In this document: one piece after another, positions 1 through 64,000 of the stretch | Numbering within the stretch: the first letter of the stretch is position 1 | Layout: each line of letters begins with the position of its first letter | Origin: a virus | DNA: 64,000 nucleotides | Virus record (IMG/VR): IMGVR_UViG_3300005254_000135 | Direction: 5' to 3' (one strand) | Made by a program: the position numbers and the translations under genes | The notes under the pieces: generated by a model | Databases searched by the model: none | Told to the model about the DNA's origin: nothing | The model's input: the letters and a program-made list of their open reading frames with translations, nothing else

Positions 1-1
1 C

Positions 2-1912
2 CTGGACGGCGATTTCACGGCCAAGGCCAGCCTGGCCCGGGAAGAGGCCAGCGTCTCCTATCACAGCCTGCAGCGATGGGTCCGCAAGGCCGACCAGGCC
101 CTGGCCGAGGCGACCAAGGCCGGCCGGGACACCCTGGAGGCCCAACTGACCGCCCTTGCCGACGGCTACGGCGGCCGAAGGGGCAAGCGGATCGCCTTCG
201 AGGAGGCGGCCGTGGAGTATGCCCTGGGCCTCTTCCTTAATCAATCCCACCTGAGCCTCACTGACGTTCACAAGGAGGTGCTGACCGAGGGCAGGCTCCA
301 GGATTGGCAGACCGGCTCCTGCGACTCGCTCCGGCGGATCATCCAGGAGCGTGTGCCGGAGGCGGCCCTGGTCTGCGCCCGGGAGGGCCGGCGGGCCTAC
401 GAGGCCCGCTGCGTGGCCAAGAAGCTCCGGGACTACCGCGGCTTGCCGCCAAATTACTGCTTGGTCGGCGACCACCACATCCTGGACGCCTTTGTCCACG
501 TGCCCGGCGACCGGCCCCGGCGGCCCTGGCTGACCGCCTGGATGGACTTGCGGACCCGGGCCTTTGTCGGCTGGACCTGGTCGTTCAGGCCCAACTCCAG
601 GACCATCGCCCTGGCCCTGCGCCACGCCATCCTGCCCAAGGACAACCCGGACCTGCCCATGCACGGCCTGCCCGTCTCGGTCTACGTGGACAACGGCAAG
701 GACTACCGGGCCTTGAGCCTGCGCGGCGAGGAGATCAGCCTGGGCGCGGTCGATTTCGGCGAGGAGGTCGAGCAGTTCCGGGCCTTGGGCATCGACCCCT
801 ACTACCTGGACATGCGTTACGACCCCCGCGACGGGGTCTGGAAGCTCAAGCGGGGCAACCGGGAGCTGGTGGTCAAGGGCGTCAGGATCGGAGGCGTCTT
901 TCAGCGGCTGGCCATCCGGGCCCGCTTCGCCACGGCCTACCATCCCTGGGCCAAACCGGTGGAGAGGGCCTTCGGCGAGGTGGTCAGATCATTCAGCCGC
1001 CGGCTGCCCGGCTGGTGCGGCTCCAATCCCGATCAGAAGCCCGAGAAGCTCGTTTTCGAGCTCAAGAACCCGGGAGCCCACCTGCTGACGATGGAGCGGC
1101 TCGAGGCCGAGTGGGAAAACTTTCTGGCCCACACCTATCACGAACAGCCCCATAGCGGGCACGGCATGGACGGTCTGAGTCCACGCCAGGTCTGGGACTC
1201 CCTGGCCCAACCGGAGAGCGTCGATCCGGCCGTGCTGGACTTCGCCCTCCTCGAGCACAGGCAGGTCAAGGTCAGGGCCTGGGGCTTCCGGCTGCCTCTC
1301 CTGGGCGAGTACGAGCTCTGGCACGAGGACCCGGCCGAGCTGGCCGCGCTCCTGAACGAGCTGGGCGGCCAGCGGGTCAGCGTGCTCTACGACCCGGGCC
1401 ATCCCGAGGCCTGCCGGGTGCTCCGCCAGGGCCGCTTCGCCTGTTGGGCCAGAACGCTGAGGCGCGGCTCTTGGATCAGCGAGGAAGGCATGGCCGAGCA
1501 CGCCCGGCTGCAGGCGGCCCAGCGCCGCCAGATGACCGAGAGCCTGGCCGCCCTGGGAGCCGAGCCGATGAAGGCCCTGCCCAGCCGGACCCGGGAGCGG
1601 CTGGCCTTGATCGAGGCGGCCGAGACAGAGGCGGAGCAGCCGGCCGTCGCGGTCGAGCCGGCCCCAGCCCTGCCCGAGGCGGAGATTCTCCCCGAAGACC
1701 AGGACAAGCGGCCGGCGCTTTTCCCGGACGCCCTGTCGCGGGTCAACTGGATCGCCCGGCAACTGGGCCTGGACAGGGAGGTGAGCCTGGCCGACCAGGA
1801 ATTTTACGACGGCTTCCGCGAGGCCAACCCGGCCCTGGCCGAGGCCCTGGACGACCGGGAGGACATGTTCATTCAAGAGAGGAAGGCCGATCAAAAAGGA
1901 GGCGGGAAGTGA
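2..1912 (+). CDS. Mu-type DDE transposase (5' partial; frame open from position 2)
   Basis: VGDHHILD...WMDLRTR...VYVDNGKDY...AKPVERAFG DDE motifs and Mu-transposase C-terminal region (YHEQPHSG); directly followed by an AAA ATPase. Confidence 0.92.
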   Translation: MDGDFTAKASLAREEASVSYHSLQRWVRKADQALAEATKAGRDTLEAQLTALADGYGGRRGKRIAFEEAAVEYALGLFLNQSHLSLTDVHKEVLTEGRLQDWQTGSCDSLRRIIQERVPEAALVCAREGRRAYEARCVAKKLRDYRGLPPNYCLVGDHHILDAFVHVPGDRPRRPWLTAWMDLRTRAFVGWTWSFRPNSRTIALALRHAILPKDNPDLPMHGLPVSVYVDNGKDYRALSLRGEEISLGAVDFGEEVEQFRALGIDPYYLDMRYDPRDGVWKLKRGNRELVVKGVRIGGVFQRLAIRARFATAYHPWAKPVERAFGEVVRSFSRRLPGWCGSNPDQKPEKLVFELKNPGAHLLTMERLEAEWENFLAHTYHEQPHSGHGMDGLSPRQVWDSLAQPESVDPAVLDFALLEHRQVKVRAWGFRLPLLGEYELWHEDPAELAALLNELGGQRVSVLYDPGHPEACRVLRQGRFACWARTLRRGSWISEEGMAEHARLQAAQRRQMTESLAALGAEPMKALPSRTRERLALIEAAETEAEQPAVAVEPAPALPEAEILPEDQDKRPALFPDALSRVNWIARQLGLDREVSLADQEFYDGFREANPALAEALDDREDMFIQERKADQKGGGK

Positions 1913-2643
1913 CGAAAAAGAGCAGCTCCTTGAAGCGGGTCTTCGTGACCACGGGCAACCCCCAGCGCCTGGCCCAGGCCCTGGGCGAGCTCGAGGCCGA
2001 CGCCGATTCCCTGGAGCGGATCGTGGTTGGCTTCGGACCGGCCGGACGGGGCAAGACCGCGGCCGGGATCTGGCTGGCCGGGGCGGACCCGGAGCGGCGG
2101 ATCTACGTCCGGGCCCTCCAGGTCTGGTCCACGATCAAGATGCTCCAGGACCTGGGCCGGGCCCTGGGCCGGTCGGACATGCCCTCCACTTCGGGCAAGG
2201 CCTACGACGCCCTGATCGAGCGGGTCGGGGACACGGCCAGGACCACCTTGATCATCGACGAGGCCAACTATCTCAAGCAGTACACCCTGAACGTGCTCCG
2301 GGATCTCCACGACGAGGCCGGACTGACCCTGGTCCTGCTGGGCGAGCAGAAGATCAAGGAGGAGCTGGAGAAGCACACCCGGCTGAGAAGCCGGGTGGTC
2401 CACTGGCAGACGTTCAGCGCCCTGGCCGAGGCCGAGGCGCACCTGATCGCCCAGAAGCTCCTGCCCGACGGGGTGACCATCGAGGCCGAGGCGGCCAAGA
2501 AGCTGTTGGCCCAAGCCTCGGGACTGTTCCGGGATTACGTGAACCTGCTCCGGGCCTCCCTGCGCCTGGCCCAGGCGAACGACCAGGACAAGATCACCAC
2601 CGAGACGGCCCTGACCCTGGGCCGGCGTTTGAGGGTGGCCTGA
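1909..2643 (+). CDS. MuB-like transposition AAA+ ATPase
   Basis: GTG start overlaps the transposase stop (GTGA). Walker A GPAGRGKT, Walker B LIIDEA. Confidence 0.9.
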   Translation: MTKKSSSLKRVFVTTGNPQRLAQALGELEADADSLERIVVGFGPAGRGKTAAGIWLAGADPERRIYVRALQVWSTIKMLQDLGRALGRSDMPSTSGKAYDALIERVGDTARTTLIIDEANYLKQYTLNVLRDLHDEAGLTLVLLGEQKIKEELEKHTRLRSRVVHWQTFSALAEAEAHLIAQKLLPDGVTIEAEAAKKLLAQASGLFRDYVNLLRASLRLAQANDQDKITTETALTLGRRLRVA

Positions 2644-3089
2644 TGCCCACCCCCCATTCGATCAAGGCCTTGCGGCCCTGGCTGGCAAAACACCCCCGGG
2701 GCCGGCTGCGCGACCTCTACCGGGCCTTCGAGAGCCGCTTCAGGGTCCGCGAGATCAACCGGACCCTGGATTACCTGATCCGGCGCAGGGAGTTGATGGA
2801 GAGCGGCGACTACACCTACCTGTACCAGCCCGAGCGGGCCGGCCGGGCCGCTCTCCAGGGCCGGATCTGGGCCGTGGTCAGGGGGCTCGGCCAGGCCCGG
2901 CCGGCGATCAGAGCGGCCGAGACGGCCCGCTTGGCCGAGGCCTCGCCCGATTACACCGGACGCTACCTGGCCTGGCTGGCCGGCCAGGGGCACCTGGTCG
3001 CCCGCCGGGGCGGCTACGGACTGGCCCCGGGCGCGCCCCTGGAGGCGCCGCGCTGGAACCGGCGGGCCGAGGAGAGGAAGCAGCGATGA
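2643..3089 (+). CDS. Phage early hypothetical protein (winged-helix-like)
   Basis: Start overlaps the upstream stop; position in early operon. Confidence 0.6.
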   Translation: MPTPHSIKALRPWLAKHPRGRLRDLYRAFESRFRVREINRTLDYLIRRRELMESGDYTYLYQPERAGRAALQGRIWAVVRGLGQARPAIRAAETARLAEASPDYTGRYLAWLAGQGHLVARRGGYGLAPGAPLEAPRWNRRAEERKQR

Positions 3090-3190
3090 AGGCCCACCTG
3101 GTCAACCTGGTCTCGGGCCTGGCCTGCCTGGCCGTCATGGGCGGCCTGATCTGGCAGGTCCTGGCGGCCCTGGCCGAGGGGGCGAGATGA
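3086..3190 (+). CDS. 34-aa membrane peptide (MKAHLVNLVSGLACLAVMGGLIWQVLAALAEGAR)
   Basis: ATGA overlaps at both ends; single hydrophobic segment; below the ORF-track cutoff. Confidence 0.5.
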   Translation: MKAHLVNLVSGLACLAVMGGLIWQVLAALAEGAR

Positions 3191-3280
3191 ATCTCTCAGG
3201 CGTCCAGCCGATCTGCGTCCGGGACCTGGGCCTGGACTGCCTCTGCCCGAGGTGCCGGGCAGCGGCGGAAGGAGGCGGCC

Positions 3281-3451
3281 ATGACGGGACAAGCGGGAAC
3301 GATGGGCCTGGAGGCGCTGTTCACCCTGAAGGGCCTGACGGCCAGGGTGGTCTTCCCGGACTCGATGAAGCGGGCCGACAGGCGGCGGGTCATCCGGCTG
3401 GCCAGACGGCGGACCAGGGAGAACTTGCGCCTGATCGCTAGGGCGGCCTGA
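3281..3451 (+). CDS. 56-aa basic early protein
   Basis: GGAGG SD upstream of ATG 3281. Overlaps an alternative ORF 3187-3441 with a CxxxxxxxCxCxxC N-terminus, so which is real is uncertain. Confidence 0.4.
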   Translation: MTGQAGTMGLEALFTLKGLTARVVFPDSMKRADRRRVIRLARRRTRENLRLIARAA

Positions 3452-3507
3452 GGGCCGCCCCCTGCCCTGAGGGCCCGGACAAGGGCCGGGCCCCTGGGGG
3501 AGGGAAG

Positions 3508-4053
3508 ATGGATCATAAGCAGTTTCAAACGCTCGTGGCCGTGGCCGAGGGCATCGCCGACGAGCTCAACCGGGTCGGGGATCTGCTGGAGAAGCGGCTG
3601 AACATGGACACGTTGAGGTTGAGTCTCGATCTGCCCCTGGCGATCAAGGCGGCGCGGCTGGAGGTCGGCCTGACCCAGGCCCAGGCGGCCGAGCGCATGG
3701 GGATCGCCAAACAATACTGGTGCCAGATGGAAAACGGGAAAAAACGGCCGGGGCCGGGAACGCTCCAACGGGTGGCCCAGGCTCTGGGCAAACAACCCTG
3801 GGAACTGGCTGAGGGGCTGAGCTCGCAAGAAAAATCGAAGGCGCAGGAGACGGAAGCGGAGACGAAGATGGCCGCGACGATCCGAGAGCTGGTCCGCCTG
3901 GGGCAAAGCATCGAAACCGTCAGGGCCGGGATGCTCGATGCAGCCCTGATCGAGTGCCGGGGGAACAAGGCCCGGGTGGCCCAAATGCTGGGCGTGAGCC
4001 GGCGGACGGTGCGCAACTGGACCAACGGCGGGAACGGCCGCGCCACCGCCTGA
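3508..4053 (+). CDS. XRE-family HTH regulator with C-terminal Fis-type HTH
   Basis: IKAARLEVGLTQAQAAERMGIAKQYWCQMENG (XRE) plus LIECRGNKARVAQMLGVSRRTVRNW (Fis/HTH_8-like). Confidence 0.8.
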   Translation: MDHKQFQTLVAVAEGIADELNRVGDLLEKRLNMDTLRLSLDLPLAIKAARLEVGLTQAQAAERMGIAKQYWCQMENGKKRPGPGTLQRVAQALGKQPWELAEGLSSQEKSKAQETEAETKMAATIRELVRLGQSIETVRAGMLDAALIECRGNKARVAQMLGVSRRTVRNWTNGGNGRATA

Positions 4054-4065
4054 AGGAGGCTGCTG

Positions 4066-4458
4066 ATGGCCAAGACCAACCTTGACCCGGTGATCAAGGC
4101 CCGGCTCCTGACCGAGCTGGCCCGCCACGTCGGCCCAAGCCGGGTCGTGGGCATGGGCGAGCTCTACGAGGCCACGTACCTGAAGCGCTGGGAGCACCGG
4201 ATCAACTCCACCCGGCAGTTGCGCCGGGCCATCACGGCCCTGCGCCAGGAGGGGCTGCCCATCTGCTCGGTCTCCACCCCGGACGGCGGCGGCTACTACC
4301 TGGCCGCGGCCACGAGCGACCTGGACGACTACTGCCGGCGGCTGCGCCACCAGGCGCTCAAAAAGCTGGCCCAGGAGGCCAGACTGCGCCGGGTCAGCCT
4401 GCCGTCCCTGCTGGGCCAGATCCAGCTCAACCTCCGCCCCCAGGGGGAGATGTCATGA
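4066..4458 (+). CDS. Mu-like prophage early hypothetical protein (winged-helix-like)
   Basis: SD GGAGG; RQLRRAITALRQEGLPICS...GGGYYLA motif typical of phage wHTH proteins. Confidence 0.65.
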   Translation: MAKTNLDPVIKARLLTELARHVGPSRVVGMGELYEATYLKRWEHRINSTRQLRRAITALRQEGLPICSVSTPDGGGYYLAAATSDLDDYCRRLRHQALKKLAQEARLRRVSLPSLLGQIQLNLRPQGEMS

Positions 4459-4916
4459 GCGAGGCGCGGGCAAGGGCCGACGCGTTGCTGGCCCGGATCG
4501 CCGAGGCGAAGGGCGAGCTCGGGGTTCTGGAGGCCTCGGCCGAGGAAGAGCTGAACGGGGTCCGGGGGCGGTGGCGGCCTTCAATCGAGTCCGCCAGGGC
4601 CGATCTGGATTACCTGGAAAAAGAGCTCAAGACCCTGGCCAAGAAGAAGCGGAACGAGCTATTCGGCGGCCGGGACCGGGCCAACCTGGAGCACGGCTCC
4701 CTGATCTGGGGCGTGAGCCGCCGGGTCAAGAGGGCCAGGGCCGTGACCGTGGAGGCCCTCAAGGCCCTGGGCCGGATCGGGCTCAGCGCTGTCCGGGTGA
4801 CCGAGGCGGTGGACTGGGACGTGATCGAGGGCTGGCCGGAAGAGCGGCTGATCGAGATCGGGACTGAGCGGAAGAGGACCGAGACCTTCAGCTACGAGCT
4901 CAAGGAGGCCGAGTGA
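4455..4916 (+). CDS. gam: Mu Gam-like host-nuclease inhibitor
   Basis: Coiled-coil N-terminus and ANLEHGSLIWGVSRRVKR...ETFSYEL; early-operon position. Confidence 0.7.
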   Translation: MSEARARADALLARIAEAKGELGVLEASAEEELNGVRGRWRPSIESARADLDYLEKELKTLAKKKRNELFGGRDRANLEHGSLIWGVSRRVKRARAVTVEALKALGRIGLSAVRVTEAVDWDVIEGWPEERLIEIGTERKRTETFSYELKEAE

Positions 4917-5368
4917 AGGCCACGGCCGGCCAGATCAAGCGACTTCACTGGGGGGCCGGGCTGCTCAAGCTCGATCGGGTCTCCTACGAGGCCCTGATCG
5001 AGGGCGTGAGCGGCCGGCCTTCGAGCAAGCAGCTCAGCCAGGCTCAGGCCGAGGCGGCCCTGGAGCGGATGGAAGACCGGATGCGGGCCGTGGGCATAAC
5101 CCCGCCCTGGCGGGTCGAGTATCCGGAAGAGCTGAAGGCGCTGGGCGAGAGAAGGGGCATGGCCAGCCAGGGGCAGCTCCGCTACCTCTGGAGCCTCTGG
5201 CGGAAGTACCGCAGCCAGCCCGGCCGGCGGGCCAGGGAGCCGAGGGATCTGCAGGCCCTGGGCGGCTTCCTGCGGGCCAGGTTCGACGTTTCCCAGGTCG
5301 CCTGGCTGGACAGCCAGACGGCCGGGCGGGTGATTGAGGGGCTCAAGGAGATGGTGGAGAGGGGATGA
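4913..5368 (+). CDS. GemA/gp16-family (DUF1018-like) protein
   Basis: QIKRLH...LKLDRVSYEALI...SSKQLS...QLRYLWSLW...VIEGLKEM pattern; Mu synteny. Confidence 0.75.
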   Translation: MKATAGQIKRLHWGAGLLKLDRVSYEALIEGVSGRPSSKQLSQAQAEAALERMEDRMRAVGITPPWRVEYPEELKALGERRGMASQGQLRYLWSLWRKYRSQPGRRAREPRDLQALGGFLRARFDVSQVAWLDSQTAGRVIEGLKEMVERG

Positions 5369-5541
5369 GGACGTGCGACGAGATCCCGGTGGTTGCCGCG
5401 GCCAGGAGGCTCCGGCTCTCGGAGAGGCAGGTCTACCGGCTGATCGAGGCGGGCAAGCTGCGGGTCAGGCGCTACTCAGCCCGGAAGACCTTTGTCCTTG
5501 TGGAGTCGATCAGGCAATACCTTGAAGCCCACCTCGCTTGA
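5365..5541 (+). CDS. 58-aa excisionase/MerR-like HTH protein (possible late activator)
   Basis: ATGA overlap with gemA; AARRLRLSERQVYRLIEAGKL HTH; not in the ORF track because it is under 60 aa. Confidence 0.8.
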   Translation: MRTCDEIPVVAAARRLRLSERQVYRLIEAGKLRVRRYSARKTFVLVESIRQYLEAHLA

Positions 5542-5545
5542 GCAT
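5398..5545 (+). repeat. Direct repeat copy 1 (148 bp; copy 2 at 6289-6436)
   Basis: By-eye alignment shows 8 mismatches, all at synonymous third codon positions. Confidence 0.95.
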
Positions 5546-5667
5546 CTTCAGATTCGGTGACATCAATAATCTTGTGGCGACATAGGCTCCATACAGCATC
5601 AAAGTTACATGATTTATTATACCTTCTTGAGTCATTAATATAAATATCAGCTAACCACTACTTTTTA

Positions 5668-5697
5668 TTGACATTTGAACAATTGCCGTAATATACA
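5668..5697 (+). promoter_or_regulatory. Sigma70-like promoter for the lipoprotein cassette
   Basis: TTGACA at 5668-5673 with TAATAT/TATACA 15-18 nt downstream in AT-rich DNA. Confidence 0.6.
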
Positions 5698-5908
5698 GAA
5701 ACCTAAGGGAGTTGCTTAGGTTTAGGTGTTTCACGCGGAGTTACAATCTTATTGAATATCGTTCGAACTAGAACCTCTGCTCTAGCTGACTCTCCGCGGG
5801 CAAGCCTCAATGACAGGGATTCGATTGAGATAGGTTTTCAGCCTTCAAGTTTGGATGGAGCCAGGGCGGGTCTGTAGCGGACAAAACCAGAGAGTCGGGG
5901 AGGTCGGG

Positions 5909-6238
5909 ATGATCGCGCGTAGAGTGCTGATAGCGGCGATAGTGTGCAGCCTGATCCTGTTGAGTGGATGCATAACTTTCCGGGAAAGATACGTGAACTC
6001 CCATCCGGGTCTCGATGACAAGACACGGGAGGCGATTCTTAAAGGCCAAATATTCATAGGCATGACTGCAGAGCAGGTTGAGGCTAGTTGGGGCTCGCCT
6101 GACAAAATCCATAAAAGTGTCGGCGCGACCTGGTCTCGAGAACAGTGGGTTTATGGAGGATTGAAGCCGGCGGGCAACTACGTAAGGCCAACGTACGTTT
6201 ACTTTGAGAAAGACCGCGTGACTGGGTGGCAGAAATAG
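5909..6238 (+). CDS. Lipoprotein with SmpA/OmlA (BamE)-like domain; candidate superinfection exclusion factor
   Basis: SD GGAGGT; lipobox LSG-C; IFIGMTAEQVEASWGSPD...EQWVY...YVYFEKDRV. Confidence 0.75.
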   Translation: MIARRVLIAAIVCSLILLSGCITFRERYVNSHPGLDDKTREAILKGQIFIGMTAEQVEASWGSPDKIHKSVGATWSREQWVYGGLKPAGNYVRPTYVYFEKDRVTGWQK

Positions 6239-6288
6239 CGTTACGATGGATATTGCCTACAAAACGACAGACCGCTGGTAATAAAGCG

Positions 6289-6436
6289 GCGGCCAGGAGG
6301 CTCCGCCTCTCGGAGAGACAGGTCTACCGGCTGATCGAGGCAGGCAAGCTGCGGGTCAGGCGATACTCGGCCCGGAAGACCTTTGTCCTTGTGGAGTCGA
6401 TCAGACAGTACCTTGAAGCCCACCTTGCTTGAGCAT
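6289..6436 (+). pseudogene. Second, 5'-truncated copy of the Xis-like HTH gene (repeat copy 2)
   Basis: Identical protein over the shared region but the original start is missing; lies in ORF 6226-6432 with an unrelated N-terminus. Confidence 0.7.
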
Positions 6437-6537
6437 TAGCGCTATTTCACCAGCTTACATACAGAGCAAAGATCAACCGGAACCTCCGGCCGATAAGGCA
6501 GAGTAAAATCTATCGAAGCTTGGCGCTGTCCTTTTTC

Positions 6538-6566
6538 TTGACATCCAAAGGACCATATCATAAAAA
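6538..6566 (+). promoter_or_regulatory. Sigma70-like promoter for the HEPN gene
   Basis: TTGACA-N17-TAAAAA, 22 nt upstream of ATG 6588. Confidence 0.65.
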
Positions 6567-6587
6567 TTTTAATAGAGGACTTTCCTG

Positions 6588-7769
6588 ATGACTTCACCTA
6601 AGAAACTATATAAGTTAGAGTTTCTGTTAGATGCGGGCAAGCATAACACCGCGAGTATGTTGAAGAAAGTCAATGTTGCCCTTGGGGCCCTAAAAAAAGG
6701 CCTCGATATACAAGTTGAGCCAGAAACTGGCAAACGGCTACGGTTGTGCATCGAAGGATCCTTGTCGGCTGTTGATAGGGCCCATGGGAGATTGAATAAA
6801 AAGTTCATCAAGTCTGGTTTTGCAGTTCGAACTATTGACGAGGCAGGGACAGAACTGCGAGATAACGCCTTCCGGGTAGTTGCCGAAATCGAGCAAGCAC
6901 TTCGCGCATTTATTCATAGGGTCACGACTGAGACGGTCGGCTTTGGATGGTGGGAGAAATGGAGCTCCCCAACCGCACGGAACAGGGCGGTAACCGTGCT
7001 GGAAAGGGCGCGGGACACAGGTGGCTTTCAGCATCCGATTGAGCTGATAGATTTCGATCATCTCATCGATCTAATCACTATTAATATCCGAGAACTGAGC
7101 GGTGAGCAGGCTTTCACGATTTCAGGCTTTTTGGAAATACTTAATGAATGTAATACATTTGAAGAGTTAAAGAATTTACTAGCTGAAAGAACAACCCCTC
7201 GTTCGGCATGGGATAACATATATGCCCTATACTTTGCCGATAAGGATTCCTGGAGCCAAATGAGCATAGAATTAAAAGAACATGTTATCCCAGCCAGAAA
7301 TAAGATCATGCACCATAGGCCATTTCACCAGTGGGAGCTCGATAAAATAACCGAAGTGCGGAATCGATTGTTGGCTATACTGAACACAGCAGAGAGACCG
7401 CCAAAACCAGAACAAGAAAAGATAAAAGTAGTAAGCGCGGAATTGTCAAGAGTTGCCAAACCCTGGATGGGCATGGTTATGGTACAGACAGCCGAGCCGG
7501 CCCAAAGGGCAGCCGAAGCACTAAAGCCAATCGGGAGGCTGATCGACCAATGGAATGAGCCGGCCCTAAGGATGGCTGAAGTGATGGAGCCATTTAGGAG
7601 GCTGATCGATCAAGTGAGTGAGCCGGCCCGGATGGCGGCTGAAGCGATGGAGCCATTTAGGAGGCTGATCGATCAAGTGAATGAGCCGGCCCGAAGAGTG
7701 GCTGAAGCGATGGAGCCATTCAGGAGGCTGATCGATCAAGTGAATGAGCCGGTCCTAAAGGGTGGCTGA
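6588..7769 (+). CDS. Swt1-like HEPN-domain RNase (candidate defence effector) with C-terminal 21-aa repeats; frameshifted near the 3' end
   Basis: EIEQALRAFI and RNKIMH (RxxxxH) HEPN motifs; AT-rich; ORF stops inside repeat 5 because of one extra base. Confidence 0.72.
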   Translation: MTSPKKLYKLEFLLDAGKHNTASMLKKVNVALGALKKGLDIQVEPETGKRLRLCIEGSLSAVDRAHGRLNKKFIKSGFAVRTIDEAGTELRDNAFRVVAEIEQALRAFIHRVTTETVGFGWWEKWSSPTARNRAVTVLERARDTGGFQHPIELIDFDHLIDLITINIRELSGEQAFTISGFLEILNECNTFEELKNLLAERTTPRSAWDNIYALYFADKDSWSQMSIELKEHVIPARNKIMHHRPFHQWELDKITEVRNRLLAILNTAERPPKPEQEKIKVVSAELSRVAKPWMGMVMVQTAEPAQRAAEALKPIGRLIDQWNEPALRMAEVMEPFRRLIDQVSEPARMAAEAMEPFRRLIDQVNEPARRVAEAMEPFRRLIDQVNEPVLKGG

Positions 7770-7809
7770 AGCGATGGGGCCAATCAGGAGGCTGATCGAA
7801 CGGGAGAAA
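7494..7809 (+). repeat. Five tandem in-frame 63-bp repeats (EPARxAAEAMEPFRRLIDQVN)
   Basis: GAGCCGG starts at 7494, 7557, 7620, 7683 and 7746; unit 5 has a 1-nt insertion. Confidence 0.95.
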
Positions 7810-8007
7810 GAGCTGGCGCAAAGGTTGGCTGAACAGATGGCCGGCCCGTCCCTGGAGGCGAGCCCGCAGCCTCAGCGAGCCCTTCCAAGGCCACGTCAGT
7901 CCCAAAAGAAGCCTAAAGCGGATAAAGACCATGCGGACGGAAAGAAGAAGGTGAGGAGCAAGCGGGCATCAACAGATAAGAACAGTACAACCGAGAATGA
8001 GGAGTAA
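7762..8007 (+). CDS. Out-of-frame continuation of the HEPN protein (rest of repeat 5 plus Lys-rich tail)
   Basis: VAEAMGPIRRLIE continues the repeat register after the extra A in CTAAAGGG (~7755-7762). Confidence 0.6.
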   Translation: MAEAMGPIRRLIEREKELAQRLAEQMAGPSLEASPQPQRALPRPRQSQKKPKADKDHADGKKKVRSKRASTDKNSTTENEE

Positions 8008-8088
8008 GGTCGAGCGGTGCAAGAGGAGAGTAGAGAGTCACTTCTGAAATATAATGTACTACATTTGGAAGTGAAGGAGGGCCGAGAA

Positions 8089-8478
8089 ATGGCAAAAACA
8101 AGAGTATTCATGAGTTTCGACTATGATAATGACAAGGATCTTCGAACCCTCTTGGCTGGACAAGCCAAGAACACCGACTCACCTTTCGAGCTGGCCGACT
8201 GGTCAGTCAAGGAGGCAATGACTGGAGACTGGAAGAAGAAAGTAAGGGAGAGAATAAAACGAGTGGATCAGATGATAGTGATCTGTGGCATGAAGACTGA
8301 CACTGCAACTGGTGTATCAGCCGAACTTATCATTGCCCAAGAGGAAAAGAAGCCGTATTTCCTTTTGCGAGGCTATAAAGACGAAATCTGCAAGAAGCCC
8401 AAGTCAGCCAAGGATTCTGATAAGGTATACAATTGGACTTGGGATAATCTTAAAAAACTTATTGGCGGAGCGCGGTAG
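8089..8478 (+). CDS. TIR-domain protein, Thoeris ThsB-like (MTH538/DUF1863 type)
   Basis: RVFMSFDYDND...DWSVKE...KVRERIK...IVICG...GVSAEL (catalytic Glu)...KPYF; SD GAAGGAGG; TATAAT at 8050. Confidence 0.85.
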   Translation: MAKTRVFMSFDYDNDKDLRTLLAGQAKNTDSPFELADWSVKEAMTGDWKKKVRERIKRVDQMIVICGMKTDTATGVSAELIIAQEEKKPYFLLRGYKDEICKKPKSAKDSDKVYNWTWDNLKKLIGGAR

Positions 8479-8483
8479 CGGTT

Positions 8484-8999
8484 GTGTCTAGCCATCCCGA
8501 AAACATGTTACCAGGTCTCTTCGACCATGGGATAGACGCAGATACGTACGGAACGGGCCAAACGTATTCAGTACATTTACTGGAACAGTACAAATTGTAC
8601 GTCGAGATGGCGGACAGAACGAGTTCAAGGCGTAATCTCGCTAACACCTTCTTCCTTACTCTGAACACGGGAATAATTGCTGCTATCGGGTTTGCACTAG
8701 ATAAGGGAGTCCATATCGGACGCAAGTGGACCTTGATTGGCCCCCTGATAGCCCTGCTTGCGCTTTGCTTCTCTTGGTGGTGTATTGTCAAATCGTACAG
8801 GAAACTTAATGAAGCTAAGTTCAAAGTAATCAATGAGATAGAGAAGCGGCTTCCTGCTTGTCCTTATTGCGCCGAGTGGAAGTGTTTGGGAGAGGGGCAG
8901 GAGCCAAAACTATATCGTGAGCTCACAAAAATTGAGAATTGGATCCCAGTAGTGTTTGCCGTATTGTATGTTATTGGAACCATTATGCTTATTGTGTAA
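8484..8999 (+). CDS. Small membrane effector (2-3 TM helices; RipA/SLATT-like)
   Basis: LLEQYKLYVEMADRTSSRRNLANTFFLTLNT, TM hairpin, SYRKLNEAKFKVINEIEKRLP, C-terminal TM; 5 nt after the TIR gene. Confidence 0.7.
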   Translation: MSSHPENMLPGLFDHGIDADTYGTGQTYSVHLLEQYKLYVEMADRTSSRRNLANTFFLTLNTGIIAAIGFALDKGVHIGRKWTLIGPLIALLALCFSWWCIVKSYRKLNEAKFKVINEIEKRLPACPYCAEWKCLGEGQEPKLYRELTKIENWIPVVFAVLYVIGTIMLIV

Positions 9000-9096
9000 A
9001 GGGTGACAGTCTTTCGGAGCTGTAAGGCCCAATAACTGATTCCGAAAGGTTGGCATTCACGTTTTATTCCGTTGGTCGACCATCGGAGGTGAATTT

Positions 9097-9603
9097 ATGG
9101 AAATCCCTGTTTTTGTTTCTTGTCCGACAACCCTTAGCCAGGCTCAAAGCTCTTTACGCAACAGTATTATCAAAATATTAAAAAAATATAGTTTAGAGCC
9201 ACGTTCTTTAGGACGTTCCGACTACCCGACACAAAACCCTCTTCAGGAGGTCCTTGCGATCGCCAGGCATTGTTCGGGCGGAATTATACTCGGTTTCAAG
9301 CAGTTTATTACAGATTCGGGCACATGGAAGCCGGATACGAGCGAACAAGAGCAAGTTTCAGGCTCTATCTGTTTCCCTTCGCCTTGGAATCAGCTCGAAG
9401 CAGGTATTTTATTTAGCCTTAAAATACCTCTGTTGGTTTTCAAGGAGGCGGAAATTAACGGGGGAATATTTGATAGTGGTGCTTCAAAGGTGTTCATACA
9501 TAACATGCCGATTAATTCTATTACTAATGAAATAATCAAACAATACGAAATAATTATACAAAAATGGCAAGGAGAGGTTAGAAAACATTATTATATATAT
9601 TGA
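9097..9603 (+). CDS. Second TIR-like / nucleotide-processing Rossmannoid protein
   Basis: PVFVSCP...LGRSDYP...PLQEV...CSGGIILG...SPWNQLEAG...IPLLVFKE; SD GGAGGT; very AT-rich. Confidence 0.6.
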   Translation: MEIPVFVSCPTTLSQAQSSLRNSIIKILKKYSLEPRSLGRSDYPTQNPLQEVLAIARHCSGGIILGFKQFITDSGTWKPDTSEQEQVSGSICFPSPWNQLEAGILFSLKIPLLVFKEAEINGGIFDSGASKVFIHNMPINSITNEIIKQYEIIIQKWQGEVRKHYYIY

Positions 9604-9807
9604 AGATGTGACACTTGATCCATAAAACACACTAATAGGTGGGCCGGGGGAGGCATACTCCACGGCCAATTCAAGCTCCTGTCAGCACCATCCAACCGAT
9701 TGGACCCTATTGAATTCCCATCATCTCAAATTCCGCACTACTCCTCAGTGCTCGACCGAAACCTTAAGTCTGTCCACCACAACGTCTAAAGTGCTATAGT
9801 ACTTCAT

Positions 9808-11790
9808 ATGGCCCCAAAGACACTCATCACCGTCACTCCCAAGGAGCTAAAACAAATCTTGGCCGCCCACCATGAATGGGTCCAATCCATGGGAGCGAAT
9901 GGGCAAAGGGCCAGCTTACACAGGGCAAATCTGTATTGGGCCAACCTGAATGGGGCTAACCTGCGTGAAGCAGATCTGAGTGAGGCCTTCCTGACCGGGG
10001 TAAAACTGTTATCGACCAACCTGATCGAAGCCGACCTTAGCGGAGCAAAACTTTCCGGAGCCTACCTGAAAGGAGCCAAACTAAATGCGGCCGATCTTTC
10101 CGAAGCCGACCTGTCTGGAGCCAACCTGAACGGGGCCAACCTGGTCGAGGCCGATCTATCCGGGGCCAACCTGTCCGGGGCCAACCTGGTCGAGGCCGAT
10201 CTGTCCGGGGCCAACCTGGTCGAGGCCGATCTATCCGGGGCCAACCTGAACGGGGCCAAGCTGAACGAGGCCGATTTAAGCGGGGCAAATCTTTCCGAAG
10301 CCAGCCTGATCGAGACCTACCTGGCTGGGGCCATCCTGAAAGGGGCCAAACTGGGTGAGGCTGACCTGTCCGGGGCCACCCCGAACAGAGCCAACCTGAG
10401 CGGGGCCAACCTGAGCGGAGCAAACCTTTTCAGGACCTATCTGATCGGGGCCTATATGGCCGAGGCCAACCTGCCCGGGGCTGAACTGACTGCAGCCAAC
10501 CTGAACGGAGCTAATCTGAGGGGGGCCAACCTGAAAGGGGCCCAACTGACCGAGGCCAGCCTTTTAGGGGCTATACTGCGGAGGGCCAGCCTGACCGAGG
10601 CAAGCCTGACCGGGGCCAACCTAGTCGGGGCCAACCTGATCGAGGCTGATCTGGCCAGGGCCGACTTGAAAGGGGCCAATCTGAGCAACGCCGACCTGAT
10701 TGAGACCAGCCTGAGTGAGACCAACCTGGCCTTGGCCAAATTGAACAAAGCGAACTTGAGCAAGGCCGATCTAAGTAAGACTAGCCTGATCTGTGCTATC
10801 CTGTCTGATGCCGATCTAAGCGATGCGACTCTAACCAAAGCCAACCTCCGGGGAGCCGACTTGACCGGCGCCTCCCTCGTCGAGGCTGTCCTGGAAAACG
10901 CCAACCTGGAGGACGCCAAGCTTGCCAACTGCAATATGAATGGCGCGCAGATGAAGGGCGCCCGTCTCTTCTTTCACCAGGCCGTAGACGCCCGAACCTG
11001 GATCGGCAAGCCGGAAGACCGTCATCTGATTCACTGGCGTCTCAAGCCTGGCGAGCAGCCCCCAGAACCATATGTCCTACTTTGGCTTTTCTCGGAGCAC
11101 AGGGAAATGGCCCAATGGCTGGAGAGACTACAACGGGCTCACCCCGGGGAGTGGGAGCTGCAGTCCGTCCTGGTAGCCGGGAAGCCTAAGTTCCAGATCA
11201 AGGTGTATTCTGATGACCTTAAGCGGCTAATTACTGAAAGCATCGAGGAAGCAGGGCTTCTCGCCCAAGGGGAAAGGATTGAGACAAACCTGCACCAGTT
11301 GATGGCCAAGGCCGAGCGCATTGAAGAGGGTGTGGTGGCCATCCAAAGCGTTCTGGATCATCAGAACGAGCATATCCAACAGATCGCCAGGCAATTGCAG
11401 GGCCTCAACCTGGAAACCCTGGACGGCCTTAAGCCTCTCCTGGAGAAGACGGACAAGGCCAAGGTTGCCTTTAGCCAAGATGACGTCATCCAGTTGACCG
11501 CCTTGTTTCGAGAGGCCCTGGCCAAGAACGAGGACAAGCCTGGATTTTGGTCCCGGATTGGAGAGACTTTCGGCGACTTGACCCAGCACTTCGGCATGCA
11601 CCTGGGAGTGTTGCCCCTGGCGGAACTTATCCACCGAAGCACTGGCGACTTGGGCTCGGTAACCCTGAGTGCCGGCTGCCTTATCGCTGTCCTGGCAGAC
11701 GTCTTCTTAAAATGGCGCGACGACAAAAAGAAGATCGAGCAGTATAAACAGCTTCCGGTTCCTGAAGATCCTGATCTGCAGGAAAGCTAA
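9808..11790 (+). CDS. Pentapeptide-repeat protein (660 aa) with C-terminal coiled coil and hydrophobic tail
   Basis: About 350 aa of A(D/N)LxG/A(D/N)Lxx repeats; ILAAHHEW...G.RA N-cap; C-terminal hydrophobic helices. Confidence 0.92.
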   Translation: MAPKTLITVTPKELKQILAAHHEWVQSMGANGQRASLHRANLYWANLNGANLREADLSEAFLTGVKLLSTNLIEADLSGAKLSGAYLKGAKLNAADLSEADLSGANLNGANLVEADLSGANLSGANLVEADLSGANLVEADLSGANLNGAKLNEADLSGANLSEASLIETYLAGAILKGAKLGEADLSGATPNRANLSGANLSGANLFRTYLIGAYMAEANLPGAELTAANLNGANLRGANLKGAQLTEASLLGAILRRASLTEASLTGANLVGANLIEADLARADLKGANLSNADLIETSLSETNLALAKLNKANLSKADLSKTSLICAILSDADLSDATLTKANLRGADLTGASLVEAVLENANLEDAKLANCNMNGAQMKGARLFFHQAVDARTWIGKPEDRHLIHWRLKPGEQPPEPYVLLWLFSEHREMAQWLERLQRAHPGEWELQSVLVAGKPKFQIKVYSDDLKRLITESIEEAGLLAQGERIETNLHQLMAKAERIEEGVVAIQSVLDHQNEHIQQIARQLQGLNLETLDGLKPLLEKTDKAKVAFSQDDVIQLTALFREALAKNEDKPGFWSRIGETFGDLTQHFGMHLGVLPLAELIHRSTGDLGSVTLSAGCLIAVLADVFLKWRDDKKKIEQYKQLPVPEDPDLQES

Positions 11791-11900
11791 TCCTTTCCCC
11801 TCCCCAACCCCCCTTTTTCTTAGCGACATAAGCGACACAAGCGCCCTCCCTCATAGTCCCGCCTGATTATCCTAATCCCTACCACAGCCTCGATATAAAT

Positions 11901-12144
11901 GGCGCATTGCGCCGATAAGGAACGGGCCGGGTGAGGCGGGTTGTTCGGCGCTGACCACCCGGCCCAACAAAAAGGCGGGGCCGAGTGGCTTCAGGCCTCT
12001 TTCAACATAGCGATCATCCCCAGGCGGGCCCTGAAGGCCGCCTGGCCCCCTCCGGGTTGCGACCCGGGGGAAACCCGTTCCCATCTCTCTTCTCTCCAAC
12101 CCAAAGACCCGGCCGGGGCGGCCTGAAGCCACCGCCCCGGCCGG
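11901..12144 (+). ncRNA. Structured leader upstream of the late operon
   Basis: Perfect stems 11924-33/11956-65 and 12109-21/12132-44; the latter's 10-nt loop is the exact complement of 11986-11995. Confidence 0.5.
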
Positions 12145-12162
12145 CCCTACCTTGAGGGGGCG

Positions 12163-12525
12163 ATGAGCGATACCGCCTGGATAGCCATAGCCGCGGCTGT
12201 AGTGGCGACCGCCCTCGCCGGCCTGGGAGCCGTCGTTCAGTTCTTCGCCTTCAACTACCTCCGGGAAGCCAAGCGGGATTCACGGCTGGCCCGCGAGGAA
12301 GTAGCCGATCTGAGAACCGCGATCGCCGATGGAAAGACCGAGATCGCCAGGGAATACGCGACCAAGCAAGACCTCCGGGAAGTGGACGAGGAGATGGGAT
12401 GCAAGGTGGATAAGTCGGACTTCGCGGTATTTGCCACGGGGGTCGAGCGGAAGCTGGATGAATACGGCCGCGACATCAAGGAGATCCTGAGCCGGCTGCC
12501 GGCGCCAACCAAGGAGAAAGCCTGA
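12163..12525 (+). CDS. N-terminal TM plus coiled-coil phage protein
   Basis: Hydrophobic N-terminus; EYATKQDL motif; first gene of the late operon. Confidence 0.7.
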   Translation: MSDTAWIAIAAAVVATALAGLGAVVQFFAFNYLREAKRDSRLAREEVADLRTAIADGKTEIAREYATKQDLREVDEEMGCKVDKSDFAVFATGVERKLDEYGRDIKEILSRLPAPTKEKA

Positions 12526-12830
12526 TGGACTTTGCGCTTAGGGCGCGCCAGGTGCGCCACTGGCTGCTGAAGGGCCTGGCTCACATCTACCCGGACGGCC
12601 TGGACCTGTCCGAGCTGGCCAGGGTGCTCCTGGGCGTCGACCTGGCCACCACCGAGCCCGAAATCGGCCGCCACTGCCAGTACCTGAAGGAAAAGGGCTA
12701 CCTGATCAGCGAGGACAGGGGCACAGGCCAGCTTCGCCGCAAGGTCTTCAAGCTGACGGCCAAGGGCCTCGATCTGCTGGACGGCAACATCGAGGCGGAC
12801 CCAGGGGTGGGGATTGGCGAAGCTCCCTAA
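12525..12830 (+). CDS. Mu gp26-like protein
   Basis: HCQYLKEKGYL...KLTAKGLDLLDG...DPGV; synteny. Confidence 0.7.
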   Translation: MDFALRARQVRHWLLKGLAHIYPDGLDLSELARVLLGVDLATTEPEIGRHCQYLKEKGYLISEDRGTGQLRRKVFKLTAKGLDLLDGNIEADPGVGIGEAP

Positions 12831-13251
12831 ATACGGCCCCCTGGCCCGGGACCTCTATCTCAAGGGCTACAGCCCGGAGGCCATCTCCCAGCAGCTCCAG
12901 GTCTCGGCCAAGACCATCAGGCAGTGGGCCGACTATCACGGCTGGGACAAGGAGCGCCGGCTCAAGGTGGCCTCGGGCCGGCAATTAGCCGAGCGGATGG
13001 AGGAGCTGATCCATTCCCACATCGCCGCCCTGGAGGAGAAGCCGGAGCTGACCCCGGGCGACCTGGACGGCCTGCAGAAGATGTACGTCGTCCTGGAGAA
13101 AGTGCGCCGGGGCACCTTCGCCTTCTCGGCCGCGGCGGTGGAGGTCTTTGAAAAATTCGCCCGCTGGCTCAACTCGGTCGAGGGCGACAAGGCCTTCCTG
13201 GAGCGCCTGGCCGGCCACGTCAGGAACTTCATGGCCCAGGTCGAGGGTTGA
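12814..13251 (+). CDS. Terminase small subunit-like HTH protein (DUF1804/gp27-like)
   Basis: ARDLYLKG...ISQQLQVSAKTIRQWADYHGWD; precedes the large terminase. Confidence 0.7.
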   Translation: MAKLPKYGPLARDLYLKGYSPEAISQQLQVSAKTIRQWADYHGWDKERRLKVASGRQLAERMEELIHSHIAALEEKPELTPGDLDGLQKMYVVLEKVRRGTFAFSAAAVEVFEKFARWLNSVEGDKAFLERLAGHVRNFMAQVEG

Positions 13252-14861
13252 GCGTGGGCCTGCTTGAGCATCCGGACTTCCAGCGCAAGCTGACCCGGCC
13301 CCAGTTCAAGAAGCGGGTCGAGGAGATCCTCCGCCTGCTCAAGACCGAGGTCCGCCCCTTCGAGGACCTGTCCGAGGCGGCGGCCAGGGCCAGGCGGGAG
13401 AGGGGCCGGGCCGACATCTTCAACTTCGCCCGGACCTATCTGCCCCATTACTTCTACTGCGAGGCGGCCGACTTCCACCTGGAGGCCGACGCCCTGATCA
13501 ACGCCCCGGCCGAGCCGGGCGAGCTCAAGCCGCCCATCGTCATCGCCGCGCCCCGCGACCACGCCAAATCCACGTCCATCACCCTCCTGCAGTCGCTCCA
13601 GCGGGCCGTCTACGGCCGCAACCATTTCACCATCCTGGGCTCTGATACCAAGGACTTGGCCGCGGACTTCAACGCCTATCTTTTCCTGGAGATGGTCGAG
13701 AACGAGCGCCTGACGGCCGACTTCGGCCAGCTCCTGGACCCCAACCAGTCGGTTTACGACTTCGTCACCGGGACGGGCGTCAGGATCCTGGCCCGGGGCT
13801 CGGGCCAGCGCCTCAGGGGCGTCAAGCATGGCCCCCACCGGCCGGACCTGTTCATCCTGGATGACATGGAAAACGATCAAAATGTCAAAAACCCCCGCCT
13901 GGTCGAGGCGCGGCTGAGGTGGGTCACCGAGGCGGTCCTGCCGGCCATCGCGGCCGACGGCGCCCTGGTCTGGGTGGGGACGATCCTGGCCCGCCGCTCG
14001 GCCCTGGGCCAGGTCATTCACAGCCAGAAGGAGCCCTACAAGCATTGGACCCGGCGCTGCTACCGGGCGATCGACCCCGAGGGCCGGGCCCTCTGGCCGG
14101 CGCGCTGGCCGGTTAACCAGCTCCTGGCCAAGAAGCGCCAGGTCGGCACGGTCGCCTTCAACAAGGAGTACCAGAACAACCCCCAGGACGAGGAGTCCCC
14201 GTTCCGGGAGGAGTGGTTCAGATACTACAGCCGGGCCGACCTGGAGCTGGTCCGCCGCCGGCTGCTGATCGCCTCGGGCACAGACCCCTCGTCCACGGCC
14301 CAGGGCGACAACAAGGGCCACACCGTAGTCGGTCTCGACCCCCTGACGATGGTCATCTACCTCCTGCGCACCTGGGGCAAGAAGCTCTCGCCCTCGGGCC
14401 TGCTGGATGCCCTCTACCTCTCTCACCGGCACCACGGCTGGGTGGCCGGCGGGATTGAGGACAACGCCCTCAAGGACTGGCTCAAGGAGGCGGTCGACCA
14501 GGCGGCCAAGCGCCACGGCCGCCGGCTGCCCCTCCGGGAAGTCCACAACTCGGCCAACAAGGAGGCCAGGATCGTGGGCACCCTGAGCCCCCTGGTCGAG
14601 GCCGGGCACATCCTGCTGCCCGAGGACGACCCCGAGGCCGAGGCGCTCAAGGAGGAACTGCTCTACATCCTGGACGGCTCCACCCCTGACGACCAGGCCG
14701 ACTCGGCCGAGATAGCCGTCAGGATCGTCCAGAGCCTGCCCAAGGGCGCGGCCGGCTACCAGCCGGTGGACAAGCGGACCGACTGGCACGGCCGGACCGA
14801 CGACGACGGGGCCGAGTCCGGCTTTATCCGCGAGCTGACCGCCGTCCGGGGGGTCTTCTGA
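13248..14861 (+). CDS. Terminase large subunit (Mu gp28-like)
   Basis: APRDHAKST Walker A, RPDLFILDDME Walker B, C-terminal nuclease with DPS and DDQAD. Confidence 0.9.
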   Translation: MSVGLLEHPDFQRKLTRPQFKKRVEEILRLLKTEVRPFEDLSEAAARARRERGRADIFNFARTYLPHYFYCEAADFHLEADALINAPAEPGELKPPIVIAAPRDHAKSTSITLLQSLQRAVYGRNHFTILGSDTKDLAADFNAYLFLEMVENERLTADFGQLLDPNQSVYDFVTGTGVRILARGSGQRLRGVKHGPHRPDLFILDDMENDQNVKNPRLVEARLRWVTEAVLPAIAADGALVWVGTILARRSALGQVIHSQKEPYKHWTRRCYRAIDPEGRALWPARWPVNQLLAKKRQVGTVAFNKEYQNNPQDEESPFREEWFRYYSRADLELVRRRLLIASGTDPSSTAQGDNKGHTVVGLDPLTMVIYLLRTWGKKLSPSGLLDALYLSHRHHGWVAGGIEDNALKDWLKEAVDQAAKRHGRRLPLREVHNSANKEARIVGTLSPLVEAGHILLPEDDPEAEALKEELLYILDGSTPDDQADSAEIAVRIVQSLPKGAAGYQPVDKRTDWHGRTDDDGAESGFIRELTAVRGVF

Positions 14862-16390
14862 TGCCGATTCTCCACGACCTCTTCGGCCGGCTCATCAAGG
14901 CCAAAGCCATGCGCCGGCCGCCCACCGACGAGCGGCGCGGCGGGCCCCGGCTGGTAGACCGCTGGACCTTCAGCGCGGCCACGGGCCTGACCCCGCGCAA
15001 GTTGGCCGCGATCCTCAGGGAGGCCGAGACCGGCGACGTCCGCCGCCAGGCCGAGCTCTTCGGGGCCATCTACGAGCGGGATGCCCACGTGCGCTCCGAG
15101 ATGGGCAAGCGGGTCTCGGCCGTGACCGGGCTGCCCTGGGAGATCTCGCCGGCCGACAAGTCGGAACGGGCGTCCCAGGTCGCCGCATTCGCCGGCGAGA
15201 CCCTGGAGGGCCTGAAGGCCTTCGGCCAGAGCCAGCGACGCCTCTGCGGGGCCGTGGGCATGGGCTACGCCCTGGAGGAGCTGACCTGGCGGCTGGAGGG
15301 CAACCGCTACCTGCCCAGCCTGCACGGGGTCGACCCGGCCAGGATCACCTTCGTCAATTCGCTCCAGCCACTCCTGATCACCGACGCCGAGCCCACCGGA
15401 GCCGAACTGGAGCCGTTCCGCTTCATCTATCACAGATACGAGTCCCTGTCCGGCCTGGAGGCCCGGGGCGGCCTCTACCGCACCCTGGCCTGGTACTACC
15501 TGTTCAAGCACCACGGCCTCAGGGATTGGATGATTTTCTTAGAATCGTTCGGCGTGCCCTACCGGATCGGCAAGTTCGAGCCCTCGGCCAGCGACGAGGA
15601 CAAGAAGACCCTGGCCGCGGCGGTCCGCTCCCTGGGCCTGGATGGGGCCGGGATCATCAGCAAGGAAGCTGAAATCGAGATCATCGAGGCGGCCAGCCGG
15701 ACCGGGGCCAGCCCGCACAAGGTCCTGATCGAGGTCTGCAACGCCGAGATGTCCAAGGCCATCTTGGGCCAGACCCTGAGCGCCGAGGTGGGCGAGCGGG
15801 GCAGCTACGCCGCGGCCAAGGTCCACGAGCAGGTCCGCCGGGATCTGCTCGAGGATGACGCCCGGGCCCTGGCTGAGACCCTCCAGGATCAGCTCGTCGC
15901 TCCCCTGGTCGGCTTCAACTTCGGCTGGGACGCGCCCATACCGCGAATCTACTTCGTCTTGCCCCGCTCGGCCGAGGAGATCAAGGCCGACAGGGATCTG
16001 CTGGGCGGGGCGCTCCGCGACGGCTTCCCGGTCAGCCAGGAGCTCTACTCGGAGCGGACCGGGCTGCGCCTGCCGGTCAAGGGTGAGACGGTCATGAGCG
16101 TCCCGGCCGGGCAGCCCCTCCTGGCCTCCCGGACGGCCTCGGCCGCCGGCGGGGAGACCCACCCCCTGGACGGCTTCGTCGACCTAGCCGTGGACCGGGC
16201 GGCCGGCCTGGACCTGGACGGCGAGGTGAAGCGGATCGCCGCCGGGGCGGCCGACGAGGAGGAGCTCCTGGAGCGCCTGGGCGAGATTTATGGGCGGATG
16301 CCCAACGAGAAGTTTCAAACCCTCCTGGCCAAGGCGATGCTGCTCGCCGACCTGGCCGGCCGGGCCAGGAATCAAGGGGATCGAGGCTAG
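14861..16390 (+). CDS. Portal protein (Mu gp29/DUF935)
   Basis: ERDAHVRSEMGKR, ESFGVPYRIGKF, EMSKAILGQTL...GSYAAAKVHEQVRRD. Confidence 0.92.
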   Translation: MPILHDLFGRLIKAKAMRRPPTDERRGGPRLVDRWTFSAATGLTPRKLAAILREAETGDVRRQAELFGAIYERDAHVRSEMGKRVSAVTGLPWEISPADKSERASQVAAFAGETLEGLKAFGQSQRRLCGAVGMGYALEELTWRLEGNRYLPSLHGVDPARITFVNSLQPLLITDAEPTGAELEPFRFIYHRYESLSGLEARGGLYRTLAWYYLFKHHGLRDWMIFLESFGVPYRIGKFEPSASDEDKKTLAAAVRSLGLDGAGIISKEAEIEIIEAASRTGASPHKVLIEVCNAEMSKAILGQTLSAEVGERGSYAAAKVHEQVRRDLLEDDARALAETLQDQLVAPLVGFNFGWDAPIPRIYFVLPRSAEEIKADRDLLGGALRDGFPVSQELYSERTGLRLPVKGETVMSVPAGQPLLASRTASAAGGETHPLDGFVDLAVDRAAGLDLDGEVKRIAAGAADEEELLERLGEIYGRMPNEKFQTLLAKAMLLADLAGRARNQGDRG

Positions 16391-17604
16391 TGGCCGAGGT
16401 CTTTAACCAGCCTTTCGATCAGGCGATAGAGTACTTTCTGGGCAAAGTACCACTAAGCCACGATCAGGTCCTGCGGATGAGCCGGGAGGCCCGCGCCCGG
16501 GCCTTCTGGATCAGCCACGTCAACCAGGAGGGGCTGGTCGAGGGCTTCTACGGCCAGGTCTACCGGGCCCTGGCCGGAGGCGAGACCTACGCCGATTTCA
16601 AGCGCTCGATAAGCGCACAATTCGACGCCCTGGGCTACAGCCGGATGAACCCCTTCCGTTTGCAAACCATCTTCGAGACCAACATGAACCTGGCCTACTC
16701 GGCCGGCAACTGGCGGGCCATGACCGACCCGGACGTGGTCAAGGCCAGGCCCCTGGGCCGCTGGCACGCCATGATGGACAGCCGCACCCGGCCGTCTCAT
16801 GCCGGTCTGCACGGCCGGGTCTGGCCCCTGAAAGACGCCTTCTGGGAGACCCACTGGCCGCCCCTGGACTGGGGCTGCCGCTGTACCGTGGACAGCCTCT
16901 CGGCCGAGGAGGCCCGGGCCCAGGGCCTCGAGGTGGAGGGGTCCACGGGCCAGATCATGGTCGAGCCCCTCGACCCGGTCACCCGGGACAGGCAACCGGC
17001 CAGGCCGCTGATGGTCGACCCGAATTGGGCCTACAACCCCGGCCAGACGGCCTGGGGCCGGCCCCCGGCCTGGCGGGCCAGGCAGAGCTACGAGCAGACC
17101 CTGGGGCCGGGCTGGAAGCCCCTTGTCAAGGGGGGCTGGCGGGAGGCCGGGCGGCCGGAAGTTCTCCATACCAAAGAATCTCCGACCGGCCTGGGTCCCG
17201 ACGTCGAGAGCAGGCAGCAGGCCGAAGCCCTCCTGGAGGAAATCCTGGGCGGCCAGATGAAGGTCTTCAAGGACCCCCAGAGCAAGCCGGTTTTGGCCAC
17301 GGTGGACCTGGCCCGGCACCTGGCCCAGGCCGGCGGCCGGGGGCCCTATCTACCCCTCCTGCCCCACGTCATCGAGGGACCGGCCGAGATCTGGCTCCAA
17401 CCCCTGCGTTCCGAGGTCAGCGGCCGGGTGGTGATGAGGCGGGCTTACATCCAGTCCTTCGAGCGCAAGGGCGGCCGGGGCGTGGTCACCGTGGCCGAGT
17501 ACCAGAAGGGCGCCTGGGTGGCCTTGACGACCTACCCCGAGCGCTCGGCCAGGCGGGTCAATGATCGCTTCCGGTGGGGGGTGCTGCAGTGGGCGGAAAA
17601 ATAA
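16390..17604 (+). CDS. MuF/gp30 head morphogenesis protein with C-terminal BECR-fold (PBECR2-like) nuclease domain
   Basis: RLQTIFETN...DSRTRPSHAGLHG...PPLDWGCRC MuF core; C-terminal LLPHVIEGPAEIW...RRAYIQSF...ALTTYP. Confidence 0.85.
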   Translation: MAEVFNQPFDQAIEYFLGKVPLSHDQVLRMSREARARAFWISHVNQEGLVEGFYGQVYRALAGGETYADFKRSISAQFDALGYSRMNPFRLQTIFETNMNLAYSAGNWRAMTDPDVVKARPLGRWHAMMDSRTRPSHAGLHGRVWPLKDAFWETHWPPLDWGCRCTVDSLSAEEARAQGLEVEGSTGQIMVEPLDPVTRDRQPARPLMVDPNWAYNPGQTAWGRPPAWRARQSYEQTLGPGWKPLVKGGWREAGRPEVLHTKESPTGLGPDVESRQQAEALLEEILGGQMKVFKDPQSKPVLATVDLARHLAQAGGRGPYLPLLPHVIEGPAEIWLQPLRSEVSGRVVMRRAYIQSFERKGGRGVVTVAEYQKGAWVALTTYPERSARRVNDRFRWGVLQWAEK

Positions 17605-17678
17605 AATGCAGGCCAGCCCTCCGAGCGGCTGCTGCACGCTCCCTCGGCCCATCGGGCCCGGACCCGGACCGAGTTTGC
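17597..17678 (-). ncRNA. Candidate ~80-nt antisense sRNA
   Basis: Own promoter, two hairpins (one with a G-U pair only on the - strand) and a U-tract at 17597-17606. Confidence 0.55.
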
Positions 17679-17684
17679 AAATTT

Positions 17685-17713
17685 AGAATAACCCCTAATG
17701 GCGGGAGAGTCAA
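17685..17713 (-). promoter_or_regulatory. Reverse sigma70 promoter
   Basis: TTGACT (rc 17708-13) - N17 - TATTCT (rc 17685-90). Confidence 0.7.
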
Positions 17714-17719
17714 GGGCTT

Positions 17720-18244
17720 ATGGCCGGGCTGAGCATCAAGATCGACGGCTCGCGGGTTGACCGGAACCTGCGGCGCATCGAGCGCCGCCTGGGCAACCTC
17801 AGGCCGGTCATGGCCGCGATCGGCCAACTGGCCGTGACCTCGATCCGGCGCAACTTCGAGGAGGGCGGCCGGCCCGAGAAGTGGCGGCCGCTCAAGGCCT
17901 CGACCATCCGGGGCCAGTGGACCGCCGGCAACCGGGCCAGAAAGCGCAAGCGGGCGGTCAAGGCCGGCGGCAAGTTCAGCGCCGGGTACAAGCGCTTCGC
18001 CGCCGGCAAGAAGGTCCTGATCCGGTCGGGTCGGCTGCTCCGTTCGATCAACGCCCGGCCGGGCCGGCGGCAAGTTTGGGTGGGGACCAACCTCAAGTAC
18101 GCGGCCATTCATCACTTCGGCGGCCGGGCCGGCCGGGGCCACAAGACGATCATTCCGGCGCGGCCCTTCCTGATGCTCCAGGCCGAGGATCACCAGGAAA
18201 TCAGGGCCCTGCTGGCCCGGCACGCCACCGGGGAGAGAGGTTAA
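17720..18244 (+). CDS. Virion morphogenesis protein (Mu gpG-like)
   Basis: RNFEEGGRPEKWRPLK...LIRSGRLLRSI...VGTNLKYAAIHHFGG...IPARPFL. Confidence 0.92.
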   Translation: MAGLSIKIDGSRVDRNLRRIERRLGNLRPVMAAIGQLAVTSIRRNFEEGGRPEKWRPLKASTIRGQWTAGNRARKRKRAVKAGGKFSAGYKRFAAGKKVLIRSGRLLRSINARPGRRQVWVGTNLKYAAIHHFGGRAGRGHKTIIPARPFLMLQAEDHQEIRALLARHATGERG

Positions 18245-19416
18245 TGGGCAAAGACTCACAAATCGGCGTCGGCCCGATCATCGAAATCGCCCTGGCCGCC
18301 GAGGGCCAGGCGCCGCCGGCCGAGTTCCGGATCTGGCCAGTCGGCTGGATCAATCTGCGTGATGGCGATCGAGTCCTGGTCGATGAGGCCGGGATGCAAA
18401 GCGCGGTTAACCGGCTCATGGCTGGAGGAGTGGATCTGGTGATCGATTTTCACCATCAATCCACCCCGGAGTTTCGGCCGGACAATCCCCATCTGAGGGC
18501 CGACCGGACGGCCCCAGCGGCGGGCTGGTGCCGCCTCGAGGCCCGGCCGGACGGCCTCTGGGCGGTCAAGGTTCGGTGGACCCCACAGGCAGCCCAACAA
18601 GTGGCCGACCGGGAGTTTAGATACGTAAGTCCCGCATTTTGGATGGAGAAGCAAACCGGGCGCCTGATGGAGATTGTGGCGCTGAGTCTCACCAATCGAC
18701 CGGCGACCCTATTCGCTGAACCGTTGGTCGCCCAACAAGAACAAGGAGGCATTGTGGACAGGTTGAGGGAATTTTTAGGCAAGCTGGCCCAGGCCCTGGG
18801 CGTCACGGGTGAGCTGACCGAGGACACGGCCCTGGAGCTGGCCGGCGCGGCGGCCCAGGCCCAGCGGGAGCTGGCCCAGGCGGCCGAGGCGGCCGGACTG
18901 AAGCCGGGCGAGTTCAAGCCCGAGGACCTCAAGCCCAAGGTGGCCGAGCTGGCCGCGGCCGCGGCCAAGACGGGGGGCGGCGGCGAGTTCCGGGCCAAGG
19001 TGGCCCAGGCGGCCGGCCTCAAGCCCGAGGCGGCCGAGCCCGAGATCCTGGGGGCCGTCCAGGCCCACGCGGCCGGGGCCAAGGGCGCGGGCGACCTGGC
19101 CGAGCGGGTGGCCGAGTTGGAGAAGGGCTCGAAGCAGGCCGCGGTGGCCAGCCTGGTCAATCAGGCCCTCAAGGAGGGCAAGATCCTGGCCTCCCAGAAG
19201 GGCTGGTTGGAGGAGCTGGCCGGGGAAAACCTGGCCCAGGCCACTGCCTACGTCCAGCACGCCCCCCGGCTCGTCCCCCTGGGCGACCCCAAGACCGCCG
19301 GCCTGGGGCCGGTCAAGCCGACCGAGGGCGGCCTGACGCCCGAGGCGGCCCAGGTGGCCAGCCTGATGGGCAACGACCCCAAGAAGCTGGCCGAGATGCT
19401 GGCAAAGGAGGGCTAA
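18244..19416 (+). CDS. Head protease/scaffold (Mu gpI-like)
   Basis: True start ATG 18244; LVIDFHHQ, AAGW, WTPQA...EFRYVSP, ALSLTNRPA. Confidence 0.9.
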   Translation: MGKDSQIGVGPIIEIALAAEGQAPPAEFRIWPVGWINLRDGDRVLVDEAGMQSAVNRLMAGGVDLVIDFHHQSTPEFRPDNPHLRADRTAPAAGWCRLEARPDGLWAVKVRWTPQAAQQVADREFRYVSPAFWMEKQTGRLMEIVALSLTNRPATLFAEPLVAQQEQGGIVDRLREFLGKLAQALGVTGELTEDTALELAGAAAQAQRELAQAAEAAGLKPGEFKPEDLKPKVAELAAAAAKTGGGGEFRAKVAQAAGLKPEAAEPEILGAVQAHAAGAKGAGDLAERVAELEKGSKQAAVASLVNQALKEGKILASQKGWLEELAGENLAQATAYVQHAPRLVPLGDPKTAGLGPVKPTEGGLTPEAAQVASLMGNDPKKLAEMLAKEG

Positions 19417-20202
19417 ATGGCTCTGTCAGCCGACATAAAGATCACCCGGCAGGAAGGGCAGGTGCTCGGCCTGCCGGTCAAGGGCACGACCAAGGTCTAC
19501 GGCGGCGGCCTGGTGGCCGTCGACTCGACCGGCTACGCCCTGCCCGCGGCCGATACGGCCGGGCTCAAGTTCCGGGGGATCGCCCGCCACCAGGCGGACA
19601 ACTCCAGCGGCGGCGACGGCGACAAGCAGATCGAGGTCTGGACCGGCGGGGTCTTCGAGCTGACCGTGGTCTCAACCCTGGCCCAGACCGACCTTGGCCG
19701 GCCGGTCTTCGTCAAGGACGACAGCCAGGTCGACCTCAAGACGGGCAACTTTATCAAGGTCGGCCGGATCGTCGAGATCGTCTCGGCCAACAAGGCGATG
19801 GTCAGGCTGGACCTGGAGATCGACGAGGAGTTCCAATTCTACGTCAGCCTGCCCGTGGCCGCCGGGGCTATCCTTACCAAGGGCGATATGATCGCCCGCA
19901 ACGCCGCCGGCTACGTCCTGCCCGCGGCCGACCTCTCGACCCTGACCTTCACCGGGATGTTCGCCGCCTTCGACGCCAACAACTCCGGAGGCTCCAACGG
20001 CGAGATCGATGTCGTCGCCGAGGCCAAGGACCACGTCCGTATCCAGTGCACCAGTTCCCCAGCCGCGGGCAACCTGGGCGCGACCGTCTACGTGCAGACC
20101 GCCACCACGGTCGGGCTGGCCACGACCAATTCGCGGGCCGTCGGCAAGATCGCCCAGGTGATCGATTCCACCTGGCTGATCGTCGCCCCCGCGGCGGCCT
20201 AG
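19417..20202 (+). CDS. Capsid decoration/cement protein with tandem duplicated domain
   Basis: Two similar halves: LPV...G.L/MI.....GY.LPAAD...L.F.G...NS.G..G. Confidence 0.7.
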   Translation: MALSADIKITRQEGQVLGLPVKGTTKVYGGGLVAVDSTGYALPAADTAGLKFRGIARHQADNSSGGDGDKQIEVWTGGVFELTVVSTLAQTDLGRPVFVKDDSQVDLKTGNFIKVGRIVEIVSANKAMVRLDLEIDEEFQFYVSLPVAAGAILTKGDMIARNAAGYVLPAADLSTLTFTGMFAAFDANNSGGSNGEIDVVAEAKDHVRIQCTSSPAAGNLGATVYVQTATTVGLATTNSRAVGKIAQVIDSTWLIVAPAAA

Positions 20203-20217
20203 AGGAGGATTGAGGAC

Positions 20218-21129
20218 ATGATCATCACCGCGGAAGTATTGAAGGCCGTCTACGAGAACCTGCGCCTGGTCTTCAAGGAAACCCTGGACGAAACCAAAAC
20301 CTTCTGGGAGCGGGTGGCCATGCTGGTGCCCTCCAGCACTAGCCAGGAGGTCTACGGCTGGCTCAAATCCCTGCCCGGCCTGCGCGAGTGGATCGGCGAT
20401 CGCAAGATCAAGTCCCTGGAGACGGTGGGCTACACCATCGTCAACAAGTCCTGGGAATCCACCGTAGGGCTTAAAAGGGACCATGTCGAGGACGAGAAAC
20501 TGGGCATCTACAGGTCCATTATTCAGAACCTGGCCCAGGCCGCCAAGCTGCATCCGGACGAACTGATCTTCGGCCTGCTCGCGGACGGGTTCGACCACAT
20601 CTGCCACGACGGCCAGAACTTCTTCGACGGCGACCACCCAGTGGACAGCTCGGACACGAGCAAGGGGACCTGGTCGAACGTTGGCTCCGGCTCGTCCACG
20701 CCCTGGTATCTGCTGGATGTCTCCCGGCCGCTCAAGCCCCTGATCTACCAGCAGCGCAGGCCCATCGAACTCACCTCCCTGGATGACCCGCGGGACGAGA
20801 ACGTGTTCATGCGGGCCGAGTACCTCTTCGGCGTGGACGCCCGGCACAACGTCGGCTACGGCCTGCCGCAGCTCGCTTTCGGCAGCAAGGCCGAGCTGAA
20901 CGGGACCGCCTACGCCGCGGCCAGGGCGGCCATGATGAGCCTCAAGAACGAGGAAGGCAGGCCCTTAAACATCTTGGGCCAGGGCCAGCCCCTGCTGGTG
21001 GTGCCGCCCACGCTGGAGGCGTCCGCCCGCAAGCTCCTCCAGAACGAGAAGATCATCACCGGCGAGACCAGCGAGGACAACCCCTGGAAGGGCACGGCCG
21101 ACCTGATGGTCTGCTCCTGGCTGGCCTAG
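20218..21129 (+). CDS. Major capsid protein (Mu gpT-like)
   Basis: YGWLKSLPGLREWIGDR, NFFDGDHPV, PWYLLDVSRPLKPLIYQ, LVVPPTLE. Confidence 0.95.
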   Translation: MIITAEVLKAVYENLRLVFKETLDETKTFWERVAMLVPSSTSQEVYGWLKSLPGLREWIGDRKIKSLETVGYTIVNKSWESTVGLKRDHVEDEKLGIYRSIIQNLAQAAKLHPDELIFGLLADGFDHICHDGQNFFDGDHPVDSSDTSKGTWSNVGSGSSTPWYLLDVSRPLKPLIYQQRRPIELTSLDDPRDENVFMRAEYLFGVDARHNVGYGLPQLAFGSKAELNGTAYAAARAAMMSLKNEEGRPLNILGQGQPLLVVPPTLEASARKLLQNEKIITGETSEDNPWKGTADLMVCSWLA

Positions 21130-21141
21130 GGGAGGGCTGAG

Positions 21142-21561
21142 ATGATCAAGGCCGTGAACATCAGGGCCATCCCGGAGCGCGGGTTCTGGCGCTGCGGGAT
21201 ATTCCACCCCCATGACTGGACAGGGCACCCGGGCGACCGCTTCTCCCCCGAGGAGCTGGGGCGGCTCCAGGCCGAGCCCCAGCTCGAGGTGAAGATCGTC
21301 GAGGCCGAGGAGCCGGTTCAGACCAAGAAGGCCGATGACGCGGCGGCGCCGGCGGCCGAGGAGGAGCCGGCCAAACCCGAGCCGGAGGCAACCCTGGAGG
21401 AGCTGATCTGGGCGGCCAGGAAGTGCATCCCGCTCGGTTACACGACCAAGGACGGCAAGCCCACGGTCGAAGGCATGGAAAAGATTCTCAAACGCAGCAT
21501 CAGCGCCGCCGACCGAGACCGGGCCTGGAGCGCCCTCGAGGCCAAAGCCAAGGGGGACTAG
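21142..21561 (+). CDS. HI1506-like Mu prophage protein
   Basis: RAIPERGFWRCG...FSPEELGRLQAEPQLEV. Confidence 0.7.
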   Translation: MIKAVNIRAIPERGFWRCGIFHPHDWTGHPGDRFSPEELGRLQAEPQLEVKIVEAEEPVQTKKADDAAAPAAEEEPAKPEPEATLEELIWAARKCIPLGYTTKDGKPTVEGMEKILKRSISAADRDRAWSALEAKAKGD

Positions 21562-21993
21562 ATGGGCTACTGCGGCCAGGACGATCTGCTGACCCGGATC
21601 AGCGAAGAGGAGCTGGCCGAGTTGACGGCCGAGTCCGGTTCCGAGGTGGACTCGGCCGTGGTCGGCCAGGCCATCAGCGAGGCCGGCCGGGAGATCGACT
21701 CCTGGTGCGGAGGGCGCTACACGGTACCCTTCAGCCCGACGCCCGGGCTGATCCGCTCGCTCTGCATCGACCTGGCCCTGCATCGACTTTACCAGCGCCG
21801 GGACCTGGGCGACCAGGAATCCCGGAAGAGCGCGGCCGACGAGGCCCGCAGACTGCTCAAATCCATCTCCCTGGGCCAGGCCGTGGTCCCCGGCGCCGAG
21901 AGCCAACTGGCCCCCTCGGCGCCGGCCGGGGCGGGCGTGGACATTACCTCGGCCCCGAGGCGGTACACGGTTGATTCGATGAAGGACTTCTGA
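21562..21993 (+). CDS. Head-tail connector (Mu gp36/DUF1320)
   Basis: YCGQDDL...AISEAGREIDSW...RYTVP...LKSISLG. Confidence 0.88.
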   Translation: MGYCGQDDLLTRISEEELAELTAESGSEVDSAVVGQAISEAGREIDSWCGGRYTVPFSPTPGLIRSLCIDLALHRLYQRRDLGDQESRKSAADEARRLLKSISLGQAVVPGAESQLAPSAPAGAGVDITSAPRRYTVDSMKDF

Positions 21994-21994
21994 A

Positions 21995-22582
21995 GTGCCC
22001 ATCCCGCTGTTGACCCAGATCGAGGATGCCATCCTGGAGGCTCTCCGGGTCCAGACCACGCTCGCGGGCGAGACCGAGAGCTACCTCAAGACCCTCAAGC
22101 TCTACGACGGCGAGCTGGATCTGGACGACCTCCGCCGGGCGGCCAAGCTCTTCCCGGCCATGCTGGTGGCCTACAGCGGCTGCGAGATCGGGGAGCGGCT
22201 CAGCGCCCGGGAGTGGCGGGTGACCTACCTCTGGACGGTTGTCGTGGCCGACAAGTCCATGCGCCGTTCCCTGGCGGCCCGCCGGGGGACCTTCGGGACC
22301 TCCCGCATGATCGAGGACTGTCGGAGGGCCCTGGTCGGCCGCGACCTGGGCCTGGAGGACATGGACCCGTTCGGCTGGCCGGACGAGGCGGTTTTGGAGC
22401 AAGGGCGAGAGCTGAGCATCTATGCCCTCTTGTTCCCCGCGGCGGCCGACCTGAGCATCGAGCGGGAATACCTGGACGAATGGCTGGAGCAGATCGGCCT
22501 GGGGCTCTACCTGCAGGAGCACGAGCCGGAGGACGAGCCCGACGTCTCCGGTCTGGCCCAGCTTGAACGAGAGGAGGATTGA
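21995..22582 (+). CDS. Tail terminator-like protein (Mu gp37-like)
   Basis: QIEDAIL...LKLYDGELD...FPAMLVAYSG; synteny. Confidence 0.75.
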   Translation: MPIPLLTQIEDAILEALRVQTTLAGETESYLKTLKLYDGELDLDDLRRAAKLFPAMLVAYSGCEIGERLSAREWRVTYLWTVVVADKSMRRSLAARRGTFGTSRMIEDCRRALVGRDLGLEDMDPFGWPDEAVLEQGRELSIYALLFPAAADLSIEREYLDEWLEQIGLGLYLQEHEPEDEPDVSGLAQLEREED

Positions 22583-22968
22583 CGGTGAGAGAGCCAATCT
22601 GGGTCAAGGCGACCAGACCCGACGTGCCGGTGCCCAGAGGTCCCGGCCACGGCCGCCGCAACCCGATCACGGCCGAGAGGCCGGCCCTGGTGGACGGCAA
22701 GAGTACCTACATCCTTGGCCGCCTGCGCGATGGAGAGGTGGTGGAGATCAAGGAGGCCGAGGCCCGGACGCTCTTGGCCAAGGCCAAGGCTGAGGCGGAA
22801 GCCAAGGCCAAAGCCGAGGCGAAGGCCAGGGCCAAGGCCGAGGCGGATGCCAAGGCTAAAGCTGAGGCGGAAGCCAAGGCCGCGGCGGAAGCCAAGGCCG
22901 AGGCAGAGGTCCAGGCCGAACCAGAGGCCGCGGCCGAGCCCGAGGTCAAGGGCGGGAGGAAGAAATGA
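22579..22968 (+). CDS. Mu gp38-like protein with Ala/Lys/Glu-rich repeat tail
   Basis: VPVP...YILGRLRDGEVVE core plus AKAEAEAKAK repeats (~22780-22920). Confidence 0.65.
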   Translation: MTVREPIWVKATRPDVPVPRGPGHGRRNPITAERPALVDGKSTYILGRLRDGEVVEIKEAEARTLLAKAKAEAEAKAKAEAKARAKAEADAKAKAEAEAKAAAEAKAEAEVQAEPEAAAEPEVKGGRKK

Positions 22969-24413
22969 GCGAAGCCATTGCCATCACCTTCGACCGGCTC
23001 AAGCCTTCCGAGGAGGTGCCGGGCTGGTACGGCGAGATCGACCCTTCCCAGGCCATGCGGCGCTTCCGCGGCCGGGTCAACCGCCGGGTCTGCCTGGTCG
23101 GCCAGAAGACGGCCGCCGGCGAGACCGCGGTCGGCTCGCTGCAGCGGATCTTCAATACCGACGACTTGCTGACCTTCTTCGGGCCGGGCTCGGAGTTGGA
23201 CATGATGGGCCGGGCGTCCCTGGCCACCGACAACCTGGTCGAGCTGCTGGCCGTGGCGGCCGATCCCCAGTCCGGCGCCGTGGACGCGGCGGCGACGATG
23301 TCCTTCGGCGGTTCGACCGCCACCACGGACGTCATGGCCAAGGCCCGGATAGGCAACCAGCGGTTCACCTTCGCCATCACGGCCGGCATGAGCGCCGGCG
23401 ACGTGGCCGCCGCCTTCTCGCAGGCCGTGAACAACCGGGTCATCCTGCCGGTCTCGGCGGCCGTAATATCTTCGACCAAGGTGGACGTCACGGCCAAGTG
23501 CCCCGGGGCCGTGGGCAACAAGCTCACCTGGGAGATCGTCACCGGCGACGAGATCACGGCCAGCCCGGGCGCCTTCGCCAACGGAGACGGCGGCCTGGAC
23601 ATGGCCAGCGTCCTGCCGTCCTTGGTCTCACCGTCCCTGGGCCTCCAGCCCAGCCACATCGTCTGCAGCGACTCGTCCGAGGCCACCCTCCAGGATCTGC
23701 GCGACCACTGTTACAACATGGCCGATCCGACGGTGATGAAATTCTGCTTCGGCTTCGGCGCGGCCACGGGCACCCTCTCCGAGGCGACGGCCCTGGCCGT
23801 GGTCATTGACGACTGGTACATGAACCTGCCGGCCGTGAAGACGCCCTCCATGCCCTATGAGCTGGCCGCCGGCTACGCCACGGCCATAGCCAGCGAGGAG
23901 GACCCGGCCCGGCCCAGGCAGGACCTGATAGTCAAGGGCGTCGGGGTGCCGCTCCTGGACAAGGACGTCTGGGAACACAATGAGTGCCAGACCCTGATCG
24001 AGAACGGCGTCGCCCCCCTGGTACCCAACAATAAGGGCCAGTTGGTCATCGTCCGGGAGCCCTCGACCCTGGTGACCGACAGCGGCGGCGCCGAGACCGA
24101 CGTGGTTTGGGATCATCCCATCCCGGACACGGCCACCTACCTGATCAAGGAATGGATCTCCTACCTGAAGGCGCAGTATCCCCGGCAGAAGAAGTACGGC
24201 GGCATTCACGCGGACCTGAAAAGCGCCAGCCTGGTCTTCTTCCGCAAGATGGCCGCCCCGGATGTGGCCCTGGTCGTGGACCCGGACAGTTGGGCCGCCT
24301 CGATCGTTTTCCAGGACAATGCCGCCAACCCGCAGCGGATCGACGGCCAGGCCGACCCCCAGATCGTGGTCGGCCTGCGCATTATCGGTCTTAAACTGCG
24401 GATCGTCTTCTAG
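22965..24413 (+). CDS. Contractile tail sheath (Mu gpL-like)
   Basis: VPGWYGEID, FFGPGSEL, AKCPGAVGN, DPARPRQ, NPQRID. Confidence 0.9.
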   Translation: MSEAIAITFDRLKPSEEVPGWYGEIDPSQAMRRFRGRVNRRVCLVGQKTAAGETAVGSLQRIFNTDDLLTFFGPGSELDMMGRASLATDNLVELLAVAADPQSGAVDAAATMSFGGSTATTDVMAKARIGNQRFTFAITAGMSAGDVAAAFSQAVNNRVILPVSAAVISSTKVDVTAKCPGAVGNKLTWEIVTGDEITASPGAFANGDGGLDMASVLPSLVSPSLGLQPSHIVCSDSSEATLQDLRDHCYNMADPTVMKFCFGFGAATGTLSEATALAVVIDDWYMNLPAVKTPSMPYELAAGYATAIASEEDPARPRQDLIVKGVGVPLLDKDVWEHNECQTLIENGVAPLVPNNKGQLVIVREPSTLVTDSGGAETDVVWDHPIPDTATYLIKEWISYLKAQYPRQKKYGGIHADLKSASLVFFRKMAAPDVALVVDPDSWAASIVFQDNAANPQRIDGQADPQIVVGLRIIGLKLRIVF

Positions 24414-24423
24414 GAGGGAGGCC

Positions 24424-24801
24424 GTGGCCAACAAGGTTGGATCCATCATTCTGAAGGTGGACGGCCGGGAAATACCGGTCAAGTCCGTCAAGCCCACTGA
24501 GAAGACCGGGCGGGTGCGCGTCCCGTTAATGACCTCGGATTCCAGCGACAACAGCCGGGCCAATGTGACCAAGGAAACCGAGATCGAGCTCGTGGTCCCC
24601 ATCCCGGAGGACGGCAACGAGCCCAACTGGGCGGCCATCGACGGGGCCGCGATCCTGATCGCCACTCCGAACGGCACCTGGCGCACTGCCTATGATGACT
24701 TCTACACCGAGGAAATCAGCCCCGAATACGACGTCGAGGGGGCGGCCATGAGGACCATCAGGGGCCACGCCAAGCCGCCTCGCAGCGGCTCCTTCGCCTG
24801 A
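24424..24801 (+). CDS. Tail tube protein
   Basis: GTG start after SD GGAGGG; between sheath and chaperone. Confidence 0.75.
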   Translation: MANKVGSIILKVDGREIPVKSVKPTEKTGRVRVPLMTSDSSDNSRANVTKETEIELVVPIPEDGNEPNWAAIDGAAILIATPNGTWRTAYDDFYTEEISPEYDVEGAAMRTIRGHAKPPRSGSFA

Positions 24802-24812
24802 GAGGAGGCAGC

Positions 24813-25280
24813 ATGAGCGACAACCACAAGGCGGCTCCCCTGCCGCCAGGCCTCCTGACCGAGGAGGTGACCCTGCCCGTGGGTGTCTATTGGCTGGAGA
24901 AGGTCTACCCCAAGGTGACGCTTCGGGCCGAGCAGTTCGGGGACGCTGAAATGGTGGCCGATTACTTCCTGGCCCAGGGGGTAATCGAGATTGACGAGGA
25001 GAAGAAAGGGGTCGAGATGCCGTTGGCGCAGTTCGGCCCGACCAAGCTCATGCTCAGGATCGTCCAGGCCGAGGCCGGGGACGGCGACAAGCTGACCGGA
25101 AATACCCTGCGCCAGGCCCTCCGGAACGGATTGCACCCCCAGGATGGCCAGGCGCTCGTGGAGGCCGACGCTCGCCTGGGGGAAAGACTGCCCGGCGCGA
25201 GCGGCTCCTCCGCCCCAGCCGGGCCGAAGAAATCGGCCTCCGCCGTCTCGGTTACACCGGAGTCGAGATCCGGCGAATGA
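24813..25280 (+). CDS. Tail assembly chaperone
   Basis: LPVGV...VTLRAE; between tube and tape measure; slippery GGGGGAAAG at 25178-25186. Confidence 0.75.
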   Translation: MSDNHKAAPLPPGLLTEEVTLPVGVYWLEKVYPKVTLRAEQFGDAEMVADYFLAQGVIEIDEEKKGVEMPLAQFGPTKLMLRIVQAEAGDGDKLTGNTLRQALRNGLHPQDGQALVEADARLGERLPGASGSSAPAGPKKSASAVSVTPESRSGE

Positions 25281-25369
25281 GCCAGGCCAAGGTCAAATCG
25301 GTCCTGGAGCTGGCCTATCCCCGGGAAGAGAGGCCGGGCGAATCCACCCGGCTCGTCTCGCCCGACTAG
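25178..25369 (+). other. Probable programmed -1 frameshift extension of the tail chaperone
   Basis: The -1 frame reads GKTARRERLLRPSRAEEIGLRRLGYTGVEIRRMSQAKVKSVLELAY... to TAG 25369, 9 nt before the tape-measure start. Confidence 0.6.
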
Positions 25370-25378
25370 GAGGCTGCA

Positions 25379-27406
25379 TTGGCCGGAGGCGGAGGCACCG
25401 TCTTCATCCGCATCGCCGCCGAGGGCGTCTCGGCCGTGTCCGTTCTGGGCCGGATACGCCAGAACATCCGCGACATGGCCAAGGACGCGGCCCGGGCCGA
25501 GCGCGAGTTTGTCCGGATGCGGAACGCCTTCGGCAAAGGCCTGCTGCTGGGCGGAGTCAGCTACGGCCTGACCAAGGCCATGAAGCCGGGGATACGAGAG
25601 GCGGCCAACCTCCAAGAGGTCCTGCAGAACATCAGCGCCGAGTGGGCCAACCTGGACGCGGGAACCAGAAAAATCAGCCTGGGCAGGATCCAAAAAGAAG
25701 CCGAGCGGGTGCAGGCCTTCGCCACGGGCGGGGCCAAGGAGATGGCCGAGATCGCCGCGATAATGGTCAGGTCCGGCGTGTCCGAAATAGCCGTCACGCA
25801 AAAGGGGGCAATGGAGGCGGCGGCCGCCCTGGGCACGCTGAACCGCGAGCTGTCTTATGAAGCCGCGGCGCCGATCATCGTCCAGACCGCGGCGATGGTC
25901 AAGACCGATGACTACAAGAGGGTCGTCCAGTCCCTGGAGGCGGCCAAGTCCATCTCGCCCCTGAACGTGCTGGAGACCTTTGCCGGCCTGGAAGACTTCG
26001 CGGCTCTGGCCAGCGATTTCGGCGACAGCATCGAGACGATGGTGGCCGCCCTGGCCAGCCTGAAAAACCAGGGCGTGAAGGGCGCGGAGGCCGGTACGGC
26101 CATCCGGATGTTCTATGCCAATCTGCTCGATCCCAGCCGGAGAAAGTATCTCAGGCGCCTGGGGGTGGAAGTCTACGACGCCAAGGGCCAGCTCAAGGGC
26201 ATGAACGAGCTGATCCCCCAGTTCCAGAAGGGCCTGGCCAAGCTCTCTCCGGCCAAACAGAAGCAGATCCTCATCAAGATCTTCGAGAAAGAACAGTTCG
26301 CCAGGGTCATACGCCTTTTTGATCAAGGGGAGTTCTCGGTCGAGAACATGAAAAAGCGCCTGGCCGAGGCCCCGACCTATCTCCAGAAACTCGAAGAGCA
26401 GATGAAGAGCCTCAATAAAAGGGTTCAGGCTATGGGCGGGAACATCGCTACCACCCTGGCCAAGATCTTCGATCCGATCACGCCCGACCTGGCGGAGGCG
26501 ACGCACGCTATAGACGGATTGATCACAAAAACCCGCGAGTTCATAGCCGAGCATCCGGGAATCAACAAAGGTCTTGCCTACACCCTCCCGGCCGCGGCGG
26601 TGGCGGCCGGGGGCGGGGCCCTAGCCTATGGGATCAAGGGCCTCCTTCACGGCCGCAACCTGGCCGGCCTGCTCAAAGGCAACCTGTTCCGCACCCTCCT
26701 GGGCCGGACGCGATCGATCACGGTCGAGCTGGCCCAGGCCAAGGCCCTGGAGGCGGCCGGGGTCGAAGCCCAGAAGGTCTTTGTGCTCAACTGGCCGGCC
26801 GGCTTGGACAGGGGCGCCCTGGGCGGGGGCGTCCTGGGCGGCCCGGCCGGGGGGGGCATGATCGGCGCGCCGGTCGCCGTAACCACGACCGAGGTGGCCC
26901 GCCTGGGCAGCCGCCTGAAGAGCCTGGGCAAGGGGGCTCTGGCCGCGTCCGGGCCGGTGGCGGCCATTGCGGCCGGGTTCTACGGCATCGCCAAGCTGAC
27001 CGAGTATTCCGAGACAAAGGCCCGGGAGCATTGGGAGAAAGTCTGGCCGAAGACGGAGCGGCCCACCAGCACCATCAGCGGCAAGCCGATGAACTGGCGG
27101 GAGATGATCAATCTATACGGCAGCATGGAGGCCGCCCTCAAGGAACGCGAAGGGCTGAAAGGCCGTACATTCGCGCCGAGCACACCCGAGTCAGAGAACG
27201 AGCTGCAGAGGCTGGTCGCCGCCGCCCGGAACTACACCGCGCCGCCCGCCACCGCGAGCGACCGGGTGCTCGCCCGGCTGGAGGCCCTCAGCGGCCTGGC
27301 CACCAGAGTCGACGTCAACGTCACGGTCACGGTCGATCCGGAGAGCGGCAAGGTCCTGACCAAGCATCAGGTTGAACGGCAGCTCCGGCGCGGGGAGGGG
27401 CTGTGA
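25379..27406 (+). CDS. Tail tape measure protein (TP901-like core)
   Basis: LKNQGVKGAEAGTAIR, LGVEVYDAKGQLKGM. Confidence 0.9.
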   Translation: MAGGGGTVFIRIAAEGVSAVSVLGRIRQNIRDMAKDAARAEREFVRMRNAFGKGLLLGGVSYGLTKAMKPGIREAANLQEVLQNISAEWANLDAGTRKISLGRIQKEAERVQAFATGGAKEMAEIAAIMVRSGVSEIAVTQKGAMEAAAALGTLNRELSYEAAAPIIVQTAAMVKTDDYKRVVQSLEAAKSISPLNVLETFAGLEDFAALASDFGDSIETMVAALASLKNQGVKGAEAGTAIRMFYANLLDPSRRKYLRRLGVEVYDAKGQLKGMNELIPQFQKGLAKLSPAKQKQILIKIFEKEQFARVIRLFDQGEFSVENMKKRLAEAPTYLQKLEEQMKSLNKRVQAMGGNIATTLAKIFDPITPDLAEATHAIDGLITKTREFIAEHPGINKGLAYTLPAAAVAAGGGALAYGIKGLLHGRNLAGLLKGNLFRTLLGRTRSITVELAQAKALEAAGVEAQKVFVLNWPAGLDRGALGGGVLGGPAGGGMIGAPVAVTTTEVARLGSRLKSLGKGALAASGPVAAIAAGFYGIAKLTEYSETKAREHWEKVWPKTERPTSTISGKPMNWREMINLYGSMEAALKEREGLKGRTFAPSTPESENELQRLVAAARNYTAPPATASDRVLARLEALSGLATRVDVNVTVTVDPESGKVLTKHQVERQLRRGEGL

Positions 27407-28353
27407 GCGACTGGCCGGAGATAAGACGGGCAGCCGAAAAGGGCCAGGCCGCCTCCTACCGGGGCGTGGCCTTCCACGTCCTGGCGGACGAGGACAACTT
27501 CAGCCACGCCCTGGCCGTCCACGAGTTTCCCCACCGGGCCGGGGCGGAGGTCGAGGACCTGGGCCGGGGCGCGGCCAGGTTCAACCTGCGCTGCATCTTC
27601 TTCCGGGAAAACTACCCCAACCTGCGGCCCTTCCTGGCGGCCCTGCACCAGACCGGCCCCGGCACCCTGGAGCACCCCTTCCTGGGCTCCCGGCAGGTCG
27701 TGGTCGGTCAGGTCGGCCAGACCCACGAAGCGCCCAAGGTCCGCTGGGCCGAGCTGGCCGTGGAGTTTGTCGCCCACGAGCCCAGCGGCCAGACGGCCCG
27801 GCTGCTGCCCAGCCTGTCCCCCTCCGGCCTGGCCGCCCGGGCCCAGTCCCGGGTCGAGACCGGCCTGACCTCGGCCCGGAGCCAGGTCAGCCGGCTGGCC
27901 CATCAGGCCAGCCAGGCCGGCCTGGCCGCCCAGCGCCAGGCGCGCCGGGCCCTGGGCCAGGTAACCTCCGAGATCCAGCGCCGGACCGGGGTTGCAATCA
28001 CGCTGCCCTCCGGAGCCGGGAGCTGGATCGACGCCCCGGTCGGCTTCTGCGACCAGGTCGCGGATACCGTCCAGGAAAGGGCTAGGACGGTCATCGGCGC
28101 GCCCGGCTCGGTCGGGGCCAACTTCCGCCTCTTCACGAACGAGCTGGAGGACATGGACCTCGAGCTGTCCGGCCTCCAGAGGAGCCTGCCCCAGGAGGGG
28201 CGGCGCTTCCTGCGCATGGCCGGGACGGCCGCGGCCGTCCGGGCCGCCGGGGAGCTGATCCAGGCCGGCCTGGCCCTCGAGGACGGCAACCCGTTCAGCG
28301 GCGAGTACCTGGGCGTGGAGGCCCAACCGGCCGAGGAGGAGTCGTGGGCCTGA
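27403..28353 (+). CDS. DNA circularisation protein, N-terminal part (Mu gpN-like)
   Basis: ASYRGVAFHV...HEFPHRAGAEVEDLGR...GPGTLEHPFLG. Confidence 0.88.
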   Translation: MSDWPEIRRAAEKGQAASYRGVAFHVLADEDNFSHALAVHEFPHRAGAEVEDLGRGAARFNLRCIFFRENYPNLRPFLAALHQTGPGTLEHPFLGSRQVVVGQVGQTHEAPKVRWAELAVEFVAHEPSGQTARLLPSLSPSGLAARAQSRVETGLTSARSQVSRLAHQASQAGLAAQRQARRALGQVTSEIQRRTGVAITLPSGAGSWIDAPVGFCDQVADTVQERARTVIGAPGSVGANFRLFTNELEDMDLELSGLQRSLPQEGRRFLRMAGTAAAVRAAGELIQAGLALEDGNPFSGEYLGVEAQPAEEESWA

Positions 28354-28703
28354 TCCTGGAGCGCGCCCTGACCAGGGCCGAGGTCGAGGAGATCGTGGCG
28401 GCGGCTCGGTCGCTGATCCAGGGGACCATCACCGATCTGAGGCCCGGGGCAACCGACGAGGCCGTGATCAGGGGGCTCCGCCAGGCGGCCGACGACGTGG
28501 CCGAGCTGGGCCGGGAGCTGTTGGGCCGGCGGCCGGATCTGATGATCTACCAGGTGCCCGGGGCCATGAACGTGCGCCTGCTGGCCCACATACTCTACAG
28601 GGATCACGAGCGGGCGACGGAGCTCATCGAGCTCAATCCCGGCTTGAGGCGACTGGCGCCGATCATCCCGGCCGGCACGGAGATCACGATCTATGCCGAA
28701 TGA
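28344..28703 (+). CDS. C-terminal domain of the gpN-like protein (separate, overlapping ORF)
   Basis: LLAHILYRDHERATELIELNP...IPAG resembles the gpN C-terminus. Confidence 0.7.
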   Translation: MGLILERALTRAEVEEIVAAARSLIQGTITDLRPGATDEAVIRGLRQAADDVAELGRELLGRRPDLMIYQVPGAMNVRLLAHILYRDHERATELIELNPGLRRLAPIIPAGTEITIYAE

Positions 28704-29730
28704 GGGGCGGGTCAGGCTGGTCGTGGGCGGCCGCTCGCGCGACGAGTGGTCGGGCATTTCGCTGGATGCCGACCTGTTCGTCCCGGCCGACGACTTCAAC
28801 CTGACCCTGGACGCCCTGAAGACCGGCTACTTGGCCGAGCTTCATGTCGGCGATCCCTGCCAGGTCTTCGTCGCCGGCGAGCTGGTCCTGACCGGGAGGA
28901 TCGACCAGGTCAGGCCCGTGGTGAGCAAGCGCAGCCGGAGCCTGGCCGTGACCGGCCGGGACCTGGCCGGGGCTCTGGTGGACTGCAGCCTCCTGCCCAG
29001 CGAGTGGGATGAGGCCGACCTGGCCAGAATCGCCCGGGACGTCTGCCCGCCCCTGGGCGTGGCCAACGTCCGGGTCCAGGGCGCGACGCTGGAGCCCTTC
29101 GAGCACGAGCAGGTCAACCCGGGCGAGACGCCCTGGGCCCTGCTCAGCCGCCTGGCCGAGAAGCAGCAGGTCGGCCTCTGGCTGGACGTGGACGGGACCC
29201 TGGTCATCGGCCGGCCCACCGCCTCCAGCTCGAGCAAGCGGCTCTACCACTCGACCCACCCGCGCCGGGCCGGCCGCAACAACGTCATGCGACTGGAGCT
29301 GGTCGAGGACCTGAGCCGGCGCTTCTCCCAGGTCACCGTTCTGGGCCAGGACCAGGGCACGGATAACCTCAGCGGCCTGGACGTCAGCGAGATCGAGAAC
29401 CAGACCGTGCAAGACGAGGAGTTGATCGGGCGGGGCGTTTATCGGCCCCTGGTGATCGTCGACCCGGACATCGAGGACACGGCCCAGGCCACGAAGCGCG
29501 CCCGCTACGAGCTCAACCGGGGCAAGCTGGCCGGCTGGCAGCTCCGGGCCTTGGTGGCCGGCCACGCCCAGAACGGCCGGGTCTGGCGGCCGGGCGAGCT
29601 GGTCAGGGTCGATTGCGATGACCTGGGCCTGGCCGGCGACTACCTGCTCACCGGCCGCGAGCTTCGCTTCGACAACCAGGACGGGCGGACGACCGAGCTC
29701 CGCCTGGCCCTGCCGGGGGTCTGGCCGTGA
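28693..29730 (+). CDS. Baseplate hub (Mu gpP/gp44-like)
   Basis: DLFVPADDF, TGRDLAGALVDCS, PGETPWALLSRLA, RFSQVTVLGQ. Confidence 0.9.
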   Translation: MPNEGRVRLVVGGRSRDEWSGISLDADLFVPADDFNLTLDALKTGYLAELHVGDPCQVFVAGELVLTGRIDQVRPVVSKRSRSLAVTGRDLAGALVDCSLLPSEWDEADLARIARDVCPPLGVANVRVQGATLEPFEHEQVNPGETPWALLSRLAEKQQVGLWLDVDGTLVIGRPTASSSSKRLYHSTHPRRAGRNNVMRLELVEDLSRRFSQVTVLGQDQGTDNLSGLDVSEIENQTVQDEELIGRGVYRPLVIVDPDIEDTAQATKRARYELNRGKLAGWQLRALVAGHAQNGRVWRPGELVRVDCDDLGLAGDYLLTGRELRFDNQDGRTTELRLALPGVWP

Positions 29731-30191
29731 TCGAGGGACTGGTCAAACGGGCCGGGGAGAAGAACCAGCGCGGCCGGCGCTGGCCCATGAGGGGCGTCCT
29801 GTCCCTGCTCCGCTGGGCCAAGGTGCCCCTCTGCCAGTTCCGCGGCCTCAAGGGCGAGCGTTTCCAGAAGGTCGAGATGTTCCAGCATTTCGGCTTCCGC
29901 TCCCGGCCCATCGAGGGCGCCGAGGTGGTTCTGGCCCCGGTGGGCGGCTCGGGCGCCCACGTCTTCTCCGTGGCCGAGGAGGACCGGCGCTATCCCTGCC
30001 CGGTGGAGCTGAAGCCGGGGGAGGTCTGTGTTTATGACGCCCAGGGCAACTGCGTGGTGATCGCCACAGGCCGGATGACCCTCTACCACCAGACCAAGAT
30101 CGTCATGGCCGCCCCCAATATGGAGTTTTACTACGACGACATGGAGCAACCCGACTTTCAGGATTTTCCGGGGCTGGAAGATGAGTCTTAG
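29727..30191 (+). CDS. Baseplate spike (Mu gp45-like)
   Basis: VEMFQHFGFRSRPIEGAEVV...EDRRY...GEVCVYD. Confidence 0.85.
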   Translation: MIEGLVKRAGEKNQRGRRWPMRGVLSLLRWAKVPLCQFRGLKGERFQKVEMFQHFGFRSRPIEGAEVVLAPVGGSGAHVFSVAEEDRRYPCPVELKPGEVCVYDAQGNCVVIATGRMTLYHQTKIVMAAPNMEFYYDDMEQPDFQDFPGLEDES

Positions 30192-30474
30192 GGGCATTGT
30201 CAGGACGGGTGAAGATACGGCGGGGGGGATCATCCGTCCCCTCCAGACCAAGTGCAAACTCCGGGGCAACCCGGTCGGGGTGATCGGCTCGCCGGTTGAC
30301 TCGCACCCGCCGTGCCCGATCCCGGCGGTCCATTGCACCGCCGTGATGGCCGAAGGCCTGAGCAAGCACAGGATCATCCAGGGCGGGGTGACCTACTACG
30401 TCTGCCTGGAGGGCCACCTGGCCAGTTGCGGCCACGCGGCCACGGGGCGGCCATACTTCAGGGTCGCGGCATGA
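30181..30474 (+). CDS. PAAR-like spike tip protein
   Basis: IVRTGEDTAGG...DSHPPC...HC...GHLASCGH. Confidence 0.8.
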   Translation: MSLRGIVRTGEDTAGGIIRPLQTKCKLRGNPVGVIGSPVDSHPPCPIPAVHCTAVMAEGLSKHRIIQGGVTYYVCLEGHLASCGHAATGRPYFRVAA

Positions 30475-30857
30475 GCGTCGGCGAGCGGGCCATAGACCCG
30501 ATCACGGGCGATTACTCCCTCGCCGCCGGTGGCGATTTCGCGGAAGAGGACGGCCTGGGCAACGAGGTCTACAAGCGGATCTTCCAGGTCTTGGGTGAAG
30601 CGCCCCTCGAGCCCAACGTGGGCCGGGTGCGCCGGGAGAGGCTCAAGGACTTGGATCAGGTCAGGCGTCAGCTCATCGAGGACGTCGAGCAGGCCCTGGC
30701 CCCGATGGTCGAGGCCGGCCGGGCCGAATCGGTCGAGGTCGAGGAGGTCGAGCCCCCGAGCCAGATGCCCAGGTTGGGCCGGTTCTTCCTGCTCGTCACC
30801 GTCGCCGAGGTGGGGGGCCGGGTGAGAACGTTCAATTACTGGATACGGGTTATTTAG
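30471..30857 (+). CDS. Baseplate wedge protein (Mu gp46-like), copy 1
   Basis: AIDPITGDY...EQALAPMVEAGRAESVEV; position before baseplate J. Confidence 0.75.
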   Translation: MSVGERAIDPITGDYSLAAGGDFAEEDGLGNEVYKRIFQVLGEAPLEPNVGRVRRERLKDLDQVRRQLIEDVEQALAPMVEAGRAESVEVEEVEPPSQMPRLGRFFLLVTVAEVGGRVRTFNYWIRVI

Positions 30858-30866
30858 GAGGAAAGC

Positions 30867-31433
30867 ATGTTGAGCTCGGGCGGCGGAAACATGAAGGTCA
30901 GGGCCCGATTGATCGCCAGGCCGGCCTCCAGGGTCGAGATGAGCTTCCGCAATACCTATCAGATGCTCTGCTTTCGGCCCGACGGTTCGCTCCGCTGGAA
31001 GGCGACCCTCGAGAACCTGATGCCCACGGAGGGCCGGAACTTCATCCTCGAGGCCGCCCTGAAGGGCTCATCCTACACGGCGACGATCTTCCTGGGCCTC
31101 AAGGGCAGCGGGACAGCGGCCCTGGCTGACACGATGGCCAGCCACAGCGGCTGGAGCGAGCTGACCGCCTTCTCCGAGTCAACCCGTCCGGCCTGGGTCG
31201 GCGGCTCGGCCCTGGCCGGCGAGATCTCCAACGCCGCCTCGCCGGCCGAGTTCAGCGTTACCGGCACCATAACTGTCGCCGGCGCGCTGCAGACCACCGA
31301 CGACGCCAAGGGCGGCGGAGACGGCGCCCTGCTCGGCGTGGGCGACTTCGAGGAGGGCCCCCGCCCGGCCTATCCGGGCGACACCCTCAAGCTCACGGTC
31401 AACGACGCCATAGTCGATCCGCCGGAGGAATAG
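30867..31433 (+). CDS. Putative virion appendage/adaptor protein
   Basis: NLMPTEGRN...WSEL...TRPAW...NAASPAEF...GDTLKLT; type commonly found beside phage fibre genes. Confidence 0.55.
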   Translation: MLSSGGGNMKVRARLIARPASRVEMSFRNTYQMLCFRPDGSLRWKATLENLMPTEGRNFILEAALKGSSYTATIFLGLKGSGTAALADTMASHSGWSELTAFSESTRPAWVGGSALAGEISNAASPAEFSVTGTITVAGALQTTDDAKGGGDGALLGVGDFEEGPRPAYPGDTLKLTVNDAIVDPPEE

Positions 31434-33298
31434 TGTCCGCGGCCATCAGCCAGATATTGGGCGCCCGCGAGTACCGCTTCGACGTGGTCGACGCGGCCGC
31501 CAACGCCCGTTGCCGGGCTGATTGGTCCAGCCGGATCGGCGGCCGGGACGAATCCACCGGGGGCAAGTGCGTCCCCAACTTTAATCTAAGCCGCTGGAAT
31601 AACGAAGCCTGGCTGAACATCAACTGCCCGGACCTGGTCGGCGATCAACGAGAGATCCTCAGCGACGGCCGGCTGACCCTCGACCTGGGCAGCAGGGTCC
31701 ATAGGTTCTATCCGGTCGGGGATAATCACATAGAGTGGGAGATCGAGTTCCCAGCCAGGCCCGCGAGCAACGTCATCGAGTTCAACCTCAAATTCAGCGA
31801 TAATCTCCGCTTTCCTTATCAGCCTGCCTTGACCCAGGCGGATCTGGATCGGGGCCGCTACCGGCCGCCCGAGGTGGTCGGCTCTTATCCGGTCTATGTG
31901 GCCGGCAAGAGGCATAACCGCTACCAGACCGGGAAAATCGCCCACATCTACCGCCCCAAGGCCAGGGACGCCGAGGGCAAGGAGGTGTGGTGCGACCTGA
32001 ATATCGATGCCCCGTCCGGGAAAATGACCGTGACCATTCCGGCCGACTGGCTGAACGCGGCCGCCTACCCCGTGATATTGGACCCCTATTACGGCTTTAC
32101 CAGCGAGCCGATGACCGAGGAGGCCAACACGGGCCTGCTCTGCGGGACGGGCGACTACACCGCCGCCTTTCCCGGAAACTATACCGTCACCGCGCTCCAT
32201 GCCTACCATCGCGTCTCGGCCGGGCCCCGGAATTGGCAGGGCTGCGTCTATCAATGTGATACCGAGACGCACGGTTATCCCATACCGGGCAATCTCCTGG
32301 GCTCGTCCGCCGTCCACGCCTGCTCTCATACCTCAAAAACGCTTTCCTCTGTTGCGATCAATCTCGCCCTCAGCGCTGGCGAGTATTACTATCCCTGCAT
32401 TGCCAGCCAGCGCGCCTCCGGCGGTTCCGTCCATTACACCTACTACGATAGCGCTGTTGATTATCATTGGTGCGGCTATTACCCGGACCCGGAGCTGGTT
32501 TTCGAGGATTGGTTCGAGGACGGAGCCGGCGTCTGGTCCTCCTGGGACAGTGCCTACGGCGTCTATCTCGAGTATTCGACCAGCACGATCCATGAAGTAT
32601 CCCTGACCATCTCCGGCGCCGGCGACGCCGCCCCATCCGCCAAGTCGATAATTCCCGTCGCCCTGGCCCTCAAGGGCGGGGGGCAGTGCAGCCCATCCGG
32701 GGTCCTGGAGTTCAGCCGGAGCGTTAGTTTCCAGGCCGTCGGGGCCGTCTCCTGCGCCGCCGGGATGATTATCAGCCGGATCCTGGATATCACAGCCGGG
32801 GCGAACGTGGCGGCCAGCGCCTCGGCAGTGCTGGCCCCGGGCCTGACCATCGCCGGCGCCGGCCAGGTGCAGCCATACTGGGGGCTCCGGCGCCGGTTTT
32901 CCCTGCCCCCCAGATCCGCGGTCCTGGGCGAGCGGGCCATAGACCCGGTCACGGGCGACTACTCCCTCGCCGCCGGCGGCGATTTCGCGGTGGACGACGG
33001 CTGTGGCAACGAGGCCTATAAGCGCATTTTCCAGGTCCTGTATGAGCCGCCCCTCGAGCCCAACGTGGGCCGGGTGCACCGGGAGCGGCTCAAGGACCTG
33101 ACCCGGGTCAGGCGACAGCTATCCGAGGACTGCGAGAAGGCCCTGGCCCCGATGATCGAGGCCGGCCGGGTCAAGTCGGTCACAGTCCAGGAGGTCCAGC
33201 CGGCCACGCCCAGAACGGGCTGGCTCTACCTGCTGGTCACCGTCATCGAGGCGGGCGGCCGGCGCCGCACCTTTGACTACTGGATACCGGTGATCTGA
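31433..33298 (+). CDS. 621-aa fusion of beta-rich putative adhesin/stalk domains with a second gp46-like domain
   Basis: The last ~125 aa align with 30471-30857; the N-terminal domain ends AAYPVILDP. Confidence 0.75.
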   Translation: MSAAISQILGAREYRFDVVDAAANARCRADWSSRIGGRDESTGGKCVPNFNLSRWNNEAWLNINCPDLVGDQREILSDGRLTLDLGSRVHRFYPVGDNHIEWEIEFPARPASNVIEFNLKFSDNLRFPYQPALTQADLDRGRYRPPEVVGSYPVYVAGKRHNRYQTGKIAHIYRPKARDAEGKEVWCDLNIDAPSGKMTVTIPADWLNAAAYPVILDPYYGFTSEPMTEEANTGLLCGTGDYTAAFPGNYTVTALHAYHRVSAGPRNWQGCVYQCDTETHGYPIPGNLLGSSAVHACSHTSKTLSSVAINLALSAGEYYYPCIASQRASGGSVHYTYYDSAVDYHWCGYYPDPELVFEDWFEDGAGVWSSWDSAYGVYLEYSTSTIHEVSLTISGAGDAAPSAKSIIPVALALKGGGQCSPSGVLEFSRSVSFQAVGAVSCAAGMIISRILDITAGANVAASASAVLAPGLTIAGAGQVQPYWGLRRRFSLPPRSAVLGERAIDPVTGDYSLAAGGDFAVDDGCGNEAYKRIFQVLYEPPLEPNVGRVHRERLKDLTRVRRQLSEDCEKALAPMIEAGRVKSVTVQEVQPATPRTGWLYLLVTVIEAGGRRRTFDYWIPVI

Positions 33299-34380
33299 TG
33301 CCCTACCGCGTTGTGACATACGAAGAGGATTTGCAGGCCATCCTGACTGCCTACCGCGGCCTCCAGGACGGCCGGCCGACCCACGAGGGGTCGGATACCT
33401 TTACCCAGGCCTCGGTCCTGGCCGGCCTGGCCCAGGACATGCGGGCCGTGAAGCATTGGGTCTTCGACCAGATTTTCGCCGATACCGCTGCCTCCGCCGA
33501 GCTGGAGCGGCACGCCCTGCTCTCGACCAACATCACCCGGCGGGCGGCGGCGAGCGCCTCGGGGACGGTAATCCTGACCGGCGCGGCCGGGACGGCTTTC
33601 GATTCGGGCCTGCAAATGGTCGATGAGCAGGAGCAGTTGTTTGCCACCACCGCCTCGGGCGTGATCGACCCGGACGGCCAGGCCGAGGTGGCCGCCATTG
33701 CGCTCAGCGCCGGCGCCTCGACCAATCTCCAGGCCGGGGGCCAGCTCACCCTGACCTCGCCGCCGACCGGACTGGCGGGGACGGCCGGCGTGGAGACGGC
33801 CTGGTCGGGCGGCTCCGACGCCGAGAGCGACGGCGAGCTTCTAGCCCGCCACCTCTGGCTCCGTCGCCACCCGCCGGCCGGCGGCAACAAGTACGATTAC
33901 GTCTCCTGGGGCATGTCCGTGCCCGGGGTCTACGCCATCTACGTATTTCCGCTCAGGAGGGGCCTGGGCACCTGTGACGTGGCCGTCGTGGTCGATTCAG
34001 CCACCCGCCTGCCCAGCGCGGCCCTGCTCGCCGCGGTCCAGGCCGTGATCGACGAGAAACGGCCCTGCACGGCCAAGGCCTCCGGAGTTTACGCTCCGGA
34101 CCCGGTCGCGACGAACATCGCGGCCCAGATCAAGATCGCGGACGGCTACAACTTCTCCGAGGTCAAGACCCGGGTGGAAGCCGCCCTGGCCGCCCTGTTC
34201 GAGGATCTCGCCCCTGGCGAAAGCCTGACCAAGGCTCTGATCGAGACCACGATCAGCCTGGTCGAGGGCGTCGAGGACAGGATCGTGACGACTCCGGCGG
34301 CCAACGTCGAGGCCACGGTCAATGAATCGACCATCGAGATGCTGATCGCTGGTGACTTCGACATTACGGAGATGAGCTGA
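33298..34380 (+). CDS. Baseplate J-like protein (Mu gp47)
   Basis: AELERHA, GGSDAESD, PPAGGNKYDYVSW, RRGLGTCDV. Confidence 0.92.
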   Translation: MPYRVVTYEEDLQAILTAYRGLQDGRPTHEGSDTFTQASVLAGLAQDMRAVKHWVFDQIFADTAASAELERHALLSTNITRRAAASASGTVILTGAAGTAFDSGLQMVDEQEQLFATTASGVIDPDGQAEVAAIALSAGASTNLQAGGQLTLTSPPTGLAGTAGVETAWSGGSDAESDGELLARHLWLRRHPPAGGNKYDYVSWGMSVPGVYAIYVFPLRRGLGTCDVAVVVDSATRLPSAALLAAVQAVIDEKRPCTAKASGVYAPDPVATNIAAQIKIADGYNFSEVKTRVEAALAALFEDLAPGESLTKALIETTISLVEGVEDRIVTTPAANVEATVNESTIEMLIAGDFDITEMS

Positions 34381-35003
34381 TGACCCTGGCTGAGACACAG
34401 GACAGCTACCGGCGGACGTCCCTGAATCTCCTGCCGCCCAGGGCTTACAGCCGCGACGGGTTCATGGCCGGCGAGGCCACGGTGAGGGGTCAGGTCATGG
34501 GCGGCCTGGACGTCGAGGCCCGGGCCCTGGTCGATACAGCCCTGCCGCCCATCGTCAACGGGAAGCTCCGCTGTCCCGAGAGGGATCTGCCCGATTGGGA
34601 AAGGCTCTACGCCCTGCCCTCGACCGGAAGCTGCGAGCTGCGCAACGCCCGGCTCCTGGTCGCGATCAGGCTGCGCCGGAGCATCCGGCCGCTGGACATC
34701 CGGGAGGCCCTGGAGATCCTTCTGGGCTACCAGCCGGAGATCACCGAGCAGCTTCTGTTCAGGGCCGACGATCCCGGCTCATTGACCGACAAGGACCTCC
34801 TCCTTGAGCCCGAGGAGGAGGTCTACCGCTACTTCGTGGCCATTGACGGCGCTCTGGCCCGGGATGCCGACTATACCCGGGCGGATATTCAGCGGATCAT
34901 CGACGACGTCCAGGGCGGTCACACTCTGGGAGTAGCGCGGTTTACCGGCTTTTACGCCGATGATCCACTTTCGCTGACCGACCTTGACCTTCTGGATGTT
35001 TAG
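34380..35003 (+). CDS. Baseplate/tail protein (Mu gp48/YmfQ-like)
   Basis: LLPPRAY...LPDWERLYAL; synteny. Confidence 0.75.
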   Translation: MTLAETQDSYRRTSLNLLPPRAYSRDGFMAGEATVRGQVMGGLDVEARALVDTALPPIVNGKLRCPERDLPDWERLYALPSTGSCELRNARLLVAIRLRRSIRPLDIREALEILLGYQPEITEQLLFRADDPGSLTDKDLLLEPEEEVYRYFVAIDGALARDADYTRADIQRIIDDVQGGHTLGVARFTGFYADDPLSLTDLDLLDV

Positions 35004-35015
35004 GGGGAAACGACC

Positions 35016-35981
35016 ATGAGCAATGGCTATATCCAGGCTGAGAGCGGCCAGAACGGCTGCTTCCATGACATTGCCGCCGAGCAGCAGGTCCCCAGCCGCT
35101 TCCTGGATCTGCTGCAGCGTGACCTGATCCGGCTGAGCGACGCCCACAGCAAGGATCACTACCTGCACCACCTCCCCCAGATCCACACCTCCAATTACAA
35201 AATGGGCTTCACGACCTCGGCCGACACCGTCACCCTGGACGCCGACGTCCTCTTCACCGTGGGCGGCGTGACCTTCAACACCAGCGGTCTGGAAAGCCGG
35301 AACGTAACCATCCCCGACAGTGCCACCCGCTATCTCTATGCCGAGGTGGCCGCCAACTGCGGCCTGATGAGCAACTGGACAGATGACCCCATCACCCGAA
35401 CTCTGACCGTCACTTTGACCCTGGAGGAGAGCGAGGTGGCCAGTACGGCCACCAAGATGATCGTCCTCAAGGCGGTCAAGGGAGGAGCCGGCGAAACTCC
35501 GGTGGTCACCCCCTATGAGAATAACGGCCACGCGGGTCTCTTTGATAATCCTCTGGTCACCTGCGTGGTCGAGCTTACCAGCGACAAGGCGGTCGGCCAG
35601 AATACCACGACTGTCTTGTCCTGGGACGCAGTGAAGTTGGTCGTGGGCGGGGCGGCGGATGATTTCTGGCTCGCCGGCGCCCCGACCAGGATCATGGTCC
35701 CGGAGGGCTACAACTACGCGATGTTTGGGTTCACGGGCCGGCATACGACCAACCTCAACGTCGACAATGACAACGCCGGCTACCTCATAGTGAACGGGTC
35801 CGTCAGGGTGGCCGAGGGCAATATCGGGCAGAAATACATCGTCGGCACGACCATCGTATCGCCCTGGGTGGCCGTCACCGGCGGCTCGGACTATGTCGAG
35901 TTCGTCTACTACGAGCAGGCCAACACCCCCGGCATCCAGCTCGCCGCCGGTAGCTGCATCTGGATCTGGCTGAGGAAATAG
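35016..35981 (+). CDS. Tail fibre / receptor-binding protein
   Basis: Follows gp48; beta-rich; homologous to 43180-44154. Confidence 0.7.
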   Translation: MSNGYIQAESGQNGCFHDIAAEQQVPSRFLDLLQRDLIRLSDAHSKDHYLHHLPQIHTSNYKMGFTTSADTVTLDADVLFTVGGVTFNTSGLESRNVTIPDSATRYLYAEVAANCGLMSNWTDDPITRTLTVTLTLEESEVASTATKMIVLKAVKGGAGETPVVTPYENNGHAGLFDNPLVTCVVELTSDKAVGQNTTTVLSWDAVKLVVGGAADDFWLAGAPTRIMVPEGYNYAMFGFTGRHTTNLNVDNDNAGYLIVNGSVRVAEGNIGQKYIVGTTIVSPWVAVTGGSDYVEFVYYEQANTPGIQLAAGSCIWIWLRK

Positions 35982-35990
35982 GAGGCTCCC

Positions 35991-36545
35991 ATGCCCTGGA
36001 AAGATTGGCCCAGCATCGAGGTCGGCCCGGACCGGGCCGCGGCCGTGGCTACGGCCGCCGGCGCGGATCCCCACGACCCGGCAAGTTGTGTTTACAGCGG
36101 CGGCCGGCTCCACGTCCGGAACGCGACCCAGGAGGACCTGGCCGCCGCCCTGGCCGCCTACGACCCGCTCCCGGTTCTGCGCGAACAGGCTCTGGAGGAG
36201 ATCGATCGCCGGGCCGGCGAGGCTAGGGCTCCCTACCTGACCGATATCCCCGGCCAGGCGCTAGTTTATGAGGCCAAGCGCCGCGAGGCCGTGGCCTGGA
36301 TCGCCGCCGGCGAGCCGACCGATCCAAAGGACGTCGATTTTCCCATCGCCGCGGCCGAGGCCTTGGCCTGCGGCCGGACCCTGGCCGAGCAGCTCAAGGT
36401 CTACGCGGCCGAGGCGGCTGCCTGGCAGGTCCTGGCCGGGACTATGGAGGCCACACGCATGGCGGCCAAGCAGGCCGTATTGGCCGCGACCGACGTCGCC
36501 GCGATCCAGGCCATCCTGGACGGCCTGAGCTGGCAGAAGGCCTGA
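35991..36545 (+). CDS. Tail fibre assembly-like protein
   Basis: EIDRRAGEARAPY...VYEAKRREA...RMAAKQAV; homologous to 42613-43170. Confidence 0.7.
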   Translation: MPWKDWPSIEVGPDRAAAVATAAGADPHDPASCVYSGGRLHVRNATQEDLAAALAAYDPLPVLREQALEEIDRRAGEARAPYLTDIPGQALVYEAKRREAVAWIAAGEPTDPKDVDFPIAAAEALACGRTLAEQLKVYAAEAAAWQVLAGTMEATRMAAKQAVLAATDVAAIQAILDGLSWQKA

Positions 36546-36552
36546 GAGGCGC

Positions 36553-36726
36553 ATGGCCCGGATCGACAAAGCCGCCCTGGCCGAGATAGCCCGCCGGACC
36601 ATGATCCGGATCTGGCGGCCCGAGCTCCGCCGGCGCCTGGCCGAGCGGTTCAGCCGGACGCGGCTGTGGCCTAAAACCTCAGCCGGCGCAGATAGCGCCG
36701 CCAAACCAACCCAAGAAAGGAGGTGA
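36553..36726 (+). CDS. 57-aa hypothetical protein
   Basis: Open frame with ATG after GAGAGG; no recognisable motif. Confidence 0.3.
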   Translation: MARIDKAALAEIARRTMIRIWRPELRRRLAERFSRTRLWPKTSAGADSAAKPTQERR

Positions 36727-36730
36727 GTTC

Positions 36731-36928
36731 ATGAATCCGGCGTTTGAACAGCTCCTCAAGGCTTTACTGCCAACCCTGATGCCGCAACTGATCGGCCTGC
36801 TGAGGCAGCTCGTGGCAGGCTGGGTCAAGACGGCATACGAGAAGGCGAAGGAAACCGAGTCCCAACTCGATGACCTCGGCTGGCAAGGTCTGGCGGCCTT
36901 CCTTCAGATCGACCTGGAGGCCGCCTAG
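36731..36928 (+). CDS. Small lysis-region membrane protein (holin-like)
   Basis: Strong SD AGGAGGT; amphipathic; AKETESQLDD resembles AKSETQVDD in 42200-42517. Confidence 0.55.
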   Translation: MNPAFEQLLKALLPTLMPQLIGLLRQLVAGWVKTAYEKAKETESQLDDLGWQGLAAFLQIDLEAA

Positions 36929-36982
36929 ATCGCGGAAAGGAGGCGCCCTCGTCCGGAAGGCGCCTCCTCCGGAGGATTAACC

Positions 36983-37162
36983 GTGTGGTGGAGAATGGCT
37001 TTTGGAATCCTGGTCATGGCCCTGACCTGGGCCACCAGGCCGCGAAACATCGGGATGATCAGGGTGTTCGTCAAACAAACGGATAACCGTCTTGACGACC
37101 GCCTGCCCGACGCCCTCGAGCTCGTGGCGCCGCTGTTTCACGGGGGCATGGGCAAGTCCTGA
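36983..37162 (+). CDS. 59-aa membrane peptide in lysis cassette
   Basis: SD GGAGG 7 nt before GTG; hydrophobic N-terminus. Confidence 0.45.
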   Translation: MWWRMAFGILVMALTWATRPRNIGMIRVFVKQTDNRLDDRLPDALELVAPLFHGGMGKS

Positions 37163-37174
37163 GGGGCAGAAGGA

Positions 37175-37744
37175 ATGACCCGACGGACCTGCCAGGAGGG
37201 CGTGGCCCTGATCAAGCTCAGCGAGGGTTACGAGGCCCTGCCCTATTTCTGCGCCGGCGCCGCGCTGACCACCGGACACGGCCACGTGATCCGCGCCTCG
37301 GAGCTGGGCCTGCCCGCCCGGGATGAATTTTGGCGCGTGGTCGCGGATCTGAAAGCCCGGATCAGGGCCAAGGAGCTCCGGCCCAAGGAAGCCACCGAGC
37401 AGCTCCGGGCCTACATCCGGCGGGCCGGCCTGATCAGCATATTGACTGTGACTCCCGAGGATGCCGAGGTCCTGCTGAGGGCCGACATGGCCGAGGCCGA
37501 GGCGGCCGTGGAGCGGCTGGTCAAGAGGCCGTTAACCGACCGTCAGTTCGCCGCCCTGGTCAGCCTGGTCTACAACGTCGGCGCCGGCGAGCTGGCCAAA
37601 TCTCGGCTCCTGGAGAAGCTCAATCGCGGGGACTACCGGGGGGCGGCTGAGGAGTTCGACTGGATCCGGGCCGGCGACGAGGTGCAGCCCGGCCTGGTGA
37701 CGCGCCGGGCGGCCGAGCGGGCGATGTTCCTGGAGGCGGCATGA
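37175..37744 (+). CDS. Endolysin, phage lysozyme (GH24-like) with helical insertion
   Basis: LIKLSEG...YFCAGAALTTGHGH...QFAALVSLVYNVG...PGLVTRRAAE. Confidence 0.9.
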   Translation: MTRRTCQEGVALIKLSEGYEALPYFCAGAALTTGHGHVIRASELGLPARDEFWRVVADLKARIRAKELRPKEATEQLRAYIRRAGLISILTVTPEDAEVLLRADMAEAEAAVERLVKRPLTDRQFAALVSLVYNVGAGELAKSRLLEKLNRGDYRGAAEEFDWIRAGDEVQPGLVTRRAAERAMFLEAA

Positions 37745-37986
37745 TGATCCTCTTTACCAAGCCCGGATGTACCAAGTGCGAGGAGCTGACGGCCAGGCTC
37801 GACCTGGCCGCCCTGGGCGTCCGGGAGGTGGTCCTGACCGGCGACGACCCGGCCGCCCTGGCCGGGCTGGCCTTTCACGGCGCCGTGGACCTGGCCGAGC
37901 GGGAACTGCCCATCCTGGCCGTCGGCGACGGCGAGCTGATCAGCGGGCTGATCCCGATCCGCAAGCGGCTGGAAGGCCGCGGCTGA
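37741..37986 (+). CDS. Glutaredoxin/NrdH-like protein
   Basis: LFTKPGCTKC CxxC motif; ELPIL; ATGA overlap. Confidence 0.7.
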   Translation: MMILFTKPGCTKCEELTARLDLAALGVREVVLTGDDPAALAGLAFHGAVDLAERELPILAVGDGELISGLIPIRKRLEGRG

Positions 37987-38040
37987 ACGATGTTTCGTCT
38001 GATGGCAGGATGGGGGCAGGCTCAAGGTTTGGAGGGAACC

Positions 38041-39204
38041 ATGAGGAATCTTGTGCTTGAGCTCCAGCAGGCCAGCCGGAACGTGGCCCGGATCAGGCGG
38101 TACATGCGCCAGGTCCTGGTGATCGCCGCGGTCGAGGTCCTGGTCGGTCTGGCCCTGGTCGCGGCCCTGGCGGCCGGGGAGTCCCGGACCGGCCAAGTGA
38201 CCCGGATCATCGACGGAGACACCCTGGTAGTCGCCCACAATGGCCGCCAGGAGACGGTCCGGGTGGCCGGAATCGACTGCCCCGAACTCAGCCAGCCCTT
38301 TGGCGACCAGGCCCGCCGGGCGGCCGAGAGACTGGTTCTGGGAAAAGAGGTCAGGCTGGAGGTCCGGGCCATCGGCTATTACGGCCGGACCATCGCCCGG
38401 GTGACCCTGCCCAACGGCCGGGATCTGGCCGAGGAGCTGGTCAGGGATGGCCTAGCCTGGGCGCGCGCCCGGGTCTACCGCGACGCCGAGGCCTCGGCCA
38501 AGGGCGCCAAGCTGGGCCTTTGGTCCGGTCCTAAGCCGACCGCGCCCTGGGAGTGGCGGAATAGGAAATCACTAATTAGGGAGCTTAATTGGTATCCGGA
38601 TTATGGTAGAACCAGCCGGAATAAAAGGCTCGCGTATTTCGTGAATCACCCCTTTATCCAAAGCAAAATCAGGGCCTTTGGTCTCACCCGAATCCATAAG
38701 AGATTTTATTTCATCCATAGTGAGCTTTGTCCGCTCAACAAAGACCTTACGCATGCGTGCTTCGTCAGCATTCAAGGCAGCCAGGTGCTCAGCCAATATC
38801 GGACGTCGAATATCTATTTCTTTATAATATTGGGAAGTACCATGAAAGAGGAAGGTGGACGTGGGGGCAGCGTATCTAGTCTCGCCAGCCAAAAAAACAA
38901 TATTAGCAATGGAATTAACGCTTCCGACGTTATGAGTGGTGAGCTTTATCGGCAAGGCTCGCAATTCGTTATAGATGGTGAAACCAGATATAATATTCCC
39001 CCCCCAACTGCTGATGTGAAGGCAGACCTCTTGACCACCTTGGGCAACATATCCAGTGCAAATATCAAGCAATTCCTTGGTGCATGTTGGGTCAATCGCC
39101 GGAAAGGCAGGAAAGAAGGAAATATACAGTTTATCTGGCATCTCAATTCCCTCCTTGACTCAATAGCCTTGGGAAATGGTGAGAGAGTGGAGGGCCACCG
39201 GTGA
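38041..39204 (+). CDS. Thermonuclease (SNase) with signal/TM anchor; homology ends near 38571 and the frame then runs antisense through the ClpP gene
   Basis: IIDGDTL, RVAGIDCPE, YGRTIA, GLW...PWEWR; SD GGAGGG. Confidence 0.8.
   Translation: MRNLVLELQQASRNVARIRRYMRQVLVIAAVEVLVGLALVAALAAGESRTGQVTRIIDGDTLVVAHNGRQETVRVAGIDCPELSQPFGDQARRAAERLVLGKEVRLEVRAIGYYGRTIARVTLPNGRDLAEELVRDGLAWARARVYRDAEASAKGAKLGLWSGPKPTAPWEWRNRKSLIRELNWYPDYGRTSRNKRLAYFVNHPFIQSKIRAFGLTRIHKRFYFIHSELCPLNKDLTHACFVSIQGSQVLSQYRTSNIYFFIILGSTMKEEGGRGGSVSSLASQKNNISNGINASDVMSGELYRQGSQFVIDGETRYNIPPPTADVKADLLTTLGNISSANIKQFLGACWVNRRKGRKEGNIQFIWHLNSLLDSIALGNGERVEGHR
38572..39141 (-). CDS. Stand-alone ClpP/S14-family protease (moron)
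   Basis: ISSWGG, GSVNSIANIVFLAG (Ser), FLFHG (His), ALDKGVIHEI; AT-richer; SD AAGGAGGG. Confidence 0.85.
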   Translation of the reverse strand: MPDKLYISFFPAFPAIDPTCTKELLDICTGYVAQGGQEVCLHISSWGGNIISGFTIYNELRALPIKLTTHNVGSVNSIANIVFLAGETRYAAPTSTFLFHGTSQYYKEIDIRRPILAEHLAALNADEARMRKVFVERTKLTMDEIKSLMDSGETKGPDFALDKGVIHEIREPFIPAGSTIIRIPIKLPN

Positions 39205-39311
39205 GAGCGGCAACTCCCGCCGGCGGCCGGATGAACCCCGTAAAGATGCGCATCCGACCAGGCGTTAACCCGACCCTCCCTGCCCACGTGGGCAAGGGGG
39301 AGTATAGCACG
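39185..39311 (-). ncRNA. Conserved structured element upstream of methylase, copy 1
   Basis: Shares long identical blocks and compensatory stems with 63854-63979; TGnTATACT at 39301-39309 on the - strand. Confidence 0.6.
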
Positions 39312-39325
39312 CTAGAGGTCGGATC

Positions 39326-40129
39326 ATGCAGTCGTTCATTCCCTGGGTCGGCGGTAAAAGGTCGCTGGCTGGGCGGATCGTGTCTCTGATTCCGCGGCAT
39401 GAGGTCTATGCGGAGCCATTCATGGGCGCGGCCTGGGTATTCTTCGCCAAGCCCCGCTCGCAAGTGGAGGTCCTCAACGACTTGAACGGCGACCTGGTGA
39501 ACCTCTTCCGGGTGATCAGGGACCGGTTCCAGGATTTCTACCTGCGGCGCATCTTCCTTATTTCCGCTGAGCGGGAGTACAAAGACTTTGTCCGCCGCCT
39601 GAAAACAATGGACTGGCAGGACGACGTCGAGCGGGCCCTGATGTTCTGGTACTGCCTGAAGCAGTCCTTCGGCGCCCAGGTCGGCGGCGGCTGGGGCTTC
39701 GCCCGCACGCGCCCGCCCGAGAGCCTGGACATGGACGGCTTGAAGGAGATCCACGAGCGGCTAAAGGGGGTCTATATAAACGACCAGGCTGCGCTGGAAT
39801 GCATCCGGCGGTGGGACTCGCCGGCGACCTTCTTCTACCTGGACCCGCCCTACATGATCACCACCACCGCCAAGGGCCGAGGCTACTATCAGCACACCAT
39901 GACCTTGGACGACCACAGTCGGCTCCGGGAGGCTCTGGGCAAGATCAAAGGCCGCTGGCTGCTCAGTTATGATGACGACCCCTTGATCCGCAAGCTTTAC
40001 GAGGGCTTCACGATCATGGAACCTGAGGTCACCTACACGCTGAACAACCGCCCCGGAATCCGCCGCCGCCGGGTTTCAGAGCTCCTCATTGCCAACTATG
40101 AGTTACCCAGACCGTCCCTTGGCCGATAG
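39326..40129 (+). CDS. dam: D12-class N6-adenine DNA methyltransferase (Dam-like)
   Basis: IPWVGGK, EPFMGAAWVFF, LNDLN, YLDPPY. Confidence 0.92.
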   Translation: MQSFIPWVGGKRSLAGRIVSLIPRHEVYAEPFMGAAWVFFAKPRSQVEVLNDLNGDLVNLFRVIRDRFQDFYLRRIFLISAEREYKDFVRRLKTMDWQDDVERALMFWYCLKQSFGAQVGGGWGFARTRPPESLDMDGLKEIHERLKGVYINDQAALECIRRWDSPATFFYLDPPYMITTTAKGRGYYQHTMTLDDHSRLREALGKIKGRWLLSYDDDPLIRKLYEGFTIMEPEVTYTLNNRPGIRRRRVSELLIANYELPRPSLGR

Positions 40130-40276
40130 GTTTCTCTGGGATGGCTAACACCGCCGTTTACATACTACGTGCGGCCGCTTTGCAAACTACTTGCGGCTAC
40201 TCAGCGGTTCCGAAACCTGTCCCGATCTCTGCCCCGACCCTGGGTCTCCGCCGAGGATTACCGCAAGTTGAGGCAC

Positions 40277-40307
40277 AAAAAGGGGTCAGCGAAGACCGCT
40301 AACCCCT
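40277..40307 (-). terminator. Intrinsic terminator downstream of the tRNA fragment
   Basis: - strand reads AGGGGTTAGCG-GTCTT-CGCTGACCCCT-TTTT. Confidence 0.8.
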
Positions 40308-40316
40308 TGAAATTCT

Positions 40317-40361
40317 TGGTGCGCCCGGCAAGATTCGAACTTGCAGCCTTTGGATTCGTAG
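40317..40361 (-). tRNA. 3' half of tRNA-Arg(ACG): att-site duplication, not an intact gene
   Basis: rc = CTACGAA TCCAA AGGCT GCAAG TTCGAAT CTTGC CGGGCGC ACCA; the 5' anticodon strand and D-arm are absent. Confidence 0.9.
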
Positions 40362-40473
40362 GCTAAAAGTCTCTTGGTTTAACTAATCATTATTAAGCCA
40401 CATTAGTTACAGCACCGTGCAGCAATGTGCTGTACAAACCCCAGCCCCAGGAGCCTGAACTGAAGAAAGACGG

Positions 40474-40878
40474 CTAGGGCCCCTCCCCGTTCAGCTTGGC
40501 CTCGGGGTCGATCTTCTTGACGGCCAGTTCGAGGGCTCTCATCACCCGGCGGCCCTGGTCAAGGTGGGCGGTGGTCGCCTTGCGGAACTCCTGGAACTCG
40601 TGAAAGAGCCTGTCGTCCCTCTCCTTCACCTCAGCCCTCAGCTGAGCCCAGGCCTTGGCCTGCGCCTGGGTAGAGCCCTGCTGGCAATTCCTGCACTCCT
40701 CGCGGTGGACCACGTCCGCGGCCAGGGAGAGCCTCAGGTCGGCGGCCTGCTTCTCCAGGTCGTCGAGGCGGCTGACCTGCTTCCAGCCGATGAAGGACAG
40801 GACCGTCAGGGCTACACCCAGGGCCCCGTTGGCGATCCAGGCCCAAAATCCCGGTGAGGGCTCGTTCGAAATAGGCAC
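40474..40878 (-). CDS. TM plus coiled-coil phage protein
   Basis: N-terminal TM, coiled coil, CxxC. Confidence 0.6.
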   Translation of the reverse strand: MPISNEPSPGFWAWIANGALGVALTVLSFIGWKQVSRLDDLEKQAADLRLSLAADVVHREECRNCQQGSTQAQAKAWAQLRAEVKERDDRLFHEFQEFRKATTAHLDQGRRVMRALELAVKKIDPEAKLNGEGP

Positions 40879-40952
40879 GATCCATCCTTTCGCGAAGAAT
40901 AGCCTTGCTTGCAGTTCGCCTCTAACGCGCCCAAATCAGCATGTCTCTGCAC

Positions 40953-40981
40953 TTGACATACTATGTAACACATAGTATGTT
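40953..40981 (+). promoter_or_regulatory. higBA promoter with palindromic operator
   Basis: TTGACA-N17-TATGTT; perfect 11-bp inverted repeat ACATACTATGT-aac-ACATAGTATGT (40956-40980). Confidence 0.88.
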
Positions 40982-40987
40982 CTGAGC

Positions 40988-41272
40988 ATGATAAAGAGCT
41001 ACCGGAACAAGGCCACTGAAAAGCTGCACCTAACGGGTAAGGGTCGTTTCCTGGGGCTTGATGAGCGATTGGCGCTCCGGCGCCTTGACTACTTGGACTC
41101 GGTGGAGAGGCTGACCGACATTCCAGCCCTCAAGAGCCTTGGCTTTCACGCCCTCAAGGGCGACCGCAAGGGGCAATTCTCCATGCGGGTTAATGGCCCC
41201 TGGCGCATTTGCTTTGAGTGGCAGGAAGGCGACGTCTACAACGTCGAGATAACCGACTACCACAAGGGGTAA
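40988..41272 (+). CDS. higB: HigB toxin (RelE/ParE family)
   Basis: MIKSYRNKATEKL...HALKGDRKGQFSMRVNGPWRICFEW...VEITDYH. Confidence 0.93.
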   Translation: MIKSYRNKATEKLHLTGKGRFLGLDERLALRRLDYLDSVERLTDIPALKSLGFHALKGDRKGQFSMRVNGPWRICFEWQEGDVYNVEITDYHKG

Positions 41273-41275
41273 GCC

Positions 41276-41566
41276 ATGACGGAAAAGAGAATACCAACTC
41301 ACCCCGGCGAGATTCTCCGGGACGAGCTGGTCGAGCGGGGGCTGAGCGCCAACCGCCTGGCCAGGGACCTGGGGGTGGACTCCGGCCGCATAGTCGAAAT
41401 CCTGCACGGCCGCAGGGCCATCACGGCCGACACCGCCGTGAGGCTGGCTCAGTATTTCGGCACCTCTGCCGAGGTCTGGCTGAACATGCAGCTCAAACAC
41501 GATCTGGCGGCCTTTGAGCACGAGAAGGGTGAAGCGGTCAGGAGGCAGGTCCGTCAGAGCGCTTGA
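41276..41566 (+). CDS. higA: HigA antitoxin (XRE HTH)
   Basis: HPGEILRDEL...LARDLGV...ITADTAVRLAQYFGTSAEVWLNMQ. Confidence 0.95.
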   Translation: MTEKRIPTHPGEILRDELVERGLSANRLARDLGVDSGRIVEILHGRRAITADTAVRLAQYFGTSAEVWLNMQLKHDLAAFEHEKGEAVRRQVRQSA

Positions 41567-41598
41567 AGCCGGCCAACTTGCTTAACCTGCTCTCCGGA

Positions 41599-42009
41599 TC
41601 ACGATAGCCCGACCTCTCCCACTCCGGTGTACCGCCCATCAACCCGGGCCCACCTGGCCTTCTTCCCGCGCACGTCCACGTGGATGAAGACCTCGTCCGG
41701 GTAGACGCCGATCCCGCCCCGACTGAAGGCCTCTACACGTTCGGCCAGAGCGAACATCTCCCGGACCGAGAGCCCGGGGATCCGCACGTCGGCCGCCCTG
41801 CCCTGGACGTGGAGGCTGTTCCTGGCCCCGCCCACGCGGCGGTTGCGCTCCGGGCAGCGGTAGGCGCTGGTGACGACCACCGGCCGACCGGCTAGGCGCC
41901 TGAGCTCCTCCAGGGCGGCCACCAGCCGGGGGTCGATCTCGCACCGGCCGCAACAGCGGCAGGCCAGCTCCCGCCGGCTGAAATGCTCGCTCAGTTTCTC
42001 TTCAGCCAT
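41599..42009 (-). CDS. Peptidase M15A endolysin
   Basis: LSEHFSRRELAC...TSAYRCPERN...SLHVQGRAAD...FIHVDVR. Confidence 0.92.
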   Translation of the reverse strand: MAEEKLSEHFSRRELACRCCGRCEIDPRLVAALEELRRLAGRPVVVTSAYRCPERNRRVGGARNSLHVQGRAADVRIPGLSVREMFALAERVEAFSRGGIGVYPDEVFIHVDVRGKKARWARVDGRYTGVGEVGLS

Positions 42010-42155
42010 TTCCAGGCCCTCTTGGCGTTGGCCGCAATGGGTTGCTCCACCGAGTCGATCTCGACCAGCCTCCGCCCGCCGGTGGAGAAGCGGATGTTGA
42101 GGATTGGGGCGGTGATCGTCTTGAACTTCTTCCCGATGGTCTGGAGAATGCCCAT
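41991..42155 (-). CDS. Small hypothetical lysis-region protein
   Basis: ATG 42155 after GGAG; overlaps the endolysin start. Confidence 0.35.
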   Translation of the reverse strand: MGILQTIGKKFKTITAPILNIRFSTGGRRLVEIDSVEQPIAANAKRAWKWLKRN

Positions 42156-42199
42156 CCTGGCTCCGGGGGCGCCCCCGGCCGATTGGCCGGGGGCAGCGT

Positions 42200-42517
42200 C
42201 TAGAGGGTGATCTTCAGTTGCTTGGCCACGGTCTCGACGACCTTGGTAGCGATGTCGCTTCCGGCCTGTTTGGCCATCCCGTAGGCCCACTGGACCCCGG
42301 CGACGATTCCTTCCCAGACGGGCCCGGTCTCGCCTTCCTGGACCAGTCCCTTGACCACGGCCACGAACTGGTCATCGACCTGGGTCTCGCTCTTGGCCGC
42401 CTGCTCCTCCAGCCAGGCGATGCCGTTCTCGATGCTGCCCGTCAGGTATTTCAGTCCCTGCTTGACCAGGCTCGGGATCATGGGCACCAGGACGAGCTTG
42501 GCGATCGACTGCCACAT
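42200..42517 (-). CDS. Lysis-region membrane-associated protein (holin-like)
   Basis: SD GAGGT; related to 36731-36928. Confidence 0.55.
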   Translation of the reverse strand: MWQSIAKLVLVPMIPSLVKQGLKYLTGSIENGIAWLEEQAAKSETQVDDQFVAVVKGLVQEGETGPVWEGIVAGVQWAYGMAKQAGSDIATKVVETVAKQLKITL

Positions 42518-42612
42518 GGTTCACCTCACTTTTTAGGGTTTGAGCGCTCCTGCGCTGATTGCCGGGGAAGACGGGCCGAAGGCCCGTGAGTCAGGAGAGG
42601 ATGACCGCCGCC

Positions 42613-43170
42613 TTAGGTCGGCTCCGGCCAGGTCAGGCCGTCCTGGACGGCCTGGACTTCGGCCGTGGTAGCCGCGGCCGTCACGGCCTGCTTGGCGGCC
42701 TGACGGATGGCCTCGATTTCAGGCCCCTTCGAGGCCCACAGGGCGGCCGCGGTCGCCACGATCTCCGCCTGGCGGGCCAGTGTCCGGCCGCAGGCCTCGG
42801 CTTCCTTGGCCAGCCAGGGATAGTCGGCCGGGTCGGGCTCCTGCCCAGCTGCCACGGCCGCCTGATGCGCCTTCGATTCCTCCGCCTTGGCCCGGTAGAT
42901 CGAGTCGATCCCGAGCATGTCGGTCACGTAGTCAGAGAGCAGCGTCTCAGCCTGCCGGTCGATCTCGGCCAGGGCCCCGGCGCGGGCGGCCGGAAGCGGG
43001 TCATAGCCCGACAGGGCGGCGCCCAAGGCGGTCTGGTCCACGTCCCGGACGAAAAGCCGGCCGCCGCTGTAGATGCAGCTCACCGAATCATGGGGATCCG
43101 CGCCGGCGGCCTCGGCCACTGCCGCAGCCTGATCCGGGGCGACCTCGATGTTGGCCCACGTTTCCCACAT
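42613..43170 (-). CDS. Tail fibre assembly-like protein
   Basis: Homologous to 35991-36545. Confidence 0.7.
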   Translation of the reverse strand: MWETWANIEVAPDQAAAVAEAAGADPHDSVSCIYSGGRLFVRDVDQTALGAALSGYDPLPAARAGALAEIDRQAETLLSDYVTDMLGIDSIYRAKAEESKAHQAAVAAGQEPDPADYPWLAKEAEACGRTLARQAEIVATAAALWASKGPEIEAIRQAAKQAVTAAATTAEVQAVQDGLTWPEPT

Positions 43171-43179
43171 GGCGGCCTC

Positions 43180-44154
43180 CTACTTCCTGACCCTGATCCA
43201 AAACCGGGAATCGGGATGGAGTTGGACACCGGAGGTGCCGTTCGGTTCCTCGTACATCAGCTCGAAATAGGCGCTCGCGCCGCCGAGGTCTATCCACGGC
43301 GTGATCACTGAGGTGCCGACTATGGAATACTTCCCGAGGTTGGCCTCAGCTATCCTGATGCTGCCATCCTGCCTCACGTACAGGATGCTCTCGGCGTCAG
43401 TCCCGTAGGTGGCCACGTGCCTGATGGTGCCCCCCAGCTGGGCGAAGTTATATCCGGCGGGCGCGATCAGCTGGGTTGGATTGCCGGCCGACCAGAACGT
43501 CTCCCCGGCTGCTAAACCGGTCTCCAAATGGATCGCGTCCCAGGGGATAGCGGTGGTGGCGCTTGCCGCCATCGCTTCATTCGAGGTCAACTTGACCACG
43601 CCGGTGATGAAGGAAAGCGCGCCCAGGAGAGCCGAGTGGCCGTTGTTGGCGAAGGCCGTGACCGTCGGAGTGTCGCCGGGGTCGGCCTTGGCGATGTGGT
43701 AGAGGCGCATGTTGGTCGGGCTGGACGGCCCGCCGCCTGTCCCCTCGGAGTCGGACTCGGAGCCGGTGACAAGCTCGAACTCGGGATCGAGGCTCCTCTG
43801 GATGGGATTGGCCTGCTCGTCCACCACCTCCCCGAATCCGGCCGGGAGCTTGACCCGGACGTAGCCGTCGAACCCGTCCGGAACGGCTATCTCCCGGTTG
43901 GAGATGGCGCCGGTGTCGAACACGACCCCGGCCACGGAGAACTTCTGGCCGGTGGAGATGGTCACCTTGTCGGCCGAGGCGACGCGGGCCAGGGTGTTGT
44001 CGCCGGTGTTGACGTGCGGGTAGTGCAGGATGGACCCCAGGCCGGCCGACTGGGCCGCGGCCAGGATGGCGTCGTCCTGGAGGCGGTTGACGTGGCGGGG
44101 GCTCAGGTCGTCATCGTCGGCGAAGGTCATGATGCGGTCGCTGACAACGCTCAT
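43180..44154 (-). CDS. Tail fibre / receptor-binding protein
   Basis: After the gpI-like gene; homologous to 35016-35981. Confidence 0.7.
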   Translation of the reverse strand: MSVVSDRIMTFADDDDLSPRHVNRLQDDAILAAAQSAGLGSILHYPHVNTGDNTLARVASADKVTISTGQKFSVAGVVFDTGAISNREIAVPDGFDGYVRVKLPAGFGEVVDEQANPIQRSLDPEFELVTGSESDSEGTGGGPSSPTNMRLYHIAKADPGDTPTVTAFANNGHSALLGALSFITGVVKLTSNEAMAASATTAIPWDAIHLETGLAAGETFWSAGNPTQLIAPAGYNFAQLGGTIRHVATYGTDAESILYVRQDGSIRIAEANLGKYSIVGTSVITPWIDLGGASAYFELMYEEPNGTSGVQLHPDSRFWIRVRK

Positions 44155-44164
44155 GGCGCTCCTC

Positions 44165-44758
44165 TCATCTCAGAAGGTCCAGGCCGAGCAGGGAGCGGCC
44201 CAGCTTGAAGCCCCTGAACCTGACCCGGTGGACGCAGCCTTCGGTCTTGCGCATGAAGATGGCTTCCTGGAAGTCCTGACGCTCCAGCCCCAGGGCGATG
44301 ACCCGGTCGTGATCGGCAATCAGGTCGACCAGGAAGACCCTCCTCTCGTCCTCCAGGAGCTTGCCGGGCAGCTTGGTCCGCCCCAGGCGGAAGCGCTTGC
44401 GCTGCCGGTACTCGAAGAACTCCTCGCCGGCCAGCCCGGAGCAGACCTCCTTGACCGAGGACCGGGTCCCGTCGCGCCGGCGGTTGAGCAGGGAGTCGGC
44501 GACCTTCTGCTCGCGCTCCGACCTGGAGGCCGAGGGGTCGTAGAAGTCCATGTCGGCCCGCCGCTCCCAGGCCAGCAGGTCCAGGGCGGCGTCGGACAAG
44601 CCGGAGAGGTCCAGCCGGCCCTGGACCACCGGGATGAGGACCTGGACGGCCTGGAGCTGCTCGTCCACGGCCTCGGCCGCGGCCTGGACCTTGCCGTCGC
44701 GGGTGATGCTGGAGGGCAGCAGGTCCTGGAGGCTGGTCTGGGCCAGGGCCTTACTCAT
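44165..44758 (-). CDS. P2 gpI-like tail protein
   Basis: LLPSSI...LDLLAWERR...RRRDGTRSSVK. Confidence 0.85.
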   Translation of the reverse strand: MSKALAQTSLQDLLPSSITRDGKVQAAAEAVDEQLQAVQVLIPVVQGRLDLSGLSDAALDLLAWERRADMDFYDPSASRSEREQKVADSLLNRRRDGTRSSVKEVCSGLAGEEFFEYRQRKRFRLGRTKLPGKLLEDERRVFLVDLIADHDRVIALGLERQDFQEAIFMRKTEGCVHRVRFRGFKLGRSLLGLDLLR

Positions 44759-45878
44759 CCTCCAGCCCCCCGTAGGTCACGGTCGAGGAGATGATCCGGG
44801 CCACCTGGCCGCCGCCGAGGACCTGGTAGACCGGGCTGGCGATCTCGACCCGCTTGAGACCCTCGATGGCCAGCAGGGCCGCGGCCAGCCGGCCGGGGTT
44901 GACGTCGCGGTTGATCTTGGTCGTCTGCCAGGTGACCCAGTCCTGGACCGCGGCGCTGACAGCGGCCTGGATCTGCCCCAGCAGGGAGGAGTAGCCGGAG
45001 TAGAGGTAGTAGGTCAGGTCCAGGGCGAGCGGGACCTCCTCGGGCGCGGCGGCGATGACCTCGAAGCCCTCGGGCATGCGCTCGTCCTGGTCCACGGCCG
45101 CCTCGACCTGGTCGAGGACCTCCTGGTCGGGCAGGCTGCCGTCGCTCATGAGGACCCAGACGGTGTAGACGCCGTAGTCCGTCGTGGCCGAGTCCACGTC
45201 GCCGATGTCCGGATGGGCGCTCTTGGTCCAGAAGATGCGGGCGCCCCGGGGCCCGGCCGAGCTGTAGGCCAGGGGGGCCAGGAAGAGCCTCTCCCGGTAG
45301 CGGTCGTCGGACTCGGCGTCGGAGCCGCCCAGGCTGGTGGTCGTGTTGGCCGCGGCGGTGACGTAGGCCACGGGATCGACCAGCTGGTCTATCTGGCCGG
45401 CCACGTAACCGTTGCCGGCCGCCCCGGCCGTCTCGCACTCGGCCTCGACCTCGACCCAGGTCTGGCCGGCGGTGATGGTGGCCAGGTCGGTGGTGGCGAA
45501 GACGAGCTCGCCGTCGGGCGTGACCCGGGTCCCGGCCGGGATGGACACGTCGAAGGCCAGGGCCTCGTCTATCTCGAATCTAACGGTGGCCTTGGCCGCG
45601 GTGGCGGCCAGGCGCTGGCCCATGGAGCCGTGGTCGGCGCCGCGCTGGTCCAGGTGGGCCCCCCGGGCGTAGGCCAGGTAGGTCTGCTTGGCCGAGTCGT
45701 TGATCTCCAGCCGCTGCTGGGCCACGACCAGGAGGTTGCCCTCCAGGAAGAGCCTCTCCGGGTCGCCCGGTTGCAGGGTGACCTCGGCCACCCGCTCGTA
45801 GGTCTGGATGCCCTCGGCCTCGACCTCGGCCGTGTCGGTCTCGCAGAAGTCCACTTCGGGCAGGTCAGGCAGAGACAT
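44751..45878 (-). CDS. Baseplate J-like protein
   Basis: LQPGDPERL, YARGAHLD, GGSDAESDDRYRER, SSAGPRGA. Confidence 0.93.
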   Translation of the reverse strand: MSLPDLPEVDFCETDTAEVEAEGIQTYERVAEVTLQPGDPERLFLEGNLLVVAQQRLEINDSAKQTYLAYARGAHLDQRGADHGSMGQRLAATAAKATVRFEIDEALAFDVSIPAGTRVTPDGELVFATTDLATITAGQTWVEVEAECETAGAAGNGYVAGQIDQLVDPVAYVTAAANTTTSLGGSDAESDDRYRERLFLAPLAYSSAGPRGARIFWTKSAHPDIGDVDSATTDYGVYTVWVLMSDGSLPDQEVLDQVEAAVDQDERMPEGFEVIAAAPEEVPLALDLTYYLYSGYSSLLGQIQAAVSAAVQDWVTWQTTKINRDVNPGRLAAALLAIEGLKRVEIASPVYQVLGGGQVARIISSTVTYGGLEDE

Positions 45879-46194
45879 CCTTGAACCTCACCTTGGGAAT
45901 CAGCCGCCCGTCGGCCGCGCCCTCGGGGTCGGAGACGAGCTCCACGGAGGTGACCTCGATGCCGGGTACGTAGCGGCGCAGCTGCCTGATGATCTCGGCG
46001 GTGAGCAGGGCCTGGGCCCTGGGCAGGGGCTGGTCCAGGAAGGTCATGCTCAGGCCGAACTCCCGGTCTAGGGGCACGGTGCCGACCCGGGTGCCCAGGA
46101 CGGTCCTGACCTGTTGGAGGGTCCGCTCCCGGCCTTCGGCGCCGAAGACCACCTCGGCCGGGTCGCCACCCAGGACCTCGATCTCGCCGCTCAC
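45865..46194 (-). CDS. Baseplate wedge gpW/gp25-like protein
   Basis: LGTRVGTVPLDREFG...RYVPGIEV. Confidence 0.88.
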   Translation of the reverse strand: MSGEIEVLGGDPAEVVFGAEGRERTLQQVRTVLGTRVGTVPLDREFGLSMTFLDQPLPRAQALLTAEIIRQLRRYVPGIEVTSVELVSDPEGAADGRLIPKVRFKDVSA

Positions 46195-46574
46195 TTGTAC
46201 TCCCTGAGGCTCAGGTCGACCTGGGCCGTGACCAGCCGGCCCCGCTGGTCGCTGATCCGGCGCTCGCAGACGGCCCGCTCGATCACGAAGTCGCCCAGGA
46301 ACTTGCCGTTGACCACCAGGGGCGAGGCCTCCCCGGAGAGGACCATCTCCTTGAGCCGGTTAAGCTCTACCTCGGGGTCGCAGAGGCCCCGCTTGAGGTC
46401 CACGGTCAGGTCGATGGTGGCCAGGTTGGTGCCCAGGAACTGGAGGATCTGCGACTCGTCGATCACGTCCTGGGCGGCGTAGCGGGCCTCGTGGGTCTCC
46501 CGCCACCGGACCCAGGTCAGGACGGCCTCGGCGCTGGTCTCGAAGACCACCTCGCCCAGGGTGCCAAGCTGCAC
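46191..46574 (-). CDS. P2 gpU-like tail protein
   Basis: QLGTLGEVVF...RYAAQDVI...LGDFVIE...LSLREY. Confidence 0.85.
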   Translation of the reverse strand: MQLGTLGEVVFETSAEAVLTWVRWRETHEARYAAQDVIDESQILQFLGTNLATIDLTVDLKRGLCDPEVELNRLKEMVLSGEASPLVVNGKFLGDFVIERAVCERRISDQRGRLVTAQVDLSLREYK

Positions 46575-46577
46575 GGC

Positions 46578-46874
46578 TCACTCCCCGTTGACGAAGACGT
46601 TGGGCGAGCCCTGGCACATGGTGTCGCCGCAGGTGACCGGGTCGCCGACGCGACAGAGGGCGCGGCCGTTGACGAAGACGTTGGGGCTCCCGGCCGCGGC
46701 CTGGCCGTCGTGTGTCTCGGGAATGGGCGGGCAGGTGTGCGGCTCCCAGTGGTCGCCCACCCGGTGCGCGCCCAGACCGTTGATGAAGACGTCCGGGCTG
46801 GCCTGGTCATTGGGCCGGGGCGGCCAGCAGCCGTGGCCGCAACTAATGTCTCCGAACCTGACCGCCTTGGGCAT
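46578..46874 (-). CDS. PAAR-domain protein
   Basis: AVRFGD...SPDVFINGLGAHRVGD...GSPNVFVNG. Confidence 0.92.
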   Translation of the reverse strand: MPKAVRFGDISCGHGCWPPRPNDQASPDVFINGLGAHRVGDHWEPHTCPPIPETHDGQAAAGSPNVFVNGRALCRVGDPVTCGDTMCQGSPNVFVNGE

Positions 46875-46877
46875 GTC

Positions 46878-47345
46878 TCAGGACTCCGGGTTGAGGTGAA
46901 TGGGCTGGCCGTTGATGGTGAAGCTGCCGGTGGCCTTGAGCTCGACCTCGCCGGCGATGTGCCAGAGCAGCTTGTGGGTCCGGCGGTCGTACTCGAAGTA
47001 GGAGCCGTCGGACCACTCCATGCGCCACTTGTCCTTGTCCTGGACCGGCGGCGGGTCCTGGGTGGAGTAGAGGGCCCGCAGCACGGCCCCGGCCTCCAGG
47101 CCGTTGGACAGGAAGCCGCAGAAGACCTCGGTGCCCACGTCCGGGAGCCAGTACTCCCGGTCGCCCTTGGTCTTGGCCTGGCCCACCGGGAGCCAGTAGG
47201 AGACCACCCCGTCGGCCTCGTCGAACCGGACCCTGACCCTGGCCCGGGCCTGGTCCACGGCCGTGACCACGCCGACCCGGTTGAGGTTGGCCACCACGGC
47301 CTCCAGGCGTTCCAGCCGCCGGGCCAGTTCGGTCAGGAGGTCCAT
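46878..47345 (-). CDS. Baseplate spike gpV
   Basis: RVGVVTAVD...SYWLPV...LPDVGTEV...WSDGSYFEYD. Confidence 0.92.
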   Translation of the reverse strand: MDLLTELARRLERLEAVVANLNRVGVVTAVDQARARVRVRFDEADGVVSYWLPVGQAKTKGDREYWLPDVGTEVFCGFLSNGLEAGAVLRALYSTQDPPPVQDKDKWRMEWSDGSYFEYDRRTHKLLWHIAGEVELKATGSFTINGQPIHLNPES

Positions 47346-48370
47346 CAGTAGACCAGCACCTTGCGCAGGTCGACCCGGGTGGTGTAGACCGAGCCTTCCC
47401 CGAGCCTGTGGACGGCCTTCTCGGCGAAGTACTTGCCGTCGTAGTTGCCGAAGCCCTCGACCAGGACGGTCACCCCGCCGACCAGGCCAGGCTCGCCGGC
47501 CAGGGTCAGCTCGGCCTCGACCTGGTGCTTGTTGTGGCGGCGGAGCTCGCTCCGGGCGCGGCGCCGGGCCTCGGCCTGGCTGGTGGCCCGCTGGCTGATC
47601 TTGAGGGTGTGGCCGACCTGGGGCGCGCCCGGGGGCTCATAGGTGCTGGTCATCAGCCGCTTGACGTCCGGGTCGAAGTAGCTCACCTGGCAGGCCCGGT
47701 AGACCTCCCCTGCCCGGCCCTTGAACCGGTAGTTCCCCAGCCAGGACCGGCCCCGGCTGATGGTGGCCACCGGGGCGCGGGCGTCGAAGCGTCGGCCCTC
47801 GTAGACGATGATCTTCTCCTCGGCGCACTTGAGGCTGAGGCCCAGCTCCTGGCAGAGCCGGTTGAGGAAGGCCAGGTCGGTCTCGTCGCGCTGGTCGATC
47901 CGGTCCAGCCTGATGTCCTCGGCGTCCCAGTACAGGCTCAGGCCGTGGGCCTGGGCGATGTCCTGGGCCACCCGCCGCACCCCGGTCGACTCCCAGGCCT
48001 TGGACTTGCGCTCCCGGCGCAGTGAGGTCCTGACCAAGGCCGAGACGGCCTTGATCTCGACCCGGTCGGGCGACCCGGTCAGGGTCGGCTCGTCGATGTC
48101 GAAGGTGCCACAGGAGAGCTCGTAGCGGTCGCCAGAGGCCCGCCAGTCGGTCAGGACGATCCAGGCCCTGATCCTGTCGCCCTCGGTCGGGCTCCAGGCC
48201 CCCTGCCAGCGCCGGTCCCGGTCGTCCAGGGCGATGTCCAGGCTGTCGGCCTGGCCCTGGGCGTGGTCAGTGTAGGTCACACCCAGGAGGAAAGGGGCCA
48301 GGTCGGCCGAGACGTTGCGGCCCTCGTAGACCAGCTTGAGGGCGGCCCGCCTTACTCGCTTCGCTTCCAC
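47345..48370 (-). CDS. Late control/baseplate hub gpD-like protein
   Basis: YTDHAQGQADSLDIAL, QRDETDLAFLNRL. Confidence 0.92.
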   Translation of the reverse strand: MEAKRVRRAALKLVYEGRNVSADLAPFLLGVTYTDHAQGQADSLDIALDDRDRRWQGAWSPTEGDRIRAWIVLTDWRASGDRYELSCGTFDIDEPTLTGSPDRVEIKAVSALVRTSLRRERKSKAWESTGVRRVAQDIAQAHGLSLYWDAEDIRLDRIDQRDETDLAFLNRLCQELGLSLKCAEEKIIVYEGRRFDARAPVATISRGRSWLGNYRFKGRAGEVYRACQVSYFDPDVKRLMTSTYEPPGAPQVGHTLKISQRATSQAEARRRARSELRRHNKHQVEAELTLAGEPGLVGGVTVLVEGFGNYDGKYFAEKAVHRLGEGSVYTTRVDLRKVLVY

Positions 48371-48576
48371 GGCGGCAGGTCCAGCTCGTCGGCCGGGAGC
48401 TCGATCTCGGGCACGGCCAGTTCCACCCCGGCCGAGAAGACGATCACGGCAACGTGCTCCGGGTTGGCCTCGACCAGGTAATGCAGCAGGAGCTCGGGCT
48501 GCCTGGCCCCGGGCCAGGCCCGGCGGGCGACCTCGTCCCAGTTCTCGCCCTGGACGGTGGTGATCCTAGTAGCCAT
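48352..48576 (-). CDS. Tail protein X (LysM-like)
   Basis: TVQGENWDEVA...LVEANP...FSAGVELAVPE. Confidence 0.88.
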   Translation of the reverse strand: MATRITTVQGENWDEVARRAWPGARQPELLLHYLVEANPEHVAVIVFSAGVELAVPEIELPADELDLPPWKRSE

Positions 48577-50731
48577 AGCTGAGCCGCCGGTCGTCCTGCA
48601 TGATCTCGGTCATGGCCTTGGCCACGGCCTCCTTGAACTCGCCCCCGGCCTGGGCGGCCAGGGAGCGGGTCAAGTTCTCGTCCGCTCCCCCGGAGAGGCT
48701 GATGTTCTGGGTCAGGAGGACCTGGACCGGCCGGCTGGCCGGCGCCGGCGCCGCAGCCGGCGCGGGAGCGGGAGCGGCGGCTTGGGCCGGCTTGATGGCG
48801 GGCAGGGCCTTGGCCCCGTCCTTTCCGGGCGGGGCGGCCGGCATGAGCGGCTTGAACGCCTCCAGGTTCAGGCCCGGGGCAGCCTCGTCCCCTTCCCCGC
48901 CGCCGAAACCGGTCTTCCGCTTCATCCAGTCCCAGGCCTGGCCCACTGCCCGGAACGGGGCCAAGAGCTTGTCGGCCAGGGCCGAGGTCCATTCGGCGAA
49001 CTTCTCCCAGTAGGGTTTGATCGGCTCCCAGATGGTCAGGAAGAAGCCCTTGACCTTGTCCCAGTTGGCGATGATCAGGCCGGCGGCCAGGGCCACGCCG
49101 GCGATGATGGCGCCGACTGGGTGGGCCATGACGGCCGCCTTCAGGACATTGAAGCCGGTGGCCACCAGGCCCAGGCCGCTCCGGGCCAGGCCGGCCGCAT
49201 CCATGATGCCGCTCAGGCCGAACTTGACGCCGAGGGTGGCCACCTTGAGGCTGAACAGGCCGGCCGCGGCGAAGCCGACCACCTTGGTCAGTTCGGGGTG
49301 CTTCTCGGCGAAGCCGGCCACCGCCTCGGCGCCCCGGCCCAGGAAGCCGACCACGTCCCTGAGGGCCGGCAGGAAGACCCCGCCCATGGTCACGCCCGCG
49401 GCCGTGGCCTTGTTGGCCAGAAGCTGGAGCTCGTTGGCCGTGGTCTTGGCCCGCTCTGTGTACTCGGCCTCCATGGAGCCGGCGTAGCGGGACTTCTCGG
49501 CCACCAGGTCGAAGGCCTGGGTCAGGTTCTCCATGTTGGCCAGCAGCGGCATGATCGCCGCCTTGCTCTCCTCGCCGAAGAGCTCGGAGATGACCGCCGG
49601 CTGCTCGGCCGCGTCCAGCTCCTTGATGGCCGCCAGGACCTCGAGGATGGCGCCCTTGGCGTCGGACTGCATCCGCTCGGCCATCTCCACGGCGTCCAGG
49701 CCCAGCGCGTCAAAGGCCTCGGTCTGGGACTTGGTCGCCGCCGTGCCCTTGGTCAGGGCGCCCAGGAAGTTCTTGAGCCCGGTCCCGGCCACCTCGGCGC
49801 GAGCCCCGGTGGAGAGCAGGGCCGCGGCCAGGGCGGCCGTCTCGGAGACGGCCAGGCCCGAGGACTTGGCCAGGGGGCCCATGCGCTGGAGGACCTCGCC
49901 CAGGGCCGGGGCCTGGGCGTTCATATTGTTGGAGAGGTGGTTGACCGCGTCGGCCAGGCCGACCACCTCGGGCTGGGTCAGCTTCATGCCGGCCCGCCAG
50001 TTGGCCATCATCTGGCCGGCCTCGCTGCCGGTCAGGTCGAAGGCCACGCCCATCTTGGCCGCCGCCTCGGCGAACTCGAGCAGGTCCTGCCGGGCGATGC
50101 CCGACTGGCCGGCCGCGGCGACGATGTCGGCGATACCCGAGGCGGCCATGGGCATCCGCTTGGAGAGGGCCAGGATGTCCCGGCCCATCTCCTTGAACTG
50201 CTGGGGCGTCTCGAAGTTGACCACCTTGCGCACGTCGGCCATGGCCGACTCGAACTCGACGGCCTTCCTAACGGGCTGGGCCAGGGCGAGACCGGTGGCC
50301 GCCAGGCCGAGGATCTGCCCCCGGGCCTCCCTCCGGACACCCCGCCGCCGGGCCTGGGCCTCCTGGCGGGCGATGGCCCTTTCCGACCTGGCCACGGCCC
50401 GGGAGTAGCGGTCCTGCTCGCCGGCCAGGTCGCGGAGCCGGATGCCGTACTTGGCCGCGGACCGCTCGGCCTTGAGGTAGCGCTCGTGTATCTCGGCGAT
50501 GCGGCGGGTGAGCTTGACGTTGGACGGGCCCAGGCGGTCCTGGGCGGCCTTGAGGCGCTTGAGCATGGCCTGGTACTTGACCACGTCGTCGGTCAGGCGC
50601 TTGCCCAGGCGCAGCTTGCCCAGCTCCTGCTGCAGGTCCTTGCCCTTGCGCCCTATGGCGTCAAAGGTCTTGCCCACGGAAGGGTCCAGGCCGCCGCGCA
50701 GCCTGATCCCGATGGAGGCCCACTTAGACAT
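48566..50731 (-). CDS. Tail tape measure protein (TP901 family)
   Basis: FESAMADVRKVV, FAEAAAKMGVAFD, AEVAGTGLKN. Confidence 0.93.
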   Translation of the reverse strand: MSKWASIGIRLRGGLDPSVGKTFDAIGRKGKDLQQELGKLRLGKRLTDDVVKYQAMLKRLKAAQDRLGPSNVKLTRRIAEIHERYLKAERSAAKYGIRLRDLAGEQDRYSRAVARSERAIARQEAQARRRGVRREARGQILGLAATGLALAQPVRKAVEFESAMADVRKVVNFETPQQFKEMGRDILALSKRMPMAASGIADIVAAAGQSGIARQDLLEFAEAAAKMGVAFDLTGSEAGQMMANWRAGMKLTQPEVVGLADAVNHLSNNMNAQAPALGEVLQRMGPLAKSSGLAVSETAALAAALLSTGARAEVAGTGLKNFLGALTKGTAATKSQTEAFDALGLDAVEMAERMQSDAKGAILEVLAAIKELDAAEQPAVISELFGEESKAAIMPLLANMENLTQAFDLVAEKSRYAGSMEAEYTERAKTTANELQLLANKATAAGVTMGGVFLPALRDVVGFLGRGAEAVAGFAEKHPELTKVVGFAAAGLFSLKVATLGVKFGLSGIMDAAGLARSGLGLVATGFNVLKAAVMAHPVGAIIAGVALAAGLIIANWDKVKGFFLTIWEPIKPYWEKFAEWTSALADKLLAPFRAVGQAWDWMKRKTGFGGGEGDEAAPGLNLEAFKPLMPAAPPGKDGAKALPAIKPAQAAAPAPAPAAAPAPASRPVQVLLTQNISLSGGADENLTRSLAAQAGGEFKEAVAKAMTEIMQDDRRLSYGY

Positions 50732-50886
50732 GCCTTCTCTGCTCTCTCGCCGCGGTCAGGTAGTCCAGGAACTTGCCCAGGGGCAGGTTGACGATCTCCC
50801 GCTCCGACCAGCCGGTGACGCTGGCCAGCTCGACCACCAGGGCGGGGACCTGGAGGGCCGGGACCCCGCCCGGTGGCATCAGTAAA
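50724..50886 (-). other. P2 gpE'-like frameshift extension of the tail chaperone
   Basis: GAT TTT TAC TGA at the chaperone end; the -1 frame reads FLLMPPGG...LASVTGWSEREIVNLPL... Confidence 0.65.
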
Positions 50887-51163
50887 AATCCTGGGCGTGC
50901 TTCCGGAGGAGGTGGTAGTTCTTGGCCGGGGAGCGCCGCAAGTCCTCGGGGTTGACGCCGTAGACCCGGCCCCAGAGGTAGATCTCGGTCAGGACCGGGT
51001 CGCCCTCGGCCCACTGGTTGGCCGCGGCCAGGTCGGCCAGGGTGATGTCCTGGTTGACCACCTCGAGCTCGGTCAGGTCCGGGCCGCCCTCGACCTTGAT
51101 CGGCCGCTCCAGCTTGACCGGCTTGGCCGCCTTGGGGGCGGCCTTCTTGCTCTCGCTGCTCAT
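50879..51163 (-). CDS. Tail assembly chaperone
   Basis: VKLERPI...LTEL; between tube and tape measure. Confidence 0.75.
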   Translation of the reverse strand: MSSESKKAAPKAAKPVKLERPIKVEGGPDLTELEVVNQDITLADLAAANQWAEGDPVLTEIYLWGRVYGVNPEDLRRSPAKNYHLLRKHAQDFY

Positions 51164-51173
51164 GGCTCCCTCC

Positions 51174-51692
51174 CTACTTGCCCAGGGCGGTGCGGACGTC
51201 GGCCATGTAGTCGACGCCGTTGATGACGCACTTGTAGTTCATCTTGTCGATGTCGATGACCAGGGTCCCGTCCACCCAGACCTGGACGGTGATGACCTCG
51301 AACTCCGAGGGGGCCTCCTGCCGGCCGGTAGTCAGGCGGCCCAGGCCGACCTGCTTGGGCATGACCTGGGTGGCGACCCGGATAGGCCGGCGCTCCAGGA
51401 CCCCGCTGCCGGCGTTGACGTCCTGGCGAGCCGCCCTGAGGTCCAGGGTGTGCATCTTGGGCGCCAGGAGCTTGACCGCGTCGCGGGTGGTGCTCCGCCA
51501 GTTGAGGGTCAGGGTCATGGACCTCAGCTGCCCGCCGATGGGCACCTCGGCCACGCCGGCGATGCCGGCCCCGGACAGCTCCTCGGTGACGTAGCCGAAC
51601 TCGGGCAGCGTGGCGTCCACGATGCCCATGAGCTCGGTGGAGTCCAGGTAGACGGCGAAGTCCACCAGGGCGTGGGGTACGGGATTGGGCAT
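51174..51692 (-). CDS. Tail tube protein (P2 FII-like)
   Basis: LPEFGYVTEELSGAGIAG, IDIDKMNYKCVINGVD. Confidence 0.92.
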   Translation of the reverse strand: MPNPVPHALVDFAVYLDSTELMGIVDATLPEFGYVTEELSGAGIAGVAEVPIGGQLRSMTLTLNWRSTTRDAVKLLAPKMHTLDLRAARQDVNAGSGVLERRPIRVATQVMPKQVGLGRLTTGRQEAPSEFEVITVQVWVDGTLVIDIDKMNYKCVINGVDYMADVRTALGK

Positions 51693-51704
51693 GGTCTACC
51701 CCCT

Positions 51705-53153
51705 TTACTCCTCTTCGGACTCGAAGAGGGTCGAGACGTAGCTCGGGTCGAACTCGGTGTAGAAGTCGATCTCCCGGGCCGGCGGCGGCGGGGTGATCCG
51801 GGTCCGGAACTTGATGATGCCGTCGATGACGTCGGTCTCCGGGTTGTCCCCGCTCTCGAAGCCGATCTCCCCGCCCAGGATGAAGCCCCGGGCGGTCAGC
51901 CCGTCCAGCCACTTCTGGTGGGTGAAGACGATGGTCTCGATGAGCCGCTTCCTGATGGGGAAGTCCAGCCGCTGCCAGGTGGTCAGGATCAGGGTGTTGT
52001 CGGCCCAGTTGAACATCCGGCGGATGGGGATAAAGGTGTCCTTGGGGTCGGTGCTGGCCGGGTAGGCCCCGGTCCGGTTGCCGAAGCAGGTCCAGCCCTG
52101 GCCGGTGATCTTCTGGTTGAGGGCGGTGACGATGCCCTGCCCGTTCAGGTACTCGGCCTCGTCGTGGCCCAGCCAGACCTCGGCGCCGGCGACGTGGGCC
52201 CCGGTGATCTGGAGGCGCTCGTTGGACGGGCTCTTGTAGGGCACGGCCGAGTGCTCCAGGTCGACCTGGGCCATGAGGCAGGCCAGGTGGGTGCTCAGCC
52301 AGTGGGACTCGCTCCCGTAGAGGACCTGGGGCCAGCAGACGGCCATGGCCGGGTCGGTCAGGTTGTTGCTGGTCTTGGTCGCCGAAGCGCTCTGGTACTC
52401 GGCCACCGAGGTGGGCAGGTCCACGGCGCAGAAGGCCCGGAACAGGCCGTTCACGGCCACGGCCGAGGCGACCATGGCCGCGGCCACGGTCGAGTCCTGG
52501 GACCAGCCCGGGGCGGCGATGGTGCCGGGCATGAGGCCGAAGCGGGGCAGGATCTCGTGGACCAGCTCCAGGCCGGTCTTGAGCCCGGTCCCGGCCTCGG
52601 CCCCGCCGATGACGTCGTCGGCGTCCACCGTGGCCGGGTCGAACCAGGTGTAGTCCACCTTGAGCGGGTCGGTCGCCCCGATGTCGCCGTCGGCCAGGCG
52701 GGTGATCTGGCCGGTGTCGCAGTCGATGGTGTAGTCCTCGCCCCGGACGTAGGTCGTGGTCCCGGTCTCGTCCTTGACCGCCTCGAAGCCGGTCTTGACC
52801 GGGAGGTGGTCCAGGGTGATCTTGGCCGGATCCCCGGCCATGGTGTGGGCCTCGGCGGTCACCTCGGTCTCGTGGGCCACCGGGATGAAGATGCCCGGGG
52901 CGACGCGGTAGAGCTGGAACTGGACCTTGGCCGCCTCGCAGAGGCCGTAGGCCTCCACGTTGTCCTCGACCTCGCCCAGGCCGGCGGCGAAGCTGGCCAG
53001 GGTGTAGTGAAGGTGCGGCTTGTTGAAGTCGGCGGCCTTGGCCGCCGGGGCCGTGCCCAGCCAGACCGGGATGCCGGCGCTGATCCGGCGGGGCGGCAGG
53101 ATCGAGGTGCTCTCCTCGAAGACCTGGACGCGGTGGAAGTAGGTCATGGTCAA
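51705..53153 (-). CDS. Tail sheath protein (P2 FI-like)
   Basis: IAAPGWSQ, SPSNE, LNGQGIVT, FGNRT, PPPAREI. Confidence 0.93.
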   Translation of the reverse strand: MTMTYFHRVQVFEESTSILPPRRISAGIPVWLGTAPAAKAADFNKPHLHYTLASFAAGLGEVEDNVEAYGLCEAAKVQFQLYRVAPGIFIPVAHETEVTAEAHTMAGDPAKITLDHLPVKTGFEAVKDETGTTTYVRGEDYTIDCDTGQITRLADGDIGATDPLKVDYTWFDPATVDADDVIGGAEAGTGLKTGLELVHEILPRFGLMPGTIAAPGWSQDSTVAAAMVASAVAVNGLFRAFCAVDLPTSVAEYQSASATKTSNNLTDPAMAVCWPQVLYGSESHWLSTHLACLMAQVDLEHSAVPYKSPSNERLQITGAHVAGAEVWLGHDEAEYLNGQGIVTALNQKITGQGWTCFGNRTGAYPASTDPKDTFIPIRRMFNWADNTLILTTWQRLDFPIRKRLIETIVFTHQKWLDGLTARGFILGGEIGFESGDNPETDVIDGIIKFRTRITPPPPAREIDFYTEFDPSYVSTLFESEEE

Positions 53154-53171
53154 ACCTCCAGGGGAGTCGGG

Positions 53172-53663
53172 TTACTTGGCCCGCTGGGCGAGCTCCGCGG
53201 CCGCCTTGGCCGCCCGGCCCAGGGGGGAGGAGGCGACGGCCAGGTCCCGCCTGGCAATCGGGTAGAGGGCCACGGGGACCACCAGGGCCTCGAGCTCCTT
53301 GTGCTCGGCCAGGAGCCCGGCCAGGTCCCGGGGCAGGACCCCGGCCCGGAAGATGGTGTTCCGCCGGACGTGAATCGGCTTGTTCAGGGTCGGGCCGACC
53401 CACATGACCGGCCCGCCGGGCTTGGGTTCGGGGCCGCGCAAGGGGGCGGCCTCGGGCTCGGCCGGGGCCGGCTCGGCCTCGGTCTTCTGCTCGTCGGTCT
53501 CCTGCTCGGCCCGCTGGCCCCACCACTCGTCCCGCTGGTCGGCGGTGACGCCGCGGCCCAAGCGCTTCTCAAGGGCCTCGACCAGGGGCCGGCCGTCCGC
53601 GGTGGTCTCGCCAGCGGCCAAAGCCTGGTCCATCGCCTCTCTAACCTGGCTGTCCAGAGCCAT
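53172..53663 (-). CDS. Hypothetical neck/tail-region protein
   Basis: WVGPTL...NTIF motif typical of genes just before the sheath. Confidence 0.6.
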   Translation of the reverse strand: MALDSQVREAMDQALAAGETTADGRPLVEALEKRLGRGVTADQRDEWWGQRAEQETDEQKTEAEPAPAEPEAAPLRGPEPKPGGPVMWVGPTLNKPIHVRRNTIFRAGVLPRDLAGLLAEHKELEALVVPVALYPIARRDLAVASSPLGRAAKAAAELAQRAK

Positions 53664-54177
53664 GAATCTCCTCCTCTTCCGCCCGGGTCAGGTTGGTCCT
53701 GGAGTAGACCTCCCGCCACCGGCTCTCGATGACGCCCACGTAGTAGGGGTGCGGCCGCCGGCCCTCCTCGTCCTCCGCGTCCCGGAACTCCCAGGTGAGC
53801 GGCGGCGTCAGGATGTAGCGGTTCTCAAGGTTGCCCGGCCGGCGCAGGCTGGCCAGGCACCAGCTGACCAGGTTGAGCATGACGTGGTGGCCGGCCTCCA
53901 CCGGCCGCTCGTCCGCCTCGTTGCCGACGATGGTGCAGAGCAGCCGGACCACGGTCTCCCGCACGGCCAGCCGGGGCTGGTCCTCGTCGTCGTCCTGGCC
54001 GCTCAGGGGCTGGACGACCACGCAGGGCAGGTCCCGCTTGTCCGGCGTCTTGAAGGGCAGGCCGCCCAGGCAGACCTGGGGCCGGCCCAGCTTGTCGCTC
54101 TCGGGCAAGGGCAGGTAGAGACTCGCCAGGTCGGCCTCCAGGCGCTGCCGGATGGCCCGGGCCAGTTGCCAGGGCAT
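53641..54177 (-). CDS. Tail terminator-like protein
   Basis: Synteny; LPCVVVQP...PHPYYVG...W. Confidence 0.6.
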   Translation of the reverse strand: MPWQLARAIRQRLEADLASLYLPLPESDKLGRPQVCLGGLPFKTPDKRDLPCVVVQPLSGQDDDEDQPRLAVRETVVRLLCTIVGNEADERPVEAGHHVMLNLVSWCLASLRRPGNLENRYILTPPLTWEFRDAEDEEGRRPHPYYVGVIESRWREVYSRTNLTRAEEEEIHGSGQPG

Positions 54178-54180
54178 GGG

Positions 54181-54759
54181 TCAGACCCCCAGCAGGCGGT
54201 CGACCTCGTGGTCGAACCGCTCCCGGAGCCTGATCCTGGCCCGGCGCTCGATCCCCTCCAGGGCGTTGCCCCGGTCCAGGGCGTCGGCCGCCGAGGGGCC
54301 GTAGAGCTGCTTGATGGGCAGCCTGGCCCTGCCCTTGCGCTCGAACACGCCCAGGTGGCCGGTGGGCACCCGGGCGACGAAGGAGCCGGGGTAGACCTGC
54401 CCGCCCTGGCTCTTGAAGGTCTGGGCCGTGACCCCGATCGCCGGCCGCCGGCCGCCCTTGGTCTGGGGCTTGCTCGGCCGGGTCCTGAAGTGGATCAGGG
54501 GGATGTCCCGGCCGGTGGCGATAACGGCCGCGCTGAGGCGCTCGGTGGTGGCCCGGAAGAGCTTGACGTTGTCCCGGACCCGCCCGGCCGAGACGTCGGC
54601 CTCGGCGCGGACGGCCTTGACCGCGTCGGTCCGGACCCCGGTGATGGTCCGGTTAAGGGCCCGGCTCAGGGCCAGGGGCAGGCCGCGGCGGACCTGGGCC
54701 AGCTCGGCCGCGGCCCGGTCCAGGTCCCGCTGGTTCAGCTCGATGCTCAGCCGCATCAC
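54181..54759 (-). CDS. Minor tail protein Z-like
   Basis: ALSRALNRT...GHLGVFER...RLPIKQLYGPS. Confidence 0.88.
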   Translation of the reverse strand: MMRLSIELNQRDLDRAAAELAQVRRGLPLALSRALNRTITGVRTDAVKAVRAEADVSAGRVRDNVKLFRATTERLSAAVIATGRDIPLIHFRTRPSKPQTKGGRRPAIGVTAQTFKSQGGQVYPGSFVARVPTGHLGVFERKGRARLPIKQLYGPSAADALDRGNALEGIERRARIRLRERFDHEVDRLLGV

Positions 54760-55058
54760 GATCCGCTCCGGTAGAGGTTGATCCGGACCAGGTCCTGGAA
54801 GACCATGACCGACTCGACCGACCAGCGTTCCCCGTCGATGACCAGGGCCTGGCCCGGCTCCGGGGGAGCCACGTCGGCCGTCCTGGCGTAGAGGGAGCGT
54901 TGCCGGGTATAGACGCCCGCCTGGTCCGAAGGCGCGACCAGCGGGGGTGTCAGGACGCAGGAGACGGCCTTTCCTTCCACCTCGTGGGTCTCGGCGAAAC
55001 CGTCCGGGCTCAGGATCCGGGCCTTAATCGACTCGGCCAGTCGCTCCTGGAGGGTCAT
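54756..55058 (-). CDS. Head-tail joining protein
   Basis: FAETHEVEG...LVIDGERWSV. Confidence 0.7.
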   Translation of the reverse strand: MTLQERLAESIKARILSPDGFAETHEVEGKAVSCVLTPPLVAPSDQAGVYTRQRSLYARTADVAPPEPGQALVIDGERWSVESVMVFQDLVRINLYRSGS

Positions 55059-55115
55059 GGTCGCTCTTCTCCGGGTCCCGGAGCGGCCTCAGGGCCGCCC
55101 CGGGGCCATCTCGGG

Positions 55116-56150
55116 TTAAGACTCCGCCGGCGTGAAGGTACCCTTGACCAGCACCGCCGGCCGGTGACAGATGGGCAGGTGGTTGGACTGGGTGTGCAGC
55201 TCCACCCAGCGGTTGTAGCGCTCGTCGCGGGCCTGCTTGGCGTAGAGCGGCTGACCCGGGGTGTTGACCGTCTCGATGAAGTCGGCCGGGGCGTGGAACT
55301 CCCGGAAGGTCTCCTGGGTGCCCATGGGGAAGAAGCGGGCCCCGTTCTCGGCGATGAACTTGCGGGTGGTCCCCCCCGGGTCGGTCGCCTGGCCCCGGTA
55401 CTCTTCGAAGACGATCCCCTGGAAACGGAAGCCCCGGCGGAGGTCGTCGCGCATGGCGATGTTGCCCTCCTGGGTCCGGTAGGCCTCCTGGCAGTCGTCG
55501 TGGCCGACCAGGCCGTCGAAGAACTCGGGCGAGCAGAGGGCATGGACGTAGGTCATGACCTCGCCCTGGAGGTTGTCCTCGATGTGGCGGAGGACCTCCT
55601 TGCAGGACGCGACCACTTCGCCCGACTCGGCGTTGACGAAGTCGAAGTCGACCACCTTCTCGGACACGTCGAACTCGGTGAACAGGTCCAGGATGGTCGA
55701 GCCGTCGGCGTCCAGGACCATGCCGTTAAGCGCCCCGACCCTGAGCCACTCCCAGGTGATGTAGTGCTTGTTGGCCATGTCGATGAGCTTCTCGTTGACC
55801 TTGCTCTGGACGGTCTCCAGGACGCTGGCCGCCCCGAAGGGGCGCAGGTTCTGGATCTCGTCGGCCGTGACCCGGTCCTCCAGGGGGATGTGGGGCACGG
55901 TGAAGGTCTTGAGGTGCCGCTTGCCGCCCTGGTTGACCGGGGCCGGCGCGCCGCGCTGCCCGGTCTGCAGGAGGTTGAGCACGCCCTGCTTGTACTCCAC
56001 GGCCACGGTGGTGGTGGAGATGGGCCTGGCGTTGAAGAGGCCGAGCTGGGTCACCCGGCCGTAATTGTTGGGCACCAGGTTGATGGCCTGGGTCAGTTCG
56101 ACCACGCTGAAGGCGTCGTTGTTGAAGATGTCCAGAATCAACTCGGGCAC
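55116..56150 (-). CDS. Major capsid protein E (lambda-like)
   Basis: FSVVELTQAIN, FTVPHIPLED, ELHTQSNHLPICHRP. Confidence 0.95.
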   Translation of the reverse strand: MPELILDIFNNDAFSVVELTQAINLVPNNYGRVTQLGLFNARPISTTTVAVEYKQGVLNLLQTGQRGAPAPVNQGGKRHLKTFTVPHIPLEDRVTADEIQNLRPFGAASVLETVQSKVNEKLIDMANKHYITWEWLRVGALNGMVLDADGSTILDLFTEFDVSEKVVDFDFVNAESGEVVASCKEVLRHIEDNLQGEVMTYVHALCSPEFFDGLVGHDDCQEAYRTQEGNIAMRDDLRRGFRFQGIVFEEYRGQATDPGGTTRKFIAENGARFFPMGTQETFREFHAPADFIETVNTPGQPLYAKQARDERYNRWVELHTQSNHLPICHRPAVLVKGTFTPAES

Positions 56151-56226
56151 TTTGGGCCTCCTCCAAAAAGAAGGGAGGCGCCCGAAGCGCCTCCCTCAGG
56201 GGTCGGTTTGGGTTGCCGGTCCGGGG

Positions 56227-56895
56227 CTACTCCTCGGCCCGGGCGACGATGCCCCGCTCGGCCAGCTGGGCCAGGGCGGCCTCCTTCTGGCCCTCGGTGG
56301 CCCCGTCGGGCCAGACCAGCTTGGAGGCGGCGATGACCGCATCCCGGAACACGGCCACACCTTGGCCGTCGGCGCCCTCGGGGGCCGAGGCGGGGGCGAT
56401 CATCACCCCGTAAGCGATCTGGCTCCCGTTCTCGGCAGCCAGGTCCAGTCCGACCACCTTGCCGTCGCCGGCGGCCACCGAGACGGTGATGAAGTCGCCC
56501 GAGGCCCAGTCGTCCTCGCCGTCCTCCACGGTCAGGTTGATGTGGTCGGTCGAATAGGCCACGCCGACGGTCAGGTCGTCCAGGCGGTTGCCGTCCGGGG
56601 CGATCACCTTGAACCGGCCGGCGTCGGTGGCGGCCTCCACGCAGGTCAGGACGTAATCGCCGGCCAGGGCCTTGGGGCCCAGGGTGACCGTGCCCACGTC
56701 GCCGTCGCCGCTGTTGCCGGTCTCGGCCACGGTCGTGACCGCGCCCAGGGTCCGCTTGCCGATGACCTGGCCCAGCTTGAGCTGCCGGGCGGCCCCGGAG
56801 CCGGCCAGGATGGCGACCTCCTCCCGGCTCATCCGGGAGTCCAGCTCGTGCTTGACCACGTCGCTCAGGTAGTTGCCCTCGTTAATGGTAGCCAC
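56227..56895 (-). CDS. Head decoration protein (gpD-like, with internal insertion)
   Basis: SREEV...LGQVIG...AALAQLAERGI. Confidence 0.85.
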   Translation of the reverse strand: MATINEGNYLSDVVKHELDSRMSREEVAILAGSGAARQLKLGQVIGKRTLGAVTTVAETGNSGDGDVGTVTLGPKALAGDYVLTCVEAATDAGRFKVIAPDGNRLDDLTVGVAYSTDHINLTVEDGEDDWASGDFITVSVAAGDGKVVGLDLAAENGSQIAYGVMIAPASAPEGADGQGVAVFRDAVIAASKLVWPDGATEGQKEAALAQLAERGIVARAEE

Positions 56896-56905
56896 TTTTT
56901 ACCCC

Positions 56906-58204
56906 CTACTCCCTGCGGAGCCCGCGCTGCTTGAGCAGGCGCTCCATGTTGGCCGCGGTGCTGCCCGGCCTGGACTCGTCAGCGGCCGGCCTCTCGGCGT
57001 CCGGACCGACGCCCGGGTCGGCCGCCTGCTCCATGGCCGCCTTGAACTCGGTCCCCGGTTCGGGGCCGGCCTTCTCGGCCGGCGCCGCGGCCAGGGCGGC
57101 CCGGGCCTCCTCCGGGCTCAGAACGGTGTGGAAAGCCAGGTGGCGGGCCAGCTTGTCCCGGCCCTGCGCCTCCTCCAGGCCCAGGATGGCGGCGATTCGC
57201 TCCTGGGCCGCCTTGGCGGCCTCGGCCCTGGCGGCCTCGAGATCGGCCCCGGGCACGGCCTCGGCGGTCTGGGCGGCCGCCTGCTCGGTGGGTTTGTCGG
57301 GCATGATCCCCTCCTTGTGATGGTTGTCGGCGGCGGCGTAACCGCCGGGAATGCCTCTCTCGCCCGCGCGCTCGGCCAACCGGGCCGCCACCTCGGCGAA
57401 GGGCGCCACCGCGTCGGCCAGGCCCGCCTCCACGGCCGCCCGGCCCAGGTAGGTCAGGGCCTCGGTGGCCTTGACCTCCTCCTCGGAGAGCCCCCGGTTG
57501 CGGGCCACGGCCCGGGCGAAGATGTTGTAGAGCTCGTCCACCTCGGCCTGGGCCCGAGCTCGGGCGGCGTCGGAGAGGGGCTCGTGGGGGTTGAAGTCGG
57601 CCTTGTGCCGGCCGGCGAAGATGGCCGTCCAAGTCAGGCCGCGCTTGGCGTCCATCTCCGACTGGTCGATGTGCCAGGCGATGACCCCGATGCTGCCCAG
57701 CTCGGCCGTCTCGGGCAGGAAGACCCGCTCGGCCGCGCAGGCCAGGGCGTAGCCGGCCGAGAAGGCCATCTCGTTGGCCACGGCCCAGACCGGCTTCTGC
57801 TCCCGGGCCTGGAAGATTTGCTCGGCCAGGGCGAAGCAGCCGGCCACCTCCCCGCCCGGGGAGTCCACCTCCAGGAGAATGGCCCGGGCCTCGGGGTCCT
57901 CCAGGGCCTGGTTGAGCCGGGCGCCGATGAGGCCGTAGCTCATCAGGCCGGACATGGCGTCCACCCCGCTGACCCGCTGGACCAGGGTCCCCAGGACCGG
58001 GATGACCGCCACCCCGCCCTCGGTCAGCTGGTAGAGGCGGCGCTCGGGCCGACGCTCGTTCAAGGCCGTGACCTGGGCCTCCACCTCCAGCCGGCCGTCC
58101 TCGCCCCACCTGGGGGCGACCACGTTGTAGATGGCGGTCAGCTTGTCCGGGTGGATCAGGAGCGGGGTGTTGAAGATGCGACTCTTGAGATGGGCGAACC
58201 TCAC
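56906..58204 (-). CDS. S49 head maturation protease/scaffold (lambda gpC-like)
   Basis: GTG 58204 overlaps the portal stop; LEVDSPGGEVAG, AFSAGYALA, GSIGVI. Confidence 0.92.
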   Translation of the reverse strand: MRFAHLKSRIFNTPLLIHPDKLTAIYNVVAPRWGEDGRLEVEAQVTALNERRPERRLYQLTEGGVAVIPVLGTLVQRVSGVDAMSGLMSYGLIGARLNQALEDPEARAILLEVDSPGGEVAGCFALAEQIFQAREQKPVWAVANEMAFSAGYALACAAERVFLPETAELGSIGVIAWHIDQSEMDAKRGLTWTAIFAGRHKADFNPHEPLSDAARARAQAEVDELYNIFARAVARNRGLSEEEVKATEALTYLGRAAVEAGLADAVAPFAEVAARLAERAGERGIPGGYAAADNHHKEGIMPDKPTEQAAAQTAEAVPGADLEAARAEAAKAAQERIAAILGLEEAQGRDKLARHLAFHTVLSPEEARAALAAAPAEKAGPEPGTEFKAAMEQAADPGVGPDAERPAADESRPGSTAANMERLLKQRGLRRE

Positions 58205-59859
58205 TGCTCCTCCTCCCGCCTCTCCGGCTCCACGGCCACCGGCCGGCTGGCCGAGCGCTCGGCGGCGTCGAGCAGGCCCAGCTCCCGCATGCGCTCCCGC
58301 TCGGCCGCCCGCTGCTCCAGGACTTCCTCCCAGTCCAGGCCCTGCTCGGCGCACTCGTCGGCCAGGGTGGACAGGCCGGCGTCCAGGCGCTTCTCGCTGG
58401 CCTGGACCTCCTTGACCGGATCGACCCAGCCCCGGCCCGGGCCGATCCAGCGGCCCCGGGCGTAGGCGGCCCGGTTCTCGTAGAAGCCCGGCGCCTCGAT
58501 CAGGCCCAGGTTGACCCACTCCTCCAGGAAGAGCTCGTAGACCGGCTGGGCCCAGTTGAGGACCAGCCACTGGCGCTGGCCGTTGAAGTAGCGCCAGGCC
58601 TCCAGGAGGGCGGCCCGGGCGCTGCTGTAGTTGGTCTTGCTGAAGTCCTTGAGCAGGAGCTCGTAGGGCACGTTCAGGCCGGCGGCCAGCGACCTGAAGC
58701 CGTGCTCCATGAAGGCCCCGAACCCGGTCGGCGGCCGGCCCGGGATGAAGGGCTGGACGTCGTCGCCGGGGAAGAGGGGCAGGAGGGCCCCGCCCTCCAG
58801 CCTGACCTTGTGCTCGGCCCGGGCGTCCAGGTAGTCCTGCACCTGGCCGCCGAAGAGGTTCAGTATCTCGTCCTGGGGCAGCTGGGTCTTGATGAAGGCG
58901 GCGATCATGGCGTTGACGATGGCCGACTTGAGCTCGGTCCGCTGGTAGTGGTCCAGCATCCTGAAGTCGGTCATCACCGCGGCGAATATGGGCTTGCCCC
59001 GGGTCTGGCCCGGCCGGTGCTTGTCAAAGGCGTGGATCACCCGGGGCCGGCCCCAGGACGTCCAGGCCGGCACCCGCTTCCAGGTGACCAGTGGGCTGAA
59101 GCCGCCGAAGAGGTCGTCGCCCGGGTGGGCGGCCCGGATGTGGTAGGCCACCGGGGCGCCGTAGTCGTCTATCTCCACCCCGCCCCTGAGCCTCTCGCTG
59201 TCCGGCAGGTCCCAGGGGTTGCCCAGCCGGTCGGACTCGATGATCTGGAGGACCGTGGTCTTGCGGCCGCGGCGGGGCAGCCAGAGCGGCAGGGCCAGGG
59301 CCTCCCCGTTGACCTGCTTGGAGCGGTAGACCAGGGCCGTGGCCCCGGCGAAGTTAAGCTTCCGGGAGGCGTCGAAGTCGATGGTCTCGGTGGCCCCCCG
59401 CCAGAGGGCCTCGGCCTGCCGGGCCCACTCCTTGGCCCACTCCCTGGGCCGGCCCAGGGCGCGGTAGTCCGGGGAGGCCATGAGGCGCAGTCCGGTGCCG
59501 GCCACGTTGTCGACCAGGGTCTGGACCACGCCCGAGGCAACGGCGTGGTTGCGCTCCAGGTCCCGGCCTCGACCCCGGAGGACGTCCAGCTCGGGCAGCA
59601 GGTCCGAGTCGGCCGAACCCAGGCCCGGCCGCCAGGAGGCCAGCTCCCGGGAGGCCAGGTCCGCCCCCCGGTGGGCCACGGCGGCCTTGATGGGCACGCC
59701 GACTCCGAGTTCAACTTGCAGATCGGCCAGGGCCATGCTCAGAACTCCACCAGGATGCGGCGCCGGCCGCCCCGGCCCTCGGCCAAGGCTATCTGGTTCA
59801 AGAGCTCGGTCCGGTAGGTCCGGAGGTCCTTCAGCCCGGTCTCGGAGTAGTTGGCCCAC
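58201..59859 (-). CDS. Lambda-family portal protein
   Basis: RGRDLERNH, RPGQTRG, DFSKTNYSSARAALLE, GWVDPVKE. Confidence 0.95.
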   Translation of the reverse strand: MGQLLRDRAEGPPDLPDRALEPDSLGRGPGRPAPHPGGVLSMALADLQVELGVGVPIKAAVAHRGADLASRELASWRPGLGSADSDLLPELDVLRGRGRDLERNHAVASGVVQTLVDNVAGTGLRLMASPDYRALGRPREWAKEWARQAEALWRGATETIDFDASRKLNFAGATALVYRSKQVNGEALALPLWLPRRGRKTTVLQIIESDRLGNPWDLPDSERLRGGVEIDDYGAPVAYHIRAAHPGDDLFGGFSPLVTWKRVPAWTSWGRPRVIHAFDKHRPGQTRGKPIFAAVMTDFRMLDHYQRTELKSAIVNAMIAAFIKTQLPQDEILNLFGGQVQDYLDARAEHKVRLEGGALLPLFPGDDVQPFIPGRPPTGFGAFMEHGFRSLAAGLNVPYELLLKDFSKTNYSSARAALLEAWRYFNGQRQWLVLNWAQPVYELFLEEWVNLGLIEAPGFYENRAAYARGRWIGPGRGWVDPVKEVQASEKRLDAGLSTLADECAEQGLDWEEVLEQRAAERERMRELGLLDAAERSASRPVAVEPERREEEQ

Positions 59860-59963
59860 ATGTCGCCAATCCTGACCTGGACCTCCCGGGTCCCGGTCAT
59901 CAGCTTGTGGATGGCCGTCTCGACCTCTTCCAGCCGCTGTCTCAAGGTCGCCAGGTCAGCCAT
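59739..59963 (-). CDS. gpW-like head-tail connector
   Basis: AIHKLMTG...L..Y...L; between terminase and portal. The track's portal ORF extends into it, so the true portal start is probably downstream. Confidence 0.8.
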   Translation of the reverse strand: MADLATLRQRLEEVETAIHKLMTGTREVQVRIGDMWANYSETGLKDLRTYRTELLNQIALAEGRGGRRRILVEF

Positions 59964-59972
59964 GATCGCCCC

Positions 59973-61811
59973 CTACAGGTAAGGGTCGGAAGCCACCGAG
60001 GCCGGCGGTGCGACCAGCCGCGGGCCGCGCTTGGCCGGGAGCGCGCCGGCCTTCTTGGCCCGCCGCTCCACCTCCCGGCGTGGGTCCAGCCTGGCCCGGA
60101 CCAGGTGGCAGAGGGCCGCGTAGGCGTAGACGCGGCAGTCCAGGGCCTCGTTGGGCCGGCCCAGGGACTTGAGCTCCCAGGCCGGGTAGGCCTTGGTCCC
60201 CCGCCAGTTGATGACCAGCCGCTCGGCGGTCAGCTCCCGGAAGTAGGCCTCGCCGTAGCGGGTCGGGAAGTGGCAGTAGCCCGGGCCGGGCTCCTCCCGG
60301 CGCAGCCACTCGTAGATGTTCATCTTGGCCTTGTCCACGCCGACGATGTAGAGCCGCCGGCCGCCACGGTTCCGGCTGACCGTGACCGGCCAGACCTGCC
60401 GGTCGCCTTCCTTGCCCTTGATGGGCAGGACCCGCCGGCCCAGGCGGGCGCCGCAGAACTGGTGGACCTCCTCGCCGTGGTGGCCGCCCGTGTCCACGCA
60501 GACGGCCTGGACCGGCAGGCTCACCCCGTCGACGCCGGGCCAGCGCCGGGTCAGGAGCCTGTCCAGGTCCTCCCAGACGGCCGAGCCGGCCGGGTCGCCC
60601 GGCAGGACGACGTAGTCCAGGGACCAGCTCTCCCAGTCCGCCCCCCAGCCGACTATCTCGACGTGCAGCCGGTCGTCCTGGACGTCCACCCCGGCAGTGA
60701 TCACCCCCACCCAGATAGGGGTCTCCAGGCCGTACTCCTCGCGCCGGTGGTAGAGCTCCTCGTCGCTGACCGAGTGGCTCTGGTCCACCCAGGTCTCGGC
60801 CAGGACCTCGTTGACGAAGACCTTGAACTGCTGGGGAAGGTCCTTGACCTGCAAGAACCGCCTGGCCACCTTGGGCAGCCTGACCCAGGGCGAGTTGAGG
60901 GCCGAGAGCCAGAAGCCGGCCACCCCGTAGAAGGGCGCCGTGGCCACCCAGCGGCCCTGGCGGACAGCCTGGATGCGCCGGGCGTCCGGCCAGCAGGAGC
61001 CGCAATGCTCGCAGACGTAGACGGCCGTGTCCGGGTCGCCGTCCTGCCAGCGGACCTGCTTCCAGATGAGCACCTGCTCGAAGCCGCAGTCCGGGCAGGG
61101 CACGAACCACCTGCGCTGGTCGCTGGCCTCGATCTCCTGCTCTATCCGGCTGGCCCCCCTGAGGCCCGGGGTCGAGGCCTTGATGAACTTGCGGTTCCAG
61201 AAGGTGGCCGCCCGGGACTCGGCCAGGGCCACCGGGTCGCCCAGGTCGCCGGCGCTGGGCGGGTACTTGTCCACCTCGTCCAGGATGACCACCCGGATGG
61301 GCCGGGAGGCCAGGCCGGCCGGGCTGTTGGCCCCGGTGACGGTGATGTGCCCGCCCGGGAACTTCTTGTGCAGGACCGTGTTGTCGCTGTCCCGGGACCG
61401 GACCTCCCTGACCCGGCCCTTGAGGGCCGGGGTGTCCCGGAGCATCGGGGCCAATCGGTCCTTGGACCAGGCCTTGCCCACCTCCACGGTCGGGTAGACG
61501 ACCAGGAGGGGCGAGGGCTCCATGTGGACGTAGTAGCCGGCCGCGTTGAGCAGGACCTCGGTCTTGCCCGTCTGGGCCCCCCACTGCAGGACCACCGACT
61601 CGATCAGGGGGTCCGAGATGGCGTCCATGGGCTCCCGGAGATAGGGCGCCCGGTCGGTCCGCCACCGGCCCGGCTCGGCGCTGGCCTCGGGGCTCAAGAC
61701 CCGCTCGGCGTCGGCCCACTGGCTGATGGTGAACTCGGGAGGCAGGGCCAGGCCGGCCCTGAGGGCGTCAACCGCTATCGCGTACCCGTCTGAGGGCTCC
61801 AAGAGACTCAT
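59973..61811 (-). CDS. Terminase large subunit (lambda gpA family)
   Basis: QWADAER, PYLREPMD, QTGKTE, DEVDKYP, AGVDVQ, NEALDCRVYA. Confidence 0.96.
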   Translation of the reverse strand: MSLLEPSDGYAIAVDALRAGLALPPEFTISQWADAERVLSPEASAEPGRWRTDRAPYLREPMDAISDPLIESVVLQWGAQTGKTEVLLNAAGYYVHMEPSPLLVVYPTVEVGKAWSKDRLAPMLRDTPALKGRVREVRSRDSDNTVLHKKFPGGHITVTGANSPAGLASRPIRVVILDEVDKYPPSAGDLGDPVALAESRAATFWNRKFIKASTPGLRGASRIEQEIEASDQRRWFVPCPDCGFEQVLIWKQVRWQDGDPDTAVYVCEHCGSCWPDARRIQAVRQGRWVATAPFYGVAGFWLSALNSPWVRLPKVARRFLQVKDLPQQFKVFVNEVLAETWVDQSHSVSDEELYHRREEYGLETPIWVGVITAGVDVQDDRLHVEIVGWGADWESWSLDYVVLPGDPAGSAVWEDLDRLLTRRWPGVDGVSLPVQAVCVDTGGHHGEEVHQFCGARLGRRVLPIKGKEGDRQVWPVTVSRNRGGRRLYIVGVDKAKMNIYEWLRREEPGPGYCHFPTRYGEAYFRELTAERLVINWRGTKAYPAWELKSLGRPNEALDCRVYAYAALCHLVRARLDPRREVERRAKKAGALPAKRGPRLVAPPASVASDPYL

Positions 61812-62334
61812 GGAACTCCTTGAGGAGCGCCCGTGCTTCCCGCATCAGGACCTCGTTGATCCGCCGCTCGTCCGACTCGGCGGCCAGGATCGGGGCCAGC
61901 TTGCTGGGCCAGTTGAGGAGCCGGTTCATGATCAGCCGGCCGGCGTCGGTCAGGGCCTGGTTGACGTCCTGGAGCCTGACCAGGTGGCCGACCCGCTCCT
62001 GGTACTCGACCTTGGTCAGGAGGAAGCGGTAGTTCTCCCGGAGGCTGCGGGCGCGGTGGTAGGTCAGGCCGCCCTTCTGGCGGTCCCCGGACTGGTTGAC
62101 ACTCTCGGCCTGGTCGTTTTGTAAACTGTCAACCTCTCCGGGACCCTTTTTGTCAACCTCACGGGCCGGGTCTAAGGCCACTTCCAGGGCCGCGTCGGCC
62201 AGGGCCGGATCGATGCGCCCGCCGGCCCCGAGCGGTATCTTGCCGAGCTTGACTAACTTATTGACATACTGGCGAGTCTTGCCAATGCGCCGAGCGTACT
62301 CGGACTGTGTCATTCCCGGCTTGGTCCGCGCCAT
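61768..62334 (-). CDS. Terminase small subunit (Nu1-like)
   Basis: MTQSEYARRIGKTRQYVNKLVKLG HTH; overlaps the gpA start. Confidence 0.88.
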   Translation of the reverse strand: MARTKPGMTQSEYARRIGKTRQYVNKLVKLGKIPLGAGGRIDPALADAALEVALDPAREVDKKGPGEVDSLQNDQAESVNQSGDRQKGGLTYHRARSLRENYRFLLTKVEYQERVGHLVRLQDVNQALTDAGRLIMNRLLNWPSKLAPILAAESDERRINEVLMREARALLKEFHESLGALRRVRDSG

Positions 62335-62402
62335 GAATCCCGATCACCCGGCTGCTCCGAAAGGCCGCCCGGCAGGCCGCCGGGCGTGTAAACTGTCAAC
62401 CT
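62121..62402. repeat. cosB-like repeats: GTAAACTGTCAACCT at 62121-62135 and 62388-62402; partial TGTCAACCT at 62151-62159
   Basis: Identical 15-mers next to the cos-like site. Confidence 0.6.
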
Positions 62403-62429
62403 TGTTTTTGGGGCCTGTCACTGACCAAA

Positions 62430-62477
62430 GCCCGGGGTGCTGCCCAACCCGTTGCCCCTAACTGGCCGGAAGGACCC
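62430..62477 (-). promoter_or_regulatory. Lambda-like cos site
   Basis: rc reads GGGTCCTTCC-GGCCAGTTAGGGGCAAC-GGGTTGGGCAGCACCCCG, matching the lambda cosQ (GGGTCCT) to cosN layout upstream of the small terminase. Confidence 0.75.
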
Positions 62478-62567
62478 GCTTATCTCGCTTGCGGGCAGCC
62501 TTGCCTGCGGACATCAGTGTCCGGTATTTCCCTTGACAACCTGACATGGACGTCCGACGCTCAGCTA

Positions 62568-63008
62568 ATGAGGATTGTGTTCGTCTATCCGGCCGTCCTG
62601 ACTCCCGATGAGCAGGATGGGGGATTCGTCGTCTCCTTCCCGGACGTACCCGAGGCAATCACCGACGGCGACACCGTCGAAGAGGCCCTGGTTGAGGCCG
62701 CGGACGCTCTTGAGGAGGCCGTGGCCGGGCGGATCAACCGGGGGGATGACATCCCCCCGCCCTCGGCATGCCGCAAGGGCCAATACCGGGTGCCCGTGCC
62801 GCCCCAGATGGCGGCCAAGGCAGCCCTCTACCTGGCCATGAGGCAGGCCGGCATCAGCAAGGTCGCTCTGGCCGAGCGCCTGGGCTGCGACGAGAAGGAG
62901 GTTCGCCGGCTCCTGGATCCGCGCCACGCCTCCAGGCTGCCCCGCCTGGCCGCGGCGCTCCGCGTCCTGGGCTCTGAACTGACCGTGGGCATGACCAAGG
63001 CCGCCTGA
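62568..63008 (+). CDS. hicB: HicB-family antitoxin with C-terminal HTH; no adjacent hicA
   Basis: YPAVL...GGFVVSFPDVPEAITDGDTVEEAL...DIPPPS plus HTH (start 62568 or GTG 62577). Confidence 0.88.
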   Translation: MRIVFVYPAVLTPDEQDGGFVVSFPDVPEAITDGDTVEEALVEAADALEEAVAGRINRGDDIPPPSACRKGQYRVPVPPQMAAKAALYLAMRQAGISKVALAERLGCDEKEVRRLLDPRHASRLPRLAAALRVLGSELTVGMTKAA

Positions 63009-63842
63009 TCACTTGGCCGGCACCCAGCCCTTGCCGAAGCTCTCGCCCCTCGGCAAAGCGTAATTGGCGATCAGGAGCTCCTGGCGGTGGCCGGCCGGCG
63101 AGCCGGCGCGGGTGCCGAAGTGGTACGAGGCCTCCACCGTCTCGATGTGGCAGCCCCGGTAGAGCTCTCGTATGCCGGGATGGACCTCGTTGCTCATGAG
63201 CCACAAGCCCCTTACCCCTTCCAAGACCTCGGCCAGGCGGCGGTGATCATCCCAGGTCATGTCGCACTGGTACATCCCCTTGCCCGAGGGGGTGTTGGTT
63301 ATGGGGAAGGGAGGGTCGATGTAGAAGAAAGTCTGGGGGGAGTCCCAGCGCCTCAGGCAGGCCTCCACGTCCAGGTTCTCGACATAGACGCGCTTGAGCC
63401 TCTCGTGGACGGCGTGCAGCTCGTCCATCTCCAGGTTGGGGGCCGGCTCATATTTTTTCGCGGCGAAGCCAGCGCCGTAAACGCCCCTGAAAGAGTGCCT
63501 GAGCCCGTACCAGTACATCAGCGCCCGGTCGATGTCGTCCAGCCACTGGCCCGTCTTCAGGCGGTCCAGGAACCGGACATAAAGCCGCCGCGAGGAGATC
63601 AGGTAGACGCGCCGCCGGTAGAACTCCTCGAACCGGTCCTGAAGCACCTGAAACAGGTTGACCAGGTGGCCGTTGGCGTCATTGACCGCCTCGACCTTTG
63701 ACCTGGGCTTGCTGAAAAAGACCCAGGCCGCCCCCATGCAGGGCTCCACGTAGGTTTTGTGCTCAGGGATCAGGCTGATTATCTTAGGGGCCAACAGCCG
63801 CTTGCTCCCGATCCAGGGTATCCAGGGTTTGATTGGCGGCAT
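63009..63842 (-). CDS. dam: D12-class N6-adenine DNA methyltransferase (Dam-like)
   Basis: IPWIGSK, EPCMGAAWVFF, YIDPPF; paralogous to 39326-40129. Confidence 0.9.
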   Translation of the reverse strand: MPPIKPWIPWIGSKRLLAPKIISLIPEHKTYVEPCMGAAWVFFSKPRSKVEAVNDANGHLVNLFQVLQDRFEEFYRRRVYLISSRRLYVRFLDRLKTGQWLDDIDRALMYWYGLRHSFRGVYGAGFAAKKYEPAPNLEMDELHAVHERLKRVYVENLDVEACLRRWDSPQTFFYIDPPFPITNTPSGKGMYQCDMTWDDHRRLAEVLEGVRGLWLMSNEVHPGIRELYRGCHIETVEASYHFGTRAGSPAGHRQELLIANYALPRGESFGKGWVPAK

Positions 63843-63853
63843 CCGACTTCCCC

Positions 63854-63979
63854 CGTGCTATACTCCCCCTCGCCCCGCGGGGCAGGGAGGGTCGGGTTAA
63901 CACCTGGTCGGATGTCTGGCTTAAACTCCTCATCCGGCCGCCGTCCGGGGCGGCATCCCCGGCCGGTGGCCCTCCACTC
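63854..63979 (+). ncRNA. Conserved structured element upstream of methylase, copy 2
   Basis: TGCTATACT at 63856-63864; stems covary with copy 1. Confidence 0.6.
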
Positions 63980-64000
63980 GATTCCACTCCGGCCCGGGCC

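Follow-up and report, generated by a model that had tools for sequence, protein, structure and literature searches.

Closest described systems

Mu-like phages commonly encode MuF-PBECR proteins, which are believed to enter the host with the injected DNA. MuF polymorphic toxins with immunity proteins were described by Jamet et al. (2017, PMC5576092), and consist of an N-terminal MuF domain joined to a C-terminal enzymatic domain that varies; the cognate protective gene lies directly downstream, and domain and neighbour are swapped as one cassette. The locus analysed here, in a Mu-like prophage on a stretch of viral DNA of 64 kb (the window), appeared to share this arrangement, but the downstream partner was predicted to be an RNA, not a protein. 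The colicin D/ImmD and CdiA-CT/CdiI pairs also combine BECR-fold tRNases with a tightly co-evolving neutralising partner encoded adjacently; however, these partners are proteins, and their toxins were structurally only weakly similar to the model of the domain at this locus, PBECR2 (Z ≤ 5.3).

Lambda OOP acts on cII, and Bacillus subtilis RatA on txpA, as antisense RNAs. Like the RNA described here, they are short, have their own promoter and terminator, and are convergent with and overlap the 3′ end of the gene that is held down, but they form extended duplexes without conserved tertiary pairing and their targets are not RNase domains, whereas the overlap here covered about 10 nt of coding sequence. 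A convergent predicted transcript overlapping its target gene, as in type I toxin–antitoxin (TA) systems and OOP-like cis-antisense RNAs, was found at the locus. The toxins of type I TA systems are small hydrophobic peptides, which the target here, a 404-residue virion protein with an RNase domain, did not match in size or type.

Type III TA systems (ToxIN, CptIN, and TenpIN, with AvcID included broadly) and this locus both comprise a protein RNase and a structured, pseudoknot-prone RNA on mobile or phage DNA. The type III antitoxin is a set of tandem repeats, whereas the RNA here was single-copy, downstream of the protein gene, convergent with it, and provided with its own promoter; the type III toxin is of the ToxN/AbiE type, whereas here a BECR-fold domain was fused to a virion protein. 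No tandem repeats were found at the locus. The likeness to type III antitoxins drawn in a preliminary description of this DNA held in the broad sense of an RNA that would act on a protein RNase, but the defining layout of tandem repeats upstream, on a shared strand and cut by the toxin, was absent.

Weinberg et al. (2017, PMC5737381) described the skipping-rope, drum, and DUF3800-I to -XI motifs, which are compact, highly conserved RNAs, often with terminators after them. Each is tied to a single protein domain whose gene lies close by on either strand, with many unrelated folds per protein family. The RNA described here resembled these motifs in kind, and differed from them in having no Rfam match and in its partner, a PBECR2 domain fused to MuF in Mu-like head modules.

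The MuF gene and its PBECR2 domain

The MuF (gp30-like) gene was located in a head module with the Pfam order Portal_Mu upstream and Phage_tail_S downstream (Table 1). The MuF protein was composed of an N-terminal Phage_Mu_F domain (PF04233, residues 56–167; 77.8 bits against a gathering cutoff of 29.6, E = 1.4e-21) and a C-terminal PBECR2 domain (PF18810, residues 284–401; 71.5 bits against a cutoff of 27.1, E = 8.8e-20), the latter spanning profile positions 8–119 of 120. The C-terminal domain proposed from the sequence, described there as BECR-fold-like, corresponded to this Pfam match.

In the BECR fold expected of PBECR2, a sheet of four or five strands comes after an N-terminal helix, and the active-site histidine is placed in that helix (Iyer et al. 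2017, PMC5512222). The histidine of the DLARHL segment was invariant in the PBECR2 alignment (A4) and was present in the MuF protein of the window. An AlphaFold2 model of the C-terminal 135 residues had a pLDDT of 84.5. When the model was compared with known structures by VIA-align, the top rows were BECR RNases, CdiA-CT (PDB code 7m5f, Z = 5.3) and colicin D (5znm, Z = 5.1) followed by colicin E5, BrnT, RelE, and YoeB, every Z value being low (below 6), and a Foldseek search of the domain model against the PDB gave no match at E ≤ 0.001.

Table 1. Positions of the MuF gene, the predicted minus-strand RNA gene, and neighbouring features in the window.
Feature	Position	Strand	Description
MuF (gp30-like) head protein gene	16390–17604	+	404-aa ORF; Pfam
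MuF domain	~16555–16890	+	Pfam Phage_Mu_F
Variable cassette relative to L004	17137–17640		PBECR2 domain and 3′ hairpin of the RNA
PBECR2 RNase-like domain	~17239–17592	+	Pfam
Small-RNA gene	17595–17681	−	Covariance-model match, 87 nt; predicted transcript ~80 nt
U-tract	17597–17606	−	TTTTATTTTT = UUUUAUUUUU; 3′ of hairpin 2, over the MuF TAA stop codon (17602–17604); read from the sequence
Hairpin 2	17607–17636	−	Stem 17627–17636 with 17607–17618
Hairpin 2 loop	17620–17625	−	CUCGGA within the loop; complementary to hairpin 1 loop
Hairpin 1	17643–17673	−	P1 and P2, loop, bulge
P1	17666–17673 with 17643–17650	−	CTCGGTCC/GGGCCGAG
P2	17663–17665 with 17654–17656	−	GGG with CCC; hairpin 1
Hairpin 1 loop	17657–17662	−	UCCGGG
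Hairpin 1 bulge	17651–17653	−	GAU, 3 nt
Predicted transcription start	~17676–17679	−	Inferred from spacing
−10 element	17685–17690	−	TATTCT; 17-nt spacer from −35
−35 element	17708–17713	−	TTGACT; 7 nt before the start codon of gpG, adjoining the gpG ribosome-binding site
gpG (virion morphogenesis)	17720–18244	+	Pfam Phage_tail_S, E = 2.7e-23; neighbour, outside the module

A predicted minus-strand transcription unit

The gap between MuF and gpG was 115 nt long (17605–17719), and the promoter, two hairpins, and U-tract claimed for it in the preliminary description were all located. The reverse promoter TTGACT-N17-TATTCT was found on the minus strand at 17713–17685, matched the sigma-70 type at 9 of 12 positions, and was the single promoter-like site called by a promoter scanner in the region 16000–19000, where shuffles gave 0.2. 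The P1 stem contained one G-U pair on the minus strand, which becomes C-A on the plus strand, as had been noted. The second hairpin (TGCAG-CAGCC/GGCTG-CTGCA) and the U-tract overlapping the MuF stop codon were likewise in place. A sigma-70-type promoter upstream, with a hairpin and a U-tract downstream, constituted a predicted independent bacterial transcription unit. The covariance model R1 matched the RNA of the window with a score of 62.1 bits (E = 1.9e-11), which was the only strong match within the 64-kb window.

The statement that the gap holds no ORF was true of conserved ORFs, but plus-strand ORFs of 41 and 52 residues were present, as were long minus-strand ORFs running across the gap. 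A small protein encoded in the gap was considered and rejected, as the ORFs there were not conserved and the ATG within the bulge was not retained in relatives.

In the single sequence, the folding energy was no better than chance on either strand (z = −0.53 on the minus strand and +0.15 on the plus strand, relative to shuffles), and the minimum-free-energy structure omitted the conserved first stem. Hairpin 2 was not called in the window by a terminator scanner, because its stem has a 2-nt bulge. The case that the feature exceeds chance was made by comparison with relatives, not by single-sequence folding. With that comparison, it is strongly supported at the level of sequence that the gap holds a real, self-contained minus-strand small-RNA gene.

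Conservation of structure, strand, and promoter

Covariation was tested in 20 sequences against 500 shuffles and slid controls. Paired cells made up 83.7% in the alignment and 61.4% in shuffles, and the covariation score was 0.645, compared with 0.243 in shuffles; none of the 500 shuffles reached this value and the slid controls gave at most 0.20. In P1, 90% of the cells were paired, with changes on both sides in six of seven pairs, and in P2, 95% of the cells were paired. The helix formed between the two loops, which was never part of the covariance model, was paired in 83% of the cells, with compensatory changes on both sides in all six pairs, and recurred in two independent loci, L257 and L259. 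The loop–loop pairing could take place within one molecule or between molecules; by our own estimate, a coaxial kiss of the loops within one molecule looks sterically tight given the short linker in the window.

Read on the minus strand, the conserved pairs included 37 G-U and 11 A-C combinations, which favours the minus strand. When 47 gaps were scanned for promoters, minus-strand matches were found in 36 and were clustered beside the gpG start, whereas plus-strand matches were found in 15 and were scattered. The preliminary description had proposed a search of homologous loci for the promoter–hairpin–terminator layout and for covariation. In that search a sigma-70-like promoter was in phase in 17 of the 20 family members and both stems covaried, but the U-tract was not family-wide; it was good in the window and an A-rich tract was kept in the closest relative, L004, with weak U-richness in most other members.

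When the window was compared with L004, nucleotide identity was 60–87% in a cassette covering the PBECR2 domain and the 3′ hairpin of the RNA, as against 92–98% in the N-terminal part of MuF, the first hairpin, and gpG. The stem of hairpin 2 was rewritten between the two sequences by compensatory changes. Extra conservation of the segment 17635–17719 was also considered and set aside, its identity to L004 (~93%) being no higher than that of the flanking genes.

Distribution of the RNA family

The R1 model was searched over about 1 Mb from about 240 Mu-like head loci, and at the threshold of E < 1e-3 its matches were confined to the strand opposite to MuF and adjoined the stop codon of PBECR2-type MuF genes. 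A second model, R2, gave five further, weaker matches at the equivalent place, two of which were below 1e-3. The RNA was found in 25 of the ~240 loci and in two loci fetched by a separate protein search, L257, where MuF/PBECR2 is split and a protease gene comes next (E = 1.9e-7), and L259, with a portal–MuF–PBECR2 fusion (E = 8e-4). The loci are related, so that locus counts, here and below, overstate the number of independent events. Among cultured phages, the RNA was carried by Riverbug, a Thermus phage, and by MMP7, a Meiothermus phage. It occurred also where a protease gene, not gpG, came next, and in Riverbug the RNA and its promoter were retained without gpG downstream.

PBECR2 relatives numbered 1331 in all. 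A few PBECR2 genes had no adjoining RNA, namely those of L254/L255, L256, and the solo PBECR2 locus L258. No solo PBECR2 proteins were found by a word-index search, and the single solo locus fetched (L258) had no R2 match; the counts that link the RNA to PBECR2 refer to MuF fusions. No Rfam 15 family matched the window at E ≤ 5 (17000–18200) or E ≤ 10 (17585–17725, 141 nt), nor was there a match in 20 related loci. ARAGORN called no tRNA or tmRNA in the gap, either in the window or in 13 related loci. The motif had no second copy in the 64-kb window, and an 18-mer scan of genome contigs gave chance matches in unrelated genomes only. A literature search found no publication on the RNA. Its membership in a conserved family, the mutual complementarity of its two loops, and the restriction of a good U-tract terminator to part of the family had been overlooked in the earlier reading.

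Linkage to RNase domains and the immunity slot

A gap of 80–180 nt followed 41 of 44 RNase-type extensions, but only 5 of 46 plain MuF genes. By family, this gap was present in 21 of 23 PBECR2 loci (the gaps of the other two being longer), 10 of 10 PBECR3 loci, and 10 of 11 loci of the MuF_C-like cluster. The conserved histidine was retained in all 24 PBECR2-cluster loci with an R1 or R2 match (the 25th match, L157, lay outside this tally), and was lost in 9 of 16 loci without a match, two of which (L254 and L256) had no gap. The PBECR2 RNA was not found with plain MuF genes, nor with ART or methylase extensions. In the equivalent slot of other RNase families, different structured RNAs were present, some of them tRNA-like. 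With non-RNase extensions, the slot contained a small protein ORF, convergent with MuF and provided with a strong ribosome-binding site (L032, L036, L135, L150, and L201); the extension of L032 was a Gln deamidase, and those of the other four had no Pfam family. In phage Mu, whose MuF C-terminal PBECR domain is described as inactive (PMC5512222), there was no gap between F and G. These patterns in sequence support well that the RNA is genetically dedicated to the PBECR2 RNase domain as its partner, and support strongly that it occupies the slot used for an immunity gene downstream of other MuF toxins.

Proposed function and alternative explanations

The linkage between the RNA and PBECR2 makes RNA-based immunity, or control of the nuclease, the most economical reading. 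We propose, with a probability of about 0.5, that the ~80-nt RNA made from its own promoter is a dedicated partner that binds PBECR2 and keeps the domain inactive. The sigma-70-type promoter would drive transcription towards MuF, ending over the MuF stop codon, and the transcript would fold into the bulged hairpin of P1 and P2 and a second hairpin, with mutually complementary loops. The RNA would then most likely bind the PBECR2 domain of MuF, a protein packed into the phage head, and most likely hold it inactive in the lysogen as well as in the virion-assembling cell. It would thereby take the part that falls to an immunity protein with other MuF toxins.

A cis-antisense regulator is a less likely alternative. 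Here the RNA would pair with the late MuF–gpG mRNA and cause its cleavage or block read-through, leaving MuF-PBECR2 silent in the lysogen. The RNA is perfectly complementary to the MuF–gpG read-through mRNA and convergent with it, its constitutive-looking promoter faces the late operon, and its 3′ end lies inside the MuF ORF in all members, the overlap of the model match, whose ends are predicted, being 10 nt in the window and 2–18 nt in relatives. Because the −35 element adjoins the gpG ribosome-binding site, transcriptional interference would also be possible. However, a plain antisense RNA needs no conserved intramolecular architecture, yet P1, P2, and the loop–loop helix were kept by compensatory change, and the overlap with coding sequence is short. 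Antisense control also fits poorly with the restriction of the RNA to RNase-bearing MuF genes and with the unrelated, in part tRNA-like, folds in the slot of other RNase families.

Less likely still is a non-inhibitory partner, in which case the RNA would be a cofactor, substrate, scaffold, or cargo of PBECR2, for example bound and packed with MuF into the capsid for delivery to the next host, or cut by the domain to release an active fragment. The linkage evidence fits this role equally, and loop–loop complementarity could drive the formation of multimers. RNA binding has been predicted for the inactive Mu MuF-C domain (Iyer et al., PMC5512222), and a biochemically demanding task has been suggested for the protein-associated skipping-rope, drum, and DUF3800 RNAs (Weinberg et al., PMC5737381). 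The small protein ORF that accompanies non-RNase MuF toxins, however, is more in keeping with a slot for immunity than with one for a cofactor, and in Mu, where the domain is inactive, the position is without an RNA gene, which speaks against a simple packaging or binding role.

It is highly improbable that there is no RNA gene and that the hairpins act on the plus strand or in the DNA, either in the processing or stability of the late mRNA or as a late-activator site upstream of gpG, with the minus-strand promoter a chance match: the hairpins can pair on either strand, TAGAAT is located at 17684–17689 downstream of a dyad, and 17635–17719 is no more conserved than its flanks, but TAGAAT is not kept in L004 (CAGGAT), the excess of G-U over A-C pairs and the clustering of promoter matches both favour the minus strand, the promoter is held in phase and persists without gpG downstream, a shared activator site would require a second motif copy, of which the prophage has none, and a plus-strand late promoter of TAGAAT and the dyad was ruled out as unconserved and opposed by the strand tests.

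Implications

If the RNA is the inhibitory partner of PBECR2, it would account for the tolerance of MuF-PBECR proteins by the producing cell and by the lysogen. More tentatively, phage-borne BECR RNase domains (PBECR2, PBECR3, and MuF_C-like) may generally be under immunity RNAs and not proteins, each subfamily co-evolving with a compact RNA fold particular to it, in some cases a tRNA mimic. A constitutive prophage RNA might then render the lysogen immune to the RNase injected by kin phages, and loop–loop pairing may build RNA–protein multimers. Cultured carriers of the RNA family are the Thermus phage Riverbug with T. thermophilus HB8, and the Meiothermus phages MMP7 and MMP17; as the family is present in two cultured systems, the idea is directly testable. 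If true, RNA antidotes would extend from abortive-infection modules to virion-carried effectors, and a testable role would be offered for the whole class of protein-associated structured RNAs described in 2017 (the skipping-rope, drum, and DUF3800 motifs).

Organization of the locus in the window

The window belongs to a provirus in IMG/VR (record length ~70 kb, G+C content roughly 69%), and the genes flanking the MuF–gpG gap formed a Mu-type head module (table). All elements of the predicted minus-strand transcription unit listed for this gap in the preliminary description were found at their positions. The minus-strand promoter, TTGACT-17-TATTCT, was the sole promoter-like site in 3 kb in a promoter scan, compared with 0.2 in shuffles. 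The stem CTCGGTCC/GGGCCGAG contained a G-U pair that was possible on the minus strand only, and hairpin 2 was followed by UUUUAUUUUU, which covered the TAA stop codon of MuF. The ORFs across the gap were spurious, a product of high-GC DNA. The folding energy showed no excess stability over shuffles (z values of -0.53 and +0.15), and the window sequence by itself proves little.

Elsewhere in the window, a low-GC island (6000-11800; 45-58% compared with ~69% elsewhere) contained a 660-aa ORF (9808-11790), composed largely of 15-nt repeats whose translation gives pentapeptide repeats (A-N-L-S-G). A further ORF of the island (6588-7769) had a 63-nt repeat of 5.5 copies at 7494-7840. A direct repeat of 275 nt with 85% identity (30480-30754 and 32927-33201, 2.4 kb apart) was continued by an 87-nt repeat (30767-30853 and 33208-33294), which points to a duplication of adjacent late-region genes. 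ARAGORN called a tRNA-His inside the portal gene (15386-15465, minus strand) and a tRNA-Ile (27862-27941, minus strand); both were 80 nt with off-position anticodons and thus probably reflect spurious calls in GC-rich coding sequence.

Coordinates of the head genes, slot RNAs and slot ORFs (the slot is the position directly after MuF and before the next gene; L-numbers are related loci)
Feature	Location	Strand	Remarks
Large terminase-like ORF	window 13248-14861		Pfam match weak only
Portal_Mu	window 14861-16390
MuF, 404 aa	window 16390-17604		Phage_Mu_F aa 56-167; PBECR2 aa 284-401, E 8.8e-20
MuF–gpG gap, 115 nt	window 17605-17719
Small RNA, R1 match	window 17595-17681	minus	62.1 bits, E 1.9e-11
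gpG (Phage_tail_S)	window 17720-18244
tRNA-like RNA, MuF_C-like slot	L099:1911-1993, L107:1910-1994, L112:1909-1994, L148:1883-1968	minus
tRNA-like RNA, MuF_C-like slot	L134:1859-1949, L131:1830-1926	minus	Actinobacillus minor NM305 (L134); Giesbergeria anulus (L131)
PBECR3-type RNA	L133:1899-1990, L147:1902-1993, L154:1881-1973, L128:1846-1949	minus	Aquitalea palustris (L133); Chitinibacter sp. (L147)
Slot ORF	L032:2190-2438	minus	MuF extension is a glutamine deamidase
Slot ORFs	L036:2260-2436, L135:1748-1930, L150:1705-1938, L201:1740-1952	minus	MuF extensions without Pfam family

Distribution and structure of the RNA family

With a probability near 0.9, the window encodes a real, conserved, structured RNA gene on the minus strand that is tied to the PBECR2 domain. 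The covariance model R1 was built from a 15-sequence MAFFT alignment, in which covariation of P1 and P2, the helices of hairpin 1, was already visible, and was searched against ~1 Mb. All matches with E < 1e-3 lay on the strand opposite to MuF and abutted the stop codon of a PBECR2-type MuF; they included five non-seed loci, in three of which a spurious ORF overlapped the RNA. No second strong R1 match occurred in the window. A further model, R2, gained five additional, weaker members and matched both independent loci obtained from a HMMER search of 1.84 billion proteins, L257, whose MuF/PBECR2 gene is split and precedes a protease gene, and L259, with a fused portal-MuF-PBECR2. Among cultured phages, Thermus phage Riverbug and Meiothermus phages MMP7 and MMP17 had a window-like PBECR2 domain (34-36% identity) and, directly after MuF on the minus strand, an obvious homologue of the RNA; their next gene was a protease, not gpG.

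In the 20-sequence model alignment A7, P1, P2, and the stem of hairpin 2 were paired in 90, 95, and 68% of cells, with both-side changes in 6/7, 2/3 (GGG/CCC to GGA/UCC), and 5/5 pairs, respectively. The six-base loop of hairpin 1 and the hairpin 2 loop were complementary (UCCGGG at 17657-17662 with CUCGGA at 17620-17625 in the window), and this loop–loop helix was paired in 83% of cells with both-side changes in all six pairs. It was outside the model throughout, so the alignment was not fitted to it. The complementarity was also present in L257 (UCGCGG/CCGCGA) and L259 (CCAGUA/UGCUGG, one G-U). Covariation of the whole structure was 0.645, compared with 0.243 in shuffles, none of 500 reaching this value, and slid controls gave ≤ 0.20. 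The loop–loop pairing may form within one molecule or between molecules; by our own estimate, a coaxial intramolecular kiss looks tight given the short linker in the window.

The minus strand was favoured by 37 G-U versus 11 A-C combinations in paired columns. A -35/-10 pair was in phase in 17 of the 20 members, with the -10 element ending ~3 nt before the model start, and the 3' end of the RNA match overlapped the MuF ORF by 2-18 nt. The described U-tract terminator was clean in the window but not general among family members; therefore, 3'-end formation may differ between members.

Divergence from the nearest relative

The nearest relative comprised four contigs (L004-L007) identical in this region, with a MuF protein 86% identical to that of the window. 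Nucleotide identity between the window and L004 was 92-98% in the N-terminal part of MuF, the first hairpin, the promoter, and gpG, and just 60-87% in the PBECR2 domain and hairpin 2 (17137-17640). The ~93% identity of 17635-17719 was background and is no evidence by itself. At this mosaic boundary the nuclease domain had diverged jointly with the RNA's 3' hairpin, which looks like a cassette swap with its right edge between the two hairpins. Hairpin 2, inside the variable cassette, was rewritten by compensatory changes; L004 retained the A-rich tract that precedes this hairpin.

Association of the gap with nuclease extensions

Loci were fetched with gpG as anchor (60 viral, 80 genomic, and 80 metagenomic) and scored for the presence of MuF upstream of gpG, a C-terminal extension past the MuF domain, and gap length, extension clusters being assigned by Pfam. 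The gap was 104-145 nt in 21 of 23 distinct PBECR2 loci (longer in 2), 95-160 nt in all 10 distinct loci of the PBECR3-type cluster, and 83-169 nt in 10 of 11 distinct loci of a weakly MuF_C-like cluster. Among 46 distinct loci with MuF lacking an extension, only 5 had a gap of 80-180 nt and 27 abutted or overlapped gpG. No such gap accompanied the ADP-ribosyltransferase (L164) or D12 methylase (L096) extensions. In phage Mu, whose corresponding C-terminal domain is described as an inactive PBECR (Iyer et al., PMC5512222), the F gene overlaps G and the gap is absent. Of 47 distinct gaps, 36 had a sigma-70-like promoter on the minus strand, clustered beside the gpG start, and 15 had one on the plus strand, at scattered positions.

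The best structural neighbours of the PBECR2 domain model (pLDDT 84.5) were BECR RNases including colicin D, all with Z ≤ 5.3; this agrees with Pfam and is no proof alone. Each of the 24 PBECR2-cluster loci matched by R1 or R2 kept the conserved His and Arg (DLARHL and VMRRAY in the window), and the His was replaced in 9 of the 16 PBECR2 loci lacking such a match. Most of these nine retained a gap that contained a minus-strand RNA of another type, in several cases with a textbook terminator, and two (L254 and L256) had no gap. The variants in L139, L142 (Allorhizobium sonneratiae), and L155 carried Asp or Asn for the His, and their gaps contained, on the minus strand, another RNA with a textbook terminator, e.g. 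GGCCGG...CCGGCC then UUUUAUAA.

The MuF_C-like cluster had tRNA-like RNAs with a GGTTCGAATCC T-arm, a covarying acceptor-like stem (7-11 bp in the tabulated loci), and a conserved TTGTTTCCAATGGGAA; ARAGORN made no tRNA call on two similar loci, L031 and L044. The PBECR3 cluster had another conserved RNA with the core GGAAACACGGUGAAUCUCCCGGCCGUAGGACG ... GGAUCGCGUG and a covarying closing stem. Rfam contained none of the slot RNAs, of window, MuF_C-like, or PBECR3 type, and gave no match to the tabulated tRNA-like and PBECR3-type RNAs. The RNA type appears to track the nuclease subfamily. In L258 (661-1959), outside any MuF context, a gene containing PBECR3 (258 aa) was arranged in tandem with a stand-alone PBECR2 gene of 152 aa; a minus-strand ORF of 124 aa came next, and the window's RNA model had no match there.

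Possible roles of the RNA

An OOP-like antisense RNA is possible, since read-through mRNA could pair with the RNA along its entire length, but such a role explains neither the conserved tertiary pairing nor why other RNase families are accompanied by unrelated folds. The RNA may also act as a cofactor or cargo. It resembles type III antitoxins in a broad sense only, in its proposed action, and lacks the layout that defines them. It is of the same kind as the structured, terminator-ended RNAs reported by Weinberg et al. (2017), which are linked to a single protein domain encoded in either orientation; no model from that study matched it, and a literature search found no described RNA partner for MuF-PBECR.

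A role as inhibitor or immunity factor would best explain four observations: the restriction to RNase domains, the fine-scale co-variation, the slot shared with protein ORFs, and a constitutive-type promoter facing the late operon. After MuF genes with other extensions, small convergent ORFs (58-82 aa) with a strong ribosome-binding site ahead had the same position and orientation as the RNA gene. That of L150 encoded a DUF7675 protein, those of L036 and L135 were conserved between the two loci, and the tabulated ORFs encode probable immunity proteins. The PBECR RNA gene therefore occupies the apparent place of the protein partner of other MuF toxins.

What the first reader, a model, noticed from the sequence alone, without database searches (positions are those of the whole stretch)
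39185..39328. Conserved, covarying RNA element with a divergent promoter in front of both phages' methylase genes (copy 1)
Seen in both copies (39185-39311 and 63854-63979): identical GAGTGGAGGGCCACCGG, GGCGGCCGGATGA and CATCCGACCAGG.GTTAACCCGACCCTCCCTGCCC....GGGC.AGGGG..AGTATAGCACG. The stems are kept while loops vary (GCCC-acgt-GGGC vs GCCC-cgcg-GGGC; CGGATG/CATCCG; GGCCGCCG/CGGTGGCC with G-U favouring the strand opposite dam). An extended -10 (TGCTATACT) points away from dam. On the dam mRNA, ATCCGAC pairs with GTCGGAT at the ribosome-binding/start region. Known: Mu mom translation is blocked by a leader hairpin and released by Com; no com gene is visible here. Inference: an RNA-only switch (sequestering leader plus cis-antisense RNA) times methylase expression, and in copy 1 also drives the ClpP moron. 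A 'D12-methyl' RNA motif has been described upstream of this methylase class; I cannot tell whether it is the same.
Basis: partly seen in the sequence, partly recalled or inferred. Interest (0 to 1): 0.72.

Follow-up and report, generated by a model that had tools for sequence, protein, structure and literature searches.

The report
Structured RNA switch before phage methylases
Both prophages carry, directly in front of their DNA methylase genes, a copy of a widespread but uncatalogued folded RNA element that can hide the gene's start codon and probably keeps DNA-modifying enzymes switched off until needed.

Summary
A ~140-nt block (39186-39325 on +, 63843-63978 on -) precedes both dam genes. 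It is 77% identical between copies. The coding regions are 67% identical and the upstream flanks are at random level.

It belongs to a family of at least 47 loci, found by pattern scans and a covariance model. Members come from viral, metagenome and MAG contigs, mostly Thermodesulfobacteriota. A distant homologue lies in an E. coli Stx phage.

The element always abuts the start of a DNA-modification module. The downstream genes are unrelated: D12 Dam, N6_N4 and ParB-fused methylases, stand-alone ParB-like genes, C5 methylase, com-dam and com-mom.

Four helices covary. Two mutually exclusive folds share middle strands, and one fold pairs CAUCCGACC with GGUCGGAU(G) at the start codon.

No Rfam 15 family matches, and phage Mu has no copy.

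Best reading: a translational lock on the sense leader. The strand question stays open.

This scan had already reported the enterobacterial relative on other DNA.

The parts
39186..39325 (+). Copy 1 of the element (whole), directly 5' of dam
   Evidence: CM R1 hit, 115 bits; alignments A2-A5
39189..39197 (+). P0 5' strand, GGAGGGCCA
   Evidence: Pairs with 39271-39279. The helix covaries in the family: CUG:CAG, UCG:CGA, UUG:CAA, GAAGGG:CCCUUC, GGAGAG:CUCUCC
39194..39227 (+). P1 long imperfect hairpin (arms 39194-39207 and 39214-39227, loop CGGCAA)
   Evidence: 6 of 10 inner pairs show changes on both sides; fold
39228..39256 (+). P2 hairpin, CGGAUG ... CAUCCG, with a 17-nt variable loop
   Evidence: Invariant in all 47 members, partly because the search patterns fixed it. 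It covaries in the enterobacterial relatives: UUCGCU:AGCGAA to UCUGCU:AGCAAA
39251..39259 (+). Middle strand CAUCCGACC, which pairs either with the 5' CGGAUG (P2) or with the start region (P4)
39271..39279 (+). P0 3' strand CGACCCUCC; it overlaps the 5' arm of P3
39274..39302 (+). P3 hairpin; its top, 39282-39293, is a perfect 12-nt palindrome (GCCCACGTGGGC)
39301..39309 (-). TGCTATACT, an extended -10-like box reading away from dam
   Evidence: Sequence; family table. The two-hexamer promoter scan does not call it
39314..39328 (+). Shine-Dalgarno AGAGG, the P4 3' strand GGTCGGAT (39317-39324) and the dam start ATG (39326)
   Evidence: The minimum-energy fold pairs 39252-39259 with 39317-39324
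39326..40129 (+). dam 1, a D12-class adenine methylase, 267 aa
   Evidence: PF02086, E 2.7e-31
38572..39141 (-). ClpP-like gene facing away from the element; it would lie downstream of any antisense transcript
   Evidence: PF00574, E 2e-15; no terminator-like site between it and the element
63843..63978 (-). Copy 2 of the element (whole)
   Evidence: CM R1 hit, 117.5 bits
63937..63970 (-). Copy 2 P1 hairpin, with inner stem CCGGGG/CCCCGG
63906..63914 (-). Copy 2 middle strand CATCCGACC
63863..63891 (-). Copy 2 P3; palindrome GCCCCGCGGGGC at 63872-63883
63856..63864 (+). Copy 2 TGCTATACT, which reads away from dam 2
63840..63848 (-). Copy 2 P4 3' strand AGTCGGATG, which contains the dam 2 start codon (63840-63842)
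63009..63842 (-). dam 2, a D12-class methylase of 277 aa, followed by terS and terL

Best explanation
The block is a member of an uncatalogued family of structured RNA elements. These elements form the 5' leader of phage DNA-modification genes and control their translation.

The leader can fold in two mutually exclusive ways because two middle strands each have two partners.
- In fold 1, GGAGGG(YYR) pairs with (YRR)CCCUCC (helix P0) and CGGAUG pairs with CAUCCG (helix P2). Together with hairpin P1 this gives a three-way junction and leaves the ribosome-binding site free.
- In fold 2, CCCUCC joins hairpin P3, and CAUCCGACC pairs with GGUCGGAU(G) (helix P4). That strand lies between the Shine-Dalgarno sequence and the start codon, or contains the start codon, so initiation is blocked.

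In both window copies fold 2 is the predicted ground state, so the default is 'methylase off'.

Shown here: the conservation, the covariation, the pairing potential and the link to DNA-modification genes.

Inferred: that the fold governs translation. Also inferred is the release signal, which could be co-transcriptional folding, a late phage factor or the ribosome.

In the subgroup that includes both window copies, an antisense transcript starting at the P3 palindrome, from TGCTATACT, may add a second lock.
For: - Family size. 47 members were found by pattern scans and CM R1, at 37-129 bits. There is a full-length 20.6-bit hit (E 2e-4) in Stx2c phage LC727883, exactly between a small ORF and an M.EcoGII-type methylase.
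- Position. In every member the element lies on the same strand as, and directly 5' of, a DNA-modification module. These are D12, N6_N4 with or without ParB_N, stand-alone ParB-like genes, C5, com then D12, com then Mom, and com or a short ORF then a P-loop+GNAT protein. The start codon lies within, or at most 8 nt after, the third CGGAU copy in about 44 of 47.
- Fold 1 on 31 sequences. 93% of cells are paired, against 86% when shuffled and 33-47% when the partners are slid. 13 pairs change on both sides.
- Fold 2 on the same sequences. 89.7% are paired, against 84% shuffled.
- Three-part covariation. GGAGGG/CCCUCC/GGGAGG becomes GGAGAG/CUCUCC/GGAGAAG in L081.
- In enterobacterial relatives, the change G to A in the middle strand is compensated in both partners.
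- Energies. Fold 2 is the minimum-energy structure for both window copies. The two folds are within 0-5 kcal/mol in the ParB-methylase group.
- In the enterobacterial subfamily, hairpin P1 has wobble pairs only on the sense strand, and the sense fold has the better z-score: -3.6 against -2.6.
- Copy 2 lies downstream of a promoter-plus-terminators arrangement at the head of the late operon, so a sense transcript through it is expected.
Against: - There are no expression or probing data.
- P4 shows no covariation within the 47-member set. Its core is invariant and its extension is often mismatched. L081 and L085, where com follows the element, lack a P4 partner at the start codon.
- The mismatch spectrum in P0, inner P1, the P2 extension and P4 is 149 A.C against 11 G.U. 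RNAalifold gives -56 for the opposite strand against -39 for the sense strand. The single-sequence z-scores of both window copies also favour the opposite strand.
- For copy 1, fold 1 is 19 kcal/mol worse than fold 2, so a switch needs outside help.
- The search patterns fixed several motifs, which inflates their apparent invariance.
Confidence: 0.5

Rival explanations
1. The functional product is a roughly 110-nt RNA read from the strand opposite the methylase gene.

It starts at the P3 palindrome, 7-8 nt after the TGnTAnnnT box. It folds into a three-way junction of P0', P2' (9 bp) and P1'. It silences the methylase mRNA, like the antitoxin of a type I toxin-antitoxin pair. It could do this by full antisense pairing with the leader, or by its CAUCCGGCC strand pairing with the start region. 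In this reading the sense-strand folds are mirror images without a function of their own.
For: - On 47 members the opposite strand pairs in 97% of P0 cells, 96% of inner P1 cells and 100% of a 9-bp P2. The sense strand gives 93.5%, 88% and, for the three pairs of the P2 extension, 58%.
- At P0 position 7 the states are C-G, U-A and C.A, never U.G.
- RNAalifold gives -56 against -39.
- Z-scores are -4.1 against -2.7 for copy 1 and -2.1 against -1.4 for copy 2.
- TG is kept in 45 of 47 members, T1 in 46 and A2 in 45. Both window copies have TGCTATACT. Other members have TATAAT, TACAAT or TAGAAT, and the E. coli relatives have TGnTAGGCT.
- The first G of the palindrome lies 7-8 nt after the hexamer in all three subgroups checked by eye.
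- An earlier scan report on the enterobacterial relative reached the same reading.
Against: - Hexamer position 6 is C in 24 of 47 members, including the whole ParB-methylase group, although their element is otherwise intact.
- There is no -35 and no terminator after P0'.
- Outer P1 has 39 U.G against 10 A.C, and the enterobacterial P1 has wobble pairs only on the sense strand.
- An antisense-only model does not explain why the third CGGAU copy sits at the start codon of unrelated genes, unless it is the target in trans.
- Many A.C cells are inherited, about 20-25 events, or lie at invariant positions.
Confidence: 0.3
2. The element works as DNA rather than RNA. It could be a set of protein-binding repeats and a dyad operator (the 12-bp palindrome). 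It could be a folded single-strand signal. It could be a recombination junction at which modification-gene cassettes are exchanged.
For: - The P3 top is a perfect palindrome, including its four central bases, in most members. A hairpin does not need that.
- CGGATG occurs three times and GGAGGG-type words occur three times.
- L028 has the same upstream DNA and element as copy 2 but a different gene from the start codon onwards.
- The ParB-methylase group lies next to a primase gene.
Against: - The helices keep complementarity while their sequences change. The palindrome has at least 8 different centres and P1 has many inner stems. This is the pattern of nucleic-acid folding, not of a fixed protein site.
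- Strand-asymmetric mismatches are not expected for duplex recognition.
- No DNA-binding gene accompanies the element across the family.
Confidence: 0.08
3. The three-way junction is a riboswitch aptamer, for example for SAM, SAH or another signal. Ligand binding stabilises fold 1 and turns translation on.
For: - The architecture is riboswitch-like: a junction with conserved unpaired bases (ACCAGG..AAYCCC, UANCA) followed by an expression platform that shares strands with it.
- The link to SAM-using enzymes fits such a signal.
Against: - Mom and the P-loop+GNAT genes do not use SAM, and com is a regulator.
- The junction strand is not conserved between the two subfamilies. It is 8-16 nt here and 4-5 nt in the E. 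coli phages.
- No known riboswitch family matches.
Confidence: 0.07

Closest known systems
Phage Mu com-mom translational control (the translation-inhibition structure opened by the Com zinc-finger protein; PMC6483171, PMC3299994)
   Same: Both are post-transcriptional locks on a harmful DNA-modification gene, and in both the start codon lies in a stem. Members L081, L085 and L033 of this family sit in front of com-mom or com-methylase operons.
   Different: They are not homologous: CM R1 scores at most 2.2 bits on the Mu right end. Here the element lies upstream of com, or of the methylase itself. It is about 130 nt long with four helices. Most loci, including this record, have no com gene.
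Structured leader of M.EcoGII-type methylases in enterobacterial lambdoid and Stx prophages
   Same: The position is the same: directly 5' of the methylase. The helix order is the same, there is a near-perfect palindromic hairpin, and the middle strands have two partners. CM R1 aligns full length at 20.6 bits, E 2e-4.
   Different: The primary sequence has almost entirely diverged: blastn finds nothing, and P2 is UUCGCU:AGCGAA. The junction strand is shorter. The wobble signature of P1 favours the sense strand. A small ORF with a terminator lies upstream.
Type I toxin-antitoxin pairs with a structured toxin leader and a divergent or overlapping antisense RNA (SymR/symE, IstR-1/tisB; from my own knowledge)
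   Same: There is a default-off leader in front of a harmful gene, and a possible constitutive antisense RNA from an extended -10 box.
   Different: No antisense transcript has been shown. The promoter box is degenerate in half of the family. The 'toxin' is a DNA-modifying enzyme in a phage operon.
   Same: Both are comparative-genomics candidates in the same kind of place. The catalogue mentions four candidates upstream of Dam genes.
   Different: Identity could not be checked. No supplementary files are held, and 'D12-methyl' was not found in the searchable texts. No Rfam 15 model matches either copy.

Membership tests
Any Rfam 15 family (including a possible D12-methyl entry and the SAM/SAH riboswitches) | Covariance-model score at or above the gathering threshold | tested here: not met
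   There were no hits in the whole window at gathering thresholds. At E up to 10 around copy 1, only chance microRNA and sRNA matches appeared.
Mu com-mom control region | A com gene next to the modification gene | tested here: not met
   PF10122 is absent from the 69.9-kb record. It is present in family members L033, L081 and L085.
Mu com-mom control region | Sequence and structure homology to the Mu leader | tested here: not met
   CM R1 on Mu 35000-36717 gave a best score of 2.2 bits.
Mu com-mom control region | The start codon of the modification gene lies in a stem | tested here: met
   This is a predicted fold only. Positions 39252-39259 pair with 39317-39324, and the copy 2 ATG lies inside the helix.
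Methylase-leader element family (defined here and in earlier scan reports) | Order of parts: P0 5' strand, P1 hairpin, P2 hairpin, P0 3' strand overlapping P3, then a palindromic P3 top | tested here: met
   Both copies score 115-117 bits over the full model.
Methylase-leader element family (defined here and in earlier scan reports) | Lies directly 5' of, and on the same strand as, a DNA-modification gene | tested here: met
   The two dam genes follow at 39326 and 63842. The same holds for all 47 members.
Methylase-leader element family (defined here and in earlier scan reports) | The middle strand of P2 is complementary to the start region | tested here: met
   8 of 9 pairs in both copies.
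Methylase-leader element family (defined here and in earlier scan reports) | Homology with the enterobacterial M.EcoGII leader | tested here: inconclusive
   One full-length hit of 20.6 bits, E 2e-4 in 5 kb, at the right place and with the same topology. However, blastn finds nothing and E-values from this model are rough.
Cis-antisense RNA / type I toxin-antitoxin-like pair | A promoter on the opposite strand | tested here: inconclusive
   TGCTATACT is present in both copies. Across the family TGnTA is kept in 45 of 47, but position 6 is T in only 23 of 47. The two-hexamer scan does not call it.
Cis-antisense RNA / type I toxin-antitoxin-like pair | A terminator or defined 3' end for the antisense RNA | tested here: not met
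   No terminator-like site lies after P0' in either copy.
Cis-antisense RNA / type I toxin-antitoxin-like pair | An antisense transcript is detected | not testable with these tools

The most novel reading that the evidence does not exclude
The element is a new class of signal-responsive RNA dedicated to DNA-modification genes across bacterial phyla. In this reading it is read from both strands. The sense strand is a bistable leader. The antisense strand gives a three-way-junction RNA that starts at a self-complementary hairpin. That palindromic loop lets two RNAs kiss or dimerise, and a late-phase factor or a metabolite tips the balance between the folds.
Probability: 0.12. Interest if true: 0.85.

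Novelty: new variant of a known kind. Interest (0 to 1): 0.64.

Why it matters
Phage methylases, Mom and related enzymes defeat host restriction but can harm the host, so their timing matters. Apart from Mu's Com system, little is known about how they are held in check.

A single RNA architecture sits in front of at least five unrelated DNA-modification gene families. It is found from Desulfobacterota prophages to E. coli Stx phages. This suggests a general, portable 'safety catch' that is exchanged together with the genes.

It could explain why enzymes such as M.EcoGII are silent in lysogens (PMC5778455). It also gives a testable model RNA with two defined folds, and it would fill a gap in Rfam annotation of phage genomes.

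Tried and rejected
- Rfam at gathering and at E up to 10 gave nothing relevant.
- Exact 22-mer scans of genome and viral contigs found nothing.
- A protein-based locus search with Dam 1 in viral contigs found nothing. Homologues were reached through the protein database instead.
- The loose 3'-half and P2 patterns in genome contigs returned mostly chance hits. The model found 0 members in 79 loci and 2 members in 77 loci.
- blastn of the element against cultured phages and E. coli genomes found no match.
- A literature search for 'D12-methyl' and the Weinberg 2017 supplements found nothing held. No paper was found on a prophage sRNA at a methylase.
- A small coding ORF inside the element was rejected. 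The loops differ by indels and the stems covary.
- A sigma-54 or a sense-strand sigma-70 promoter inside the element was rejected by eye. The spacings do not fit, and the scan finds none.
- Homology of the 66-aa ORF upstream of copy 2 with the 75-aa ORF upstream of the E. coli element was rejected: BLASTP E 2.9 and no Pfam hit.
- Homology to the Mu com-mom leader was rejected.
Full report
**1. What is there.**
The window is part of an IMG/VR provirus record (G000:C1:2653-66652). It holds two prophage-like gene sets lying tail to tail.
- In the first, the order is endolysin (37175-37744), an SNase-domain ORF, a ClpP-like gene on the opposite strand (38572-39141), the element, and dam 1 (39326-40129).
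- In the second, read on the minus strand, the order is the element, dam 2 (63842-63009), terS, terL, and so on down to an endolysin at 42009-41599.

The two elements align over about 140 nt with long identical blocks. Identity is 77% in the element, 67% in the dam coding regions and 55.5% in the 200 nt upstream, against 53% for shuffled sequence. The Dam proteins are 53% identical. The block is therefore better conserved than the gene it precedes, and its flanks are unrelated.

**2. A family, not a pair.**
The closest Dam homologues (65-69% identity) come from three unrelated contigs. Each has the same element in its 130-146-nt upstream gap.

Pattern scans, followed by a covariance model (R1) built from 31 sequences, gave 47 distinct members at 37-129 bits. 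The members are viral, metagenome and MAG contigs labelled Thermodesulfobacteriota, Desulfovibrio, Desulfarculia, Elusimicrobiales and Proteobacteria.

Loose patterns also returned many chance hits, which the model rejected. In the window the model finds exactly the two copies.

**3. What follows the element.**
The downstream gene is always on the same strand and starts within a few bases of the element's 3' end. The genes belong to unrelated families:
- D12 Dam;
- a 445-aa ParB_N plus N6_N4 methylase;
- short N6_N4 methylases;
- stand-alone ParB-like genes;
- a C5 cytosine methylase;
- com followed by a D12 methylase (L033);
- com followed by Mom (L081);
- com, or a short ORF, followed by a P-loop+GNAT protein (L085, L012).

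The upstream neighbours differ: primase, tail protein, endolysin, DUF5662 and a dGTP-diphosphohydrolase-like gene. L028 shares copy 2's upstream DNA and element but carries a ParB_N gene from the start codon onwards. The element therefore belongs to the DNA-modification module.

**4. Anatomy (copy 1 coordinates).**
- P0 5' strand GGAGGGCCA, 39189-39197.
- P1 hairpin, 39194-39227.
- P2, CGGAUG (39228-39233) with CAUCCG (39251-39256), with a variable loop.
- A junction strand.
- P0 3' strand CGACCCUCC, 39271-39279.
- P3, 39274-39302, whose top is the palindrome GCCCACGUGGGC.
- UAUAGCA.
- Shine-Dalgarno AGAGG.
- GGUCGGAU, 39317-39324.
- The start AUG at 39326.

On the 31-sequence alignment, the fold P0+P1+P2+P3-top has 93% of cells paired. 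Shuffled columns give 86%, and sliding the partners gives 33-47%. Thirteen pairs change on both sides.

P0 covaries in several ways: CUG:CAG, UCG:CGA, UUG:CAA, GAAGGG:CCCUUC and GGAGAG:CUCUCC.

**5. Two exclusive folds.**
CCCUCC can pair with the 5' GGAGGG (P0) or with the 3' GGGAGG (lower P3). CAUCCG(ACC) can pair with the 5' CGGAUG (P2) or with (GGU)CGGAU(G) at the start (P4).

The second fold (full P1, P3, P4) has 89.7% of cells paired, against 84% shuffled. P4 itself never covaries within this set.

Support for both alternative pairings comes from three-way changes:
- L081 has GGAGAG / CUCUCC / GGAGAAG.
- In the enterobacterial relatives, the middle strand AAGCGAA becomes AAGCAAA. The 5' partner changes from UUCGCU to UCUGCU, and the 3' partner from CGCUU to UGCUU.

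Energies:
- The start-hiding fold is the minimum-energy structure in most members, including both window copies (-67.2 and -69.9 kcal/mol).
- The open fold is within 0-5 kcal/mol in the ParB-methylase group.
- In copies 1 and 2 the open fold is 19 and 9 kcal/mol worse.

The start codon lies within, or at most 8 nt after, the third CGGAU in about 44 of 47 members. The exceptions are the com loci L081 and L085.

**6. Which strand?**
This is unresolved.

For the sense strand:
- the fixed position and orientation relative to unrelated genes;
- the start-codon link;
- 39 U.G against 10 A.C in outer P1;
- in the enterobacterial subfamily, sense-only wobble pairs in P1 and a better sense z-score, -3.6 against -2.6.

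For the opposite strand:
- P0, inner P1, the P2 extension and P4 carry 149 A.C cells against 11 G.U;
- P0 position 7 shows C-G, U-A and C.A, but never U.G;
- RNAalifold gives -56 against -39;
- the z-scores of both window copies are better on that strand;
- an extended -10-like TGnTA is kept in 45 of 47 members. Good hexamers occur in about half of them, including TGCTATACT in both window copies. Position 6 is C in 24 of 47, including the whole ParB-methylase group.

Many of the A.C cells are inherited or lie at invariant positions. I estimate 20-25 events against 7-9. No terminator follows on that strand. Expression data could not be obtained.

**7. Context of transcription.**
Beyond the window's right end, upstream of copy 2 in the dam sense, lie several features in order:
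- a sigma-70-like promoter, TTGAAA-18-CATAAT;
- two GC hairpins with T runs;
- a 66-aa ORF;
- then the element, dam, terS and terL.

This looks like the head of a late operon, so a sense transcript through copy 2 is expected late in infection.

In copy 1, the oppositely oriented ClpP-like gene abuts the element's 5' edge. Any antisense transcript would run into it.

**8. Comparison with what is known.**
- No Rfam 15 family matches.
- Mu's com-mom region works in a similar way (PMC6483171, PMC3299994) but is not homologous. The record has no com gene.
- Earlier reports of this scan describe a structured leader with a 12-bp palindrome before M.EcoGII-type methylases in enterobacterial prophages. 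R1 hits such a locus full length, at the right place, with 20.6 bits. I treat the two as distant relatives. blastn sees no similarity.
- A catalogue of IMG/VR candidate RNAs mentions four candidates upstream of Dam genes, but I could not check them.
- The 'D12-methyl' motif could not be traced.

**9. Mechanism I commit to.**
A sense-strand leader hides the start codon by default. It can refold into a three-way junction that frees the start codon (confidence 0.5). An antisense RNA is a plausible second lock in the subgroup that includes both window copies.

The release signal is unknown. The self-complementary loop of P3 is also unexplained. Its centres include ACGT, CGCG, TGCA, TCGA, GCGC, CATG, AGCT and GATC.

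**10. Verdict.**
This is a real, conserved, uncatalogued RNA-level control element of phage DNA-modification genes. It is a new family of a known kind of device. This scan had already found it, in a diverged form, on other DNA.

Noticed in passing
Beyond the window's right end: L004 630-1130, dam-sense strand (G000:C1 about 66630-67130): There is a sigma-70-like promoter, TTGAAA-18-CATAAT. It is followed by two GC hairpins with T runs, a 66-aa ORF with no Pfam hit and a further GC hairpin. Then come copy 2, dam, terS and terL. This looks like a pR'/tR'-type head of the late operon.
   Followed up: partly
window 37990-39204 (+) versus 38572-39141 (-): A 404-aa ORF with an SNase domain (aa 89-179) stays open through the antisense of the ClpP-like gene. 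It stops at TGA 39202-39204, inside P1 of copy 1. Only one of the two overlapping frames can be real over 38572-39141.
   Followed up: no
L012 2878-4017 (-) and L085 711-1838 (-): In these loci the element is followed by a short ORF or com, and then by a 375-379-aa P-loop plus GNAT protein (phrog_11143). This may be another DNA-modifying enzyme under the same control.
   Followed up: partly
P3 top: window 39282-39293 and 63872-63883, and most family members: It is a perfect 12-nt palindrome whose central four bases are self-complementary but differ between members (at least 8 centres). A hairpin does not need this. It suggests RNA dimerisation or kissing, or recognition on both strands.
   Followed up: partly
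L028 497-681 versus window 63805-64000 and L004: The upstream ORF end, the GC hairpin and the element are the same as in copy 2. From the start codon onwards, however, the gene is a ParB_N gene instead of dam. The cassette exchange is exactly at the element's 3' edge.
   Followed up: partly
window 5000-12000: This is a low-GC stretch (45-60% against about 69%) between the high-GC region at the left end of the window and the terminase-head-tail genes of the first prophage. It looks like inserted cargo. I did not examine it. Earlier first-reader notes place TIR and HEPN genes there.
   Followed up: no
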